64,000 nt of DNA. Source: Marsupella aquatica. Its lineage: Eukaryota; Plantae; Marchantiophyta. This document shows, piece after piece, positions 1-64,000 of this stretch; position 1 is the stretch's first letter, and every line of letters begins with the position of its first letter. Under the pieces are notes generated by a model. The model was not told where the DNA came from. It saw nothing but the letters and a program-made list of their open reading frames with translations, and did not search any database. The DNA is taken from positions 14,139,934-14,203,933 of the forward strand of contig OZ316899.1 of assembly GCA_973895155.1 (NCBI GenBank), in the 5' to 3' direction. The translations under genes were made by a program, and so were the position numbers.

Positions 1-614
1 ACCTGTGCTGGCTGGGTGATAGGTGGTGGGGTTTGGCTAGGCTGCGGCTGAGGCTGAAGCTGAAGCTGAGGTTGAGGCTGAAGCTGAGGTTGCATGGGCA
101 CGGGTACGGGTACGGGTACGGGTACGGGCCCGGCTGAGTTGGTCATGTTGGTTGATGGCCGAGTTCCCATGAAGCTCTGCAGGTGCTGGTAGAAGTTCTC
201 CGAAGCGAGTGCGGACGCCCTTGTCGAACGGTTGGTACTGGACTCGCCATTAATGACAGCCCGAACCTGGGCAGGGATGTGGTCGAAGTGATGTCGCTGC
301 AGGTCGATTGTACCCGGGATATTGAAGACCTCGTCCGGAAGCCGAAGCAATGCTTCCCAGAACCCGATATATTTGTCTCCGTTGAAGAAGTACCCAGATA
401 CCTCAGCTGGTCGGTAAAGCTCGCTCTGAGATGGGTAGTCAAAGTTAAGGACGTAGTGGTGTCGTCCTGCTAGGTGGATGGCTCTCTCGTATTCGCGTTC
501 GATCTCGTATCGGCGCGGGTTGGCATGTTTCAATGAATCGGCCAAGTGCCTTCCGGTAGATAGGAACTGCGTCCAGAATCGAATGGCCGAGCTGGAGAGG
601 ATCGTGTGTGACAT
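1..614 (-). CDS. Partial ORF (>200 aa, runs off the window edge) inside an LTR-like terminus; Pro/Gln-rich; function unknown
   Basis: Manual translation from ATG at 614 (MSHTILSSSAIRFWTQFLSTGRHLADSLKH...GPVPVPVPVPVPMQPQLQPQPQ) has no stop before base 1. TATAAAAG lies on the minus strand about 100 bp upstream. Not in the ORF track. Confidence 0.55.
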   Translation of the reverse strand, partial: MSHTILSSSAIRFWTQFLSTGRHLADSLKHANPRRYEIEREYERAIHLAGRHHYVLNFDYPSQSELYRPAEVSGYFFNGDKYIGFWEALLRLPDEVFNIPGTIDLQRHHFDHIPAQVRAVINGESSTNRSTRASALASENFYQHLQSFMGTRPSTNMTNSAGPVPVPVPVPVPMQPQLQPQPQLQLQPQPQPSQTPPPITQPAQ

Positions 615-1080
615 TCAGAGGAGATAGTAGTGGCGACCTAGAGAGAACGAGAGAGCTGGGGTCGAAGCTGGAGCGCGGACTGATGGACTGGTGCACTACA
701 AAGGGTTGGCTCCCCTTTTATACTTTGAGGGCTTGTCGATCCCCGACGTCTCCTCGACGCCCATAGGTTGAACCGCTCACGCTTGTGGTGTACCGGCCAC
801 TCCGCCGGTCTAAGTCAGCGTGCGTCAGTGGCCGCTTCCTTAAGTTCGTTATACGGACCTGAGGGAGGGGCCCCTCCACGCTCGTAACCCGGGTGTGCGA
901 ATAGCGACCCGCCGCCAGCCCGAACCTGAAGTCCCCCTTATTGCCTAATGATGTCCTACCCCTAATGATTACCTAAATACTGTCGTTATGCTAATAATAG
1001 CGGCCTAAGACCCACCTAACGCGCGTGCCGAGCGCAGTTAGACTGAATCACTCATTAACCGCCGTACCGGCGGCGTCACA
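1..1080. mobile_element. End of an LTR retrotransposon or LTR (other end outside the window)
   Basis: GC-rich block ending ...CGGCGTCACA at 1080, the same 10-bp terminus as the TSD-flanked solo LTR ending at 20584. Confidence 0.5.
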
Positions 1081-1379
1081 CTTACTCACCGTCACTGATA
1101 TCCTCATCCTCTTGCGCGAGATCGATATTTGATCCTGGCGTCAAGGTAGTCATCCCTCCACAATGATGGTCGACTCCTTGCATGACAACGTCGATGGTCC
1201 CTCGACACGCCCCTCCTCAGTCCACAGCGTTCATCATCTGCATAGGGTGGTGAATCGATTGCCTCACGGCACCCCAACCCTAAAGTACCCCAAACATCCA
1301 AGCCAAAATACCCCGGTATCGACTCCTGGCTGCAGCAAATCTCAACACCAAAATACCCCAATCATCAAAGGACTTGAGG

Positions 1380-1515
1380 AGAGAAAATATGTCGAGAGGA
1401 CAGTAAAAAAAATTAGGGTGAGAAAAAAATGTCGTGGTGAGTTAAAGATGTCAAGGTAAGAAAAAGATGGCGAGAAGAGAAAAAGATGTGGAGGGTGGAG
1501 GCACAGATGGTGAGC
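1380..1515. repeat. Degenerate ~19-bp minisatellite (approx. GAGAAAAAGATGTCAAGGT)
   Basis: Repeated gagaaaa(a)gatg...ggt units; a related array lies at 13385-13630. Confidence 0.6.
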
Positions 1516-3587
1516 CAAGGTGTATCGGGCATGCAATTAGAAGGGTGGGGAGGAGCGGATTTACGGATTTTGTGGTGGATCAAACTGTTTGGAAAAAGGT
1601 AGTTGGATTTTGACAAATGGTCATCAATCATTCTTGCTCTTTTATTGTGAATATTGTTGTCATTGCGCATATCTTGTTCAAATTGCACATAACTTTATGT
1701 AATCAAATGATGCAATTCAAGTTAACACAAAGTACGGGACAAAAGACTTTGATGGGTATTTAGAGTAGGGGGCAAGAGTTGGGCAAGAGCTGTTCAGTGT
1801 CAAAGTTACGAAAGATGGAACAAATGTGGGTGGCAAAAGGCACAAACGGGAAAGACGGCTAGGGAAAGAATTGGTCCAAAAGCCAGAGCAAGTGACCAAT
1901 CGAGATGCCAAGGCACGTCAAAGCAAGCCAGTTCTTGGGGATAAGATTTGTTTTGTTTGGAGCTTGGTCTCATTGGCCTTCATTGAGAAAGTCTTGTTTA
2001 AATAGTTGGAAGTTTAATTGGAATAACAAAACTGGGATCTCTAATAAAGATAAAACAAATAAAAATGAAAATGAACCCAACAATTGTAAAAATGGTCTGT
2101 CTAATTTTGCAGTTTATTTCAATTTGGATATAGGGGTTGATGTTGTTGCAAAAATGATCAATGTTGTTTGGGAGGGCGAGGGCCCGGGAGGGCAGGATGG
2201 AGCACAAGAGAGACAATGGTCTGTGGGGATTTGCAAGTGCAAGGTGTGCTACGAGGTTTATGTGTTATGCGCGTCAAAAAAATGTATCTATGCAGAAATC
2301 TGTCATTGCACAAAATATGTGTATTGATATGTTGTAGACAAAGACAAACACTTGAGAGGGTGCATGGTGCGCAAATAGGTAGAGAGAATTAGGCACTTAG
2401 TGCTACAGCTTTGGCAAAACTTTGCCAAGATTGGCTTAGAATTTATTTATGGCAATAAGTAAATATTAACCTAGCCATTTTTTTATTAGATCAAAGCCAT
2501 TTTCTCATTTTATTCCCCTCCCTCCTCTCTTTCCCTCAAGGGCCCTCCTTCCCCTGCGTAGTACTACTAACCATTTCTCTCTTGGGAAGGCAGGTAATAT
2601 TTTAAAGTCTTTTGTACCTCCTTGCAAACTATACAGATCATCTGACATGTAAATACACTCTGGTACCTATATTTCCATAACACGGGAGGATGGTACCATT
2701 GTACAGAGGATAGCAACATCTAGGGTACGGCAAGAAAGTACAATGTCTCTGACAAACTGTGGAATATAGTTAGGACCTAAATACTACCGTAGGGGTATAT
2801 ATTCAATGCAGTCCAAACTGGAGAGCCAAGGGAGGCAGGGCAAGTACTTTTGGTTTGATCCAAGGGCGAGAATAAATTGTGATTATAATAATGGATGGTC
2901 AGAATTTACTCCTGCTCTTTCTGCTTTTCATAAGCAGACGATGAGGCAATGGTGTCGGGATTGCATACTATAGATGACATAGAATAGAATAACAGATTTG
3001 CCTCCACGACATCTCAAGCCCAGAGATGGGAGCCAAAACAGCACTGCCAACTGCACAAGGGTACACGTATAGACCTGTGCAGTTTATTAGGGTTTAGGTT
3101 GAATACCGAGTAGCAAGCGTTCGGGCGGTTGTTGGGACCCAGCACCGGTACGATTGAGACAACGAGATTATACGAGGGGAAGCGCCCTTCACAACTACTC
3201 CATACCGTTTTGTAGAAAGGACAACAGCCGATTCATCATGACATATCTCCATAATTAAGATACCAGGTTGTCGGACTACACTGCTATGGTAGCGCGGTTG
3301 GACAAGTACGGGAGGCTCAGGAGTGTGAGTAGGCCACGCGGGAACAACGGGTCAATAAATAATAATTATAATATTGAAGACCCATCAACCGCCGCCGCTT
3401 TGGAAGATTCCATTTGTAGTCCCGAACTGCTCGACGATCAAAAGTATAATGATGCTAGAGGCAGCAGGGACGAGGAATACCGGTGCATGAGCACGTCATT
3501 CGATCATTCAAACTTTGAATAGTTTTGAATAGTTTTTGATTGAAACACGGTCGTTCATAGCCACGTTTTTCCCAGTTAGACAGAAAC

Positions 3588-6086
3588 ATGTGGGAAGGGA
3601 AAAGATCCCGTCGGGGAGGTTGTGGAAGCACAAGCGCAATGGCCAAGGATAGCACGGCAACGTCGGAGCATACAATGCCCAACAGCACGGCGGAATCACG
3701 ATACATTGGGCAATACGAGGGAATGTTCCGTAAGGCAAGATGCCTGGGAATGGTTCGAGTGAGCGATGATCTAACCTTGGCCAAGGCTCGGTTCTATCAC
3801 AAGGGGATTCGCGCAGTGTACGGGGACAATGTGACAATGATGATCCAGTACCAGGAGAGGTTTATACAAGTGTCCAACGATGAGCTAGGCACTCTGTTTG
3901 GAATTGAAGGGACAGTGGGGGCACTTCCAACCACAGTAGCCGTGACCCACTACAGTTAGGAAGAAGCAATGAAGTTCTTGGGCTCCGACAGAGATTTCAT
4001 AGCAGGGATTTGGACGGGGAAGGTCCATTACTGGACAATGTCCAATAATGAAGAGGTGTTGAAGTATGTCGAGTTCTTTACAAAGTGGGTGATGCTTGAG
4101 AGTGTCTATGACCATAGCACCGTGGAGCAGATCACAATAGCGGCCAAGGTGCTGAAGGGAGAGCTACATCCGCTGCAAGTATGGAAGGCAAGAGTACTTG
4201 AGAAGACTAAGGTGACGGTCATTCTTGCATACCCTTGGCTGGTAGCGTATGGGCTCTCTTGGGTAACAAAGCAAATGATTTATATGCATTTTAGCCTGGC
4301 AAGGGGTCAGCAGCAAGTAGCCGCTGGAGATATGGCGCAAGCCAGCAGTGGTAGCCATGTCGAAGAGGCCCAAGCCCAGGATGAGTGCGCGGTGGGTGCC
4401 CCCGGAGAGAGCAATGTTGTCCAAGGAGATGGGTCCGACGGAGAAGAGACCAAAGAGGTTCATGGAGGGAAAATGGGAAGAATTCCCTGACAGAATAAAG
4501 CCGCAGGATGCATATTGCTGACGGCGAGAACATCCCGGTTAGGGGAAGAAGCGACGGTAGCAAGTGAAAGATTGAGTGTTTTAGAGAAGCAAATGGAAGA
4601 GATTTGAATGGAGAAGGAAGCGCTCCAACAACAGCTGGATAAGAAGCAGCAACAGAAGCTTAGGAGGGAAGAGGAGGAAGAGATGGATAGAAAGCAAGAG
4701 GGAGTCGTGTTGCGCATTCTGGAGGAACAGTTGCAGGAAAAAACGGATCACTCCTCCCGAAGCCGGGAGTCGGGCGAGGAGTTCAAGTTAGATTTTGTAA
4801 AGAACGGGGAAGACGGAATGGTGAAAAGTATAACAGACACTGAGGTGGCCAGGGACGTGAATAATTTACGAACCCAAGTAGAGAAGGCGGTTCAGACGAT
4901 GGAGCACCTAGCAAACGAGAACCAACAACTCCGAGCAGTAGGTGATGCCAATCTAGAACAACGGCTACATGAGATACGTAACTTTTCCATTCCGGCTATA
5001 ATGAGAAAATGGGCCGCGAGGGAAGTAAGAGTTAGCAAAGGCGCATACACCTTACCACGTCTAGCCACATTTTTATATTTAGCCGAGTGGAGGGAGCCTT
5101 TTTGGCCTTTACGTTCGGAATCAGTTTGCGTGTCACATGAATGGATGAGTTTTGTAGGTCTTACCGTCCTGCCTCAGGTGGCTCATGAGGCAATGTCCCA
5201 TTTTTACAGTATGAAGAAGGAGCCTCTTGTTTTAGCTAGTGAGCTGGACAACCTACAACGGTTAGACGAGTTCCCATTTCCCGCGGCGGACTTGGAGCAC
5301 CGTGCTCTGTCACAGACGAGTTGGTGGGAAGATCTGATGCCCATGGAAGATGTGATGAGGTGGATGGAAAGATCTGTTCAGTCTAGAGAATTAGGAGCGT
5401 ATTTCGGCCCATACATGGGGTGGGCACCAAGAGAACCGCCAGCAGGGTTTTTAAGAGAGGAAGCAGGACCAGGTCGCCGCGGAGTATGGGGGGTGTACAT
5501 CAAGGGGACCACACGATAGATCTACTACTCGATCTGGCATCATCACCCTGCCGTAAGAATTAGTATGTCGGGAGCAAAAACGGTAGGCGATGAAGCGCAT
5601 CACGTACCAATGATGAAGTGGGTGAGCGATATTCACAAAAGGAAGATCAATCAACGAGTGCTACTCGATCCCCGGATCTTTAAATGGTATTGCCTAGCGC
5701 AGAGTCTGAAACAATTGTTGATAGGAAACAGTAGAGCTGCAGAGGTCAAGATTGGGCGAGATGGAACTATGGGATGTGGCGGCCAAGTTATTTGGGCCAT
5801 ATTTGCCCAAGCAGGGCCGTCGCTTGTTAGGATGTATAATCTATGTATTGCTTCCCAGTTCTTCAGAGGGGAAGATCTGATACTCAGAATAGGAGCCATT
5901 GATGGAGTGAGCATATTATATATTATAGTCCAAGATCCGGAAGCCGAAGATCCTCAAGGAGATTTTGAAAGTACATTTGCCAAACACGAGTTGGAGGTCA
6001 TGTATCTTTCTGATGTCATTGCAGGAGAGACTCCGAGAATGAGAGAAATTTGGAGGCATCAACATAGAAATTGGCTCCACCAATAG
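3588..6086 (+). pseudogene. Decayed ~830-codon ORF of an unknown TE-associated family (N-terminal globular domain, coiled coil, C-terminal domain)
   Basis: Track ORFs 3588, 3969, 4608 and 5565 share one frame, separated only by point stops (3957, 4488, 4605, 5517). Clearly homologous to 48718-50628 (-), e.g. KYVEFFTKWVM vs KYIEFFTEWVM. Confidence 0.8.
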
Positions 6087-9083
6087 AGAAGAATGGAGCT
6101 GGCCTACATGAGACAGGCGGCCTCTGAATATATCGAGTGATTGGGCCGACAAAGATTTTTGTCTTGCATGTGTACTAGGGTATGACGAGGAGTGAGTAAA
6201 CTCGATAGAAACTTCAGGGCTTGATGCAGCACAACCCTTGGAATTTGTGTAATTGTGTGTCAGAATGTCTACATACAATCATGTCATGTCATGTCATGTC
6301 GCGCAATGCTTATGCACATCCCCAAATATATGCTTTCCCCCGTATGTTTGACCCGCGCAGTCTTGGATTAAGGCCTCAACAACAGCATGGGACGAACACC
6401 ACGAGTTGATGTTTACTATTTCATTCAATGAGTGCGATAGTAGCATGAAAAGAAGCACGCACGCACTGTAGGATTAGCAGTGAGTGGCGACCGTAATGAG
6501 AGAGCAATAATGAAGAAGCAGTGGCCATTTTTCCCCGAAAGCTCCCCCAAACCAAGCTACGCAGCAAGGAATCATTGTTATTGTTTACTGAAACTTGATT
6601 CCCTCATATTATAAGGATGCCAACCAATCCCCATCAACCTAAACAACAATCGTGTCATTCATGTCCAACCAACATTGGATTCGTGCTTTTTAGCACGAAA
6701 TTAGGATGTTGGTTGGAAAGCAGTTCACGCATGGCAGGCCTTTCCTCCCTGCTGGTAATCACACATCAAAATGTGGCTGCACTCATTGATTGAAAGGAAA
6801 AAACTAGGATTATCACGGTATGCAGGGGTGTCGTACATGTCATATTTTGATGTGCAGTTACCAAGACTTGCCTTTCCTGCTTCACCCGGGAGTTGGCAAC
6901 AATTTGAGGGGATGTCCTGAGATTTGAAAATGCTCCGGAAATCATTCATTTCACACGCATCCGGGCACATAAATGAACACCATTTGGACAAGCTTTCTAC
7001 ATTTTAAAAACAACATGCGGGAACCCGATTGCATGCATTAATTCCTTCGTGTCTTCCAGAGACTCGGACTTTAATTTATGGGCAATTTTGCCCAACAAAC
7101 ATCCGCAGCCACCCGTGATGTAGAGCGTTAGAGGCTAATCAATTTGTCCCCTCCCTCGCGGGGCCAGACCCGACACCTGCTGCCTCTACAAAACTACACC
7201 AAAGATCCGCAGGCTTTGCAAGCCCCTCCCACTATGTAACATCTCACTGAAGGCCATCCCCTTCACAGGCTACTTCCCGGCCAAATCTTGCATAGCAGGG
7301 GCGTACATGGAGATGTCAGGTTATTTAAGAAGAACATTTTCATACAACAGATGATCAAAACTTGAGATATATGGAAATCTCGAGAAGTTGGACGCAACGG
7401 AGAGAAACCAGATTCAGAGAAAGTATGAGTAGAAGATGGGCCCGATATTTTGGAGTAACCAATTGACGCTACTCAAAGCTCAACAGTCAGCAACACTCTT
7501 AACCAAGCTCCTGAGGAAAAGATTACTTTGAGGCAGTTGATTCCGGCTGTACACTCGCCCACAAAAATGTCGAGCGTTGAAATTCCACTGGGCACGGACT
7601 ACCTCACGAAGAGACAAAGAGGTTGTCGACTCGCAATAGGTTAAGGAGCATTGGATGCAAAGTACATGTAGAGCAGCCCACAAGGTTGCCAATTATGCAC
7701 TTCCCGAAGATGCGCTCGCCAAATTTACCTTGCGCATCGGTGGTGTCGTGAAATAACCTGCAATACATCTTCAACTGTGAATGATCCAGTGCATTGAATT
7801 GACACATGGTTGCTCATTACATATCGGTTGCATGTTATTCTACAAAGTCATGCAACCTGCAATACAGGAAAATTACAGACGAAAGCAACTCCTGCCCATA
7901 GCTGATCCCGGGCGCTGAAAAAATAAAAACATGTGCTGGCCGCAAGCATGCTTTTTGATCAGCTCCTGTGTGACTTCACCGTCTTCACTTATTATAAACA
8001 TACGAAGAGGTTTTCATGCAATCAAATACGCCAATGTGTGGGATGGATAGGTTACGGAACCAACATCATTGCGCATAAGTGGTGGACCTCGCCACCCAGC
8101 GCCCTCACCAATCCCAGCACTTGCGCCTAAGTGCCCTTGGTGCCCGAACGCCTCCATGGAATACCTCGAGCAAGCATCCAAGTGCCTCTAGCACCTCCTA
8201 CGGCCACTCCCATATGAAGTCACACTTGCTCACCTACATGACCGCTACTCAACGGTCCTCACTGTCTGCACAAACAGCCAAGCATCTCGATAAGTAATCC
8301 CTCCAGATCTAGAACTCGCCCAGTCTAGCATCCTAACTCAAGCTCAACAAACGTTGGTAAATAGGTCAGCGATAGGTCCTCCCGATGCCATAAGCCGGAA
8401 CCAAAACCCACGCCCACTGTCCATCCAGGACAGCTCCTTCCTTGGGCGCGGCCCGGGTTCCCCCTCGTACTTATCCATCACCAACTGACCGCCCTGACCT
8501 CAGGACATGCTCATGGCCCAAATAGCGTAGCTTGTCCTAAAGCTTGTCCCAAGCTTGTCTCAACACGCCGGGACCAGAACGGCCCCGACTCTAACAACCG
8601 CTCCCGGTTTGCCCCACTGATGGTCTAGGGACCGAGTGCCCTTGGGACGCAGCATCCATACTACTTGGCCTTGCCTCCCCAACGCAAGCTCCCTAGGGAG
8701 GCTGAACGCGGCTTGGCTGCTATTCGACAGGATTTGGCAAACGGGTGAGCTAACACCCACAAACCACGAGAACCCATGGCACCCCCAGACCCATCTGAGC
8801 TCAGGAGGGTGAGCCCTCCTCAAGAGCTTTCCAACGCACCCAAGAAGTCCTCCAATGGATTTCCCGTTGGGAAGATATCGCCATTTCCGTTTGGCGGTTT
8901 CCCTTAGTGTCACGACTTCGGCACGGACCCCCGATCGGCCCAACCTGGATCGGGCCACAACTTGTGCCCCAAGCGTCCATTGCCAATGGCGTCAACTCCA
9001 TTGGCCTTGGGCCCAAGCGGAGCTCACTCCCAAGCCCTCAGAACTCAAAGCCCATCCGACGGTCCGGACGGCCATCCTTGAGC

Positions 9084-9560
9084 CCGGCCCATTTGCCCTT
9101 GACCCGACCAGCCATAGGCTAGTCCAAGTCCTTTGTGTGTGTCCCCAGCTTGGCCCCTCGCCTCGCTAGTGCCATGTCTCATTGCCCACAAGTCTCCCCG
9201 TGCTAAGTCCTCCCCGGATGGCCTATCCAGGCCTGGACCATAAGGGAGCTCGGCGTTGGAGTCAGCGACGTCGGAGTCAGCAACGTCGGAGTCAGCAACG
9301 CTGGAGCTAAGTGTTAAGGTAGTCGAGTTCCGCAACTCCGGCCCATTTCCCCTTGACCCAACCAGCCATAGGCTAGTCCAAGTCCTTAGTTTGTGTCCCC
9401 AACTTGGCCCCTTGCCTCGCCAGTGCCAGTCTCATTGCCCACAAGTTTCCCCATGCTAAGTCCTCCCCGGATGGCCTATCCGGGCCTGGACCATAAGGGA
9501 GCTAGGTGTCGAAGTCAGCGACGCCGGAGCTAAGTGTTAAGGTAGTCGAGTTCCGCGACT
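9084..9560. repeat. Tandem duplication (254 + 223 bp) at the end of a GC-rich block
   Basis: Units 9084-9337 and 9338-9560 are near-identical and differ mainly in the copy number of a 15-bp GGAGTCAGCAACGTC-like motif (3 vs 1). Confidence 0.9.
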
Positions 9561-11125
9561 TCATACATGTTTCATGAAGCTGGCGCTCACAATTCATGGA
9601 AGGGCCACACAAAATTGTTTTGAATGACAAAGTCCATAGTTGCACAGCACAGGAATCCATACCATTCAGAGAAAATGGGTTGAAGACTTCATTTAATGCC
9701 GCGTCCTCCAGTATCATTGCACAGCAAAAGCACAAATTCTTACCAAATGTCAAAACTTGGACTGTACCATTCCATTCAAAACTGGAACCATCCTAAACTC
9801 CATCCTGACAGAAGCCTTGTTTAGGGTAGTCCCACTATCTCTGCACCCCAGACTTGAAGACGTCAAATATTTCCGACACCTCGACAAAAGCGTGATTACA
9901 AACTGATATCTGACATTGCCGCCTAAATCCTGCTCATCGCAGCAGCGAGGGAAGACCTCCACTATATTGAGTTGGACTTCTCTGTGTCCACAAAACAGAG
10001 CAATGCCTTTGCCCTAAGAGCTTATCCCAATCCCTCCTTCATTCTGCATAGATCACAGGCCAGAAACCCTCCCGAGTTGTGACCCTGCTACAAGCAGAGT
10101 TTGCAGATGCAGATGTGATAACCGAGTCGCCTGAGTTGCAGCTAATTGCCAACTTCAATCAGACTCGATCGGTCTTGTTTGAAGACTTTTGTTGAGGTTG
10201 GAACTTTTGTAGACTTTCCAAGGAACGAAAGCAAACAAACCAAAGTAGTGCCGTTTGCAAACTTGTGGCAACCGTCACATTCCCAGCCAATGGAGAGTGC
10301 GAGTAATAATCTTAGTACAGTCAATCATGTCACTGACATATCCAATACACAGAACTGAACCAAGCAAGAACATGCTAGGTAATTGCTTGCATCGTTTAAT
10401 AGGAAATTAATTGCTTTGCATCATTTGATAGGGAAATTAAATTCGCACCAAAGTTTACAAATATCAGTCAACACAACACATCAAGTGCCAAAATTTACAA
10501 ACATCTTTACAAAATTGGGAGTAACATCCTCCTTACACTCTACCAAAAATGCTACATGTGTCCCATGACAAAGTGCTCTTGTCACTACAGCTGCGAAGGA
10601 ATACCGTATGCCCAAAAATAACTCATCAGTCACAAAATCTTGTGTGATGTACGAGCCACCACACTCAATGGGGGTCGCGGGTTCCGCATGACTGATTCTC
10701 ACTAATGACAATTGATCACGTGCAGTGTGAAGCATTTATAGGAGTAGCTTTTCCGAAGGCAAGGCAAGGAATACTTTGAACCCAGGTGCAATGTCCACAG
10801 GAAGCAATCAATGCCCACCTCAGGTGTGTCATCTCAATGCCTTCAACGCGAGGGCATGTTGCACGACACTCGCAAGCAGTGCATTACCTGTCATCACAAT
10901 GCTGTTGGTAGAAGCAGATGTTGTACTTGCTACATGAGGTGTCTATCATGCCTCCCCTACAAGTAGCTGAGAATGGACGGTAGGGCAGACAGACCTAACA
11001 TCAACAGTACCTCAGACAGACAGATAGCAGTGGGGGCCGGGGAGAAAGTGGAGTGGAGGCGTCGAACTGGATGACCGTTGAGGCCGGCCTTGTTATAGCC
11101 TAAACACCCCCTCTTGACTAAGTGA

Positions 11126-11727
11126 GTGAAGCAAATGGTCTACTTTGATTCAGCTTTCAAGGCAAACACAACATCAAATTTGTCCGAAGGTTTGAAGTGG
11201 GAGATGTCAATTCGAGAAGCGTTGTTGATGCTGGCAAGTGGATTCGTGAAAGTGTTGGTGCAATTGCTCCGTGCACTGTTTGTTGGTTGCAGTAAGTTTG
11301 CGCAATGGATCCGGGAGCAAGGTGCCGAGCTGAAGGAGAATAGACCAAAAAAGGTAGAGATCCGGGGAGAGGAGGTTGCTGCTGAGGTGGGGTCACCACA
11401 ATTGTTGCATCCGGTGATGTCATCGATGAGCGATGTACTGCAACTGTCATCGAAGAGCGATGTAGTGCAGCGGCCAAGTGCCCTTCAAGCAAACATGGAA
11501 GCGCTGATGAAGCAATGGCGATTTGGCAAAGCAATGGAGGAGCCTGGAATGTCCCATCGTCAATTTTATGCAGTTGCAGTGGGAAGAGGCCAGGAATTTA
11601 CATGACTTTGACAGAGGCAAACAATGAAGTGAGCGGATATCCAGGGAATTGCCATCAGAGTTTTTGGACGTTGGCAGAGGCAGAGTTCTTCCTGATGAGG
11701 AAAGGTGTAATGCTTAAGGAGGACTGA
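11126..11727 (+). pseudogene. Protein with a C-terminal RNase H1 N-terminal / caulimovirus viroplasmin (hybrid-binding) domain, frameshifted
   Basis: QFYAVAVGR joins RPGIYMTLTEANNEVSGYPGNCHQSFWTLAEAEFFL across a frameshift near 11585, matching the pattern FYAVxxGRxPGIYxxWxExxxQVxGxxxxxxKSFxTxxEAExF. Confidence 0.8.
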
Positions 11728-11934
11728 ACTAGGTTTTAGTAGCTATGGAGTTTTTTAAGCCCCATGCATGATCGGTGTTTTTCAAATTATCATCTAGAGG
11801 CTCAGTAAGGATATCGGCAGGGTTTTTTGTTTGTATTGATGTGTAGGGCAATGATGTTTCCCCCTCTTACTCCCTAATAAAGTGGTGTTTGGTTACCGTC
11901 GAAGTGGTGATTGGCCAATTTGATTGAACCCTGG

Positions 11935-13380
11935 TTAGACAATGAAGATGAATGTCGGGCAGTTGTTGGGGTGCACGCGTGTTGCTAAATCCGAGTGAAT
12001 AGGTGACTGAGTGGCTGTAGAACCAATCTCAGCAAGAAGTTGCCAGATGTGAACTGCTTCTTTGGCAAATTTGACGGATGTGAAGTGCTTCTTTGGCGGT
12101 CTCCGAGAGTGCTTTGTACTCAGGTTCAGTAGTACTATCGGAAACAGTTGATTGTAATTTACTAGACCAGTATAGAATATAGGGCCATTCGCCAGTCGGA
12201 GGAGATTGGCACCCCAAAAGCGTTGAGTTTCAGTGCACCCAAGGAAGCCTGCATCGGTAAGTCCTTGAAGGGAGGTTGTTGAAAGAGCAAAGAAATGAGA
12301 TGCCATGGTCGGAAGTTTGCATGTAGATACCGTAGAATATGTTGAACCGAATCCCAGTGAGTTTCTGAGGAGAGCTCATGTACCGTACCCAATGATGGGT
12401 ACTGCGTAAGACATGTCTGGTCTAGTGTGAGTGAGGAAGATATATATAAGCTTGCCAACTGCGTGACAATGATTATGTAGTCGTATCAAAAGGAGCAGTG
12501 CGTGTTTCTGTAGTCAAGGCATGTCATTCTTGTAGTGGATTTTTCAAGTGAGTCTCTGGATCACTACCAGCAATCAATCAGAAGGTCATCAACATATAAC
12601 ATAAGAATGATAAGGTCACCATTTGAGTGAAAGAAATATAGGTGCATATAGATCTCGTCAGTTAGTGTCCCATTGAGGGCGGCGGTTACGACATCCATGT
12701 GATGTAAATCCCATCCATTTGATACAGTAAGGGCGATGACTGCACGTAAGGTTGGCCACATAAAGCATGGGCGAAAGTCTCATTATAGTCGATGCCAATT
12801 TTTTGTTGAAATCCGCGTGCAATGAGGCGAGCTTCCACACGGGAGTCAGGCTTAGCCTGAAATATCCATTTTGCAGTGAGAGCTCCTCGTCTTGCGGGAA
12901 GGTACACAAGTTCCCAAGTTCCCATGTATAGTAGTACAAAATGATTTCATTTCAGCCTGCATGGCTTCTTTCCATCCTGGGTCCTTGAAGGCCATCTCGA
13001 CTAAGAGATTTGTGTAATCAGGGTTTACTAGGAGTTTCGATTAGATTGGTACTCATCTCATAATTGTGCGGTGCCATGATGGAGCCCGACTAGGTCGAAG
13101 CGAATGCATGGGAGCTTGGGCTGGTTCTACATGAAGGCGATTGTAATCAGGAATTTATTCGATTGAAGGGCCTGTCTCGATGATTGTCCTGCCTTGTCCG
13201 TCTCTGCGTTGTCCCGCTCTGCGTCGTGAGCAGGACCACCCCCCTCTAGCGCGGCGTTTAGGGTGAGAGATTTGTTGCAGAGGTAGTCGTCTATGAGAAG
13301 GGATGAAAACAGGTCGATGGCAGCTGAGTGGTCGGTTTTTGGAGTGTCGATGGTGCTCTCATCAAATGTGACGCCATTCA
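11935..13380 (-). mobile_element. Ty1/copia pol remnant (RT and RNase H), with deletions and frameshifts
   Basis: Motifs GVTFDE, TWELVYLP, ARLIARGFQQKIGIDYNETFA, LHHMDVVTAALNG, LMLYVDDLLI, SKLQSTVSDSTTEPEYKAL. Confidence 0.92.
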
Positions 13381-13384
13381 TTCG

Positions 13385-13630
13385 GAGGAGAGAAAAGATG
13401 GTGAGATGAGAAAAAGATATCAATATGAGGAAAAAATGTTGAGGGTGAAGAAAGATGTTGTGGTGAGATAAAGATGACCAGGTGAGAAAAATATGGCAAA
13501 ATGAGACAAATATAATATATATGTTGAGGTGAGAAAAGATCTCAAGGTGAGTAAAATATGTCAAGATGAGCAAAGATCTTGAGGTGAGAAGATCTTAATA
13601 TGAAGAAAAGATGTCAAGATGAGAAAATAT
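13385..13630. repeat. Degenerate ~19-bp minisatellite array
   Basis: About 12 units resembling GAGAAAAGATGTCAAGGT; related to 1380-1515. Confidence 0.75.
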
Positions 13631-14014
13631 TTTATCTGTATTTTATTTATATTTGAAATTATTTCAAAAAAATTAGAATTTTTAATTTATTAATAAAAAA
13701 TTCAATTGTGACAGGTATGGGAAGGTTAAAGGGTAGCTTGTGCAGGAACTTATTTTTAGAAGGGATGTATGGATAGATCTTAAAGTGTGGAAAAAATTAT
13801 GTTTTAATAAACATTCAAAATTGATTGTCACTTTTTTTAGTTTATAAAGGGTCCGTATCATGATTATAGTGGTACATGGTAAAGGGAGGTCTCCTTCATA
13901 CTCTTGCATTGCTAGAGACCCTCCTTATTTTCTTTGTACTATTAAATTCATTTGGTGCTTGGAACATTGCTCTCCAATTTCATTCACAAAAGAAATCATT
14001 CTTTCATGTTTTTC

Positions 14015-15445
14015 ATTTTGGGGATATTGCAAATTTGAATGACTACTATAATAAAAACAAGTAACATTTTATTATAGCTTTTGATATGGTCTTTGTAATC
14101 TAACCTATTTTTAATTATCCTATTTTAATTAAATTACTATCATTATTATATTTTGCAATATTGTAATACTTATAATAATATATAGTATCATATATATTAT
14201 GTACTTTTATATTTCATGTGTATACCTCCTTGATACTCATGCATGTACATTCACTCTCTTGTTTTGTGTGCCCCATTGGTTCTAGCATTGGCTCCCTACT
14301 TTTGTGTCTCCCATTTGATTCCCCGTTTGTTTGGAATGTATTTATTATTTTTTGGTGCACACTAAATTTAATATAACCTTTATTCCTTCTCTTTGACATT
14401 GTTAATGCTTTTTGGACACTTCAAATTTGAATGACGACCACTTCATAAAAAGGCGCAACCTTGTATTATAGTTTAGGATTATAAAATCTCTACAAAAATA
14501 AGACTATGGCTTTTTATTGATTAGTAACACATACATTTGGAAAAAAGAAAACCAAATGTTTCTCCTCTCATGAAGGTGGTCTATATTAAGGCAGTCTCTT
14601 TTGAGCATGATTATTATGACTCTACACTTATGGGTTTTTTCCTGGTTTCCATTTGCCGTTAAAATTGATGAGAATTCTTTGTCAAGGGAAAAGATGTGTC
14701 CAAAAGTTATGTGAGTCTACTTAGATTTTCTTAATAGACCCACCTACCCATTATAGCCACATGTCAACTCACCTTGAATTTCCAGTCACCTTGATATTAG
14801 AATTCTTTTATGGATGTTAGTGCCATAGTCTAGGTGTGGGTGGAAGCGCATCCGTGTCCCAAGCTATGGGAGAGTCTTTATTCTTCCTTGCACCCAGTCT
14901 CATGGACATGAATATTTAGGCCTTAAATCCAAGGGTCATAATGAGTTCCCTCCAAAACTGCATTTTGTAAGCAGACGATAAGTAAAAAAGGGCGGGATTT
15001 AGGGTTTAGGGATTTAGGGTTTAGGGTTTAGGGTTTAGGATTAAAAAAAGAAAAAAGAAAAAAAGAAAAAAGGGCGGGATAGTATATTATAGTGAGTAGA
15101 TTTGTAATCAGTATGACTCTTCTTATGACACCGACGATCATGTGGGTACTTGATATAATGATATCTATGTCTAGGCATGGAGAGGAGTATTTCTTATGCA
15201 TGGATTACTTCCTAGGGATGGATGGTACTATGCATAGATGGTCTAGGAAGTACTTCATTATTGTGCATTGGTATTCTGCAGTACTCTTTATTTCTTACTT
15301 GGAAAACGTGTCACCCTTTCCCTCACACTAAATATAATTCTATTTATGTTTATTCCTTCTCTTTGGTCCATTCATTACTTTTTGGACACTGCAAATTCAA
15401 AAGACGACCACTGCATAAAAAGGCGGAACATTGTATTATAGTTCT
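14015..15445. repeat. Three dispersed copies of a ~70-120-bp AT-rich unit (~14015-14085, ~14358-14473, ~15327-15445)
   Basis: Copies 2 and 3 share tttggacact-caaatt-aa-gacgaccac--cataaaaaggcg--ac-ttgtattatagtt; copy 1 is more diverged. Confidence 0.7.
14999..15080 (+). repeat. Interstitial telomeric (TTTAGGG)n insertion with an A-rich tail
   Basis: About 5-6 TTTAGGG units plus an (A6-7G)n tract, flanked by direct copies of AAAAAAGGGCGGGAT (14984-14998 and 15066-15080). Confidence 0.85.
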
Positions 15446-18400
15446 TGATGATTGATGATTCGAATTGGTTACAGGAGTTGGGTTTGCGAGTGGAGGAGTT
15501 TGTTGAGGGCAAATGAACGATTGCAGTGTGACAATTAAGTAGAGGGCTGGCGCCTGGGCGTCTTTAAGGTTTAGAATTTGGGTTGGATGATCCTTTGAAG
15601 CCTTTACAGTGTCATTTTTGCTTCATTTGTTTGGTGTTGTTCTCTTCAAGAGCGGAGGCGGGTTGAGGAGCTGGCCATAGTGGACAATCTTGTGGTAGGC
15701 ATTCAAGCGGCTCTCCACCCGGCACCAGCATTGGAAGCTATGAGGCTGCACCAAAGCTTGGACAATTTAGGTGAATGATGGAAGGACGTCGTGATGAAGT
15801 GCAAGGTAGGATCAGGGTGTGCGGCTCCGGGGCCAGCAAAGATTGCTCAATCCGCTGAGTCCAGTGGTTGAAACTCATTTTGCTATGAACTCATTATTAA
15901 ACCACCCCGTCGACCCTGCGCGACTCTCGCCCGAAAAGCCCGTGGCTCCCCCCACGTTATACTACTTAAGTAGGATAGGATAAGGCATCCCCAAAGGGTT
16001 GTGAGCTGGAGGGGTGTTTTGCAGCCCATCATCCACGGGAGGGTTTGGTTTTTAAGAAACATTTGCCTCACTACTATATATGGACTTTACTGTCTTGTAA
16101 GGATGGGCCTGGCGAATTTCTGCCTATAAATTCCATACCAACATCTTATTGCTAATCTGAGCACTGTACCCGAGTTGGATTCAGATAGAGAGATGGATAT
16201 ATGGTTTGCATCGATGATATATGATTTGCACGGTTGGGGTGGGGGGGGGGGGCGGTGTGGAGAGCCCAATTGGGGGGTTTAGGGTGATGGGAAGGTGTGG
16301 TGCTGTTGTAACTTGGGTCGAAATTAGGACCTTGACCTTGTGTGTTTACAACGGAACCCTAAAATGAACACATTCCCCCAATAAATGCCAAAACTTTTGC
16401 AATGGCCAAGTACAAGTTTTGAAATTGCGAATGGTCTACAAAGAAAATGCTCAAATGCTCGGCAAATAGTACTCTTTCTTGAGATGAAAAGTCGTAGCCC
16501 TATGTGAACCGTCTGACCACGACGACGACCCTTCCACAGCGACCACATGCAACTTTTAATGTAGAAAACAACCTATTGTTGTAGGCATTTGTGATGAGAT
16601 TAGCTCCGTGAGGGTTTCATTCCAGGAGCCGCGTTCCCAGGTTCCTACTAAACCCTCATGTTCAGTTCGTGCAAATTTTCACTGAACGAGTGTACTTGGC
16701 CTGTAGACTTCATCTGCCGCAGATTTGACCTCCAAACCTTTCTCATCACGCGAGCCGGTAATTGGGCTATCATGCACAGCCCTGTTTTTGAGAAGGGCTT
16801 GATGAGATCAATTTCCCAACGTACACGCTCATATCTCGCTGGCCCTAAACTGAATGATTCCTTCTACTGTAGCTCAATCTCTTGTACACACGTGGATGAA
16901 TGTCTGCGGTACGGTTGTTCAGCCCCTTGTAGTCTCTGGAAAATGTCACAAATAGGATGCAGACAGAGTTTGTGGATAACGGAGGAGGTCATTCTCCCCC
17001 CTTTTGCTTTGATCCGCTCCCTGTTTTCCCGTTTATTTTTCTCCCCTTCTTTTGGTCCTGATTTCTTCATTGCCTCAAATTTTCAAATGACCTACTGACT
17101 AAATCTCCTTTATTGTGCTTGTCTCCAAATTTGCAAGGGGATTGATTGATGTTGAGGGCCAAAAAACAATGCCACTTAGCCAGGTGCGTGGATGGTTTGA
17201 ACCGTCTGTACTATGGATCTTGGCTTGACCCTGGCAGAGTTATTTTAGAACTCGTCGAGAAATGAGGTCAGTTCCGGCTTACCGTTTTTTTCTCAAGACA
17301 GGGTGCGCTACCTTTGACATTCCGGAAGAAGCCCCGCCCACTTTCATCCGGCCAAGATATAGGTCACGCCTATTGTGACGAGGCTTGATTCGAAGGAGAT
17401 GTGAACAAAGCTAAGATACTCCGGAGGTATTGATGACAAAGATGAATATGGAACCAGCAAAGGCGGTTGTTGGAGTGTAGTAGAAGAAGAACATTCAGAA
17501 GCAGTGCCATGGCGTTTAGGGTAGAGGATACCGCCGACGACCTGAGAAGTACAAATTTGGAGATTGATTGACCTACCTGGAGACTCGGAAGACAATAGCT
17601 CTGAAGCAGTTTGTATCAGAGATGTTTTCATACGGTTGAGGGGCAGGCATTTAGGGTACCCCTCAAAACCGAAGGTGGATGATCCAGTTGCCTTCAGACT
17701 CACGGGAAGGTGGTTCGGAAGTGGGAACGAAAACCTTTAATTTTACATCAGTGGGAGGAAATGGAGACCAAACTGCCCCGAAACAGTATGTACAGAGAGA
17801 GTAACTTTCATCGAGCAACCTCTTCCCTTGTCTAGGTTGTTGAGTGACTGGAGGTATGAGCTGAACATGGCAAAAACTTCGGCCCGCATCATAGCAGCAT
17901 AAGCCCAGGAGTGTAAGAGGACAAACAATGAGGGAGTTGGAATCAGAAGGGAGGCTGGTACAGGAAATTACTTGTCCGGGTAAGGTAGGATGGAGCAAAG
18001 GAAGAGGTACAGATGTTGGAAAAAAGTTTTAGGGTTTAGGGTGCAAAACTTTCAAAATTGCAAGGGAGAAACAGAGGGGTTTGAGAGAGGAGAGGCAATG
18101 GGCGTTATGTAATTATAGCATCAAAGGATGTACACGGTATGGTCAATGAAGACGACCCGAGTAGGAGAAGAAGTAGCTAGGGAGCTCAGTGTTGGAATGC
18201 AAAATGAAAATGAAGATTGAATTGCGACGAATGCGCATTTTAGGCGAGGGGAAAAAACAGATTTGTGTCTAGCTAGGCTACATATTCCAAACGTTATCCC
18301 ACAAAGAACATGGTATGTCGACCCAACCCCGAAACCCTATGAGAAAATGCAGCAGTGCAATAATGTGGGATGTGAGCGGACTACGCCGTGACTAGGGTAG

Positions 18401-18577
18401 ATTATATACACTACGCCCGTGAGTGGGTTTAGGGTATACACACATGTTGCTATAGAGGACCGGTCCCAATTTTAGACTTGCCTGTTCATGGTATGCATCT
18501 GGGTATACTCAGGTTTTTCCGGTTTTGGTGACAGGTTGGATGTGTTGAACGTACCGCCGGACGCTTGAAGGCACTTG

Positions 18578-20584
18578 TGTCACGCGATTGACATGGGTCT
18601 TAACACCAAAAACGTCACTATGGGTGCCAAAACCATCTCCTTGTACCTGAGGATCACGAAGGGATGTTGTGAAGGCCGGTAAACACCAGTTTATGCCCTT
18701 AACACCAGATTATCATAGCAAGACTCCGTCACACATCACCCAAGCTTAATCCCTAAGAACCAAGGTTGGGAATCAGATCCAGTGCTCATGATAGTTCTGG
18801 TGAGAAGGGGTCTTCATATCGGGCCCGTACACACAGGGCCTAGCGCTATGGTGCGCATATGTCTATACGTATGCTTACTGTCATAGATATATTTCTATTC
18901 CGCCACCGGAATGTACCCATAAACCAGTGACTCCTGACTGATTCCCGGCTTAGAGACTTCTAAGCCATTGCCCCACCACTCTGCCATTCCACTCTCAGCA
19001 ATCAGAGCTGTGACAGCCCTCACCCAACCCACTTCAATGCACCCGGTACACCTCTCAGTGGCGTTGCTAGTCGCATCATACACTCAGATTGCCTCACACA
19101 CACACACACACATCCATGAGAGAAATGAGGCCTGAGAGGAAAACTCAATTAGATTCAAAGATGTGCACAATAGTTCACTGAGAACACTTGATCAAAAAAT
19201 AGGCCCCAAGGCTGTCTCCTCCAGATTGCGACGTGCTTGCCCCGCAAGCCCCGTGCTTGCCATGCAAGCTCAATCCTGAACCTGAGCCCGGCTCACTCCA
19301 GATTGCGACAATAGATTGGACTCGAACCAATCCCGTACTTGCCTTGCAAACTCAATCTTGAACTCAACCTCCTTCATTGCACTTCATTCTTGGGGGCACG
19401 TACAGATCTCACACCTCCATTCAGAACGTCAAGTTACGCATGCACAGTTGACTCGACTTCAAAGCTGGTACCAGGCCTAACAACGATCTATCCCAGACTG
19501 CAATGAGGCCCGGCCTCACGCTTGCCCTGCAAGCTCAGCTCTGGCCATAAATCCCTTAGTGGTCTCTACCAGACAAAGGCCGGGACTCCCCATGGATCAC
19601 GTAGCCTTGCCAGACTGAACTGTAAATGCTCCTCCTGCTGCCCCTCAATCAGTGTCTCAGCCTTCCTAATGTGCTCACCGCAAATCACATTGACATCCTC
19701 CCCACAATTTACAATCACCAACACATCACCTATCACCAAGGCTCTGTATCGGGGGAAAAGAACCCAGTTGTGTTGCCTACTAGAACGAGCCACAATCCAG
19801 CTTGCAAACCTGGCTAACTGTTGCTGTGAAGCGTGGCTGATTACTCCCTGAGTAATAGCACAACCAAGCTCTCCCCAACACACAGCTTCCAAGCCCAGCC
19901 TTCCTTGCATAGAGCTCCCCCGCAACCGAGAGAGGGTACTCACTGCTGCGCTAACCCGAGTTACATAGCTAACCCGAGTTTGGCTAACCTAGCTATCCTA
20001 TCTAACCCGAGTAGAGCTAACCCGTGGTCTTGGGTTAGGCCGCTACCCGCTATCCGCTAACCTAGGCTAAGCTGAGCCCAAACCCGAACTTACTTATGCT
20101 AACCCAAGCCCGAGTTCAGTCTAACCCGGGATCAATCTAATCCGAACCCGGGTTAAGCCTAAGCTGAAGCTGTTCTTACTTGAGTTAAGCTGAAGCCGTG
20201 CTCACCTGAGCTAAGCCGTGGTCGAGCTTAGGTTAACCCGAAACCAAAGCCGAATCCGCTAATTCCGGTCACAAGTTAACCCGTGACACTAATCAGGCCG
20301 TATCTTCCTTAATACACCTCCGTTTCCCGAGTGTTTTATATCGATTTTACTCGCCTTGACCAGATCTTTCCAATGCTCTTTACAGATCCGGATTTGGTGA
20401 CATATTGAAAGAGATATGGTCGCCGACCACCCGTGACATAGCTTTTATTTCCCTACTCTTAACGCCATGATTGCCCTTATTCTTGCCATCTTGCTAATTG
20501 TTATGCAATATCAATAACTACTCCTTGCATACAACAACCTAGTTACTCAGATTATAGAATAAGGACCATGTCATCGGCGTCACA
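18578..20584. mobile_element. Solo LTR (2007 bp)
   Basis: Termini TGTCACGC...GCGTCACA with a perfect 5-bp TSD ACTTG (18573-18577 and 20585-20589). Internal AACCCGAG-rich repeats at ~19950-20280. No pol motifs seen. Confidence 0.85.
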
Positions 20585-22174
20585 ACTTGCAATTTAAAGA
20601 GTTGAGCCTCGGAGACAATCAAACGATGGAAGATGTACAATAGGGGTGTAAGTCGTAAGCTGTACCAAGCTCCATGACTTGAATGTTGAATGAACCAATT
20701 CGTGTTGTGAAGGGATTTGCATGAATAATTGTTGGAGAGTGAGTGGTGGGAAGGTTTTTTTAATGGTGCGTGCGAAATGCTTGTAGTGAATGGCTAAAAT
20801 TGAGTAGATCATGGGCTGCTTATGGGCTGCTTTGTAGACAACGTCATGTACCTCATACGTACAAGCAACAAATACAAAAGACATTTAGTGTTATTTTTCC
20901 TGTTCATACCTGCCCCACTCTTAACTTACACTACTACATATTTGCCGTTTTTGCAAAGGTCATTTACAAGGGGATAAACAAACCACGAAGCGCCATTCAT
21001 CGTTCATCTTGCGATGCAAACCGCATCGCAAACTGCGACACTGACACCATCGCAACCACTATTTGCGAAACCCAAATCTTCGCAAATATTTGCGAAACCA
21101 AATATCTCCCAAAATGTTTCTTAACCTTTGAGCATTCTACTTAGTAGCGATGTTTACCGTTTTGCAAACAACTTGCGACGCCGAATGCATCGATAACGTT
21201 GCGATACTTCTGTAATCAGAAAACGGCTTGCGATGCAAAATTGATCGCAATACTGCAAAACTTAGAGAATTGCTACTTTGCGATATGGTATGGCTCGCAA
21301 AATCAAGGCGCCTCAGTGGTTCTCTTTAGAGAAAGCTTGAGTTTTGGAAAGTTGAGATACGCATTGCTTCGGAATGTAGCGATGGTGTTGAGATGGGATC
21401 TAGCGATGAGATGGGGATCGCTAATGTAGCCATGAGGTTAAGATGGGTGGGGGTTTGCAAAATGGTTTGCAAAATTGGTTTTGGGGTTTGTTAGATTTAG
21501 AAAGGGCATGGGACAAGGAATGGAGGAAGGAGGGTCAAGGAGAGAGGAGGGAGGAGGTACAAACAGTTTTAGGGAGGTACACTTTAGGAAGAAAAGGAGG
21601 AGGAAGGGTTGACTTAAGGGGGGACAAGGAACAAAGGGAGGAGGGAGGAGGGCGGTTTAGGGTGCACAAGGAAATGAGGGAGAAGGGAGCGTACCTACCT
21701 ACAGTTTAGGGAGGGAAAAGGAAAGGAGGGAGGAGGGAGGGAGGGTGGAAGGTATAGGTTTAGGAGGGGGACAAGCCAAGGAGAGAGGAGCATAGGTTGA
21801 GGACAATGAAAGGTGGAAAAAATTGAGGGCATGTATAGGTTTTAAAAAGGAAGGGGTTGAGACAAGGGGAGGAGGGAGGTGGGTACAAGTACTAGAGAGA
21901 AAGGCTAGGGGGTGGGAGAAGGAAAGCTACGAGGAGGAATGACTACAAGCAACATGAGTTTTCTTTTCATAAAGTGTACCAAAAGGTGTGGGAGTGTACA
22001 TAGGACTTTGGGGATGGAAGATGTAAAAAAGCCACATTTAAAATTGATATACTTACAAGATTGATTTGGGCAAACATAAATTTATTAATAATTTAGAAAC
22101 AGATATTTCTCCAACCAAGAAGAGAGATCCTCATATGTTCAAATCTAACTATATATCCACATAACATATACCCC

Positions 22175-23713
22175 TCAAACTTGGTCTTCATCCTCTTCAG
22201 GTTGGGACACAACCAAAATATTTGGCTTTTCCCCAACAACTGAACGAGATCGTGGCACATATGTGATGACAAGTGACCATTCCTCTGGGTTTGGGGGGTA
22301 TGGAATATAGAAACATTGTTCCACATGACTTGGAAAAGTGAACGGCTATGATGTTTGCCAATGAGATGGCTGGAAACTAGTGGAGATGTCTTTAGCCGTG
22401 TAAATCCACACTCATCTTGAAGCACGGTGGGATTGTTACCTGCAAGGTTCACTTTGAACCACTTGCACTTGAAGACATACTCTTCAAACTTTGATTGTGC
22501 ATCATAAGAGATCACTAGGATCTCCTCTATCTTTCCATAATGTGGCACAACATCTCGAATAATATTTGTGTCATGGCGACTACTGCGGGAATCTTGAGAG
22601 AATTGTCCTTGAACTCCACAATCAAAGGTACGACCCCTCTTCTCATCAAGGGAAGAAACTCTAAAATCCATCAAACCATAAGGACATGTTACAAAAATAG
22701 GCATAAACATATAACAATTAATATCACATGCCAAAAAAATGTCTTTTCAATATATGTGGGTGCATTACACATAAATTACAATCATCATAGATGAAAGGTT
22801 ACTAAGGTACTTGGAAATAACCTGAAATGTCTCCCTTGTGTCCACATTGCCATCCTTGTTGTAACCATTCTCAAGGGACCATGAACAATGGTACGGACGT
22901 CATCTGTGATAGCTGGAAAATGTAATACATTCTCTCCCCTCGCTACCATGTCATCCACCTCAACCAACTTCTCCTTCATGTAGTCATGGTACTTTGGAAA
23001 GATCCTTGGTCTTCTACTGGTACTTTTGGCATCCTCATAGAAATCCCTCCATTCTTCCATGATAGTGTTGTTACTCAACATGAATATGGTTAGTTGTTTC
23101 AACTCCACTGGTGTCAACATGCGGGTTTTGATAGCACCTATTAAACGATCCTCCTCATCTTCCCTCTCCTCTACCCAAGTACGGGGAGAGGTACGATCAA
23201 TTGTGGCCAATATGTTACTGCAATAGAACATACTCTCTGCTGCCAAGTATCTTGTAGCCATGTTTCCCTCAACCCGTGCCCGGTTACGTACATAACCCTT
23301 TAATACTGCCATGTACCGTTCCAACCAATACATCCACCGACAATGCACAGGACCAGCAATGGCCACCTCATGAACAAGTAAATGCACTTGGCAATCAAAA
23401 AAGGAAGGAGGAAGGGCCTTTTCTAACTTGCATACCACCTCTGCTGCCAGTACCTCCATTCCCGGGATCTCTTCACAATATATCCCCTTAGAACATACCC
23501 ATCTCAATAGTTTTCCCAATGACCAAATGGCATCTTGCACTTCTGAACTTGCCAAACCTATTATGGCCACGGGCAATATATGCTGCAATAACCGATGATA
23601 GTCATGCGTCTTGAGATACATTGGCCACTTATAATTGTCCTCCATCCCAAAGGCTTTCCGGAGATTGGCACCATAACCAGTAGGAAACCGCATGCCTCCT
23701 ATACGATTCCTAA
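22175..23713 (-). pseudogene. 3' half of the outer TnpD/Tnp2-type transposase (DUF4218/DUF4216-type region)
   Basis: Motifs LKTHDYHRLLQ, PPSFFDCQVHLL, GPVHCRWMYWLER, YVRNRARVEG, FKCKWF, QDECGF, PFTFPSHVEQCFY. Intron at ~22660-22820; frameshift and stop near 22375-22345. Confidence 0.92.
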
Positions 23714-24539
23714 CACTAGTAGAAACCGGGGGGTATTTAGACCCCATTAAACGACTATTCAGTACCGTATAGGACTTGGAAACGACTGGGAAGGACTCTA
23801 GTCCTTTATAGGACTGCGAGTCGTATGTTTTGTTACTATAATCAACTGAGTCCTTTATAGAACTGGTTTATAAGTCGTTTAATAGACTGGATTTTCAGTC
23901 TATTTTAGTCTTTGTGTGGGTAGCTTTGGTGAGTCGTTTTTAGTCTTTTATGGGCTGCGATGATGAGTCGTTGGGAACGACTAAAAAGGTTATGGAGGGT
24001 AGTCTTTAAATATACTTTGTGGGGTATGTATAAGTCTTTTATGTCAACTGGATATGAGTGATGAAGACCCCACTATACTACTTGGAATGAACCCACTCTT
24101 GTGCACAAATAACATATTGCATTCATGTTTTATTGTGTACTTGGAATGAACTCACTCTATAAGTTCACCATTCATCATGTTAACATTAGAATACATAGTT
24201 TCAGAAAGCCATCTTCTATACCATGTACACTAATATGAATTCACAGATTCAAACTTCATAGACTACAAAGAAGGTCACAAAGTATTCCTCTATACCATAC
24301 ACACTAATACTGAAATGATAAAATAGATTCAAGTATCATAGACAATCACCATAGAGCCATAGTTTGACATCAATCACTTGTTTCATACATACAGAATTCA
24401 GAAATATCAATGTCACACACAACGTCTCCTTCATCCTCTTTACCAAATGGAAAAATTGGTACAGATATTTCTTGGATCTTTCCAAGGCAATGTCAAAATG
24501 TGACACAATTCACATGATGCTATCTACACTTGCATTCAG

Positions 24540-27500
24540 TCACTGCAGACTAACACACTCTGATGGCCAGAGCACAAGAGATCCTACTGCATCTGCAATT
24601 ATTTCCTGAGGTGGATCATCGTCTCTATTCGGAAATGGCAAATTACAATCAGATACAATCACTGTAGTCAACAACATTACTACATGGTCATCCGGGACCA
24701 CTTTGCCATGGAATTTTGCATGATCCGGTCGCAAAATGCCTGTACCCACACATACCTGCGAGTCATCCTCTCATGATAGAAGATTATGGACTGGCTCTGC
24801 TGTGGCTATCACCTCCACCTTACCCTGGCTGTTTTTCTTGGCTTTCCTGGGTGGCTTATACATGACATTATTCATACCTTGGTTGCGAGTCATGACTTTG
24901 GCACGAGTGTTTTGTGCTGGTGATCGAGAATTGGCTACACTCTTCTTCAAAGAATCTGCATCCATATTTGACACTTCTGATTGTGTAGCAGGATTTCCCT
25001 GCGACATCATCTCAGTATTTGCCAACATTGTACTTGCTTCAATTGAAGCATCTACAATCTTACTTGCATCCAATGTTGCTCCCAAGTTTCGACGTCGCTT
25101 CACCCTACTCCCACTTGGTTGAGAGTCTGTCAACTCTGCATCAACTACAATTCAGTGTCATGTCCAACATAAGTCAATCACTCATCACATGTGCTAAATG
25201 TACATGTCACCAACCACAAAGTTGTCACTATCTCCTTACCATTATGAACAGCCTTCTTCCCCTTCTTTGCCATTGCCATATGCTCCATGTCTGCTTCTGT
25301 TGATCAATAAACACACCACAATATTCAGGTTGAATCTATTAACCACTGAATTGTTGCTCAACATTCATATAGAGGAATTTAAAGCATCAGCTTACCTGAT
25401 ACCTCCTTGGCTATGGTCACTGAGGCACTGGGCACATCTTCTTCATTATTGCTCTTTGAATCACCTGATACATCAATCATGATGTCACTTCAGATCCCAG
25501 TTCATCCAACCAGTTCTTACAGAAAAGATTACCTCCAACCGGCTTAAGCTTCACAAAACTCCATGCACTTTTCAAATGTAATGTATTGGATCATAGCAGG
25601 TTACCTGTCTCAGCAACCTTCTTGCCCTTCTGCTTACTGATTACAGGGTCCTTCTCTGCCTCCACTCTTCCTGCATTCAAACCATTCACTCAATTCATGA
25701 AAACTTACTTCTAACATTTGAACATAGGACACAATGAACAATGGGCCGGTGTCATTTCCATACCTGTGTCAGATTTGCCAATTCCCTTTTTTGTTAACAA
25801 GGGCACACTTTGTACAATGTTGCCCTCATTGTTTGGTTGGGAACCACCCAATTTTTCAATCACAAGCTTGAAATTAGATTCCACTGATGCAAGAAGGTTC
25901 GCTACAGATGCCTCCACAATATCCAAACGATCAGCCAATTTACTTTCCACTCGAGGGAGTCCACACTCTAATGACTTCAACCGTTCACACATCTCTATGA
26001 GAGTTGTAACAGTTCCCTGTCATAACACAGCTTACATATCTCAGATAACTGTCCCCAAGAACTGGTTGCTTACTTCCTACTACATTTCTTTCTGATGCTC
26101 AAGGCCAAATAGTCACAGAACATACAGAATTACAACATAATCACCTGTTTGGAAGTTACACTTGTCACCTCACTCCTTTGTTTCATGAACTCCTCTCTCA
26201 CTTCTTGTGCTGATGGTTCTTCACCTGTCAATTTCTTCTGCAGTCCACATCAACATACATATGAATGAAACCAAGTGTTGATTGTCAATGAAAATGTAAT
26301 AATGGTAGCAAGATGATAAGTTTGAGGCTTACTATCAGGCATGTCACTGCCTTACCAATTGTTCTTTCACTGGAGCATAACTTCCTCTCCCAGCCTGTGA
26401 AAGGTGTTTCACTTTGCCTCGAGCATTTGACATCAGTTCACTCTTGCTCTGTCCAGCCTCCGACATGAACCCTTTGATTAACCGTGTCCATTGATCCAGT
26501 TCCAATGATGGGGGTGGTGGCATTCTCCTGTTAGAACCATTGTCTATCCACATCCTTTTCAACCTATGCCTCTCTTGTTTCAAAATCCTCATTGCATAAT
26601 CTGATATGCAATCTTCAACTGGGCCCTTACCATCATTACCAACATACTCCCACCGTTCAAGAATGTCCTTGCAGATAGCAGCCCAATCAGCTTTGTTCTG
26701 ACTCCTAAACTCTGTAATGCTCAAATCTAACCAACGCAATACTTCTCCTCTTAGATCAGAATGCCAACGGTTCTTACCATCACATGTGGGAGTTATCCAA
26801 CCTTCGGAATTCACTTCTACTTTACCAAATTTGTTACTGTCTCCTGCCTTGGTACTCCCTGAAGCGCTACTAGGTGTCCCTCCACGGCCTGGTGTCCCCC
26901 CACGGCCTGGGGTCCCTCCACGGCCTGATCTCCCCCCACGGCCTGGATTGCATTGTCCAAACCTCCCTGGAGTCCCTGCACATTTACAGGATCCATTTAC
27001 AGTCACTTACATTAGGTAAGTATGAATCATAAATCCCGCTGCCAAATATACAGTGGACTTCAGAGCAATTCTGCAATGACCAAGTTACCTCTCCCTTGGC
27101 GCATAGATGGTTCTGGACCACCTGTCCTATTGCTTTGTCTTGATGAATTAGGGGCGTTTCTCCCGCCTGTGAATGATTGCCTCCTATCTGAACGTGGATG
27201 GCCTTTGTTGTTTTCGTGATTGTCCCAATCAGAGTCTGCATACCAACAGGTACATGCCACACTCATGGACCTGTAAGATAAACTCTTTGCCCTAGCTACA
27301 CATAAGATAAGTGCATATTGAGCTAAATCTCTACTATCATCACAAAATCACTAGCACAAGGCACTTACTTGTCCAATCATCCTCCTCACCTTTCCATTGC
27401 CCTCTGTACCCGTCTCTACCACGCTCTGGGTGTTCATATTCATCCCATCCATCTTCTGCTCCATCATAGTCATCATCATAATTATCAGGCGTCCCTTGCC

Positions 27501-27711
27501 AATAACTCTGGCTCCTTCTAGGGTATGGATTATGTGATTTCTCTCTAGCTGCCCACCTACCTGGGACTTGATGAGGGCCCTGTGCATCTTGCACAGGTGC
27601 ATTTTTCTGTGAGCCCCCTGCATCTGGGTCTCCATCCATATCCAATCTTTCCTCTTCACCCCACTCTCCAAGCCCCATGTCTGTCTCCATGTCATCACCC
27701 TCTTCCCCCAT
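24540..27711 (-). CDS. Multi-exon TnpA-like protein of the inner element
   Basis: Exons with GT-AG borders; PGRGGT repeats; Ptta/En-Spm-type motif NARGKVKHLSQAGRGSY; C-terminal FHGKVVPDDHVVM...LPFP...DAVGSLVLWP typical of Tnp1/TnpA tails. Exact exon borders partly uncertain. Confidence 0.8.
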
Positions 27712-27888
27712 AGCTTCTGCACAGCACCCACAACCAAACAGGGAGAATCAGCACACTAAATTCAAAGTATCAATCAATTTCATGCATATCCAACTATCCT
27801 AAACATCATTCCAGGCAGCAATTCCCGTTATGTGACTTTGTGCAGGTAGTCATCCTCAACCTCATACTTGCCAATCGCCAGCTGTTGC

Positions 27889-30800
27889 CTATTGCAAATC
27901 ATCAACCTCATCATATTCCATTTGCCCAGGTTCATCATATGTCTCTCTCAATGTTAAGGGGATGTAGTCAGTCCCTGCCCGAGTTGGAAGTACAGTCTCA
28001 TGACTAGGATGCTCGAATGCAGCATGGTCATCCAAACTGAACTCTACTTTACTTCCATCCATCCGCCTGTTCCGTGCTTGGCTATGGCATACCACCCTCC
28101 AGCCATGTGACTCCTCCACATCTGCAAAGAAAGCCTGTTCAACTTGGCTAGGGAAAACAAAAGGCTCAGACCATTCTGGTACTCTGGACCTAAAATTGGC
28201 CAACAAGAACCCATCATGATCACGCTTCATGGTGGCCCTTGGTCTCTGCCACTCTGATTTCACCCATGATCCCTTCATCAATATCACTGGGACACTTGTG
28301 TTACCATAATTCAACACCCAAATGTCGGTCAACTCCCCCACGTAACCCATCTTCATCCACCCCCTCTGTTCTTCAGAGGTTCTCTGCTCAAACACAGAAA
28401 TCAAACCACAATCATATGATACACAATGGTCACCCTGCTCATCCCTCACTCGATAATGATTTCCATAAGCTCTCATCCGTTTGTAGGTCAGAATAGACAA
28501 TCGTGGTGGCACAGATAGAAGATACAAATCCTTCTCCATATCTGGGTGATGTCTACTATGCTCTCGAATTGTCACCCGAATCCACTGCTCGAACTATGGG
28601 AAGGGATCCTGCTGCCCAGAGTGTGCAGCTTTTTGCATATCATATTCCCTGCATTATGAGGTACAGGCATAGTTAGGTCTAAACAACACATGACAATCTA
28701 AGATCACCCTTGGAACAGACAAGAAGCATCACAACAAAGGCAAGTCAATTCAATCACTCACCTCCACCATGGTTGCATAGGCTCTGTGTTTGCCAGCACA
28801 TATGAATGAGCCTTGTCTCGAATCGCAACAGGCAGCTGAACAGCACGTCCCACACCTTCAACAACCTCGCCACTCACTCCATCATCTTCACCAGATTTCC
28901 AAACTCTTGTCATAGCTTCACCAGACCCAGCCATGTACTCTGTTAGGAATCCCAACGTCTCATCCTTAATGTACCCCAATGCCATGGAAGCCTCTGGCCT
29001 GTAGTATGTTCTCACATGACCTTTCAACAACTTCATGTATCGCTCCATAGGGTACATCCATCTGGTACTGACTGGCCCATACTGCCCTAGCTCTTCTACC
29101 ACATGGATTAGGAGATGAGTCATAACATCAAAGAAAGCAGGGGGGAAGTATATCTCCAAGTCACAGAGGACATAAGCAGCATCCTGCTTCAACTGCTCCA
29201 ATCCTTGGGGATCCCACACTTTCACACATATACGGCGAAATACATTGCACAGTCGAAGAATGACATTACGGACTGGTTTCTGCATGAGACCTCTGAGGCA
29301 TAGGGGCAGAATGTGCTGCATCAACACATGGTAGTCATGTGTTTTCATACTGCCAAGTTTATTCTTTGTAATATGCTTCTTGAAGGCACCAGCATAGCCA
29401 GAGGGCACTTTCAGACAGCTCAATCTATACAAGAATGTCTTCCATTCATCCTGTGTGCACACATAGGGAGCTTGGAACTTGAGAAGTACATTGGGATTGC
29501 TTGCATGGGGCTTCAACCAAAGGTGAGGGCGAATCCCCTTCTGTTGCATATCAGCTCGAACTGCTCCTGTATCTTTCTCACCCGACAAGAACTTCAGCAA
29601 GCTCTCACAAATATTTTTCTCAATGTGCATGACGTCCACATTGTGTTTGCTGGGCTCGAATTCCTGCACTCCACAAAGCAAAGAATTCAACAACAGAAAC
29701 ACTAATTAACCACATAGGAGGATTGTAACCAACATCAATCCACCATTGCTCCAATCTAAAATTGCAATCATACAGGGGCTGGAGGCTAAGTACATTACCC
29801 TCCAGTACTCCAACTCCAAGTCCATCAAGGTCTGTCTTTTCACACCGTGTTTCACCACTGGATCCTCAGGTTCTCGATCAGTGGCACTTCTCTTGTCCCA
29901 ATCAGCCTTCCTGGCTGCCCACCTCAGGACTTGCTCTCTGGTGACCCTCTGTGGTGGGCCACGAAGCTCTGTTTTGTTGTTGAAGTGTGCAATTTGAGAC
30001 CGTGTGTGCCTGTAAGGATGATCAACAGGCAAATACCTTCTATGCCCCTGAAATTTCATACTGTGCAGGGCATGCGACCACTCACTTGTCACATTTTTCC
30101 CACATGGTGTGCACCCCACATAGCCCTTTGTCACTCGTCCAGATATGATGCCATGGCCTGGGTAATCTGCTATATCCAGCAAACAAATTGCATGCAGTCT
30201 AAAGGGGCTGGGTCAAAGAAGCCCCTTCAGAACATCATGGGTTAACACCCCTTCTATCCACAAAGTCTTCCACTCTTCCACTGCTGGAGCCAACATGATA
30301 TCTATGAATTGCTCGGTCACAGAAGCTGGTCCAGGGATTAACAGCACCATCATGACAAAAAACCTCTTTGTAGTCATCCATGGGGGAAGGTTGTAATTTA
30401 GCAGCGTAACCGGCCAACATGAATAACGGTTGTTTTTGTCTCCAAATGGGTTTACTCCATCCAGTGATAGACCAAATCGAAAGTTCCGCTTCTCTGCAGC
30501 AAACTGTGGCCACCTCTCATCAACAAATTTCCAATGGTTGGAATCTCCAATGTGACGCTGCAGGCCATCACTGCTCTTGTTATCAGGAGTCCATGTCATC
30601 AGCTTGGAAATGGCAGGGCATCTAAATAGACGTTGTAGTCTAGGAATGAGAGGAAAATGACGAAGAACCTTGGCAGGGTGTGTACATTTCCCTACATTCT
30701 TGTACCTGTGCTTACCACAATGAGGGCATGTCAATTTATCTGCATGCTCTTTGCGAAAGAGAACACACCCATCAGGGCATGCGTCAATAGACACATAGTT

Positions 30801-31589
30801 CAGCCCAAGGTTAGACATCAATTTCCTAGCCTCGTACATATTTTTTGGAATTGAATTACCATCTGGTAACACATTTCGGCGCAGGAAGGTCAACAACTCT
30901 GTCACAAATATATTGGGAACATTGTGATTGCCACAGATGTTCAACAACAACACGACAAAACCCAGCTTGGAGCAGTTCGACCCCTCGTAGATAGGAATGC
31001 AAGCTTCTTTGATGTGTTTTGGGCCCCCAAACACCCACTCCCTCTCTGCTGCACCTTCCCCAATGTCAAAGTCAGGTTGAGCTTGGCCGTCGCCAATGTG
31101 TGGCTGCGGTTCATTGTCCTCTTCTGATTCCACTGTGTCGTAAAAAGCATCAAGGTCTTCAAAAATCTCTTGAACCATTCTTGGGACATCCATCCCACCG
31201 TCCTCAGTGATTGCCTCTACATCTCCATCTTGGTCATCCACGTTCTCATGTTGGACCCCAGGACCATCCTCTGCACAGTCTATGTCCTGCTCTACGTAGT
31301 CTCTACGCCTAGCTGTATTAGAATCCACAAAGTCAGCTCTCCACTCTTCATCAGAGGAGTCTTCTTCTGCTGGTACATTCCAAACCCTCCACCGAGGGTG
31401 CCTTTCATGCCGCAGCAGGTGAAGGTGCACAGTGTTCAAACTCAACGACTTGAATCCTTGGCACTGTGTGCATGGGCATCTCATCCTCCTACTCCTACCT
31501 TGGGCGGCCCGGGCTTGTTCACGCATCCACAATTTAGAATCATGATGCCTAATCCTAAATGGGTTGTGAAGAGGCAACCTTGGAGCCAT
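27889..31589 (-). pseudogene. TnpD/Tnp2-type transposase of the inner element (two introns, two in-frame stops)
   Basis: Motifs RCPCTQC, IDACPDGC, FPLIPRLQRLF, LSLDGVNPF, YNLPPW, DYPG, DVMHIEKN, MKTHDYH, RWMYPMER, EPFVFPSQVEQAFF. TGA at 30213 and TAG near 28592 interrupt an otherwise continuous spliced frame. Confidence 0.95.
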
Positions 31590-31915
31590 CACTATACACA
31601 CGCACTCAGCACCCTGTCATTTTATTATGCAAGTGAAAAATACACTTCCTGTTAAGGATTTCACCCCCGACTGTACTTGCCAAAATACGTAACGTTCCAA
31701 AAAAACAAAAAAACAAAAAATATAGGTGCCTGAGTCATGTACCTATTCTCAAGTGAATGAGACAAAATTCCTAAATGTTTGAGGGTGTCAACTCCTCCGC
31801 TGTCCTCACATGTACTGCCTCTGCACGTACATCCATGACCATATCAGAGTCCAATCATGTATAGTCATAGACACAGGTGCCAGGTGCGAGACCGGTGTGA
31901 GATGTCCTCATCTTA

Positions 31916-32485
31916 CTACCACATCAAATACGGATACCAATCCTGTTGTCGATGCCACTCAGCCCTGAGGTACTCAGGCATGTACATTAAGTCATCAAGG
32001 TCTAAACCCTGCTCATGCCATGGTGGTCTTCGATCCGTGCCTACAAGCAATGGCAGCAGTGCCCTCCATGGTGCACATGTTGCTACCAAGTCCCTCCACT
32101 GGGTACTAATTAGTCTATATTTGCAGATATCTTGTGCGCCAGACACCACAAGAACCCTCGGCCAGACATGTGTAAGAACTATATCATCTGCCAAATCAGG
32201 CAACAAGGAACCACCTACAGCATCGTGCTTGTCTAACTCATCTGCTGAAAAGTAAATGTCCTCTTCCGACTGTGCATCCTCATTCACCACAGCATTCACA
32301 ACACATCCAAGGTCTGTAGGCATTATCTCGGATGGAGCTACACTCTGTCTGGTTACCAATCCACACAAGTAAGCCCAAGCAGTAGCCATGCACGATGCAA
32401 CCCGTAGGAGGACCCTACATAGGGCCTGACGGTCTGGAAGAGGCAGCATACCCACCAAAGTCTTCAGCCAAACAGAGCCCAGCAA
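31916..32485 (-). CDS. F-box-like protein with no recognisable substrate-binding domain (cargo)
   Basis: SLLPDLADDIVLTHVWPRV...ICKYRLISTQWRDLV matches the F-box pattern LPxLPDDIxxxIxxRL...xRxVxxxWxxL. Start codon uncertain. Confidence 0.72.
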   Translation of the reverse strand: MLGSVWLKTLVGMLPLPDRQALCRVLLRVASCMATAWAYLCGLVTRQSVAPSEIMPTDLGCVVNAVVNEDAQSEEDIYFSADELDKHDAVGGSLLPDLADDIVLTHVWPRVLVVSGAQDICKYRLISTQWRDLVATCAPWRALLPLLVGTDRRPPWHEQGLDLDDLMYMPEYLRAEWHRQQDWYPYLMW

Positions 32486-32625
32486 GTAGATTCACAGTCA
32501 CACCCCACGCAGCAGGAAACAACAATCACTTCAACTGCGACCAACCATGACAAGATGAGTTAGTTCAAGGATCACATTTATTACAAAATTGTGTTTTATA
32601 CAAAAATATGAGGGACTCCTACTCC

Positions 32626-33474
32626 TCACTCTCTCCCACCTTTGCTAAGCATACATCTCCGCTGAATCTTGGAGGGCCAGACCTCAAAAATATCAAAGTC
32701 CCAAGCATTCTGTCGCTTCCCTCTAGCTGCTGATTCCAGAAGCCAATCAGGGGAAAGCACCCAAAGATTGTTGTTCATGACAAAATCACGCACTGTTGTC
32801 TTAAAGAATTTTCTGCATATTTTCATGTATGACAGACCTACAACATGAGTGGAGGTTTCTGTTAGACTCTCCTCCACTGTCCCACCTAGCTCAACAACTA
32901 TAGACTTGTACAGTCTGCACTTAGTCTCCCCAATTCCTTCTTCTGCAAATACCACACTGAACCCCTTCATAATGGTATTTCTCTCCTTGCCATGCTCATT
33001 CAATATAGCATCTGCACGCATAGGATGGTGTCCTATGTTGACAACAGGTCCATATTGGACAGAAGCAAAGTTGGGTTTCTCTGCCGCTGCTTCATAGGCT
33101 TCCTTTTCAGCCAAAGCCTCTGTAGTGGCCTCCTCACTCTCCCACAACTCATATTGCTCAGTACTCTGTACACACCTATGTTTAACAGAATCGGTCAGCC
33201 AAGAGACTTCAACTACTTTTAGACCTTGGTTGGTAATGGCAGAATCAATGAAGGACCATGACCACTTGTTCATCACATCCAGCCATGTCCCCGCAACAAC
33301 ATGTGTAGTCTGTGGAGTGATGTCCTTGACTTCAGTCCCATGGAACTCTGAGAATTGTTTTTGTACGATTGGCCAACTCACTTGGGTGAACCCATAGTGG
33401 CCAGGAATCAAAATGGCTTTGATTCCAGCCAACAGAGGCGGGTGGTCAACCTTTGTACGTTTTCTAGAGGCCAT
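32626..33474 (-). CDS. Tandem two-BRCT-domain protein (cargo)
   Basis: Two repeats with BRCT hallmarks: HGTEV...TTHVV...VVEVSWLTDSV...YEL and LGGTV...STHVV...VLSPDWLLESA. Basic N-terminus MASRKRTK. Intronless and uninterrupted. Confidence 0.88.
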   Translation of the reverse strand: MASRKRTKVDHPPLLAGIKAILIPGHYGFTQVSWPIVQKQFSEFHGTEVKDITPQTTHVVAGTWLDVMNKWSWSFIDSAITNQGLKVVEVSWLTDSVKHRCVQSTEQYELWESEEATTEALAEKEAYEAAAEKPNFASVQYGPVVNIGHHPMRADAILNEHGKERNTIMKGFSVVFAEEGIGETKCRLYKSIVVELGGTVEESLTETSTHVVGLSYMKICRKFFKTTVRDFVMNNNLWVLSPDWLLESAARGKRQNAWDFDIFEVWPSKIQRRCMLSKGGRE

Positions 33475-34072
33475 GTACACACGGGCCACCTAATCACTGC
33501 AGACCAGAAGATAATGCGTTCACCTGATAATCGGAGGGCCCTTAAAATGCTGCGTTTATAACTTGGTCCAGTCCAGTCGTCTGGTGAGTCTCTGCTCCGA
33601 TTCCAAACGGGAGAAATATTGGGACAAACGTACTAGACACCTGCAAGCATGCACCTCATAGTTTGAATATGTGCCTTCACAATATTGAAGGTGACAAGTG
33701 CAATTGTTTTGTGATGCCACATACAGATGTTGTAAATGGGCAGACATTCAATGAGAATACAAAATGTTGGTACACTTTAAGGGAATTCTCGCAAATTAAA
33801 TAGCCTTGTAACTTATATGCTCATAATGAGAAGTCCTGATTTAATTTAAGCAGTGTCATGTAAGTCGTGATCAAAATGATTGCAGAGTTAAAAAAGTTCC
33901 TAGAAGGCTTAAGGGCAGTTTTTGAAGGCATGTACCCAGGAACAAGTAATGAACTTAGGGTACTTGTTGCCTAAGCATCCTCTCCTACAGAGGTCCTTCT
34001 TCTCAAAATTGGAATGTCTGCAATCTCCAAGGTATCCACATCAGGTGCACTATGCATGTATATTATTCAGGT

Positions 34073-34753
34073 TCAAAGCCAAGAAATGTGATCTCTCATG
34101 GGAGTGTGCAAAGTAGGATCTATGGCATGGCGATGACAATAGAAGATCCATCGATCAACACCATGTGCAGAGTGATCATAGATGTGTCTGTCACAAGCAT
34201 AGCCTTCTGCTTGACGCTCCTTCAAACAATGAAAGTGCCACATGGTGGGACACCTAACACAGTGGACTATGTCCACCCAGAAATCTTCATCGTGCTGACC
34301 ACATGCCTTGCACTTATGAAGTGGGCAAGCTGTGGCAAGATCGGGCAAACATGAAAAACAAAAGAACCTCACACAATATCTGTCAGGGCATTTCCTAACA
34401 AGTGGTGGAGCATCAACAGAGCCCTCATAAGACCCCAACTTCCCACACTGTGCACACTTAGCCTGCTTCTCCAAACAATCAGTGCACATCCAGCCTCCCT
34501 GGTGTGCTGACGGGAGGCCCACCCCTGGACAGTTGTTTTCTGCAGCAAGGTCAGACTCCGGGTTGAGGTGGAAATGCCTCATGCAAGGGCCCTCACATAT
34601 GGCTAAGCCACCACCATCGTCACAAATGGCACAACAATGAGCTGCCTTCTGGAAAATCTGACTTGCGGAGAAGTTACTACCATCTGGCCCAACTACACCT
34701 GTGTTGCTCACCTCTGTCCCCCGCTTCTTGGCTCGGATTTTAGGGCGTGCCAT
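34073..34753 (-). CDS. EDM2-like multi-PHD zinc-finger protein (cargo)
   Basis: CAICDDGG, CEGPCMRHFH, CAQCGKLGS, CPLHKCKAC, CVRCPTMWH and FYCHRHAIDPTLHTPMRDH occur in the order I recall for the plant EDM2 PHD cassette. NLS-like N-terminus. Uninterrupted 226-aa ORF. Confidence 0.88.
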   Translation of the reverse strand: MARPKIRAKKRGTEVSNTGVVGPDGSNFSASQIFQKAAHCCAICDDGGGLAICEGPCMRHFHLNPESDLAAENNCPGVGLPSAHQGGWMCTDCLEKQAKCAQCGKLGSYEGSVDAPPLVRKCPDRYCVRFFCFSCLPDLATACPLHKCKACGQHDEDFWVDIVHCVRCPTMWHFHCLKERQAEGYACDRHIYDHSAHGVDRWIFYCHRHAIDPTLHTPMRDHISWL

Positions 34754-35422
34754 GCCTACGCATGAGACAGATAGTACAATTTAGCAGAGTGCACGGACAA
34801 TACAATTTAGTGCAGTGTACAAAAAGTACAGTGTAGCATATAGACTAGAGTGGCAATTGCTACTGCAATGAAATGTTCACACACATGTGCAGAGTAGACA
34901 TACTTTTTGGTTTGTTGAGCCCACACTAAAAACTGATCCCCTCGTACAATAGCTCCACCTACACCTCAATTTTGTGGCTATGATTCACCAAAGGAGATCT
35001 GCAACAAGATTTAATGCATTTGAATCACATATAACAGTCGTGACATGTAAAACAGGCATTTTTTGAACAGGATTGGTATCAAGCACTGTGATCAGGGTTG
35101 TAATTTATACATCCTAAATAGGCTATGATAGTGAATGAGACAAATAAGTTAGGCAGAAATCACTTTTTCCAGGTTATCACATGGCCCATTAATTCCAGTC
35201 TTTGAAAGGAGACTTTTAAGTGAGCTTGCTAGCCTCTTAAATTAGGATATTGTACTTAGTGCAGCCATAATAGGATAAGTTATGTACTGTTGACCCTAAA
35301 CCCTGGACCCAAAATTGGTCATAATTCAAAATCTTAAGTAAATATCCTCTCTGTTCAAGTCAAAGTGTTAAGTTATAGGTCAATGGTCTCTGGTTTGTGC
35401 ATGCGGTGTGACAAGTGGTCCT

Positions 35423-35872
35423 CTAGAGCGTGTGATCCAAACATGTGTAGACACCAAAGTGACCGGTGGTGGGGTCTGGGAGGGCAGGACAAGTGACATC
35501 GCCAGGCACACTGCAGGATGGCGAGTGGTTCCAGATGATACATTGTGCTCTGTGAAAAAACCGACATCCAAGAGAACGGTCATCCAACTCTAGGCCAGAA
35601 GCCCTACAGGCAGGACAGTCATATTGGCAACTGTGCACACACCCTTGGGCCCTAATTTGTGGCGGGTCATGTATGAGAGACAGAAATACCAAGGATGTTG
35701 GGAAGGGTGGAGAAGCAGGTACAGGCCGGCTGTAGTTGTTCCTGGCAACAACTGGGTACTCAAAGTACCATGCAGACTGGGCTGGAAGGATCCCAAGTCT
35801 GACATACTCAAGGCGCAACATCTCTGCCTTGCGTGCAAGCCGCACATGTTCAGCATTGCGGGTCCTCACCAT
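35423..35872 (-). CDS. Hypothetical Cys/His-rich 149-aa cargo protein
   Basis: ATG-initiated ORF (MVRTRNA...) co-oriented with the other cargo ORFs; contains CVHSCQYDCPAC. No family recognised. Confidence 0.45.
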   Translation of the reverse strand: MVRTRNAEHVRLARKAEMLRLEYVRLGILPAQSAWYFEYPVVARNNYSRPVPASPPFPTSLVFLSLIHDPPQIRAQGCVHSCQYDCPACRASGLELDDRSLGCRFFHRAQCIIWNHSPSCSVPGDVTCPALPDPTTGHFGVYTCLDHTL

Positions 35873-36138
35873 AAGTGTTGCTTTTGTGGAGATGTCGTGT
35901 GTTCACGTCCTCTGATAAGCACCTTCGATCAGCAAGGTGAGCAGGAGCTGTACTTGCCTCACCAACAGCAACCAACCTTAAATTATCAGTTCCCACTCAC
36001 TGTGTCATTCCATTGGTTCCAGCTAGGGGTCACAGTGTAAACATAGCATGAAACACTCCTAATCAACTTGCTTACAAACTACAATATCCAGAAAGAGTGA
36101 AAGTCTCACCCTCCAGTGAGCAGCAGAGAGGTAGTTCA

Positions 36139-36669
36139 CTAGATGTGTTGATGTGCAGTTAAACCTCCACTATTGCTTACTTCTGGTGTATGCTGCTCAG
36201 AAGAAGACATATTAGTAGCAGCAAATTGCAAATAATGGCCATAAGCAAACCGTGAGAGTTTGCAGAATGCTACGACAAATCCATCACAGCAGTGCTCCAC
36301 AGGAATGAAACCAAGCAAAATTTGGTGACCTCGGCCAATGACAAGACCAATGTAGTGAACAATCCTTGACCGATCAGGATATGGATTGGAATTACAATTA
36401 GTCAGCTCTTCTTCTTTGTTTTCTAACTCTGGGGGAAATGAGCATGACCAGGGAATTCTTTGAGAAATAGAAGTGCACAGGGAAAATGAAATTGGCTCAT
36501 TCAGCTGCGCAAGACCGGCCATTGCAGCAAACTTGGACAGTTGTTCCGCAATACATAAAATACCCTGACTTACATGCAATCGATACAATCTGCTTCTGTT
36601 GGCTGTCCTACAGCTCACGGTAGTGCCGTTGGGATAGGGTAAGTGAATATTGCCATAGCTGAAGCACAT
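36139..36669 (-). CDS. Hypothetical cargo ORF (up to 176 aa)
   Basis: Long, co-oriented ORF inside the inner element; no motif recognised. Confidence 0.3.
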   Translation of the reverse strand: MCFSYGNIHLPYPNGTTVSCRTANRSRLYRLHVSQGILCIAEQLSKFAAMAGLAQLNEPISFSLCTSISQRIPWSCSFPPELENKEEELTNCNSNPYPDRSRIVHYIGLVIGRGHQILLGFIPVEHCCDGFVVAFCKLSRFAYGHYLQFAATNMSSSEQHTPEVSNSGGLTAHQHI

Positions 36670-39600
36670 TGAGCTTGCAGCAAGAAGTGAAGGAGCATGG
36701 CCAAAAGCAGAAAAGACAGACAGGTTTTACAAGAAGAAACTAACAACCGCCAATCTGCTCAAATCCGCTGCATAGATCAAACCCTCCAAACTACACAGCC
36801 CTCCTTTGAAAACAATCCAATGTGCTTTGGCTGGTGGATGACAAGGACTGGGAGAAGAGGAAACGTCTACACAATCAATCCCAATGACGGGACACAGAGA
36901 CCAGGCACAGAGAGGATTTGTGCTTAGACAAAAACCACAAATTGTAGCATGGGCGCCATAGCATTGGGCGGCAATGGGAAGAATTACATCAAATGAGTGG
37001 ACAGAGAATGAACAGTCCGGTTATAGGCAAACAGCGACTGATGCCCTGATGCAATGAAACACGCATTGACATAGCGGAGGGACATAAAAACTACATAAGC
37101 CAACTTACTGACCTTTTAAGGCCCACAATTTCAAGGGGAGGGACAAAGACAGCAATAACAGACGCAGAGACAAAGCTGTACTCTGTCAATTGAGTAGGCA
37201 AGTGGGTGGGTGAAGATCAACAACCAATGTAGCAGCGCAACCAGAGTAGCAACAAAGAAGCAGGTTGCCCTCAGTCTCCTATTTTTCAAGCAGCTCGTGC
37301 TCGCGGTCAATCTCCTATTCTGCAAGCAGCTCACGCTCGTCCCTCTTGTTCTGCAAGCAGGTCATTCTTGTCGGCGATGGTGCAAGCTGTCCTCCTAAAC
37401 TCTGACACTCAAAATGAAAAGACCAAGCACCTCCAATCTGTTTGATCCCTTCCGCAAGCAGCCGAGCGGCAGACGATAATGTAGGGATCAAGAACCAAGT
37501 GCCAGGCGGACATTGCACAAAATGAGGACCGGGGGCAGAGACAAAATCTACCGAAATCTACCGAAATCTACTTCTTGGGGTCCAGCCCACGGATGGACAT
37601 CATGCAAGGTGGTCAAAAATGGTAAGTGCAATTGTTGGAGAGCTGTACTCGCGATTACTAACGGTGCATCCACAAAACGCGTCATCAAGTTGTCAGTGCG
37701 GCCACAACAATTTTGACAGTCTCAGGATCACAGGTCCACAAACAAGTTGCAAATGAAGACACACAACGTCCAGGAGGGAAAGTCTGCAACACTAACCCTT
37801 TGTAAAGCCCCCGAGCTTACCTTCTAGCTGCCGACGCAAAGAGAAAACCTACTCGGACACTGAAGCAACCCTAAACTCAAAGTCTCACCTTAGCGCAACA
37901 ACTCCTGGATTGGATTCAGCTAGCTCAGGCTCAATGAAGCATGTCGCCTTGGGCTCTCCGGATCCTCCCAAGGCAGCAAACAAGTTAGGGTCCACGGTCC
38001 TTGTACCTTCACCGCACCGTTGTGTCCTTCCCAATGCCTCCTCTGTAGTTGCGTCTTGTCTGCAACTCTACAGCTCCCCGTGTTGCTCTGCCGCACTTAG
38101 TTATATTCCAACGCCCGATCGTGACCAAAAAGAGTTTTCTCCTGCTGGACAGCACTAGGCATTTGTTCAATCTCTTGATCACGTGTAAGCAGCTACAGGT
38201 ATGAATCACTCAGTTGGTAGCTCAATACGCTTACAGCAAGAGGGCGCAATAGGTAGAAGCTCGCGCTACCTAGACCAGCACAAGGACAAAGCATTAACAT
38301 TGAAACTGTACCATGGAGCTGGAGAAAACCACAGAGTAATTGAAGCCTAACAATACCCTTCTTAGCTCCCGACTCCAAACTCTCGGCTCCCAGTTTGCAA
38401 GAACAAGCACTATGAAAATATGGATTCCCACATTGACTGTGTCCGCAGAACAGATGCAACCCGCATGCAACTTCACCAGCTCAACGGCAGCTTGACAACT
38501 GAAGGACCTCCCAATGAGCCTCACGGCCTCCCGATGCTCGTTATGGGTGCAGCAAAAGGGTCTATACCACAACTGTGACCGAGATTGTCACCCAAAACCT
38601 TGAAGAAACCCCAACCTCCGACTCCTCAAACTCCGACAAGCTCCTCACGAACATTGCAGCAGCCACAACCTTCTTCGCCCTACCAGCCAAAAACTAAATG
38701 TCCCTAAAGGAGATCGAGCAGGAATGCAGGTCTATGAGTAGACTGCAAGCGCAAGGTTAGATCACTGCAACTGCCTGAACACTGCTCCTCGAGAGCATAA
38801 ACAAGCACATAACGCGCGGGAAGTTCACTCCGCAATGGTTGCAAAAAGTGGGCAACACTGAAAGGAAAACCCTACGTAAAACCCCGAACACTCCACCCCT
38901 CACGTTCTAAGTTCAATGACAATGGCGAAAACTCCAAAGAGACTCCCAAAGTGAAGTTTAGTGCCTGAAACCGAATTAGGGGAAGCCACTCAGCCTTACC
39001 GTTTGAGTGAGCCGTTGAGTGTCACCCAAAGTGGGACAAAGCTACAAAGTGTTACTGCATGGCCAACTTAGGCAATGAATGGTCATATTTGCACATACAT
39101 GGTCGGTAGTGACATTTTATTGCACGCCGTAATCAGGATTAAGGTTGCCCAACATTATATCCGGTCCTAAAATGCAATATTCCCGGTGCAAGAATGTGAC
39201 CTAGCTCTAATGTATGAAAAAGGACCGGTACAAATCTACCTTTGTGCATCTTGACCTTTTATAGATGGATTTAGTAATGGCCAAGAATATCTTGACCATC
39301 CCTCCATGGTCCAACCTCCATGAACCCCACTTCATTAAACCCAAAACCTTTTTGGTCACAAATAAGGACATTTAATGAGTTATGCCCCTTGCTATCACCC
39401 TCTTTATAGATTTATTTTTTTGTTTGAAATTTTACATTTATTCCGCGTGAACCCCACGGATGGGGGAACCAGTAGGCCAAATGGCATCATAAAACCTCAA
39501 CACCCAAAGGAGGCAATAACAAAGAGTTACTCAACCAGGGTCATCAGATCAGGCAAAGATTGCGAAGCCGTTCTTCTAGTGGTCCATGCAACAAGTAACA

Positions 39601-42377
39601 ACTAGGGAATAAGCACTAGAAGGCGCAGTAGGTCAGCATAGTGTAAGTGTAAAGTGTCAAAGCATTGTCTAGTACTAAATTAATCCACCTGATTAGTAAG
39701 AAGGGGGTGTATACTGTAATGGGAAAAAGAAAAAAAACCAAGGCATGAGCAAGGGCCACCAAGAGTGGTGCAGCTATAAGCTATAGGGATTGAACACAAT
39801 GCGGGGGGGCAGTGGCACTATGTATGAGGAAATCACGGGAGTATCGGTGTCAAATGAGTCGACAAAACTCCCAGATAGCCACACAGTATAAATCAATCTC
39901 ACAGAAGGCTGCCATCAATGGAGGAAACAATTTGACACGACCCACATCTGAGAGTGTGAATTCGCTCGATCTCCAGCAGTTCTTTGGCACTCGATAGACG
40001 TCGGTGCTTTCGGCTCAAAGATGAAGGAGAATTACCCCTCCTCAACATAGAGTGAACATTACCCATGATGTGCTAGACTATTCACCCTTCACAAAGTAGC
40101 AAGGTTACTTCTCATAGTCTTTTAGTGAACCATAAAACTCTCATAGTCTTTTCTAGTCTTCAACAAAACCGGTGCAATGGGTGCGAGTTGTTTTAAGTAT
40201 GGAAAAAGGACTTAGTGGGCATAGTCCTATAAGGTATGGTCTAAATTGCCCCGGTTTCTACTAGTGTAAACTCCCTTCTCTGGCCAACAGGAAGCACCCA
40301 TGGGGTTGAAGGTCGATGTTCTATCCCTGTGATAGGATCAATTGTGACCCATACATCTGGATGCATCTCAAGATCCTCACAAGCCTCCCTGAAGTTAGTG
40401 TCCTTTTCTCCATAGAAAGCCTTTATCAAAGCCTTTCTCACATTTCCCTCAATGTGCATGGGGTCTAATAGATGGCGGATCTTCAACTCTCCCCAATAAG
40501 GCAAAGTGGTTAATATACTCCATCTAGTCAACCCACTACCCTCAAATTGCATGGGATCCTCCGGTTTTGCCATTCTATCAGCCAAGTCTTTCCAATGTGC
40601 AAAAGTTGTTGGCTCTGGTATATCACGTTCATCACCAAAGGACATATCAATGGAGGAAAATAGTAGTGGGTCAAACCTCATCTGATGGCCCATTGGCAGA
40701 AACTTTGTATGCCCAAGATAAACAATCTTGTGAAGGTGTGATGAGTACTTGGCTATATCACCAAGACTTGGGCCACAAGTGGAGCAGCCTTGTAGCCTTG
40801 GGTTTACAACCCACTCACAAAGCCAAATCCTGGTCATATAGACACACATAATGTACAATTAGCACATGGAAATGAGGGGATAACATGCATTATCATATCA
40901 TGCTGGATGTAAACAAAAAAAAGTGTTGTAGTTTCATAGTTCTTACCTGGGTAGTCATGCATGGTCCACATACAAACCCCTTTTAGTTTAAAAACCCGTG
41001 GGGTACCCCCTGTAGTCTTTCAACCGTCATATGCCCATATTCCGTCCCATAATTTTTGGAGTTCCTCAACCACTAATGCCAAATAGGTGTCCATGTTCTT
41101 CACCTTCTTTGGCCCTGGGATAATCAAAGATAGCAATCAAAAGCCCTTTTTCATGGACAACCATGGTGGAAGGTTGTAATTCATGAGAACCACCGGCCAA
41201 ACTGATGTAGGTCTCCCCTTCCCTCCAAGTGAATGAGGGCTAACCCCATCTGATGCCAACCCAAGTCGCACATGCCGAGGGTCACGCTCAAAATCTGGCC
41301 ATGTTGACTCCACATGTTTATGAGCAAGAGAGTCAACTGGTAATCGCATCACACCGGGCTCCGAACGATGCTTCTTGTGCCATACCATCAACTCGGCCAA
41401 GTCAGAACATCTATACATGTGCAACAAGCGAGGAATAATGGGGAACCAACGAACTGCTTTTCTTGGCACCTTCCCGGTTAGCATGTTTGGGTCATACCGT
41501 GGCTCATGACATACTGTGCATTCTGTCATATGGGCTTTGTCCCCATGAAATAATATGCAATCATTCACACAAGCATGAATGATATGGTAATCCATGCCAA
41601 TGGATGAGAGAATCTTCTTTGCATCCTTCCAAGTTCCATGCAACACATTCTCCAAGGGTAACATCAAGTCATGACAATATTCAAATATGTCTGATAACAT
41701 AGAATTGTTTGCCTTATGTTTGGCCTGAATGTTCAACAACCCCAAGATGGTTGACAAACGACTCAACCGAGCACCCTCAAAGATAGGTGTCCGGGCATGT
41801 TCCTCAGCCTCCTTCCATTGTTGTTGTCCCTCTGGAGTATGTTGTGGTCGTGGGTCATTTTGGGGGGCAGCTCATTCAACACTAATGTCAGGGACACCAT
41901 CTTCAACATCAGCACCAAACCAATCAACCATGAAGTCATCCATGGCTCTGTCCTGATCATGCATGACCTGGTCATCAGTCTGAGGTGTTGCTTCCTCATC
42001 ACCATGATCACTTACATCATTACTTGATGAGGAATCATCCTCTGATGGTTCTCCCTCTTCTAGCATGCCCATCTCCCGATATGCTGCTCTCAACCTTCGT
42101 GGTAACATTTGTTGAGATGGTTGCACATTCTACGCACATCACAACCAAAAAACCTCTTGATGTACATTTCACCAGGTACAACAAAAACAGACTTCAGACC
42201 ATTCATTCAAGACAAATTAACAATCAGTTTTAAGGATTGATTGCATGCATTCACATTAAGAACTTAAGTGAAGGGCCACACCAAAATTATACTACTCCAA
42301 AATGAGGCCAGAGGACATGTATATAATGATAAGTGTGAAGTACACACAAGGTACAAGAGGATGTATGACATGGCTCC

Positions 42378-42924
42378 CTAATCCCACTCATAGTGTGTGA
42401 ATAACTCATCTCCAGCTCTAATAGTCCTAGTGGCAAGAACTAAGCAATGGTCCTTATGATATGTCATTCCATATGGTGCCGACATTGGGCCATCAGTAAA
42501 AACCCACTCACAATTGGCCCTACGCTTGGGTCGAGTCCCCACAGTACTATTTATAAAGCCAGCAATATTCCCATTACTCCCAATCTTCCCAATCTTCCCT
42601 AAACTCTTTGATGATAGAGGCAATCCGTAATATTCCCTAAGACTCCCAATCTTTGATGATAGAGGCACACTTGCCAGTGAATGAACAAATGCCCCACCTA
42701 CCCTCAACTAGTGTTCTTGATGGGTCATTGGGTGCTCGTGGCCTCCTCTTGGACTGGGGCCTGGACCGGGGTCTTCGTGTCTTAGTGGGCACATGAGACT
42801 GTTCCTCTTCAGTCCCATGATTTGTACTGATCCCTACACCCAAGGCTTGTGAAAGTGCATTGCCTATAGCATCTAAAACTCCTTGTGATGGGACATAGGG
42901 TGGTGGTGTCACCGATCTACGCAT
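42378..42924 (-). pseudogene. SET-domain remnant within the outer element (C-terminal half of the domain retained)
   Basis: GNIAGFINS...ANC...VLATRTIRAGDELFTHY matches the SET signature GNxARFINHS...N...AxRxIxxGEELxxDY. The middle is scrambled by short duplications at ~42563-42667. Confidence 0.8.
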
Positions 42925-43130
42925 ACTGGATCCCTATTCCATGCAAAAACCCACAAAAAACCATATGTGTAAACATTGATTCACTTATGAAAATATGAGG
43001 GAAAAAAGGCAAACAATTGAAATCCACATACCATATGGATGAAGAAGCCCCCGGAGTAAGACCCCTGTGACGTCCGGAGGTCTTATTATGAGCACACACA
43101 TAAGATTTTTGAGAAACTTGGCCCCCACAT

Positions 43131-43452
43131 GGGGTATTTACAAACGACAGGAAACAGGAAACAGGAAAGTGGGTGGTAATTTTTTGGATTTTTTTTTGGA
43201 TTTTTTTTGGAAAATTTTTTTTGGGGGAAAAAAAGTTTTTTTTGTTTTGGTTTGTCATCATCATATTGCTAGCGCCCGGAGCTAACAATAGCAGCACTTG
43301 GCGCTCGCAAAAAAAACCCATGATTTTAATTATTTTGAAAAATAAGACTTTAAATGGTACATTTTTAGATCATGTTTTTACTGGTAACAGGAAAATTTTT
43401 GCTGGTACCAATAATCATGTTTTCCTGTTTCTTGCCTCGGTGGTGATGCCCC
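43131..43452. mobile_element. 322-bp MITE inserted in outer TnpD exon 1
   Basis: Imperfect ~31-bp TIRs (GGGGTATT...GAAACAGGAAA and TTTCCTGTTTC...ATGCCCC); 8-bp TSD CCCCACAT/CCACACAT (one mismatch). Removal restores CECTRCGGQVSQKSY in frame. Confidence 0.78.
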
Positions 43453-44199
43453 CCACACATCTGGTGCACTCACAAAGTCTCCGGGGAGGACCACGAGGAC
43501 CGGTAACCTCAGGTTGAGGAGGAGGGGGTACATCATCGGAGGAGGAGTACTCACTACTGGATAGTTCAGAGGAGGAGGACATATCCACTGCCACATTACA
43601 TTGCATGTAGGGCATGATTAGAATCCCTCTCGGCCAAAAAATATCCTAAAACTAAACTACAAAAACCCTTTTTTGTTTAGCATGAAACCCAAAGGAGAGT
43701 ATCATGCACAAAAATATCACATTGTCACCCTTGGGAAAATTGTAATGGTCTAGGCCCTGAATTAGGTTAGTGAATTACCTGAATGAGACCCGGGCTCAAC
43801 AGTGCCTATAGGTCGTGTGGCTCAATGAACATGAGCCAAATCTAGAAGTAGGAGGAAAATATTGGAAACAAAATGTAAGTTTTGGATAGTCATTAGCATC
43901 TCTCAAGTTGTGGAACCCCAAACATAAGTTACACATATATATTCTTGCAAAACAAAAAATGGCAAGGTTTATGAAAAATCTCCACTAACAACACTACATA
44001 CATGTTATACCTTTTAGATGCCCGGGTTCCCACAATGCATATGCATTAGACAAAAGTTGAGGAAGTAGTGATGTCCCTGGGCTGTATCATGATGACATGG
44101 GTTTTCCCCTCAATTGTTAGCATAAAAACCTCTTAGAACTTGCCCTCATAAGTTACCATAAAATTAACCCAAGTGTCCATGAAAATAGAACCTGTCTTT

Positions 44200-44590
44200 C
44201 CCTCCTAAGTTGGCCTAAACCCCAAAAGCCAAAACATAAACACCTCCTCTTATTCCAATACATATAAGCCAAACATTCATAAAATGAAATCCCCCTGGCC
44301 AAACCCAAAACATAAAACACCTCATATATATTACCCTCCAATCTAAGCCCAACGTACCTTCATAAAATAAACCCTCCCCCAACCAAACCAAACGTCAAAC
44401 ATAAAATCCCTCCATTTACCCTCCAATACACATAACCCCAACCTTCATAAAATAAAAACCCTCCCAACCAGGCAAAACCCAAAAGCCAAAATATAAATCC
44501 CCATCTCTTTCCTTCCAATATAACCCCCTCCCCCCCAACCAGGCCAAACCCAAAAGCCGTAACATAAGACCCCTCCTCTTACCCTCCAAT
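44200..44590. repeat. Degenerate C/A-rich ~80-90-bp tandem repeats (about 5 units) in the divergent intergenic region
   Basis: Recurrent aaacccaaaagcc..aacata, ttaccctccaat and ttcataaaat modules. Confidence 0.7.
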
Positions 44591-44930
44591 GTCAGCACTT
44601 TTAAACCCCCCAACCCTTATATGATCACATGCAATGAATTACTTGTACCAAATTTAATGTTTATGACCCCTCTTAGTATCCCTGCTCACAGAAAATACAC
44701 ATGCGAGATGGGGGTCTTCGCAAACCCAATAGCGAACACGTTTGCAAAGCCGTATTCTTCGCAAAGATACCGTTTGTGAAGCTGGTTGAGAAGGTAGAAC
44801 CATCGCAAACTGGGATGCGAATGACTTCGCAAACCCTAACTCTACTGTCCTTATCATTTGCCAAGCGCATATGAGGCGGATCCATTTCTTTTGGGCCCTG
44901 GGAGAGAGCAGCGTAGGCAAGGGAGGAGCG

Positions 44931-47055
44931 ATGGCAAGCGGAGGGGGAACTGCAGGTGATGGAGGAGCTTCTGCCAGCAGCGGAGGCAACCACTTAGAGG
45001 AGGAGGATCGACTTCAAAAGATTGTGGATGACCATTTCTCGGTTGCGCAGTTGAGTAAGATTGATTTCACCTCTCCAACAGGGCTTGCATCGTTGAGTGC
45101 ATTATTGGGCCAGGCCTTGCAATCTGGTCTCAGTGCAGGGAAAGCAGCAAGAGAGGAGGAAGAAAGGAGGACAGCCAAGCAGAAGGCCACTGAGAAGAAG
45201 CGAAAGAGGGATGAGAGAGCTCAGGCTGGAGTACTCTCCCCTCAAGCCTTGGAAAAGAAGAGGAGGAAAGATGAGAGAGACTTGATAAGGAAACAGAGGG
45301 AGGAGCAGAGAAAGAAGGAGGAGGCAAGGAGGAAGCTGCCTCTGATTACATTAGAGGATGAGGGAATTCCCACAGAGCTTGCTTACAATGGGGCCAAGAG
45401 CACAATCAAACACATTGTGTCCACAAATTTTGCAAGAGGAGTCGAGTGCGCACTCTCTCCAAGGCAGAGCAGAAGCGAGTGATCAATCAGGTGAAAGATG
45501 CATTCCAAAATGGAGGAGAGATGGATTCACAATGGCTTGCTGATAAAATCTCAAATTCCATGTCACAAGCACGATACCATGACAAGATGAAGATCAGGGC
45601 TCACCTGAGAGATTTGGAGGAGTACAAGAATTTGGGGAGGCCGCTGCAGTTCTCATAAGATATCTGGCAGGCCTTCTACGCCACAGAGGTGAAGTTGAAA
45701 GCAGCCAGGGTCCTCAATGAATTTATAGAGAAGTTGACAAATGCCCGGAAGGCAAAGGAGGCTGGGAAGTCTGACCGTGACCTGAAGATGATGGAGCAGA
45801 AGGTGGCCCAGTTGCAACAGGTTGTAGCAGAGGTGGGAGATCCGCCCAACAAGTTCTTGAAGGCAGTTGAGAGAGTTCGAGAAAAGCTCAACATCACCCA
45901 TAGGCTTGGTCAAGGTGGCCTCCTCGGCCTCAAAGCAGCATTTGTGAGTGCACCGCCCTCTCCTCTCTTGACTTCTTACTCCAATTTCTATTCCAACACA
46001 CCTGCAATGCCCCAACTCTTTTCTGCTGTGGCACCAAGTACTTCCAATTGGAGTTGTTGTGTCAGATTAGGTCACGAACATTTACTTCCCTTTCAGCTTT
46101 TCGTCATAACAGAGTTTGCAAAGCATTTGCGATGCGCGTCGCTTTGCAACTGCTTTGCAAACCTTGTTATTCACTTTTTTGGAAATAAATTTGCGATGCC
46201 CTTGCAAAGCCACGCGCATCTCAATCAATTTTGCAACCTAGTTTTCCCTTATGTTTGCAAAGCTGGAGACTTCGCAAATTCAAAAAATTTGAATTTTTGA
46301 ATATTTCAAAACGTTTAAGTGTTGTTTGAGGGTCGTAAGCCCCCATGCCACCCTTGTAAAACCACCCCCAACCTAAGCCCCAACCCCACCAGCACCTAAT
46401 TAACCCCTCTACTTGATTTAAGGCATTTTGGCTTGCCGTTATTGCTTGGTTTTGACCAATTGTGCCGGTTTTTATTTTGGTTAGTACAAGAGGTACAAGA
46501 GGAAGATCACAGCGGCTAAGATGGAGGTGGGCCAGAAACATGGGAAGGAGCATCTCTTTCGGCAAGTTGATCAATTATTGGTGAGCGTTCATTTTCAGGT
46601 TAATGTGTTGATTGCATTTATGAAAAATTCCCTCTTATGGATGTCATTCACTTAATTGTAAGGTTCTATATGACTAATGCATGGCTGGTTTGCTAATGTA
46701 ACAGAGACCGGATGATGATGGTGACTCCCATACCGAGGGTGATAGTAGCGATGAGGATGAGGAGGGGACAGGGGAGGGGAGTACTGCTCCTGGTAGTCGA
46801 GTCAGGCCAACTAGCACTGGAGAGCAATCATTTGCATCAGCACCTCCATTGGTGCTGCGAGTGGTAGTGCGGTAGGGGATGGGGATGGGGATGGGGATGG
46901 TGACGGGGATGGTGGTGGTGATGGGGATGAGGATGAGGATGAGGAGGGAGACCAAGAGGAGGAGGAGGCCCCGGTCCCCCCCCCCAAGAGCACGCAAGGG
47001 CAAGGAGAAGGCCAAGGGGAAGAAGTCAAGGAGGGGCAGGAACTCTCCTTTCTAG
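44931..47055 (+). pseudogene. TnpA-like gene of the outer element, oriented opposite to TnpD
   Basis: ORFs 44871, 45446 and 45689 join through a frameshift (~45445) and a stop (45656). The motif ITHRLGQGG precedes a GTGAGT donor. Further exons at ~46485-46580 and ~46705-47055 (acidic then basic tail). Confidence 0.65.
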
Positions 47056-48422
47056 CTCTATCTAGATAGGTGCCTAGATTACCCTAGAGACTTAGGTAGT
47101 TCACATGTATAGGGGGATTAGCATGGACATGCAACTTTTAGCTAAGGGTTCTTACCCTTCCATTTTGTAACTTTTGTACTTTTTGAGTAATGCCATTTTA
47201 ATTGCGGCATTCCGGTCTACCTACATCCCTTTTCTCCCTCCTTCAACTATATGAATTGTTTCCCTAAACCACTAAACCCTATTATACCCTAATACTTCAA
47301 AAATACCTTTTGCAAAACCCTTGAGAACCAGCTGTCATATCAAATAGCCAAGACAAAACCATCACAAAACATTCTAAACGCTCATCCTCGCAAATTTTGC
47401 GATATTTTTTGCATCGCAAATATGCGAACACACGATTTCTGCAAGTTTAGAAATGTGTTCAATTTCGCAAATGTAGCGAATATAAATGTATCACAGTATT
47501 GAGAGAAAGAATGGCTCGCAATCTACCGATGTGTCCTAAATCGCAATCTAGCGATGATTTTAGCATTGCTACGTTAGCGTTTCTTTGCGAATCGCAAACG
47601 CGCCCATAGTTCCCGATTCGCAAATATTGCGGTAGGTATGGCATCACAATTGTGCAATGTTAAAAGAGTCGCAAAGTGCAAAGCTCTTGCGAAGGTCCAG
47701 TTGCGAAGGTGTGGGCATGGAAAAGAGCAAAGATGTTGAGATGTGCGGCATTTCGCAACAAGGAGTTGACCGATATTGTTTCCTTTGTTGCATGCAAGGG
47801 AGGGTGTTTTGCAAAAGAGGGTCATTGTGTTGTAGTGTTAGGATTTACCAACATTAATTCCAAGATGAGACCAATTAGTGGTGGTGTAGAGTAAGAAACC
47901 TCCGGGCTTGTTGTCAGTCGATTCTTTAGCAGGGGAAAAGCGCGGCTTCAGGGTTTAGACATTCAGATAGAATATTTCTTGGACAGTGCAGGGGGGAAGA
48001 CGCAACTTAATTTTAGCATTCTCAATTTTAATTCTGCAATAGGCCCGATGAGTTGTTTGTGTGGAATTGCATATCTGGTTCTTTGGTTCAGAATTCTGTG
48101 ACTCGATGTAAAAGAATTCACTATAAATTTGCTTACTGGTAATTAGCATTGACATGTAACGGTCACTTTATTGAAGGCAAATTGGAAATGAATGTTGAGG
48201 GAGGAATAAATTTTGTTCTGAACTAATGTAACGAGGTCATTATATTGAAGTTGAATCCTCTGCTCGTGCTTGTAGGATTTCAAAAACAACACAATTCGAG
48301 CGGGAACGCGATTATTGTAGGCCATACTGCTTTCTATGGAGCACCGCTTGGTTGTGTATTAGTGTCACGGCACTTCTGATATGGCATATTGGAAGATACC
48401 ACCCAATCCCCAATTCTAAATT

Positions 48423-48502
48423 GTCAGCAGTAGCACCTGGCTATTGAATTATTTATCATCGCGTCAGCAGTAGCACCTGGCTGTTGAATTATTTATCATC
48501 GC
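48423..48502. repeat. 40-bp tandem duplication (one mismatch)
   Basis: GTCAGCAGTAGCACCTGGCT(A/G)TTGAATTATTTATCATCGC twice. Confidence 0.95.
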
Positions 48503-48717
48503 GGATGAGTACTCCCCTCCTTTGGATATTCAACAGTCGCAAGACATCCCTAAGTCGTCACCTATGTTGAGTTGTGGCGTGGCGCGGCGTGGGTGTTTCG
48601 ATTCAATACCTGCATCATTAGGGCAATTGACACTCAGTTTTGCATCTGGGAATGGAGGGTCCATACTCACTTGGATGCACACTATTGAATCTCGGAGCGG
48701 ATTTGAATTTTCTTTGT

Positions 48718-50628
48718 TTATCCTGAAAGAAAGCTGTGTCTTACCATACATACAAACATTGGTAATGTAAACCTCGGCCGCATAGGGAAGTCATGCCATG
48801 ATTGTATATCCAATTTCCGTGGGCGCTGCTGATTCCCCCTCCCTCTGCTTTGCGAGAGGTGGGTGGACAATATAGCCCCGAAAACTGAAAAAGTCACATC
48901 AGTTACGCCATGTCTATAGTGGTTGTTTTTAGGGTTCAGTTTTATGGTAATTGAATTGATGATGCATACAGGTCTCACCTGATCCAAACGGTAACGGAGA
49001 TTGGTCTCATTTGCCAGTCAATGTTGTTGATTTTCCTGCCCCATATATTGTATTAGCTTGGCAGCTTTTTTGGTTTCTTCTTGAAACAGGGCCATCTTTA
49101 CTCGATAAGCTGCTCTTGAAAATGGATTTAATGTGGACAAGTCAAATCCAGCAATGTTGTGCAGTGCCTCGTGAAGATAAAATTCCATGGCTTTTTCCCT
49201 TTCCTTTGAAGCTTCTATGATTAAGGACTCCTTGGCCTCAAATTTGGGATTCCCTGCCTCTTGCAAACATCGGGTGAGGTCGTCAAGGAGTTGTAAATCC
49301 GTGTCGAGCTGCTTCTTCAGTCCCTGTACTTCTTCTTCTACTTTTTGGCATTGGCTCCGTTTGTCTTGTATCTCTCGCTGGAGCCTAGCATTTTCCTCTT
49401 TCAGTACGTCTAGTTGCTTACATATTCTAGGCTCACACGACCCCAATTTGTCTGACCTCTGTTCCAAAGCCGTGCAGTCGATTGTCAAGCTTTATACCGT
49501 TCCCTTGTGTAATAATGTATCTTCAGATAATTTGTGCAATGACCCTGTGGGGTCCTGATGAAATCCTATGTTCCGGCTGGGGCTCTCTGCAAACTCTGTT
49601 CCCTTGTTTAATGAAGTGACGACTACCCTCTATTCGAAACCTTTCAATCGAGATGCATCTACTGATTCCAATTTTTGTACATGCACGTCCAACCGTCCGT
49701 CCTCCGAACCGCCTTCCACCGTGGAGGATTGCAAGGCGTGGTTGCTGGCCCTGAAGTTGTGCAAAATGTATGCTCCCAGTAGAGTGGCTTCCTCTCCACG
49801 ATCTTCTTTGCCTTCTGAACTGTCAGCGCGTGCTTCTTCCTGTTCTGGATTAGCTGCAGTCCCATGTGGTAAGGTGGATTCACTGGTTCCCCGGTTTTCC
49901 CCGACCGCGTGACTGTAAGCAACATTTTGTCGGTGACTCCTATGCAATTGGCGATTTTGCGGTGCAACATCAGGGATGGCGGTGGCATCCCTGATCGGGT
50001 TCACCAATCTTTTCTTTAGCACCCAACAAATGATGTAAGCAAGAAGTGAGGGATAAGGCGGAACCAATTTGGACCAGAGTTTTTGAAGCAACTCCGCCTT
50101 CCGCACTTGCAACAGGTGGAGCTTGCCTTCAAGCACTCGAGCGGCGATCGTGATATGGTCAATGGTCCCATGATGGTAACCAGATTTTATCATCACCCAT
50201 TCGGTGAAAAACTCTATATACTTGCGGACCTCCAGATTTGTCACCGTCCCGTATTGGATCTTCTCGACATGGATCGAGGATCTCAAGTCACGGTCTGACC
50301 TCAAAAAGCCGATAATCTGCCATGGAGTGTAAGGTGTGCACTTCACTCTTGTCGGGAGCTGCGATGGAACTAAACCTAGAATCCCAAACATGCTGGCCAA
50401 TTCTTGGTTGAGCACCCTAATAAGCGGTGTCCTATCGTACTCGATGCACAGTGACGCCGCATCGCCATAGACTGATCGTATATTCCAATGATAATATGCA
50501 GCCTCTGCCAAGGTCAGATCGCAACCCATTCCGACCATACCCAGGCATTTGGCATGCCGGAAGATGCTCTCAAATTGAGTAATGTAAGCTGTGTCCGTCC
50601 GTGAGTTCTGAATGTTGGCCTCTGCCAC
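48718..50628 (-). pseudogene. Second, diverged copy of the unknown long-ORF family
   Basis: Track ORFs ending at 50628, 49488 and 48987 share one frame, broken by point stops. Aligns to 3588-6086 at the N-terminus (FRHAKCLGMV/FRKARCLGMV, SDRD, ITIAA) and after the coiled coil (ENQQ...NL..RL). Confidence 0.8.
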
Positions 50629-50994
50629 TATTGTAACAGTTTTTGAGCCATTGATAACTGCAATGTTTCAAGTAGTCTCCGCGCGAGACCTCTTTCTGCT
50701 CGACATGAAACAAACGGAAGGACACCTTTGCAAAACCACAGTTAATTTCCAGAACTCGTATCGTTCATTCGGGTGCCGGAACAATTTTGGCAAATTGCTC
50801 GAATCACTTTTTATCCAACTATGTTTGCCCCATTATTGTGTATTGCTCATCTCGAGGTGGCGGACGTTTTTAGGGCTGACTTCCGCTAAAGCCAAACATC
50901 GCGTGCGGCAAATTAGAGGGTCATATTTGAAAGCAATGTGTCTTTTAAGTTTTTTTGTATTTCTTCCGAGACTTATGAGAGAAGCTTTGATCTG

Positions 50995-51647
50995 ACCCTA
51001 AACCCTAAACCCTAAACCCTCATATTCCTCTCTCTCTCAATGAGCCTCTCGTTGGTGGATTTAGGGTTTAGGGTAACATCAAGTCCCAAGGGTTTAGGGT
51101 TTTCATTTTCCCTGATGTTTTCATTTTTTTAGGTTTCCGATTACCATTAGCCAAGTACGGGATGAATTTCGGTCGTTTTACGACTAGTTTAGCTGGATTA
51201 GGGTTGGGTATAGCTGTTTTACCTTGTGTTACATCAAACATGATGGGGGTCCATGAAAGAAGGAGCTTGCCATGCGGGTCCATCAAGAAATTTAGAAACT
51301 TGCCACCATCCTCATACTAAACCAATGGCCTAGTCCAATTGATGCTTATCATCATACTTGTCATTCCGGACATCCATCCTTGCTGGACTACGGAATGTCC
51401 AACCCGCCCTACACGACTCCCGCGCATAGCCTTGGTTGATGACTACTATAGTCCTGTTCGGGTTCACTACCAAGATCCATGTCCTATGGGTTTTCCGGTG
51501 ACAAAATGGACCGTAAATGGCTGTGTTTCAGCTGGCTTAGACTTTGGGGCAACCACCTGCTGTGCGCCCTCTATTTCGTGCCACGTTTTCATTGTTGTTG
51601 CCCACCGTCCTAAACCCTAAACTGTAAACCCTAAAACCCTAAACCCT
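50995..51647. repeat. Short interstitial telomeric repeat clusters in both orientations
   Basis: (CCCTAAA)3+ at ~50996-51020, TTTAGGG copies at ~51060-51100, degenerate CCCTAAA run at ~51609-51647. Confidence 0.8.
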
Positions 51648-51916
51648 TGAATCCCCACTGTTATACCGGCGGTGTGATGGATCCTTGTAGAGCATTGACA
51701 ATTGGGCATGGCCCTTCTTCGCAGCCCAAGCCTCCGGCCATTGCAGCCGAACGACCCCATGGCCTGCATCACAATTATCTGTAACGTCCTTTTGTGAAGC
51801 GTTTTCCACTTCTTCCCTACCATCTTTCATTGCATTGGTATTTTTGCGTCAATAGTGCACAGTAGAAGATTGGTAATAACTCCCTAAACAAGACAATTAG
51901 GAATTCCTTGGAAATG

Positions 51917-54064
51917 TTTTTTTTTCATGATTTTATTAGATAGTGACCACGAAAACCCCGTGGCAAGGAAGAACAAAAAGAGTGATCCCATAACACACAA
52001 TCAACCACCCCACCTGGAGTGCGGCAACAACAACATGTGATGAAAGCCTAGAGCCTAGGCTGTCAATCTCAAACATAGGGATCTCAAGACAAGCAAACCC
52101 CATTGGCCAGAGAAAGTCCTATCTAGATGTAATCCAGATCTGTTGGCTATTCAACCAAACTATTCTTTCCTGTATAAGTATCTCCTTCACTCGTAGCAAT
52201 CGTGTATGTCGTCTACTCGGGGGCACACACAGGCCCACCGTCGATGCATGGTCAGCAGCTTCTAAGAGAATAAAGCGAAGATCGAATGTCCTAAAGCCAT
52301 TGGCCTGAAACACGTGCGCATTCCTACTCTGCCATAAGGACCATAGAATCTGATAGAACATAAATAGCTTTGCAATTGTGCCAGGGTCTTCCTTAGCAGT
52401 GAGAAGCAACAGCTCAAGTATCCTATCCGCATCTCGGGGGGGTCACTTCCATGGAAGTGGCATATCATGTGCGACGAAGTATAGGGCCATTTAAATGGTT
52501 TTGGCGGAAGACTTATTAAGTCTTCTATGGAAATATAGGGTTGTTTAATTGCAAAATGCATACGTGTCATCACATGATTGGTGTGGTACAACTTTTTAGA
52601 AAGTAAGTTAGGGGGGTCATAAATGACCCAAACCGTCGCACGTGATGTATGACCCTTCATATAGTGACCCCCCCGAGATCCGCATAATCAGTAAAGGTAC
52701 CTGCGAAACACGCTGTAGCTAATGACCAACATCTCTTGGCATGAGTACATTGGGAGAAAAGATGGGGGATAGTTTCTACTGTTCCACTGCACAGTTTACA
52801 GTACCCTTCTCCTTTGTCAATGCGCTTGGCTCGCACCCTGGTAAAGAGACCTGAAGCCAATATCCTCCAAATAAACGTCTTAGCACGGGAGGACAGATCA
52901 GAGCTCATCATGCAACCATCTATTGCGCTGACCTTCCGTAAGAACTCCCTGCAGCAAGCTTTCTCAAACAAGGTGAAGCCTCGGAGGTGTTCTAGCTGCT
53001 CATACAAATTGCGCCATTCATTCCGTTCAGTAGACCATAAGTCTTGGATGCCTCTTATACCCAGTCGGCCACACAGCACAGTAATGACCTCAAAATTAGT
53101 GTTGGGCCAAGATTGGAAACCGATGAGACAGCGGAGGGTGTCCGTGGTGTTCCACCTGCCAGGCATCGTGTCAGTGGGAGCAAAGATCAGGTGGGAGCGA
53201 AGCTGCGCCCACGCTTTCCACAAGCCTCCAGTATATGAAAGTCCATTAAAGGACCGAGGGCTACATAATAACATCTTGTCCTGAAATGAGTACTTATTCC
53301 TACGTATCCACTTATAGTTCATCCAACCCACGAGTTTCAGATTTTCTGCAAAGAGACAGGCCCATTCAGTATCAGGGCTGTCCATAGCTCCAGTGAACCA
53401 TTTGGATAATAAAGCATCGGAGTGGCTGCAAAAATCCTTCAGCCCGAGACCCCCCAACAGCGTAGGTCTGGCCATTCTGGCCCAAGAGACAACCGGGATC
53501 CTCTTGCCCCCCGCCGGATTGTATCCCCACAAAAAGTCCCGACAGAGCGCTATCATTTTCTTTGCGAGTCCCTCAGATGCTCTTAGAAACATGGAGTGGT
53601 AAATGGGGATAGCCTATAAAATGTGTCTAACCAGGAGTGTGCAACCTGAGAAGGACAGCAATTTATTCGCCCAGGAGGATAAACGGCTGCCTATTTTGTC
53701 AAGAACAAATCGATGCAATTGATCCGTCTTCAAGTCCACCCCCAAGGGGGCACCAAGATACTTTTGTAGCTCTCCTTTGTGGCTAATCACACAGCCTGTA
53801 TTCGACAGCCCCCTCAGAATCGTATTCATTGCCAGTGGGATAACAATGGATTTCCGTAAATTGAGTCTTGCTCCAGTTGCAGTTTCATAGCAATGCAAGA
53901 CTGATGTGGCCATTTCAAAGCTCCTCAGTGTGGCAGGGATAAACATTCCCATGTCATCCGCAAAAGGCCTATAACAAATTGTTAGCTCATCCGAGATTGT
54001 TATCCCCAGTAGTCTTCCAGCCTCAAGCTCAGCGTCCATGAGATCCATGAGAGGTTGAGTGGAG
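51917..54064 (-). mobile_element. 5'-truncated L1-clade LINE (RT C-terminus, zf-RVT, poly-A)
   Basis: STQPLMD, PFADD, KYLGAPLG, GGLGLKD, CKLC...ETIPHLFSQC, LWSLWQSRN. AATAAA and an A9 tract on the minus strand at ~51937-51917. Confidence 0.9.
52433..52677. mobile_element. 245-bp MITE inserted in the LINE
   Basis: Perfect 15-bp TIR CTCGGGGGGGTCACT extending imperfectly to ~60 bp; perfect 8-bp TSD ATCCGCAT. Removal rejoins FTDYAD-RILELLLLTAKED in frame. Confidence 0.93.
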
Positions 54065-55490
54065 ATAACAAAGAAGAGCGTATTGAAAAGGCGTATCTAA
54101 AAGATCAGTTGGTGGCTTTACAGAAGTGGAAGGTGACGGAAATCAATCGACAGAACAAACAATTGGCTCTGACAGAAAATTCGAAGAAGAAAAGTAGTGG
54201 TGATAAGGTCTGCTTCATATCTCTTGGCCTCTCATATCTCATACTACAATAGATTCTCAAGGGAGTTTCTGATCGTATTGTGGTGGAGCCGTGATTGTTT
54301 GCAGTGGGGAAACAGAGCTTACATTTGGAATGTCAGCAGAACTTACAACAAGTCAAAAATGCCAAGCTAAAGTGGGTACAAGAGAATGAATTGGATTCAA
54401 TAGGGAGATAAATGCTCTAAACTATAGTTTAATTCTTTCAAAGATAGAGCTAACGCCATTTAATTAGAAGGCCTGTATGACATTCAGGGTCAAGTGCAGA
54501 AGGATTGGAATTCTATGGCACAGATTGCTGCTTTCTTCTAAAACATTCTCCGATGGACGAAGAGTTGAATAAGATCCTGGATAAGGTGTCTACATAGATC
54601 ATTGCTGAAGAAAGAGCGGGCTTGGAAGCTGAGTTGTCTCTGGAAGAATTAGTTGCTGCTACGAAAGCCCTAGGAAAGTACAAAGCCCCTGGTCACGATG
54701 GGATTTCGGGCACATTTAGGGCCTATATTACTTGCAGGAATCAAACATGGTGTTCAACAGGGGGCAATTCAATAAGTATTGGTTGAAGGGATTAATCATT
54801 CTCCTTATGAAGAAAGGGGATGAACTCAAAATCAAAAATTAACAACAGACCCATTTCCTTGTTGACGGTTTTTTACAAAGTGGGTACTTAAAGTGTTTCA
54901 ACTCAAGACGGTTCGAATCCTAATCAAATTATCTTGCATCAACAGTACGCCTATCTTCCCGGTAGATCTATCCATAATACCTACTCACTAATAATACCAT
55001 GCAACTCCATGTCTTCCTCGGATCCATATGTGTGCCTCAAATTGGATGTCACTAAATCCTTTGACAGTGTGCAATGGTTGTTCATTGAGAAGTTGTTCAT
55101 TTGAGAAGCTGATGGATAAGATGGGATTTGTGGTGTTCTTTATTGGCTTCTTCCGGGCCATTACTTGTAATGCGTCGTCTGCCATTATGATTAATTAATG
55201 GACGAGTTACAAAATCTTTTGCCATCACAATTATATCCGCCAGACAAGGATGCCCGATATGTCCATTATTCTTCATTTTGGCTATTCAAGGTTTGGATGG
55301 ACTTTTAACGGAGAAAATCTCTGAGGGACTATTATCCGGTGTACGCTTCAGGTAGGTGGTTTCACAGCTTGCACATCAATTGTATGCAGACAACACTTTG
55401 GTTATTGTGAAGGGAAATCGTGATAATATCAATAGATGTAAGGAATACTTTGATGCTTATGCTGTGGCATCTGGTTTAGCCTGTGACTGG
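54065..55490 (+). mobile_element. Heavily degenerate second LINE RT fragment (different family)
   Basis: KAPGHDG, RPISLLTVFYK, QQYAYLPGRSI, LKLDVTKSFDSV, RQGCPICP and HQLYADN, spread over several frames. Confidence 0.85.
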
Positions 55491-55513
55491 ATCTTTTTTT
55501 GGATCTTTTTTGG

Positions 55514-55783
55514 CAATGTCAAAGCCACGGGAAAGTTGTGGCACTTCAGATTGGGTCACATCATGAGTGAAAAAGGGTTGGTTATTCTTCAGAAAAAATG
55601 ATTATTATTTACTTTCTAATTTAAGTTAGAATTCTGTGAGCATTGTGTGCTTGGAAAGCAACACAGGAAACCCTTTGGAGTTGGAACTCACACCAGCAAG
55701 GAGGTACTTGAGTATGTACATAGTGATGTGTGGGGACCAGCCCCTACTCCCTCACATTCTGGATGAGTTTACTATGTGACGTT
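55514..55783 (+). mobile_element. Ty1/copia gag-pre-integrase and integrase-start fragment
   Basis: LWHFRLGH, CEHCVLGKQHR, LEYVHSDVWGP, YYVTF; truncated where the LTR begins. Confidence 0.9.
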
Positions 55784-58714
55784 TGTGATGCCTAGACAGG
55801 AATCACTCGGCCAGTTAAGTGGGTAAAGCAGGAAGGCACCCTAGGAACACCTTAGTATAGGGACAAAACAAGGAAAATATAAACAATTAGGGGCAACCAT
55901 GGAACCCGGGCCGAGGCCGGAGGTAAGGACGCTGAGGGTGAAAACTCGATTAGGGTTAGGGCGCGTTAAGCGTCGGCGGCTAGGAAGGATCAACGGGAAG
56001 AAGGACCGGCAGAGGAGAGGGGTAGGGAGCGCTTGCAGGAGATGGTGGCTCATTTGCGAGCACGAACTAGGCAGACGACTACGGGAGGCCAACTACTGTC
56101 AGCTGCTTAGGCAAGCACTCGAGGAGAGAGTAGATACCGACGATCGACCTAAGGAGGGTATGAGCAACGTCAATCAAGCGGCACATTTCTGGGGATGCCT
56201 GTTCGAACGGGCAACTGAGTACATCAAGACTTACGAGGACGAGGAATCAGAAAGGGCAGCTCGAGAACGGCAGGAGCTCGCTCGATTGTGGGAGCTGCAG
56301 AAGACAGTTTTCTTAGGAGGCGAACTCATCAAGGACGAGTTCCTGTGGACGCCTACTTCCAATCAACTCGATGATCTTCTGTTTTGCAAAGACAACGTCG
56401 TCGGCATCCGAGAGGCCATCAAGAACTGCAACGACATACACTGGGAATTAAAGGGTAGCACGGAAAGGTGGACCCAGGCAACGGTGCTAGGAGAAACCTC
56501 CACGGCAGCAGAGATGAAGAGGAAGGGAGCCGTCAACGATGAAGCCACCCCGGCAAGAAGGACGAGGTCATTCGGCGGCTTAGGAGGATGGAAGCCGAGA
56601 TTGAAGATCTAAGGGCGGCCAAGAAAACCCAAGATGAACTGCGGATTAAACGGCATGAGCTGAACATCATGCAGGGGCAGTTGGACACCGCGCAGGCTGA
56701 TAATCAGAATATCAAGGAAAAACTGACTCAGACGCAGGGAGAGTTGGCCGACACGATCAAAGAGAGGGAGAAGTGGAAGCAAGAGCTGAAGAATACAGAG
56801 GAGGCCCACATAACAGCCAACAGCCGGGCCATGGCGGAGACCCAAAGAAAGGAATGGGCGTTGAAGGGGGAGCTCGAGAAAATCCGCGGAGCCCTTGAGC
56901 AGAAGGAGGCCGAGTTAGGGAAATCCTATCAAGGGATTATGGCGCTGCAGCAGGAGCTTGCGTCCCTGACGGCCAGCTTCAAGGCCGACCTAAGGGAGAA
57001 GGACGAGATGCTTGAACAGACTTACGCCAAGATGAACCAGATAGAGTCTGTCATCATTGCAGAGCTCGACAAGGAGCTAAGAGCAACCCGGGAGGAGAGG
57101 ACTACCTTGAAACAAGAACGGGAGGAAGCCCAGAAGGAACTAGAGGAGGCACGCAAGGACCTGGATGAGACCCAGGAGGAGTTGGAGGAAATCACGAGGA
57201 AGATGGAGAACCTCCAGCGGCGGGCCGACAACCAAACGGAGCGGCTGAAGAAACAAGCCGCAGTATTTAAGTGCTTGTCTTCATCAGGCCCAACTCCAAT
57301 TGGGGCAACCAAGTTACCAGGAGTGGTACTGGCCGAAGAAAAAGCCGCGCCACCTGCACCAGTGCCGGAAGTAAGTGGGAAGGGGAAGGGACCAGCTGCC
57401 GAACCAGAAAAGAAGAAAAAGCGGAAACCTTCAGGGTCAAGGAGTAATCCGACTCCACAAGCCGTGGTGACCAAGGAGGTAGAACCAGCACCATCCTCCG
57501 GCATGAATACGGCAATAGATCCCGCTATCATCACAGGTGGGGGTGGTGCGGCCCAAGCCGAACTACTCAGTAATGAGGCCGGTATTCCAGATCCGCCTCT
57601 TGAGCAGGCCGGGGAGACCGTAGCCGAGGCTGAGGCCGTAACCGATTCCCGAGCCGATGCCAACGCCGATGGTGGACCCAGTCAGGCCGATGGAGAGTTG
57701 ACTCAGTCAAGGGCAGGTAATCTGTCAGAAAATGAACCTACGGCAGTGGCTGAGGAGGAAGCGTTGGGGGCGTCCATTAAGGATCCACCACCGGTGTCGT
57801 GACGGTGCAAGGGCGCCGTTCCTTTTAGGGAGGGCGGACGTGGAGGGAGGAGGCGTGAGTGGGCAGGGCGGGCGCTGATCTCCAAGTTTAAGATTAGGAT
57901 CAGGACCAGGAGCGGCCCTGACACTTAGCTTAGTGGGATTGCGGTCCCACTGGTAGGAGCAACACTTGTGCTCCTGCCTTGCTGTACATAGGTAGATTCG
58001 GGCAAGTAGATTACTGTTAAGTAGATTAGGCTTACGATGCAAAGAATGGCGGATCCACTACCAGGATAAGTACCTGGGCAGCGGGGAGCTCAGGGCCTCT
58101 TCTTTAGCAAGTTTTTAGTTTGCACCAGCCGGGCTGGGATCAAGTAGTACGAGAAGCTCTCGGTTAGTCATACAGTGACCCTTGTGTATATTCATGTTTC
58201 CTCATGCCTAAGAGCTGAATAGAGTTGGCCTCACGGCTTAGTTCGCAGAGCTTGTGTATGAGATGTACTGTTTGTATGGCAAGTGCATGGTATGACTCAG
58301 TCAGAATGAGTCATTTTGCTATTTGTGTGTCGCATTAACTTGTGTGAAGAGTGCCCACATCAACCAAAAGGAAGGAAAGTAAGCAGGGGAGTGAGAGTTG
58401 GATGTGTCAAGCTGAGAGAGGTCTTAGCGGCTTAACCAAGCCTATTGGGGATCATTCCGACGGCGGAATCCAAACATACCTAACAAGACGGAGGGGAAGA
58501 CAGGGGAAGGCCTAGATTAGGCCGGCTACGTATCTCATGACCCGATGAAGGATCTGTCCAGTATATGTGTGTAAAATGTTAATAGTAGTAGTAGAAGGTT
58601 AGCAGCGTCCCATGCCGCTAAGCCGCGGAAACGGCCTCGCCAAGCGCGAAACCTGCGGGAATCGGCTTGAGCTGGGGGGTTTCTTGGGTTTAGGGAGCCA
58701 TGGGACGCACCACA
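55784..58714 (+). mobile_element. Putative 5' LTR (2.93 kb) of a Ty3/gypsy element
   Basis: Starts TGTGATGC where the copia sequence stops and ends GCACCACA (imperfect inverted termini), followed by a PBS and gag. The right end is firm; the left end is inferred. Confidence 0.65.
55899..57802 (+). pseudogene. Internally deleted copy of a retrotransposon accessory ORF (long coiled coil) inside the putative LTR
   Basis: 56329-56569 matches the reverse complement of 64000-63753, and 56553-56911 matches the reverse complement of 62036-61678. About 1.73 kb is missing between them. Confidence 0.8.
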
Positions 58715-58718
58715 TTTT

Positions 58719-58736
58719 TGGCGCTAGATGGAGGGG
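58719..58736 (+). promoter_or_regulatory. Primer binding site TGGCGCTAGATGGAGGGG
   Basis: Follows the LTR-terminal CA after a 4-T spacer and precedes the gag ATG by ~50 bp; resembles the PBS of non-chromovirus (Tat-like) gypsy elements. Confidence 0.75.
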
Positions 58737-58783
58737 GCATTTCTTAAGCCGTGAGATATGAAGTTAGAACGGAAGCGTAGGTA

Positions 58784-61677
58784 ATGACTGACCTTACGCC
58801 GAGGGAAGAAAGAGTGATTCAACGGGAGAGAGCTCGACTGCAGCAGCTCGCCGGGTGGCATGATACACATCGACTGAGAGGGGCAGAAAGAGCTGGTAGC
58901 TCCGAAACTGGAAGTGGCGTCAAAGAAGACATACCAGAAGAAGAGTCGATAAGGAGAAGTGAGTCTCCAACCGACATGGGGGAACCAGAGGCACGGCCAG
59001 ACGAGAGGCCAGGGACCAGATTGAGCCAGCGGTCGCGCATACATTACAAGGCATTTCATGGGAGAGGAGATGAGGATCCGGACGAATGGTTGGATGATTT
59101 CGAGGGAACCGCTGCAGCAAATGGAGAATCGGCCATCAAGATGCAGATTCTTCCCGGCCTGTTCAAGGGTGAGGCTAGGCCTTGGTACAGAGCATTAGAT
59201 GTGGAAGATCAAGCCATCTGGGATATCTTCAAAACACTCTTTGTTAAGGAGTTTCGACCAATTGGAACTTCAGAACTAGCAGTGCTGAAGTTGGGACGAC
59301 TTCGGTTCAAGGAGAATAAATCCTTCAGGAAGTTCTTGCAACGCTTTCAAAAACTGGTAAGACGTACAAAGACCAATGCATCTGAAGGTATGCAACTTCA
59401 ATGGTTGGTGAATGCTTTGCCACAGAAGATGAGTTTTGCAATTAGGAAGGAGAACCCGGAGACTTTAGCCGAAGCAATTAAGGATATTCAATTATACATT
59501 AATGCAGATATCACAAGCCGGAAGAAACAGCTTAAGTCTGAGAGTTCCTCATCAGAAGAGGGATCACCCCATAAGAAAAAAGATAAGAAGAAGAAACATT
59601 CTAAGAAGTCTAGAAGTGATAAGTCAAGCTCGGATAGTGGGAGTAGCAAGAGTGAGTCATCTTCTAGTTCTGAAGAAGAAAAAACTACCAAAAGGAAGGG
59701 CAGAAGGAGAGGGAAGACGAAAGTCAAGCTGGAGGCTAAGCCACCAGATAACATCATAGCCCTTACCGAGCAACTTAAGGCTATCATTGCAAAGGTAAAA
59801 CCGAAGAAGAAGGTAGTACAGGAGGATAGCTCTGTATGGTGTGCCTTATGTTATAAAACCGGACACCATAAAGATGCGTGTCCTAAGCTTAATACTAATC
59901 ATGTTCGGCATGTGGCCGAGATCAGACCATGTCAGGGAGAAGTAGAGTACTTTTTAGGAGATGCCGCTGATAGTGTTTTCGGCATCAGTGAGACTGGAGC
60001 ACGAGACCTATCCAACAGACCTGCATCTCTATGGTCAGGGTTAAGGAACAACACAGGAGAGATGTATCCTCGGATTATTCAGAACCCGTCAATACCTCCT
60101 AGGCCGAATGTGCAAAGATTTGCGGCATGCTATAATTGTGGTCAACCTGGCCATTTTGCTAGAGAATGCCCGAATGCACGCAAACAGGGTGATGGACAAC
60201 CAGCTCAGCTATGTATGGGATGCCGACAGGAAGGTCATATGCTAGGGCAATGTCCTACTTGGTTGGCAGGCCTGGCCGCAAATCATAAACTTTTGCCGGT
60301 CAAGATCTTACCGCCAGGTACTACCCCCGGAGGAGTTCAAATCAACCACATCGAACTAGGATGGCAAGAGGATGCCGAGGCAGAGTTCGTACCATCTGAT
60401 GATGAGGCCGAAGCCCTATCAACCTTCTCAGAGGAGGATTTAGATCATGATTGCTACCGAGTCTCTACTCGATCTACCAGAAGGAAGGAAAGGTGGGATG
60501 GGCTGGCCAAAAATAAAGGGAAGGTTACGGAGGAAAAGATCGACTCTTCGTCAACATCAACGGAAGGAGAAGGGAGGGCTCCGGCAATACAGGTAAGCCA
60601 TGAGCCCACCAGTGAACCCAATCCTTCACAAGATAGCGACTTCAATCGAGATCATCCTAAGTTGTTCTACCCCTCTGTTACGACTAGTGTTAAGGAACAA
60701 CTAAGAGAATTAGAAACCCTGGAGAATACCGAAGCCATTGCCAAGGATGTAAAACGAGCAAAAGCATTGTTTGCTTCGGAAGACCCAACAGCTGTGGAGA
60801 CTAGCGTGGCAAAACTGGCCGAATCCAAGACGGAGACACCACCAGAGGAGAAGCCGATTGTTCCCTATGACCTGGCTAAAGATGTACTAGAATCTAGAGT
60901 CTCGGCAACAGTAGGTCAACTATTGAAAAATAGCCCGTACTTCCGGAAGCAATTAAGGAAGGCTATTCTCGGCAAGCCGAGATTACCCAAGGTAGCAACC
61001 AGATCCGACGTACTAATGATAGAAGAAGATCAAGGAGCCCCAGCATTACCATTAATGATTCAAGGAGAATTATTACTACGGGTACCCATCGATGGAGGAT
61101 CAGGGGTATGTATTATGATTGATTCAACAGCAAAAGGGTGGGGTCTAACACCGGAGATGACTGGAAGAGTGTTGAACATGGCCAATGGATATCAGGTCAT
61201 TCCCACGGGAGTGTTAATCGGCATCAAGACAGAGATAGGAGGTATCTTCTTTAGCATTAACTATGTAGTAATGAAGCCGGTAAATCCTACGTCATTCCGG
61301 CTATTGATTGGTAGGCCATGGCTGTACCTAGCCGAGGTAATAGAAGATTGGGGTAAAAAGCAGTTCACTTTCGGGACCCCCTCTATCACGGTATCCTGGG
61401 ACACTAAGGATGACCGTAGGAAAAGCATAAGGGAAGTAGATGGGTACGACAGTGGATTGGAGTCAGCCGATGAAGTACGTTGGTTAGAATGCCTCACTGA
61501 CCTAACCGAAGAAAGTGTCTTTGGACCAGAGGTACCCCCCAGCGGATTATGGCAAGAACCAATGGAAGGTGACTTGGAAGAAGAAGACGAAGAGGTCGAG
61601 GACTGCTTTACAATAGAATCCACCTTTTTAGCTGCAATTCCGGAGGAAGTAAAGGATGTAGACCAATTGGATGAAAC
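58784..61677 (+). CDS. Ty3/gypsy Gag-protease polyprotein, truncated before RT
   Basis: FHGRGDEDPDEWLDDFE capsid motif; three CX2CX4HX4C knuckles; protease PIDGGSG...LLIGRPWL. Sequence switches to an inverted segment at ~61678. Confidence 0.92.
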
Positions 61678-64000
61678 GGCCTCCTTCTGCTCAAGGGCTC
61701 CGCGAATTTTCTTGAGCTCCCCCTTCAACGCCCATTCCTTTCTTTGGGTCTCCGCCATGGCCCGGTTGTTGGATGTTATGTGGGCCTCCTCTGCATTCCT
61801 CAGCTCCTTCTTCCATTTCTCCCTGTCCTTGATTGCGTCGGCCAATTCTCCTTGGGTCCGCGTCAGTAGATTCTCGATCATCCGATTATCAGATTGTGCG
61901 GTATCCAACTGGCCCTGCATGATATTTAGCTCATGCCGCTTAATCCGCAGATCATCTTGGGCTTTCTTGGCCACCCTCAGGTCCTTGATTTCGGCTTCCC
62001 TTTCCCTAAGCCGACGGATGACCTCGTCCTTCTTGCTTCTTTCCAAGGCCACCGCTTCTTCCAATTGGCGCTTCTCCAACATCTCCCTCTGGAAAAAGGG
62101 TCCCTGCTCCAACTCCTCCCCAAATATGCTGAGCGCCAGTTCTCCACACATCTCCCCGTACTCCATGGCTCTGTCTTTAGCATAGTTGGAGGAAGTAGAA
62201 GTCATCGGCATCATCCACCGCGGCCTCTGCTCCCAAGCCGTCTTGCGAATCTCTTCAATCGTGGCTAGAGGGTTTGCTTCCTTTTTTGGCTAGCCGCTTG
62301 ATGTCCTCCGGCCAATCTCCTCCTGGAAAATCCTTTTCTCTAGCCAGGGCTGCCTCCTCTTCCTGCCTGATTCGCTCCTGAAATTCCTGCGCCGTCTATT
62401 TTATGCCGTCAAAGCTCGGGGGAGCAACATCTGGTGGGGGAGACTCAGGGCTACTCTGCTGGTTGGGGTCCCCTCGTACTACCCTTGGAAGTGTGGGGAT
62501 AAACCGGCCACAGGTCCTTACTCATGGAACGTGATGGTCCGACCCATAGCCGGAGTTATCATGGCTGCAATCCTCCACTGCCTCCTCTACTTCTTGGACT
62601 TCCGGCTTCTCCCTCTCCTCTTTGGCCGTAGGAGCTTCAGGCAATTCTGCCTCAGATTCAGAGCTTGAGACTCCCACGTACATTCGAACACCCGGCTTGG
62701 ATTCTGGCCTGATTCTCTCCTTGTCTCCAGTAAAGGGGTTTTCCCTTGTAAGCCGGTGTAGGCCTACCTCTGGAGCAGTGTCCTGCATTGTTGCCGTTGC
62801 CATTGTCGTTGCCAATGCCGATCTCTTTTCTTTCTCCAGTAGTTTCAGCAGATTCTGCATGCCTGGTTGCTGCATCGGCAAGTCCTCCGTCCTTGGCCTA
62901 AACACCTGCTCGATCGTAGGGCTAACAGGTGGTTGAGGCTTCTCTGCTACCGGCCTCGGTGCTGGAGCTTCCTCGGGTGCCCTTACCTGCAGGGGAAGTA
63001 CTAGGGCAAAGGTCTGACCTCTGGCATACCGGCACAACAGCGGCATGTGATAGCCAAGCCGCGACACGCTCCCCATGCCGATTACCTGTTGCTCCTCCTT
63101 TAAGATCTTCTTCAATTGGTTGAGGAGGTACCCGTTGTAGTCCCGGCTTGGGTCTGGCCTCTCTGCCAGATAGACCTGTGCCTTGCCGATCTCTGCCCTC
63201 GGCAAGTTACAGTGCATGGTCACCCGCAAGAAGTCGATCATCTCTCCTATGTGTGGGTTGGTGCAGGTGTTCCGGAAGAAGCCATTCTTCGTTGATGGCC
63301 CGGGGAACGACCGGAACTCCTTGTCAGGCAAGGTCTTCCTGGTATCAACTTTGGTCTTATTGCCTATCGGCAAGCCAAACACTTCGGCAATCACCTTGGG
63401 AGTAAGATAGAAATCCTTCCCATATATCCTCGTGCAATTGGTCTCGGGTTCCCATGACCCCACGAATTCTAATAGGTCTGAATCCGGCACCTCTGGCTTC
63501 AGCCATGGTAATCTTACAAAGGCCTCTAAGCCGGATCCGGCCATGAAGCCTTGGTACTTCTTGGTCTGCATGGCCGTATAACATGCATCCTCCTCCCGTG
63601 CAAAATGTAGTTGCACCTCCACCGGTAGGGTTGCCGCCCAGCCTTTCCAGGTGTCATCCCTGGTTGGAATGGCATTGATGGGATCGACCTCCTCCTCTTC
63701 GGCTTCTCCCTGCCTCTTGCTCTGCTGCTCGGCTGGCTTCCTTGGTGCCACCGACCTCGTTCTTTTTGCCGGGGTGGCTTCATCGTTGACGGCTCCCTTC
63801 CTCTTCATCTCTGCTGCCGTGGAGGTTTCTCCTAGCACCGTTGCCGGGGTCCACCTTTCCGTGCTACCCTTCAATTCCCAGTGTATGTCGTTGCAGTTCT
63901 TGATGGCCTCTCGAATGCCGATGATTCTGTCTTCATAAAACAGAAGATCGTCGAGCTGATTGGAAGTAGGAGTCCACAAGAACTCGGCGTTGATGAGTTT
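61678..64000 (-). pseudogene. Fuller copy of the accessory ORF: plant-mobile-domain/Transposase_32-like region plus coiled coil (partial at both ends)
   Basis: SGLEAFVRLPW...LLEFVGSW...RIYGKDFYLTPKVIAEVFGLPIG resembles PMD-type retrotransposon accessory proteins. Stops at 62522 and ~62397; frameshift at ~62282. Confidence 0.7.

What the first reader, a model, noticed from the sequence alone, without database searches (positions are those of the whole stretch)
34073..34753. Stand-alone EDM2-type PHD cassette inside a transposon
Seen: a 226-aa protein made only of a basic N-terminus and three Cys/His fingers, ending YCHRHAIDPTLHTPMRDH. Known: Arabidopsis EDM2 binds H3K9me2-marked chromatin through this cassette and, with ASI1 and AIPP1, promotes full-length transcripts across heterochromatic introns. 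Inference: a reader-only version could mask H3K9me2, act as a decoy, or recruit RNA-processing factors so the silenced element still makes full transcripts.
Basis: partly seen in the sequence, partly recalled or inferred. Interest (0 to 1): 0.87.

Follow-up and report, generated by a model that had tools for sequence, protein, structure and literature searches.

The report
Transposon-carried EDM2-type histone reader gene
A plant cut-and-paste (CACTA) transposon carries a small intact gene for a three-finger PHD module of the EDM2/NSD type; related transposons have kept it under selection, so the element seems to encode its own chromatin-mark reader, whose job is still untested.

Summary
Window 34073-34753 (minus strand) is an intact 226-aa ORF with a basic, disordered tail and three Cys/His fingers. 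It lies in a 16.5-kb CACTA element (23714-40266) with perfect 18-bp inverted ends and a TAA target duplication, upstream of a twin-BRCT ORF, an F-box-like ORF and the transposase.

It is an EDM2/NSD-type PHD1-3 cassette:
- Profile-profile match to host EDM2-type cassettes: probability 100%, E 5e-45.
- 35% identity to a protein NCBI names EDM2.
- Family profile against NSD2 PHD1-3: E 9e-11.

It is not an EDM2 orthologue. It lacks the RFD-like and C-terminal domains and the insert in PHD2.

About ten similar short ORFs (36-82% identical) form one well-supported clade outside all sampled host clades. They keep the same start, the same stop and nearly all zinc ligands. dN/dS is 0.23-0.39, and three more loci place the ORF beside a BRCT ORF and/or a CACTA transposase. 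It is therefore a selected transposon accessory gene, not captured junk.

The proposed functions (masking H3K9me2, decoy, recruiting RNA-processing factors) remain untested, and I found no RNA evidence. This copy's transposase has two in-frame stops. The scan has noted the same cassette in at least nine other places in this genome.

The parts
34073..34753 (-). 226-aa ORF encoding the stand-alone EDM2/NSD-type triple-PHD protein (stop codon at 34073-34075)
34640..34753 (-). Residues 1-38: basic tail. Residues 1-24 are predicted disordered. Probably a nuclear localisation signal (inference).
   Evidence: dN/dS 0.47 here against 0.19 in the finger core
34469..34639 (-). Residues 39-95: first PHD finger, atypical, with a long His-to-Cys spacing
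   Evidence: Pfam PF23011 at 39-93; AIRE PHD1 match
34313..34468 (-). Residues 96-147: second finger. It is compact and lacks the insert of about 20 residues found in plant host EDM2-type proteins.
   Evidence: Pfam PF22908 at 96-140; alignment gaps
34076..34312 (-). Residues 148-226: third (variant) finger and its C-terminal extension, ending in the conserved DHISWL
   Evidence: Pfam PF23004 at 148-180; alignment A1; homology to EDM2 runs to residue 223
23714..40266 (-). The carrier: a 16,553-bp CACTA (En/Spm-type) transposon with its genes on the minus strand
23714..23731 (+). Terminal inverted repeat at the element's 3' end, preceded by the TAA target-site duplication at 23711-23713
40249..40266 (-). 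Terminal inverted repeat at the element's 5' end, followed by the TAA target-site duplication at 40267-40269
32626..33489 (-). Twin-BRCT ORF, the next gene downstream. The same neighbour is present in L002 and L008.
31916..32485 (-). F-box-like ORF between the BRCT ORF and the transposase (weak Pfam hit only, E 0.079)
27889..31601 (-). CACTA transposase (Transpos_assoc, Transposase_21, DUF4218, DUF4216). Two in-frame stops interrupt the 31601-28758 frame, so this copy is decayed.
35423..35872 (-). 149-aa Cys-containing ORF (starts MVRTR) upstream of the PHD ORF. Earlier notes of this scan list it as part of the same cassette. I did not study it.

Best explanation
The ORF is an accessory gene of a CACTA transposon lineage. 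It encodes a small, probably nuclear protein that consists only of an EDM2/NSD-type triple-PHD module. Shown: it is homologous to the whole EDM2 cassette. It sits inside a transposon bounded by inverted repeats and a target duplication. Diverged elements keep the same ORF upstream of the transposase. Selection keeps the zinc ligands, the start and the stop. Inferred: the protein binds modified histone H3 tails as the EDM2 cassette does, and acts in trans for the element. My preferred action (about 0.35) is interference with heterochromatic silencing. Either it occupies H3K9me2-type tails in competition with host readers, or it helps long transcripts cross the silenced 16-kb element. Next (about 0.25) is tethering the transposition machinery to marked chromatin. 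The confidence figure below is for 'selected transposon-encoded chromatin reader', not for one of these two actions.
For: Identity:
- hhalign of the transposon family (A1) against host cassettes (A5): probability 100%, E 4.9e-45, 187 columns, query 33-224.
- BLASTP against Cryptomeria EDM2: 35% identity, query 41-223 on 254-455, E 2e-32.
- Profile A1 against NSD2 residues 647-801: E 9e-11.
- AlphaFold2 model: pLDDT 84.9, pTM 0.79. Its best structural matches are NSD tandem PHDs and PZP domains.

Transposon gene:
- TIRs and TSD read directly; transposase domains downstream.
- L008: PHD, then BRCT, then Transposase_21, then DUF4218.
- L006: PHD followed by an ORF 53% identical to the window's transposase.
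- L002: PHD followed by a BRCT homologue.
- The PHD ORF diverges in step with the transposase: 43% against 45% in L008, 46% against 53% in L006.
- Thousands of short contigs from several labelled organisms lie on the region, which points to a high-copy repeat.

Selection:
- dN/dS 0.23 (0.15-0.37), 0.39 (0.26-0.59) and 0.28 (0.18-0.42); no bootstrap replicate reached 1.
- The ORF is 85% and 82% identical to L001 and L004, against 77% and 68% in the flanks.
- Synonymous sites are saturated between distant copies, yet 22 of the 24 putative ligands are invariant in six copies.
- The transposon ORFs form one clade with SH-aLRT 100.
Against: - I have no RNA evidence: the runs holding the stretch are of unknown type, none is on record as RNA, and all are stored as contigs.
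- I have no evidence of histone binding or localisation.
- This element is a decayed copy, with two in-frame stops in the transposase, so this particular ORF may no longer serve anything.
- The window ORF alone falls just under all three Pfam cut-offs.
- Most relatives come from one series of runs, and one truncated variant is identical in three of them. The family may therefore be sampled largely from one species or genus.
- The complex prediction with the BRCT neighbour gave no verdict.
- A reader without sequence specificity would help all silenced elements, not only its own, which makes an anti-silencing role harder to maintain by selection.
Confidence: 0.6

Rival explanations
1. Chromatin tether for transposition. 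The reader binds a histone mark and brings or activates the transposase complex on chromatin of one type, setting where the element inserts or excises. It may act with the BRCT protein at the double-strand breaks of cut-and-paste transposition.
For: The ORF is kept next to the transposase in every longer locus. In three of four loci it is also kept with a twin-BRCT ORF, a fold typical of DNA-damage signalling. This copy inserted into another CACTA's transposase gene, that is, into repeat DNA. From general knowledge, reader domains attached to mobile-element machinery usually act in targeting (the RAG2 PHD finger, chromodomains of chromovirus integrases).
Against: No interaction with the transposase was tested. 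The one complex test, with the BRCT protein, gave no verdict. One nested insertion in a repeat-rich window says little about target choice. L006 lacks the BRCT ORF between the PHD ORF and the transposase.
Confidence: 0.25
2. The ORF is one exon of a longer spliced product, for instance PHD joined to BRCT or to the transposase, and not a stand-alone protein.
For: A YAG lies 2-10 nt upstream of the ATG in 8 of 9 copies, often behind a pyrimidine-rich stretch. CACTA elements of the En/Spm type are known to make several products by alternative splicing (general knowledge). All the cassette ORFs lie on one strand in a row.
Against: The stop codon directly after DHISWL (DHISWI in L003) is kept in five of the seven aligned complete copies, down to 38% identity. 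L002 reads on for nine more residues and L006 ends differently. The MARP start is kept as well. An acceptor in front of the ATG would give a leader joined to a complete ORF, not a fusion. Homology to the EDM2 cassette ends three residues before the stop. The contigs L001, L004 and L002 are colinear with the genomic arrangement, with nothing spliced out.
Confidence: 0.08
3. A passively captured fragment of a host EDM2-type gene (Pack-CACTA style), carried along without function.
For: Plant CACTA elements are known to pick up host gene fragments (general knowledge). The cassette is clearly homologous to host EDM2-type proteins.
Against: dN/dS is well below 1, and the ORF is better conserved than its flanks. 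The ORF boundaries and nearly all zinc ligands are kept in copies only 36-54% identical, whose synonymous sites are saturated. The same gene order is found in diverged elements. The transposon copies form one long-branched clade outside the moss, liverwort and seed-plant host clades.
Confidence: 0.04
4. A domesticated host gene that only happens to lie within transposon remains.
For: Short PHD-only proteins named EDM2-like exist as host genes in grasses.
Against: The ORF lies between matched TIRs with a TSD. It is high-copy in read sets. It recurs beside transposases of differing sequence. Earlier notes of this scan list the same cassette at many other places in the genome (I did not check those places).
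Confidence: 0.03

Closest known systems
Arabidopsis EDM2 and its plant orthologues (PHD cassette)
   Same: The same three-finger cassette from end to end: hhalign probability 100%, and 35% identity to a protein named EDM2. EDM2 is reported to bind H3K9me2 and to act at transposon-derived heterochromatin (PMC7529245).
   Different: It lacks the N-terminal DNMT1-RFD-like domain seen in the EDM2-named hits P0155 and P0042, and any region after the cassette. The acidic, PGR and ELP/methyltransferase-like regions are as described in PMC7529245. It lacks the insert of about 20 residues in finger 2. It is encoded by a transposon and falls outside all sampled host clades.
Short PHD-only host proteins of grasses that NCBI names EDM2-like (for example rice Os03g0266600, 345 aa)
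   Same: These are also little more than the cassette. They show that a reader-only form exists as a normal gene.
   Different: They nest among seed-plant EDM2 sequences in the tree. Related grass-like transcript contigs (L011, L014, L016, L017) encode an extra C-terminal motif ending GSCGW(L/V)DD. In the gene records shown they are not linked to a transposase.
NSD1/2/3 histone methyltransferases, PHD1-3
   Same: The three fingers are colinear: family profile against NSD2 residues 647-801, E 9e-11. The best structural matches are NSD tandem PHD domains, Z 5.5. Finger 2 has no long insert, as in NSD2.
   Different: It has no SET, PWWP or other NSD domains. The sequence relation is much weaker than to plant EDM2-type proteins.
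VANC anti-silencing proteins of Arabidopsis VANDAL (Mutator-type) transposons
   Same: An accessory, non-transposase protein encoded by a plant DNA transposon. VANC counteracts epigenetic silencing of its own family (PMC5735166, PMC10398659).
   Different: I found and expect no sequence relation. VANC binds DNA motifs of its own elements, which gives it specificity. A PHD reader would recognise histone marks and has no evident specificity for its own element.
TET/JBP dioxygenase genes carried by fungal DNA transposons, EnSpm/CACTA relatives included
   Same: A host-type epigenetic factor captured and kept by DNA transposons, proposed to help them escape silencing (PMC12730594).
   Different: That factor is an enzyme acting on DNA methylation, not a histone reader, and it occurs in fungi, not plants.
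RAG2 PHD finger of the RAG transposon-derived recombinase (from general knowledge)
   Same: A separate accessory protein, encoded beside the transposase, that reads a histone mark and couples the cutting enzyme to chromatin state.
   Different: It has a single canonical PHD finger behind a Kelch domain, belongs to a different transposon superfamily and occurs in animals. I ran no test of relatedness.

Membership tests
EDM2/NSD-type triple-PHD cassette (Pfam PF23011 + PF22908 + PF23004) | Three fingers in the order PHD1, PHD2, variant PHD, colinear with NSD2 PHD1-3 and the EDM2 cassette | tested here: met
   Pfam order 39-93, 96-140, 148-180; NSD2 alignment; EDM2 alignment over 41-223; hhalign probability 100%, E 4.9e-45
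EDM2/NSD-type triple-PHD cassette (Pfam PF23011 + PF22908 + PF23004) | Scores above Pfam's curated gathering cut-offs | tested here: inconclusive
   The window ORF scores 21.1/27, 17.2/23.9 and 25.8/27 bits, all just under the cut-offs. Relatives P0003, P0005 and P0011 pass one or two models.
EDM2/NSD-type triple-PHD cassette (Pfam PF23011 + PF22908 + PF23004) | A full set of zinc-binding Cys/His (24 ligands for three fingers) | tested here: met
   All 24 positions are present in the window ORF. 22 are invariant in six copies, and C100 and C103 are nearly invariant in 37 sequences.
EDM2/NSD-type triple-PHD cassette (Pfam PF23011 + PF22908 + PF23004) | Binds modified histone H3 tails | not testable with these tools
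   This needs a peptide array or a nucleosome pull-down.
EDM2 protein family (orthologue of Arabidopsis EDM2) | N-terminal DNMT1-RFD-like domain ahead of the cassette | tested here: not met
   Present in P0155, P0042, P0017 and P0026. Absent here: only 38 residues precede finger 1.
EDM2 protein family (orthologue of Arabidopsis EDM2) | Long C-terminal part with acidic, PGR and ELP/N6-adenine-methyltransferase-like regions (PMC7529245) | tested here: not met
   The ORF stops three residues after the end of cassette homology.
EDM2 protein family (orthologue of Arabidopsis EDM2) | Groups with host EDM2 sequences in a tree of the cassette | tested here: not met
   The transposon ORFs form their own clade (SH-aLRT 100) on a long branch, outside the moss, liverwort and seed-plant host clades.
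CACTA (En/Spm) DNA transposon | Terminal inverted repeats beginning CACTA | tested here: met
   18 of 18 bases match at 23714-23731 and 40249-40266.
CACTA (En/Spm) DNA transposon | 3-bp target-site duplication | tested here: met
   TAA at 23711-23713 and at 40267-40269
CACTA (En/Spm) DNA transposon | TnpD-type transposase (Transposase_21, with Transpos_assoc, DUF4218 and DUF4216) | tested here: met
   The reading frame carries two in-frame stops.
CACTA (En/Spm) DNA transposon | Subterminal short repeats | tested here: inconclusive
   Repeated AGGACT-, GACTAT- and AGTCGTT-like words are visible by eye within about 300 bp of both ends. I did not quantify them.
Transposon-encoded anti-silencing factor (VANC-like in function) | Expression causes loss of repressive marks and reactivation of the element family | not testable with these tools
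   This needs transgenic expression with methylation, H3K9me2 and RNA read-outs.
Captured host gene fragment (Pack-CACTA type) | A partial host gene evolving neutrally within the element | tested here: not met
   The whole cassette is present with its own conserved start and stop. dN/dS is 0.23-0.39, with bootstrap intervals below 1.

The most novel reading that the evidence does not exclude
The PHD protein is one arm of a transposon-encoded counter-silencing toolkit: a Cys-rich ORF, the EDM2-type reader, a twin-BRCT protein and an F-box-like protein, possibly each expressed from a shared leader by alternative splicing. That would be a histone-level counterpart to the DNA-level VANC system, and would show that host and transposon use the same reader module on opposite sides.
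Probability: 0.2. Interest if true: 0.85.

Novelty: new variant of a known kind. Interest (0 to 1): 0.6.

Why it matters
Plants silence transposons through H3K9me2 and DNA methylation. Very few transposon-encoded counter-measures are known; VANC is the main plant example. Here a DNA transposon lineage has kept, under selection, a stand-alone copy of the reader module that the host factor EDM2 uses on transposon heterochromatin, together with a BRCT protein. If the protein binds the same mark, it gives a concrete candidate for testing two ideas. One is that transposons interfere with silencing at the histone level. The other is that they steer insertion by chromatin state. The protein is small, folds with confidence in prediction, and would be easy to express and assay. 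My six literature searches found no report of a CACTA-borne PHD or BRCT accessory gene. That is not proof that none exists.

Tried and rejected
- **Reads:** None of the runs holding the stretch is on record as RNA (X7 and X9 are guessed DNA, the rest unknown), and all four laid runs (X1, X2, X5, X6) are stored as contigs. They show a high-copy repeat but nothing about expression. The listed joints have sides of only 20-30 letters, so I did not use them as splice evidence.
- **Complex prediction:** Complex prediction for the BRCT and PHD proteins gave no verdict, score 0.20 against a mark of 0.34. This counts neither for nor against binding.
- **AU test:** a test of whether the transposon clade can be joined to the moss host clade did not finish in three attempts. 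The donor lineage stays unresolved. In the larger tree the best topology puts the transposon clade next to a liverwort group, with support of only 24; the smaller tree does not.
- **Metagenome scan:** one search returned ten loci at 25-46% identity. The seven I read (L011-L017) encode host-type cassette proteins, among them one 1,305-aa EDM2-type ORF and grass-like short forms. No further transposon copies turned up.
- **Naming the organism:** the look-up of P0023, whose cluster holds a Sphagnum protein, led to an unrelated run. I leave the organism as 'a land plant, probably a bryophyte'.
- **Other copies and ends:** there is no second PHD copy in the window, and the TIR sequence does not occur in the fetched loci.
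- **Papers not held:** two papers that might say which EDM2 region binds histones or AIPP1 (PMC3890799, PMC5584460).
- **Rooting:** I considered rooting the tree with NSD-like hits (P0151, P0128) and dropped it, because two long branches would attract each other.
- **Joined models:** I built no spliced or joined model. The transposase pieces were searched separately.

Full report
**1. The observation.** The ORF exists as described. It runs from the ATG at 34753 to the stop at 34073-34075 on the minus strand and encodes 226 aa. Residues 205-222 read YCHRHAIDPTLHTPMRDH, followed by ISWL. The first 30 residues contain six Lys/Arg, and AlphaFold2 predicts residues 1-24 as disordered. The remainder holds 22 Cys and 16 His, arranged as three eight-ligand fingers. 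Pfam finds PHD-1st_NSD, PHD_NSD and PHDvar_NSD in that order, each slightly under its curated cut-off. Twenty shuffles of the window produced no ATG ORF this long.

**2. The carrier.** A search for CACTA...TAGTG pairs found one outstanding pair. CACTAGTAGAAACCGGGG occurs at 23714 and, inverted, at 40266. The match is 18 of 18 bases, and TAA flanks both ends (read directly).

Between these ends, on the minus strand, lie in order:
- a 176-aa ORF and a 149-aa ORF of unknown kind;
- the PHD ORF;
- a twin-BRCT ORF (33489-32626; Pfam BRCT, E 9e-14);
- an F-box-like ORF (weak hit, E 0.079);
- a CACTA transposase with Transpos_assoc, Transposase_21, DUF4218 and DUF4216.

The transposase frame has two in-frame stops. 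At least the first lies within sequence colinear with the Transposase_21 profile, so this copy is decayed. The element sits inside the transposase gene of a second CACTA element: Transposase_21 lies to its right and DUF4218 to its left.

**3. What the protein is.** A search of 1.84 billion representative proteins gave 245 hits.
- The best hits are short ORFs of 166-245 aa, with E 1e-70 to 1e-29.
- Next come long plant proteins carrying the cassette near residues 220-435 of 1,200-1,400.
- Several of those are named ENHANCED DOWNY MILDEW 2 by NCBI (Cryptomeria, Neltuma, Physcomitrium, rice and other grasses), and others are liverwort and moss proteins.

Direct BLASTP against Cryptomeria EDM2 gives 35% identity over query 41-223 and subject 254-455, E 2e-32. 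Against a Sphagnum magellanicum host protein it gives 35%, E 2e-27. Profile-profile comparison of six transposon ORFs with twelve host proteins gives probability 100%, E 4.9e-45, over 187 columns covering query 33-224. The family profile also matches NSD2 PHD1-3 (residues 647-801, E 9e-11) and NSD3.

The AlphaFold2 model is confident (pLDDT 84.9, pTM 0.79). Its best structural matches are NSD2/NSD3 tandem PHD domains (Z 5.5, rmsd 2.6 Å over 84 residues) and PZP domains. These are modest scores that agree with the sequence result but add little to it.

So 'EDM2-type PHD cassette' is right. The protein is not an EDM2 orthologue:
- It has no RFD-like domain in front and nothing behind the cassette.
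- It lacks the roughly 20-residue insert that every plant host sequence I aligned has in finger 2.

**4. It is the transposon's own gene.** Six short ORFs at 36-82% identity share the MARP start. Four of the five relatives keep the DHISW(L/I)-stop ending. 22 of the 24 putative zinc ligands are invariant.

Longer contigs show the same neighbourhood:
- L008, a 13-kb metagenome contig (PHD 43% identical), has PHD, BRCT, Transposase_21 and DUF4218 in that order.
- L006 (46% identical) has the PHD ORF directly upstream of an ORF 53% identical to the window's transposase.
- L002 (54% identical) has a BRCT homologue downstream.

The PHD ORF has diverged about as far as the transposase, 43% against 45% in L008. 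That fits joint inheritance.

Selection is visible in several ways. Among the three closest copies, dN/dS is 0.23 (0.15-0.37), 0.39 (0.26-0.59) and 0.28 (0.18-0.42), and no bootstrap replicate reached 1. The finger core has 0.19 and the basic tail 0.47. The ORF is 85% and 82% identical where the flanks are 77% and 68%. Synonymous sites are saturated between the more distant copies.

Read sets from several labelled organisms lay thousands of short contigs on the region, as expected for a high-copy repeat. In the most distant organism, almost only the PHD segment is covered at 90% likeness.

Caveat: most relatives come from one series of runs, and one truncated variant is identical in three of them. 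The comparison is therefore mostly between diverged element lineages, possibly within one species or genus, and not between distant hosts.

**5. Host against transposon copies.** I built two trees of the cassette, with 117 and 41 rows. In both, the transposon ORFs form one clade with SH-aLRT 100. A long branch separates it from all host proteins. It lies outside a well-supported moss clade (Sphagnum, Ceratodon, Physcomitrium), a liverwort clade and the seed-plant EDM2 group. The grass PHD-only proteins nest inside the seed-plant group.

The acquisition is therefore not recent, or the cassette changed quickly afterwards. The donor lineage and the direction of transfer are unresolved, because the AU test did not finish.

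**6. Expression.** Nothing could be shown. The runs that hold the stretch are of unknown type and are kept as contigs. The fetched contigs are colinear with the genome. A YAG lies 2-10 nt upstream of the ATG in 8 of 9 copies. It is only a hint.

**7. How it most likely works.**
- Shown: a selected, transposon-encoded protein that consists only of the EDM2-type reader module.
- From the literature: EDM2 binds H3K9me2 and, with EDM3/AIPP1 and IBM2/ASI1, prevents premature polyadenylation in heterochromatic stretches (PMC7529245, PMC10852260). Its PHD repeat binds histones in a modification-dependent way (PMC3632883, where it is cited as unpublished data).
- Inferred: the transposon protein enters the nucleus through its basic tail and binds similarly marked H3 tails.

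I put 0.6 on 'selected transposon-encoded chromatin reader'. Within that:
- About 0.35 goes to interference with silencing.
- About 0.25 goes to tethering the transposition machinery to marked chromatin. The constant pairing with the transposase and the frequent pairing with a BRCT protein would suit this role.

Rivals with lower odds are an exon of a longer spliced protein (0.08), a passive captured fragment (0.04) and a domesticated host gene (0.03). The evidence for and against each is given in the Rival explanations section.

**8. Compared with what is known.** In function the closest models are VANC of VANDAL elements (PMC5735166, PMC10398659) and the TET/JBP genes kept by fungal DNA transposons, EnSpm relatives included (PMC12730594). 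For the targeting reading, the closest model is the RAG2 PHD finger (general knowledge). In sequence the closest relatives are plant EDM2-type proteins. Grasses even have host genes that are little more than this cassette.

My six literature searches found no description of a CACTA element with PHD or BRCT accessory genes. I rate the finding a new variant of a known kind: a transposon accessory protein built from a host epigenetic module.

**9. Earlier notes of this scan.** The same cassette has been noted, and in several cases followed up with the same conclusion, at nine or more other places in this genome. I treated those notes as leads. The homology, synteny, selection and tree results above were all computed here on this window and on freshly fetched loci.

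Noticed in passing
window 20929-47837 (candidate outer ends); 40241-41766 and 22785-23747: The PHD-carrying CACTA is nested in the transposase gene of a second CACTA. Transposase_21 ORFs lie to its right and a DUF4218 ORF to its left. The candidate outer ends at 20929 and 47837 share a TTA duplication, but only 17 of 25 TIR bases match.
   Followed up: partly
window 42378-42707 (-): In the outer CACTA, an ORF upstream of the transposase gives a weak SET-domain hit (20.2 bits, cut-off 22.4). A second element may also carry a chromatin-type domain ahead of its transposase.
   Followed up: partly
window 34001-34020 (-); also in L001 and L005: A 20-nt motif, TGCAGACATTCCAATTTTGA, lies about 55-75 nt after the PHD stop codon. 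It is kept nearly unchanged in L001 and in L005, whose PHD protein is only 40% identical. It could be a processing or regulatory signal.
   Followed up: partly
window 34754-34765 (-) and the matching places in L001-L006 and L009: A YAG, often behind a pyrimidine-rich stretch, lies 2-10 nt upstream of the PHD start codon in 8 of 9 copies. It looks like a splice acceptor in front of a complete ORF.
   Followed up: partly
window 28758-31601 (-): The transposase reading frame is interrupted by two in-frame stop codons. The first lies inside sequence colinear with the Transposase_21 profile. The PHD ORF has stayed intact in an element that can probably no longer move by itself.
   Followed up: yes
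window 14982-15040 and 51608-51666: Telomere-like (TTTAGGG)n tracts in inverted orientation, about 36.6 kb apart. They point to a plant genome. I could not tell whether they mark the ends of something.
   Followed up: no
window 56323-56912 against 61677-63999; ORF 58784-62185 (+): Long inverted repeats (86-93% complementary) surround and overlap a 1,133-aa ORF with retrotransposon gag and zinc-knuckle domains.
   Followed up: no
window 9084-9560: Two tandem copies of a unit of about 253 nt, 92% identical.
   Followed up: no
L011, L012, L014-L017 (metagenome contigs); proteins P0037, P0052, P0057, P0074, P0143: Grasses have short host proteins (259-386 aa) that NCBI names EDM2-like and that consist of little more than the PHD cassette. 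Related transcript-like contigs (L011, L014, L016, L017) encode a C-terminal motif ending GSCGW(L/V)DD.
   Followed up: partly
L008 3587-4402 and L002 1322-1891, against window 32626-33489 (-): The twin-BRCT accessory protein is colinear over its whole length in another element but only 26-28% identical. It evolves much faster than the PHD protein (43-54%) or the transposase (45%).
   Followed up: partly
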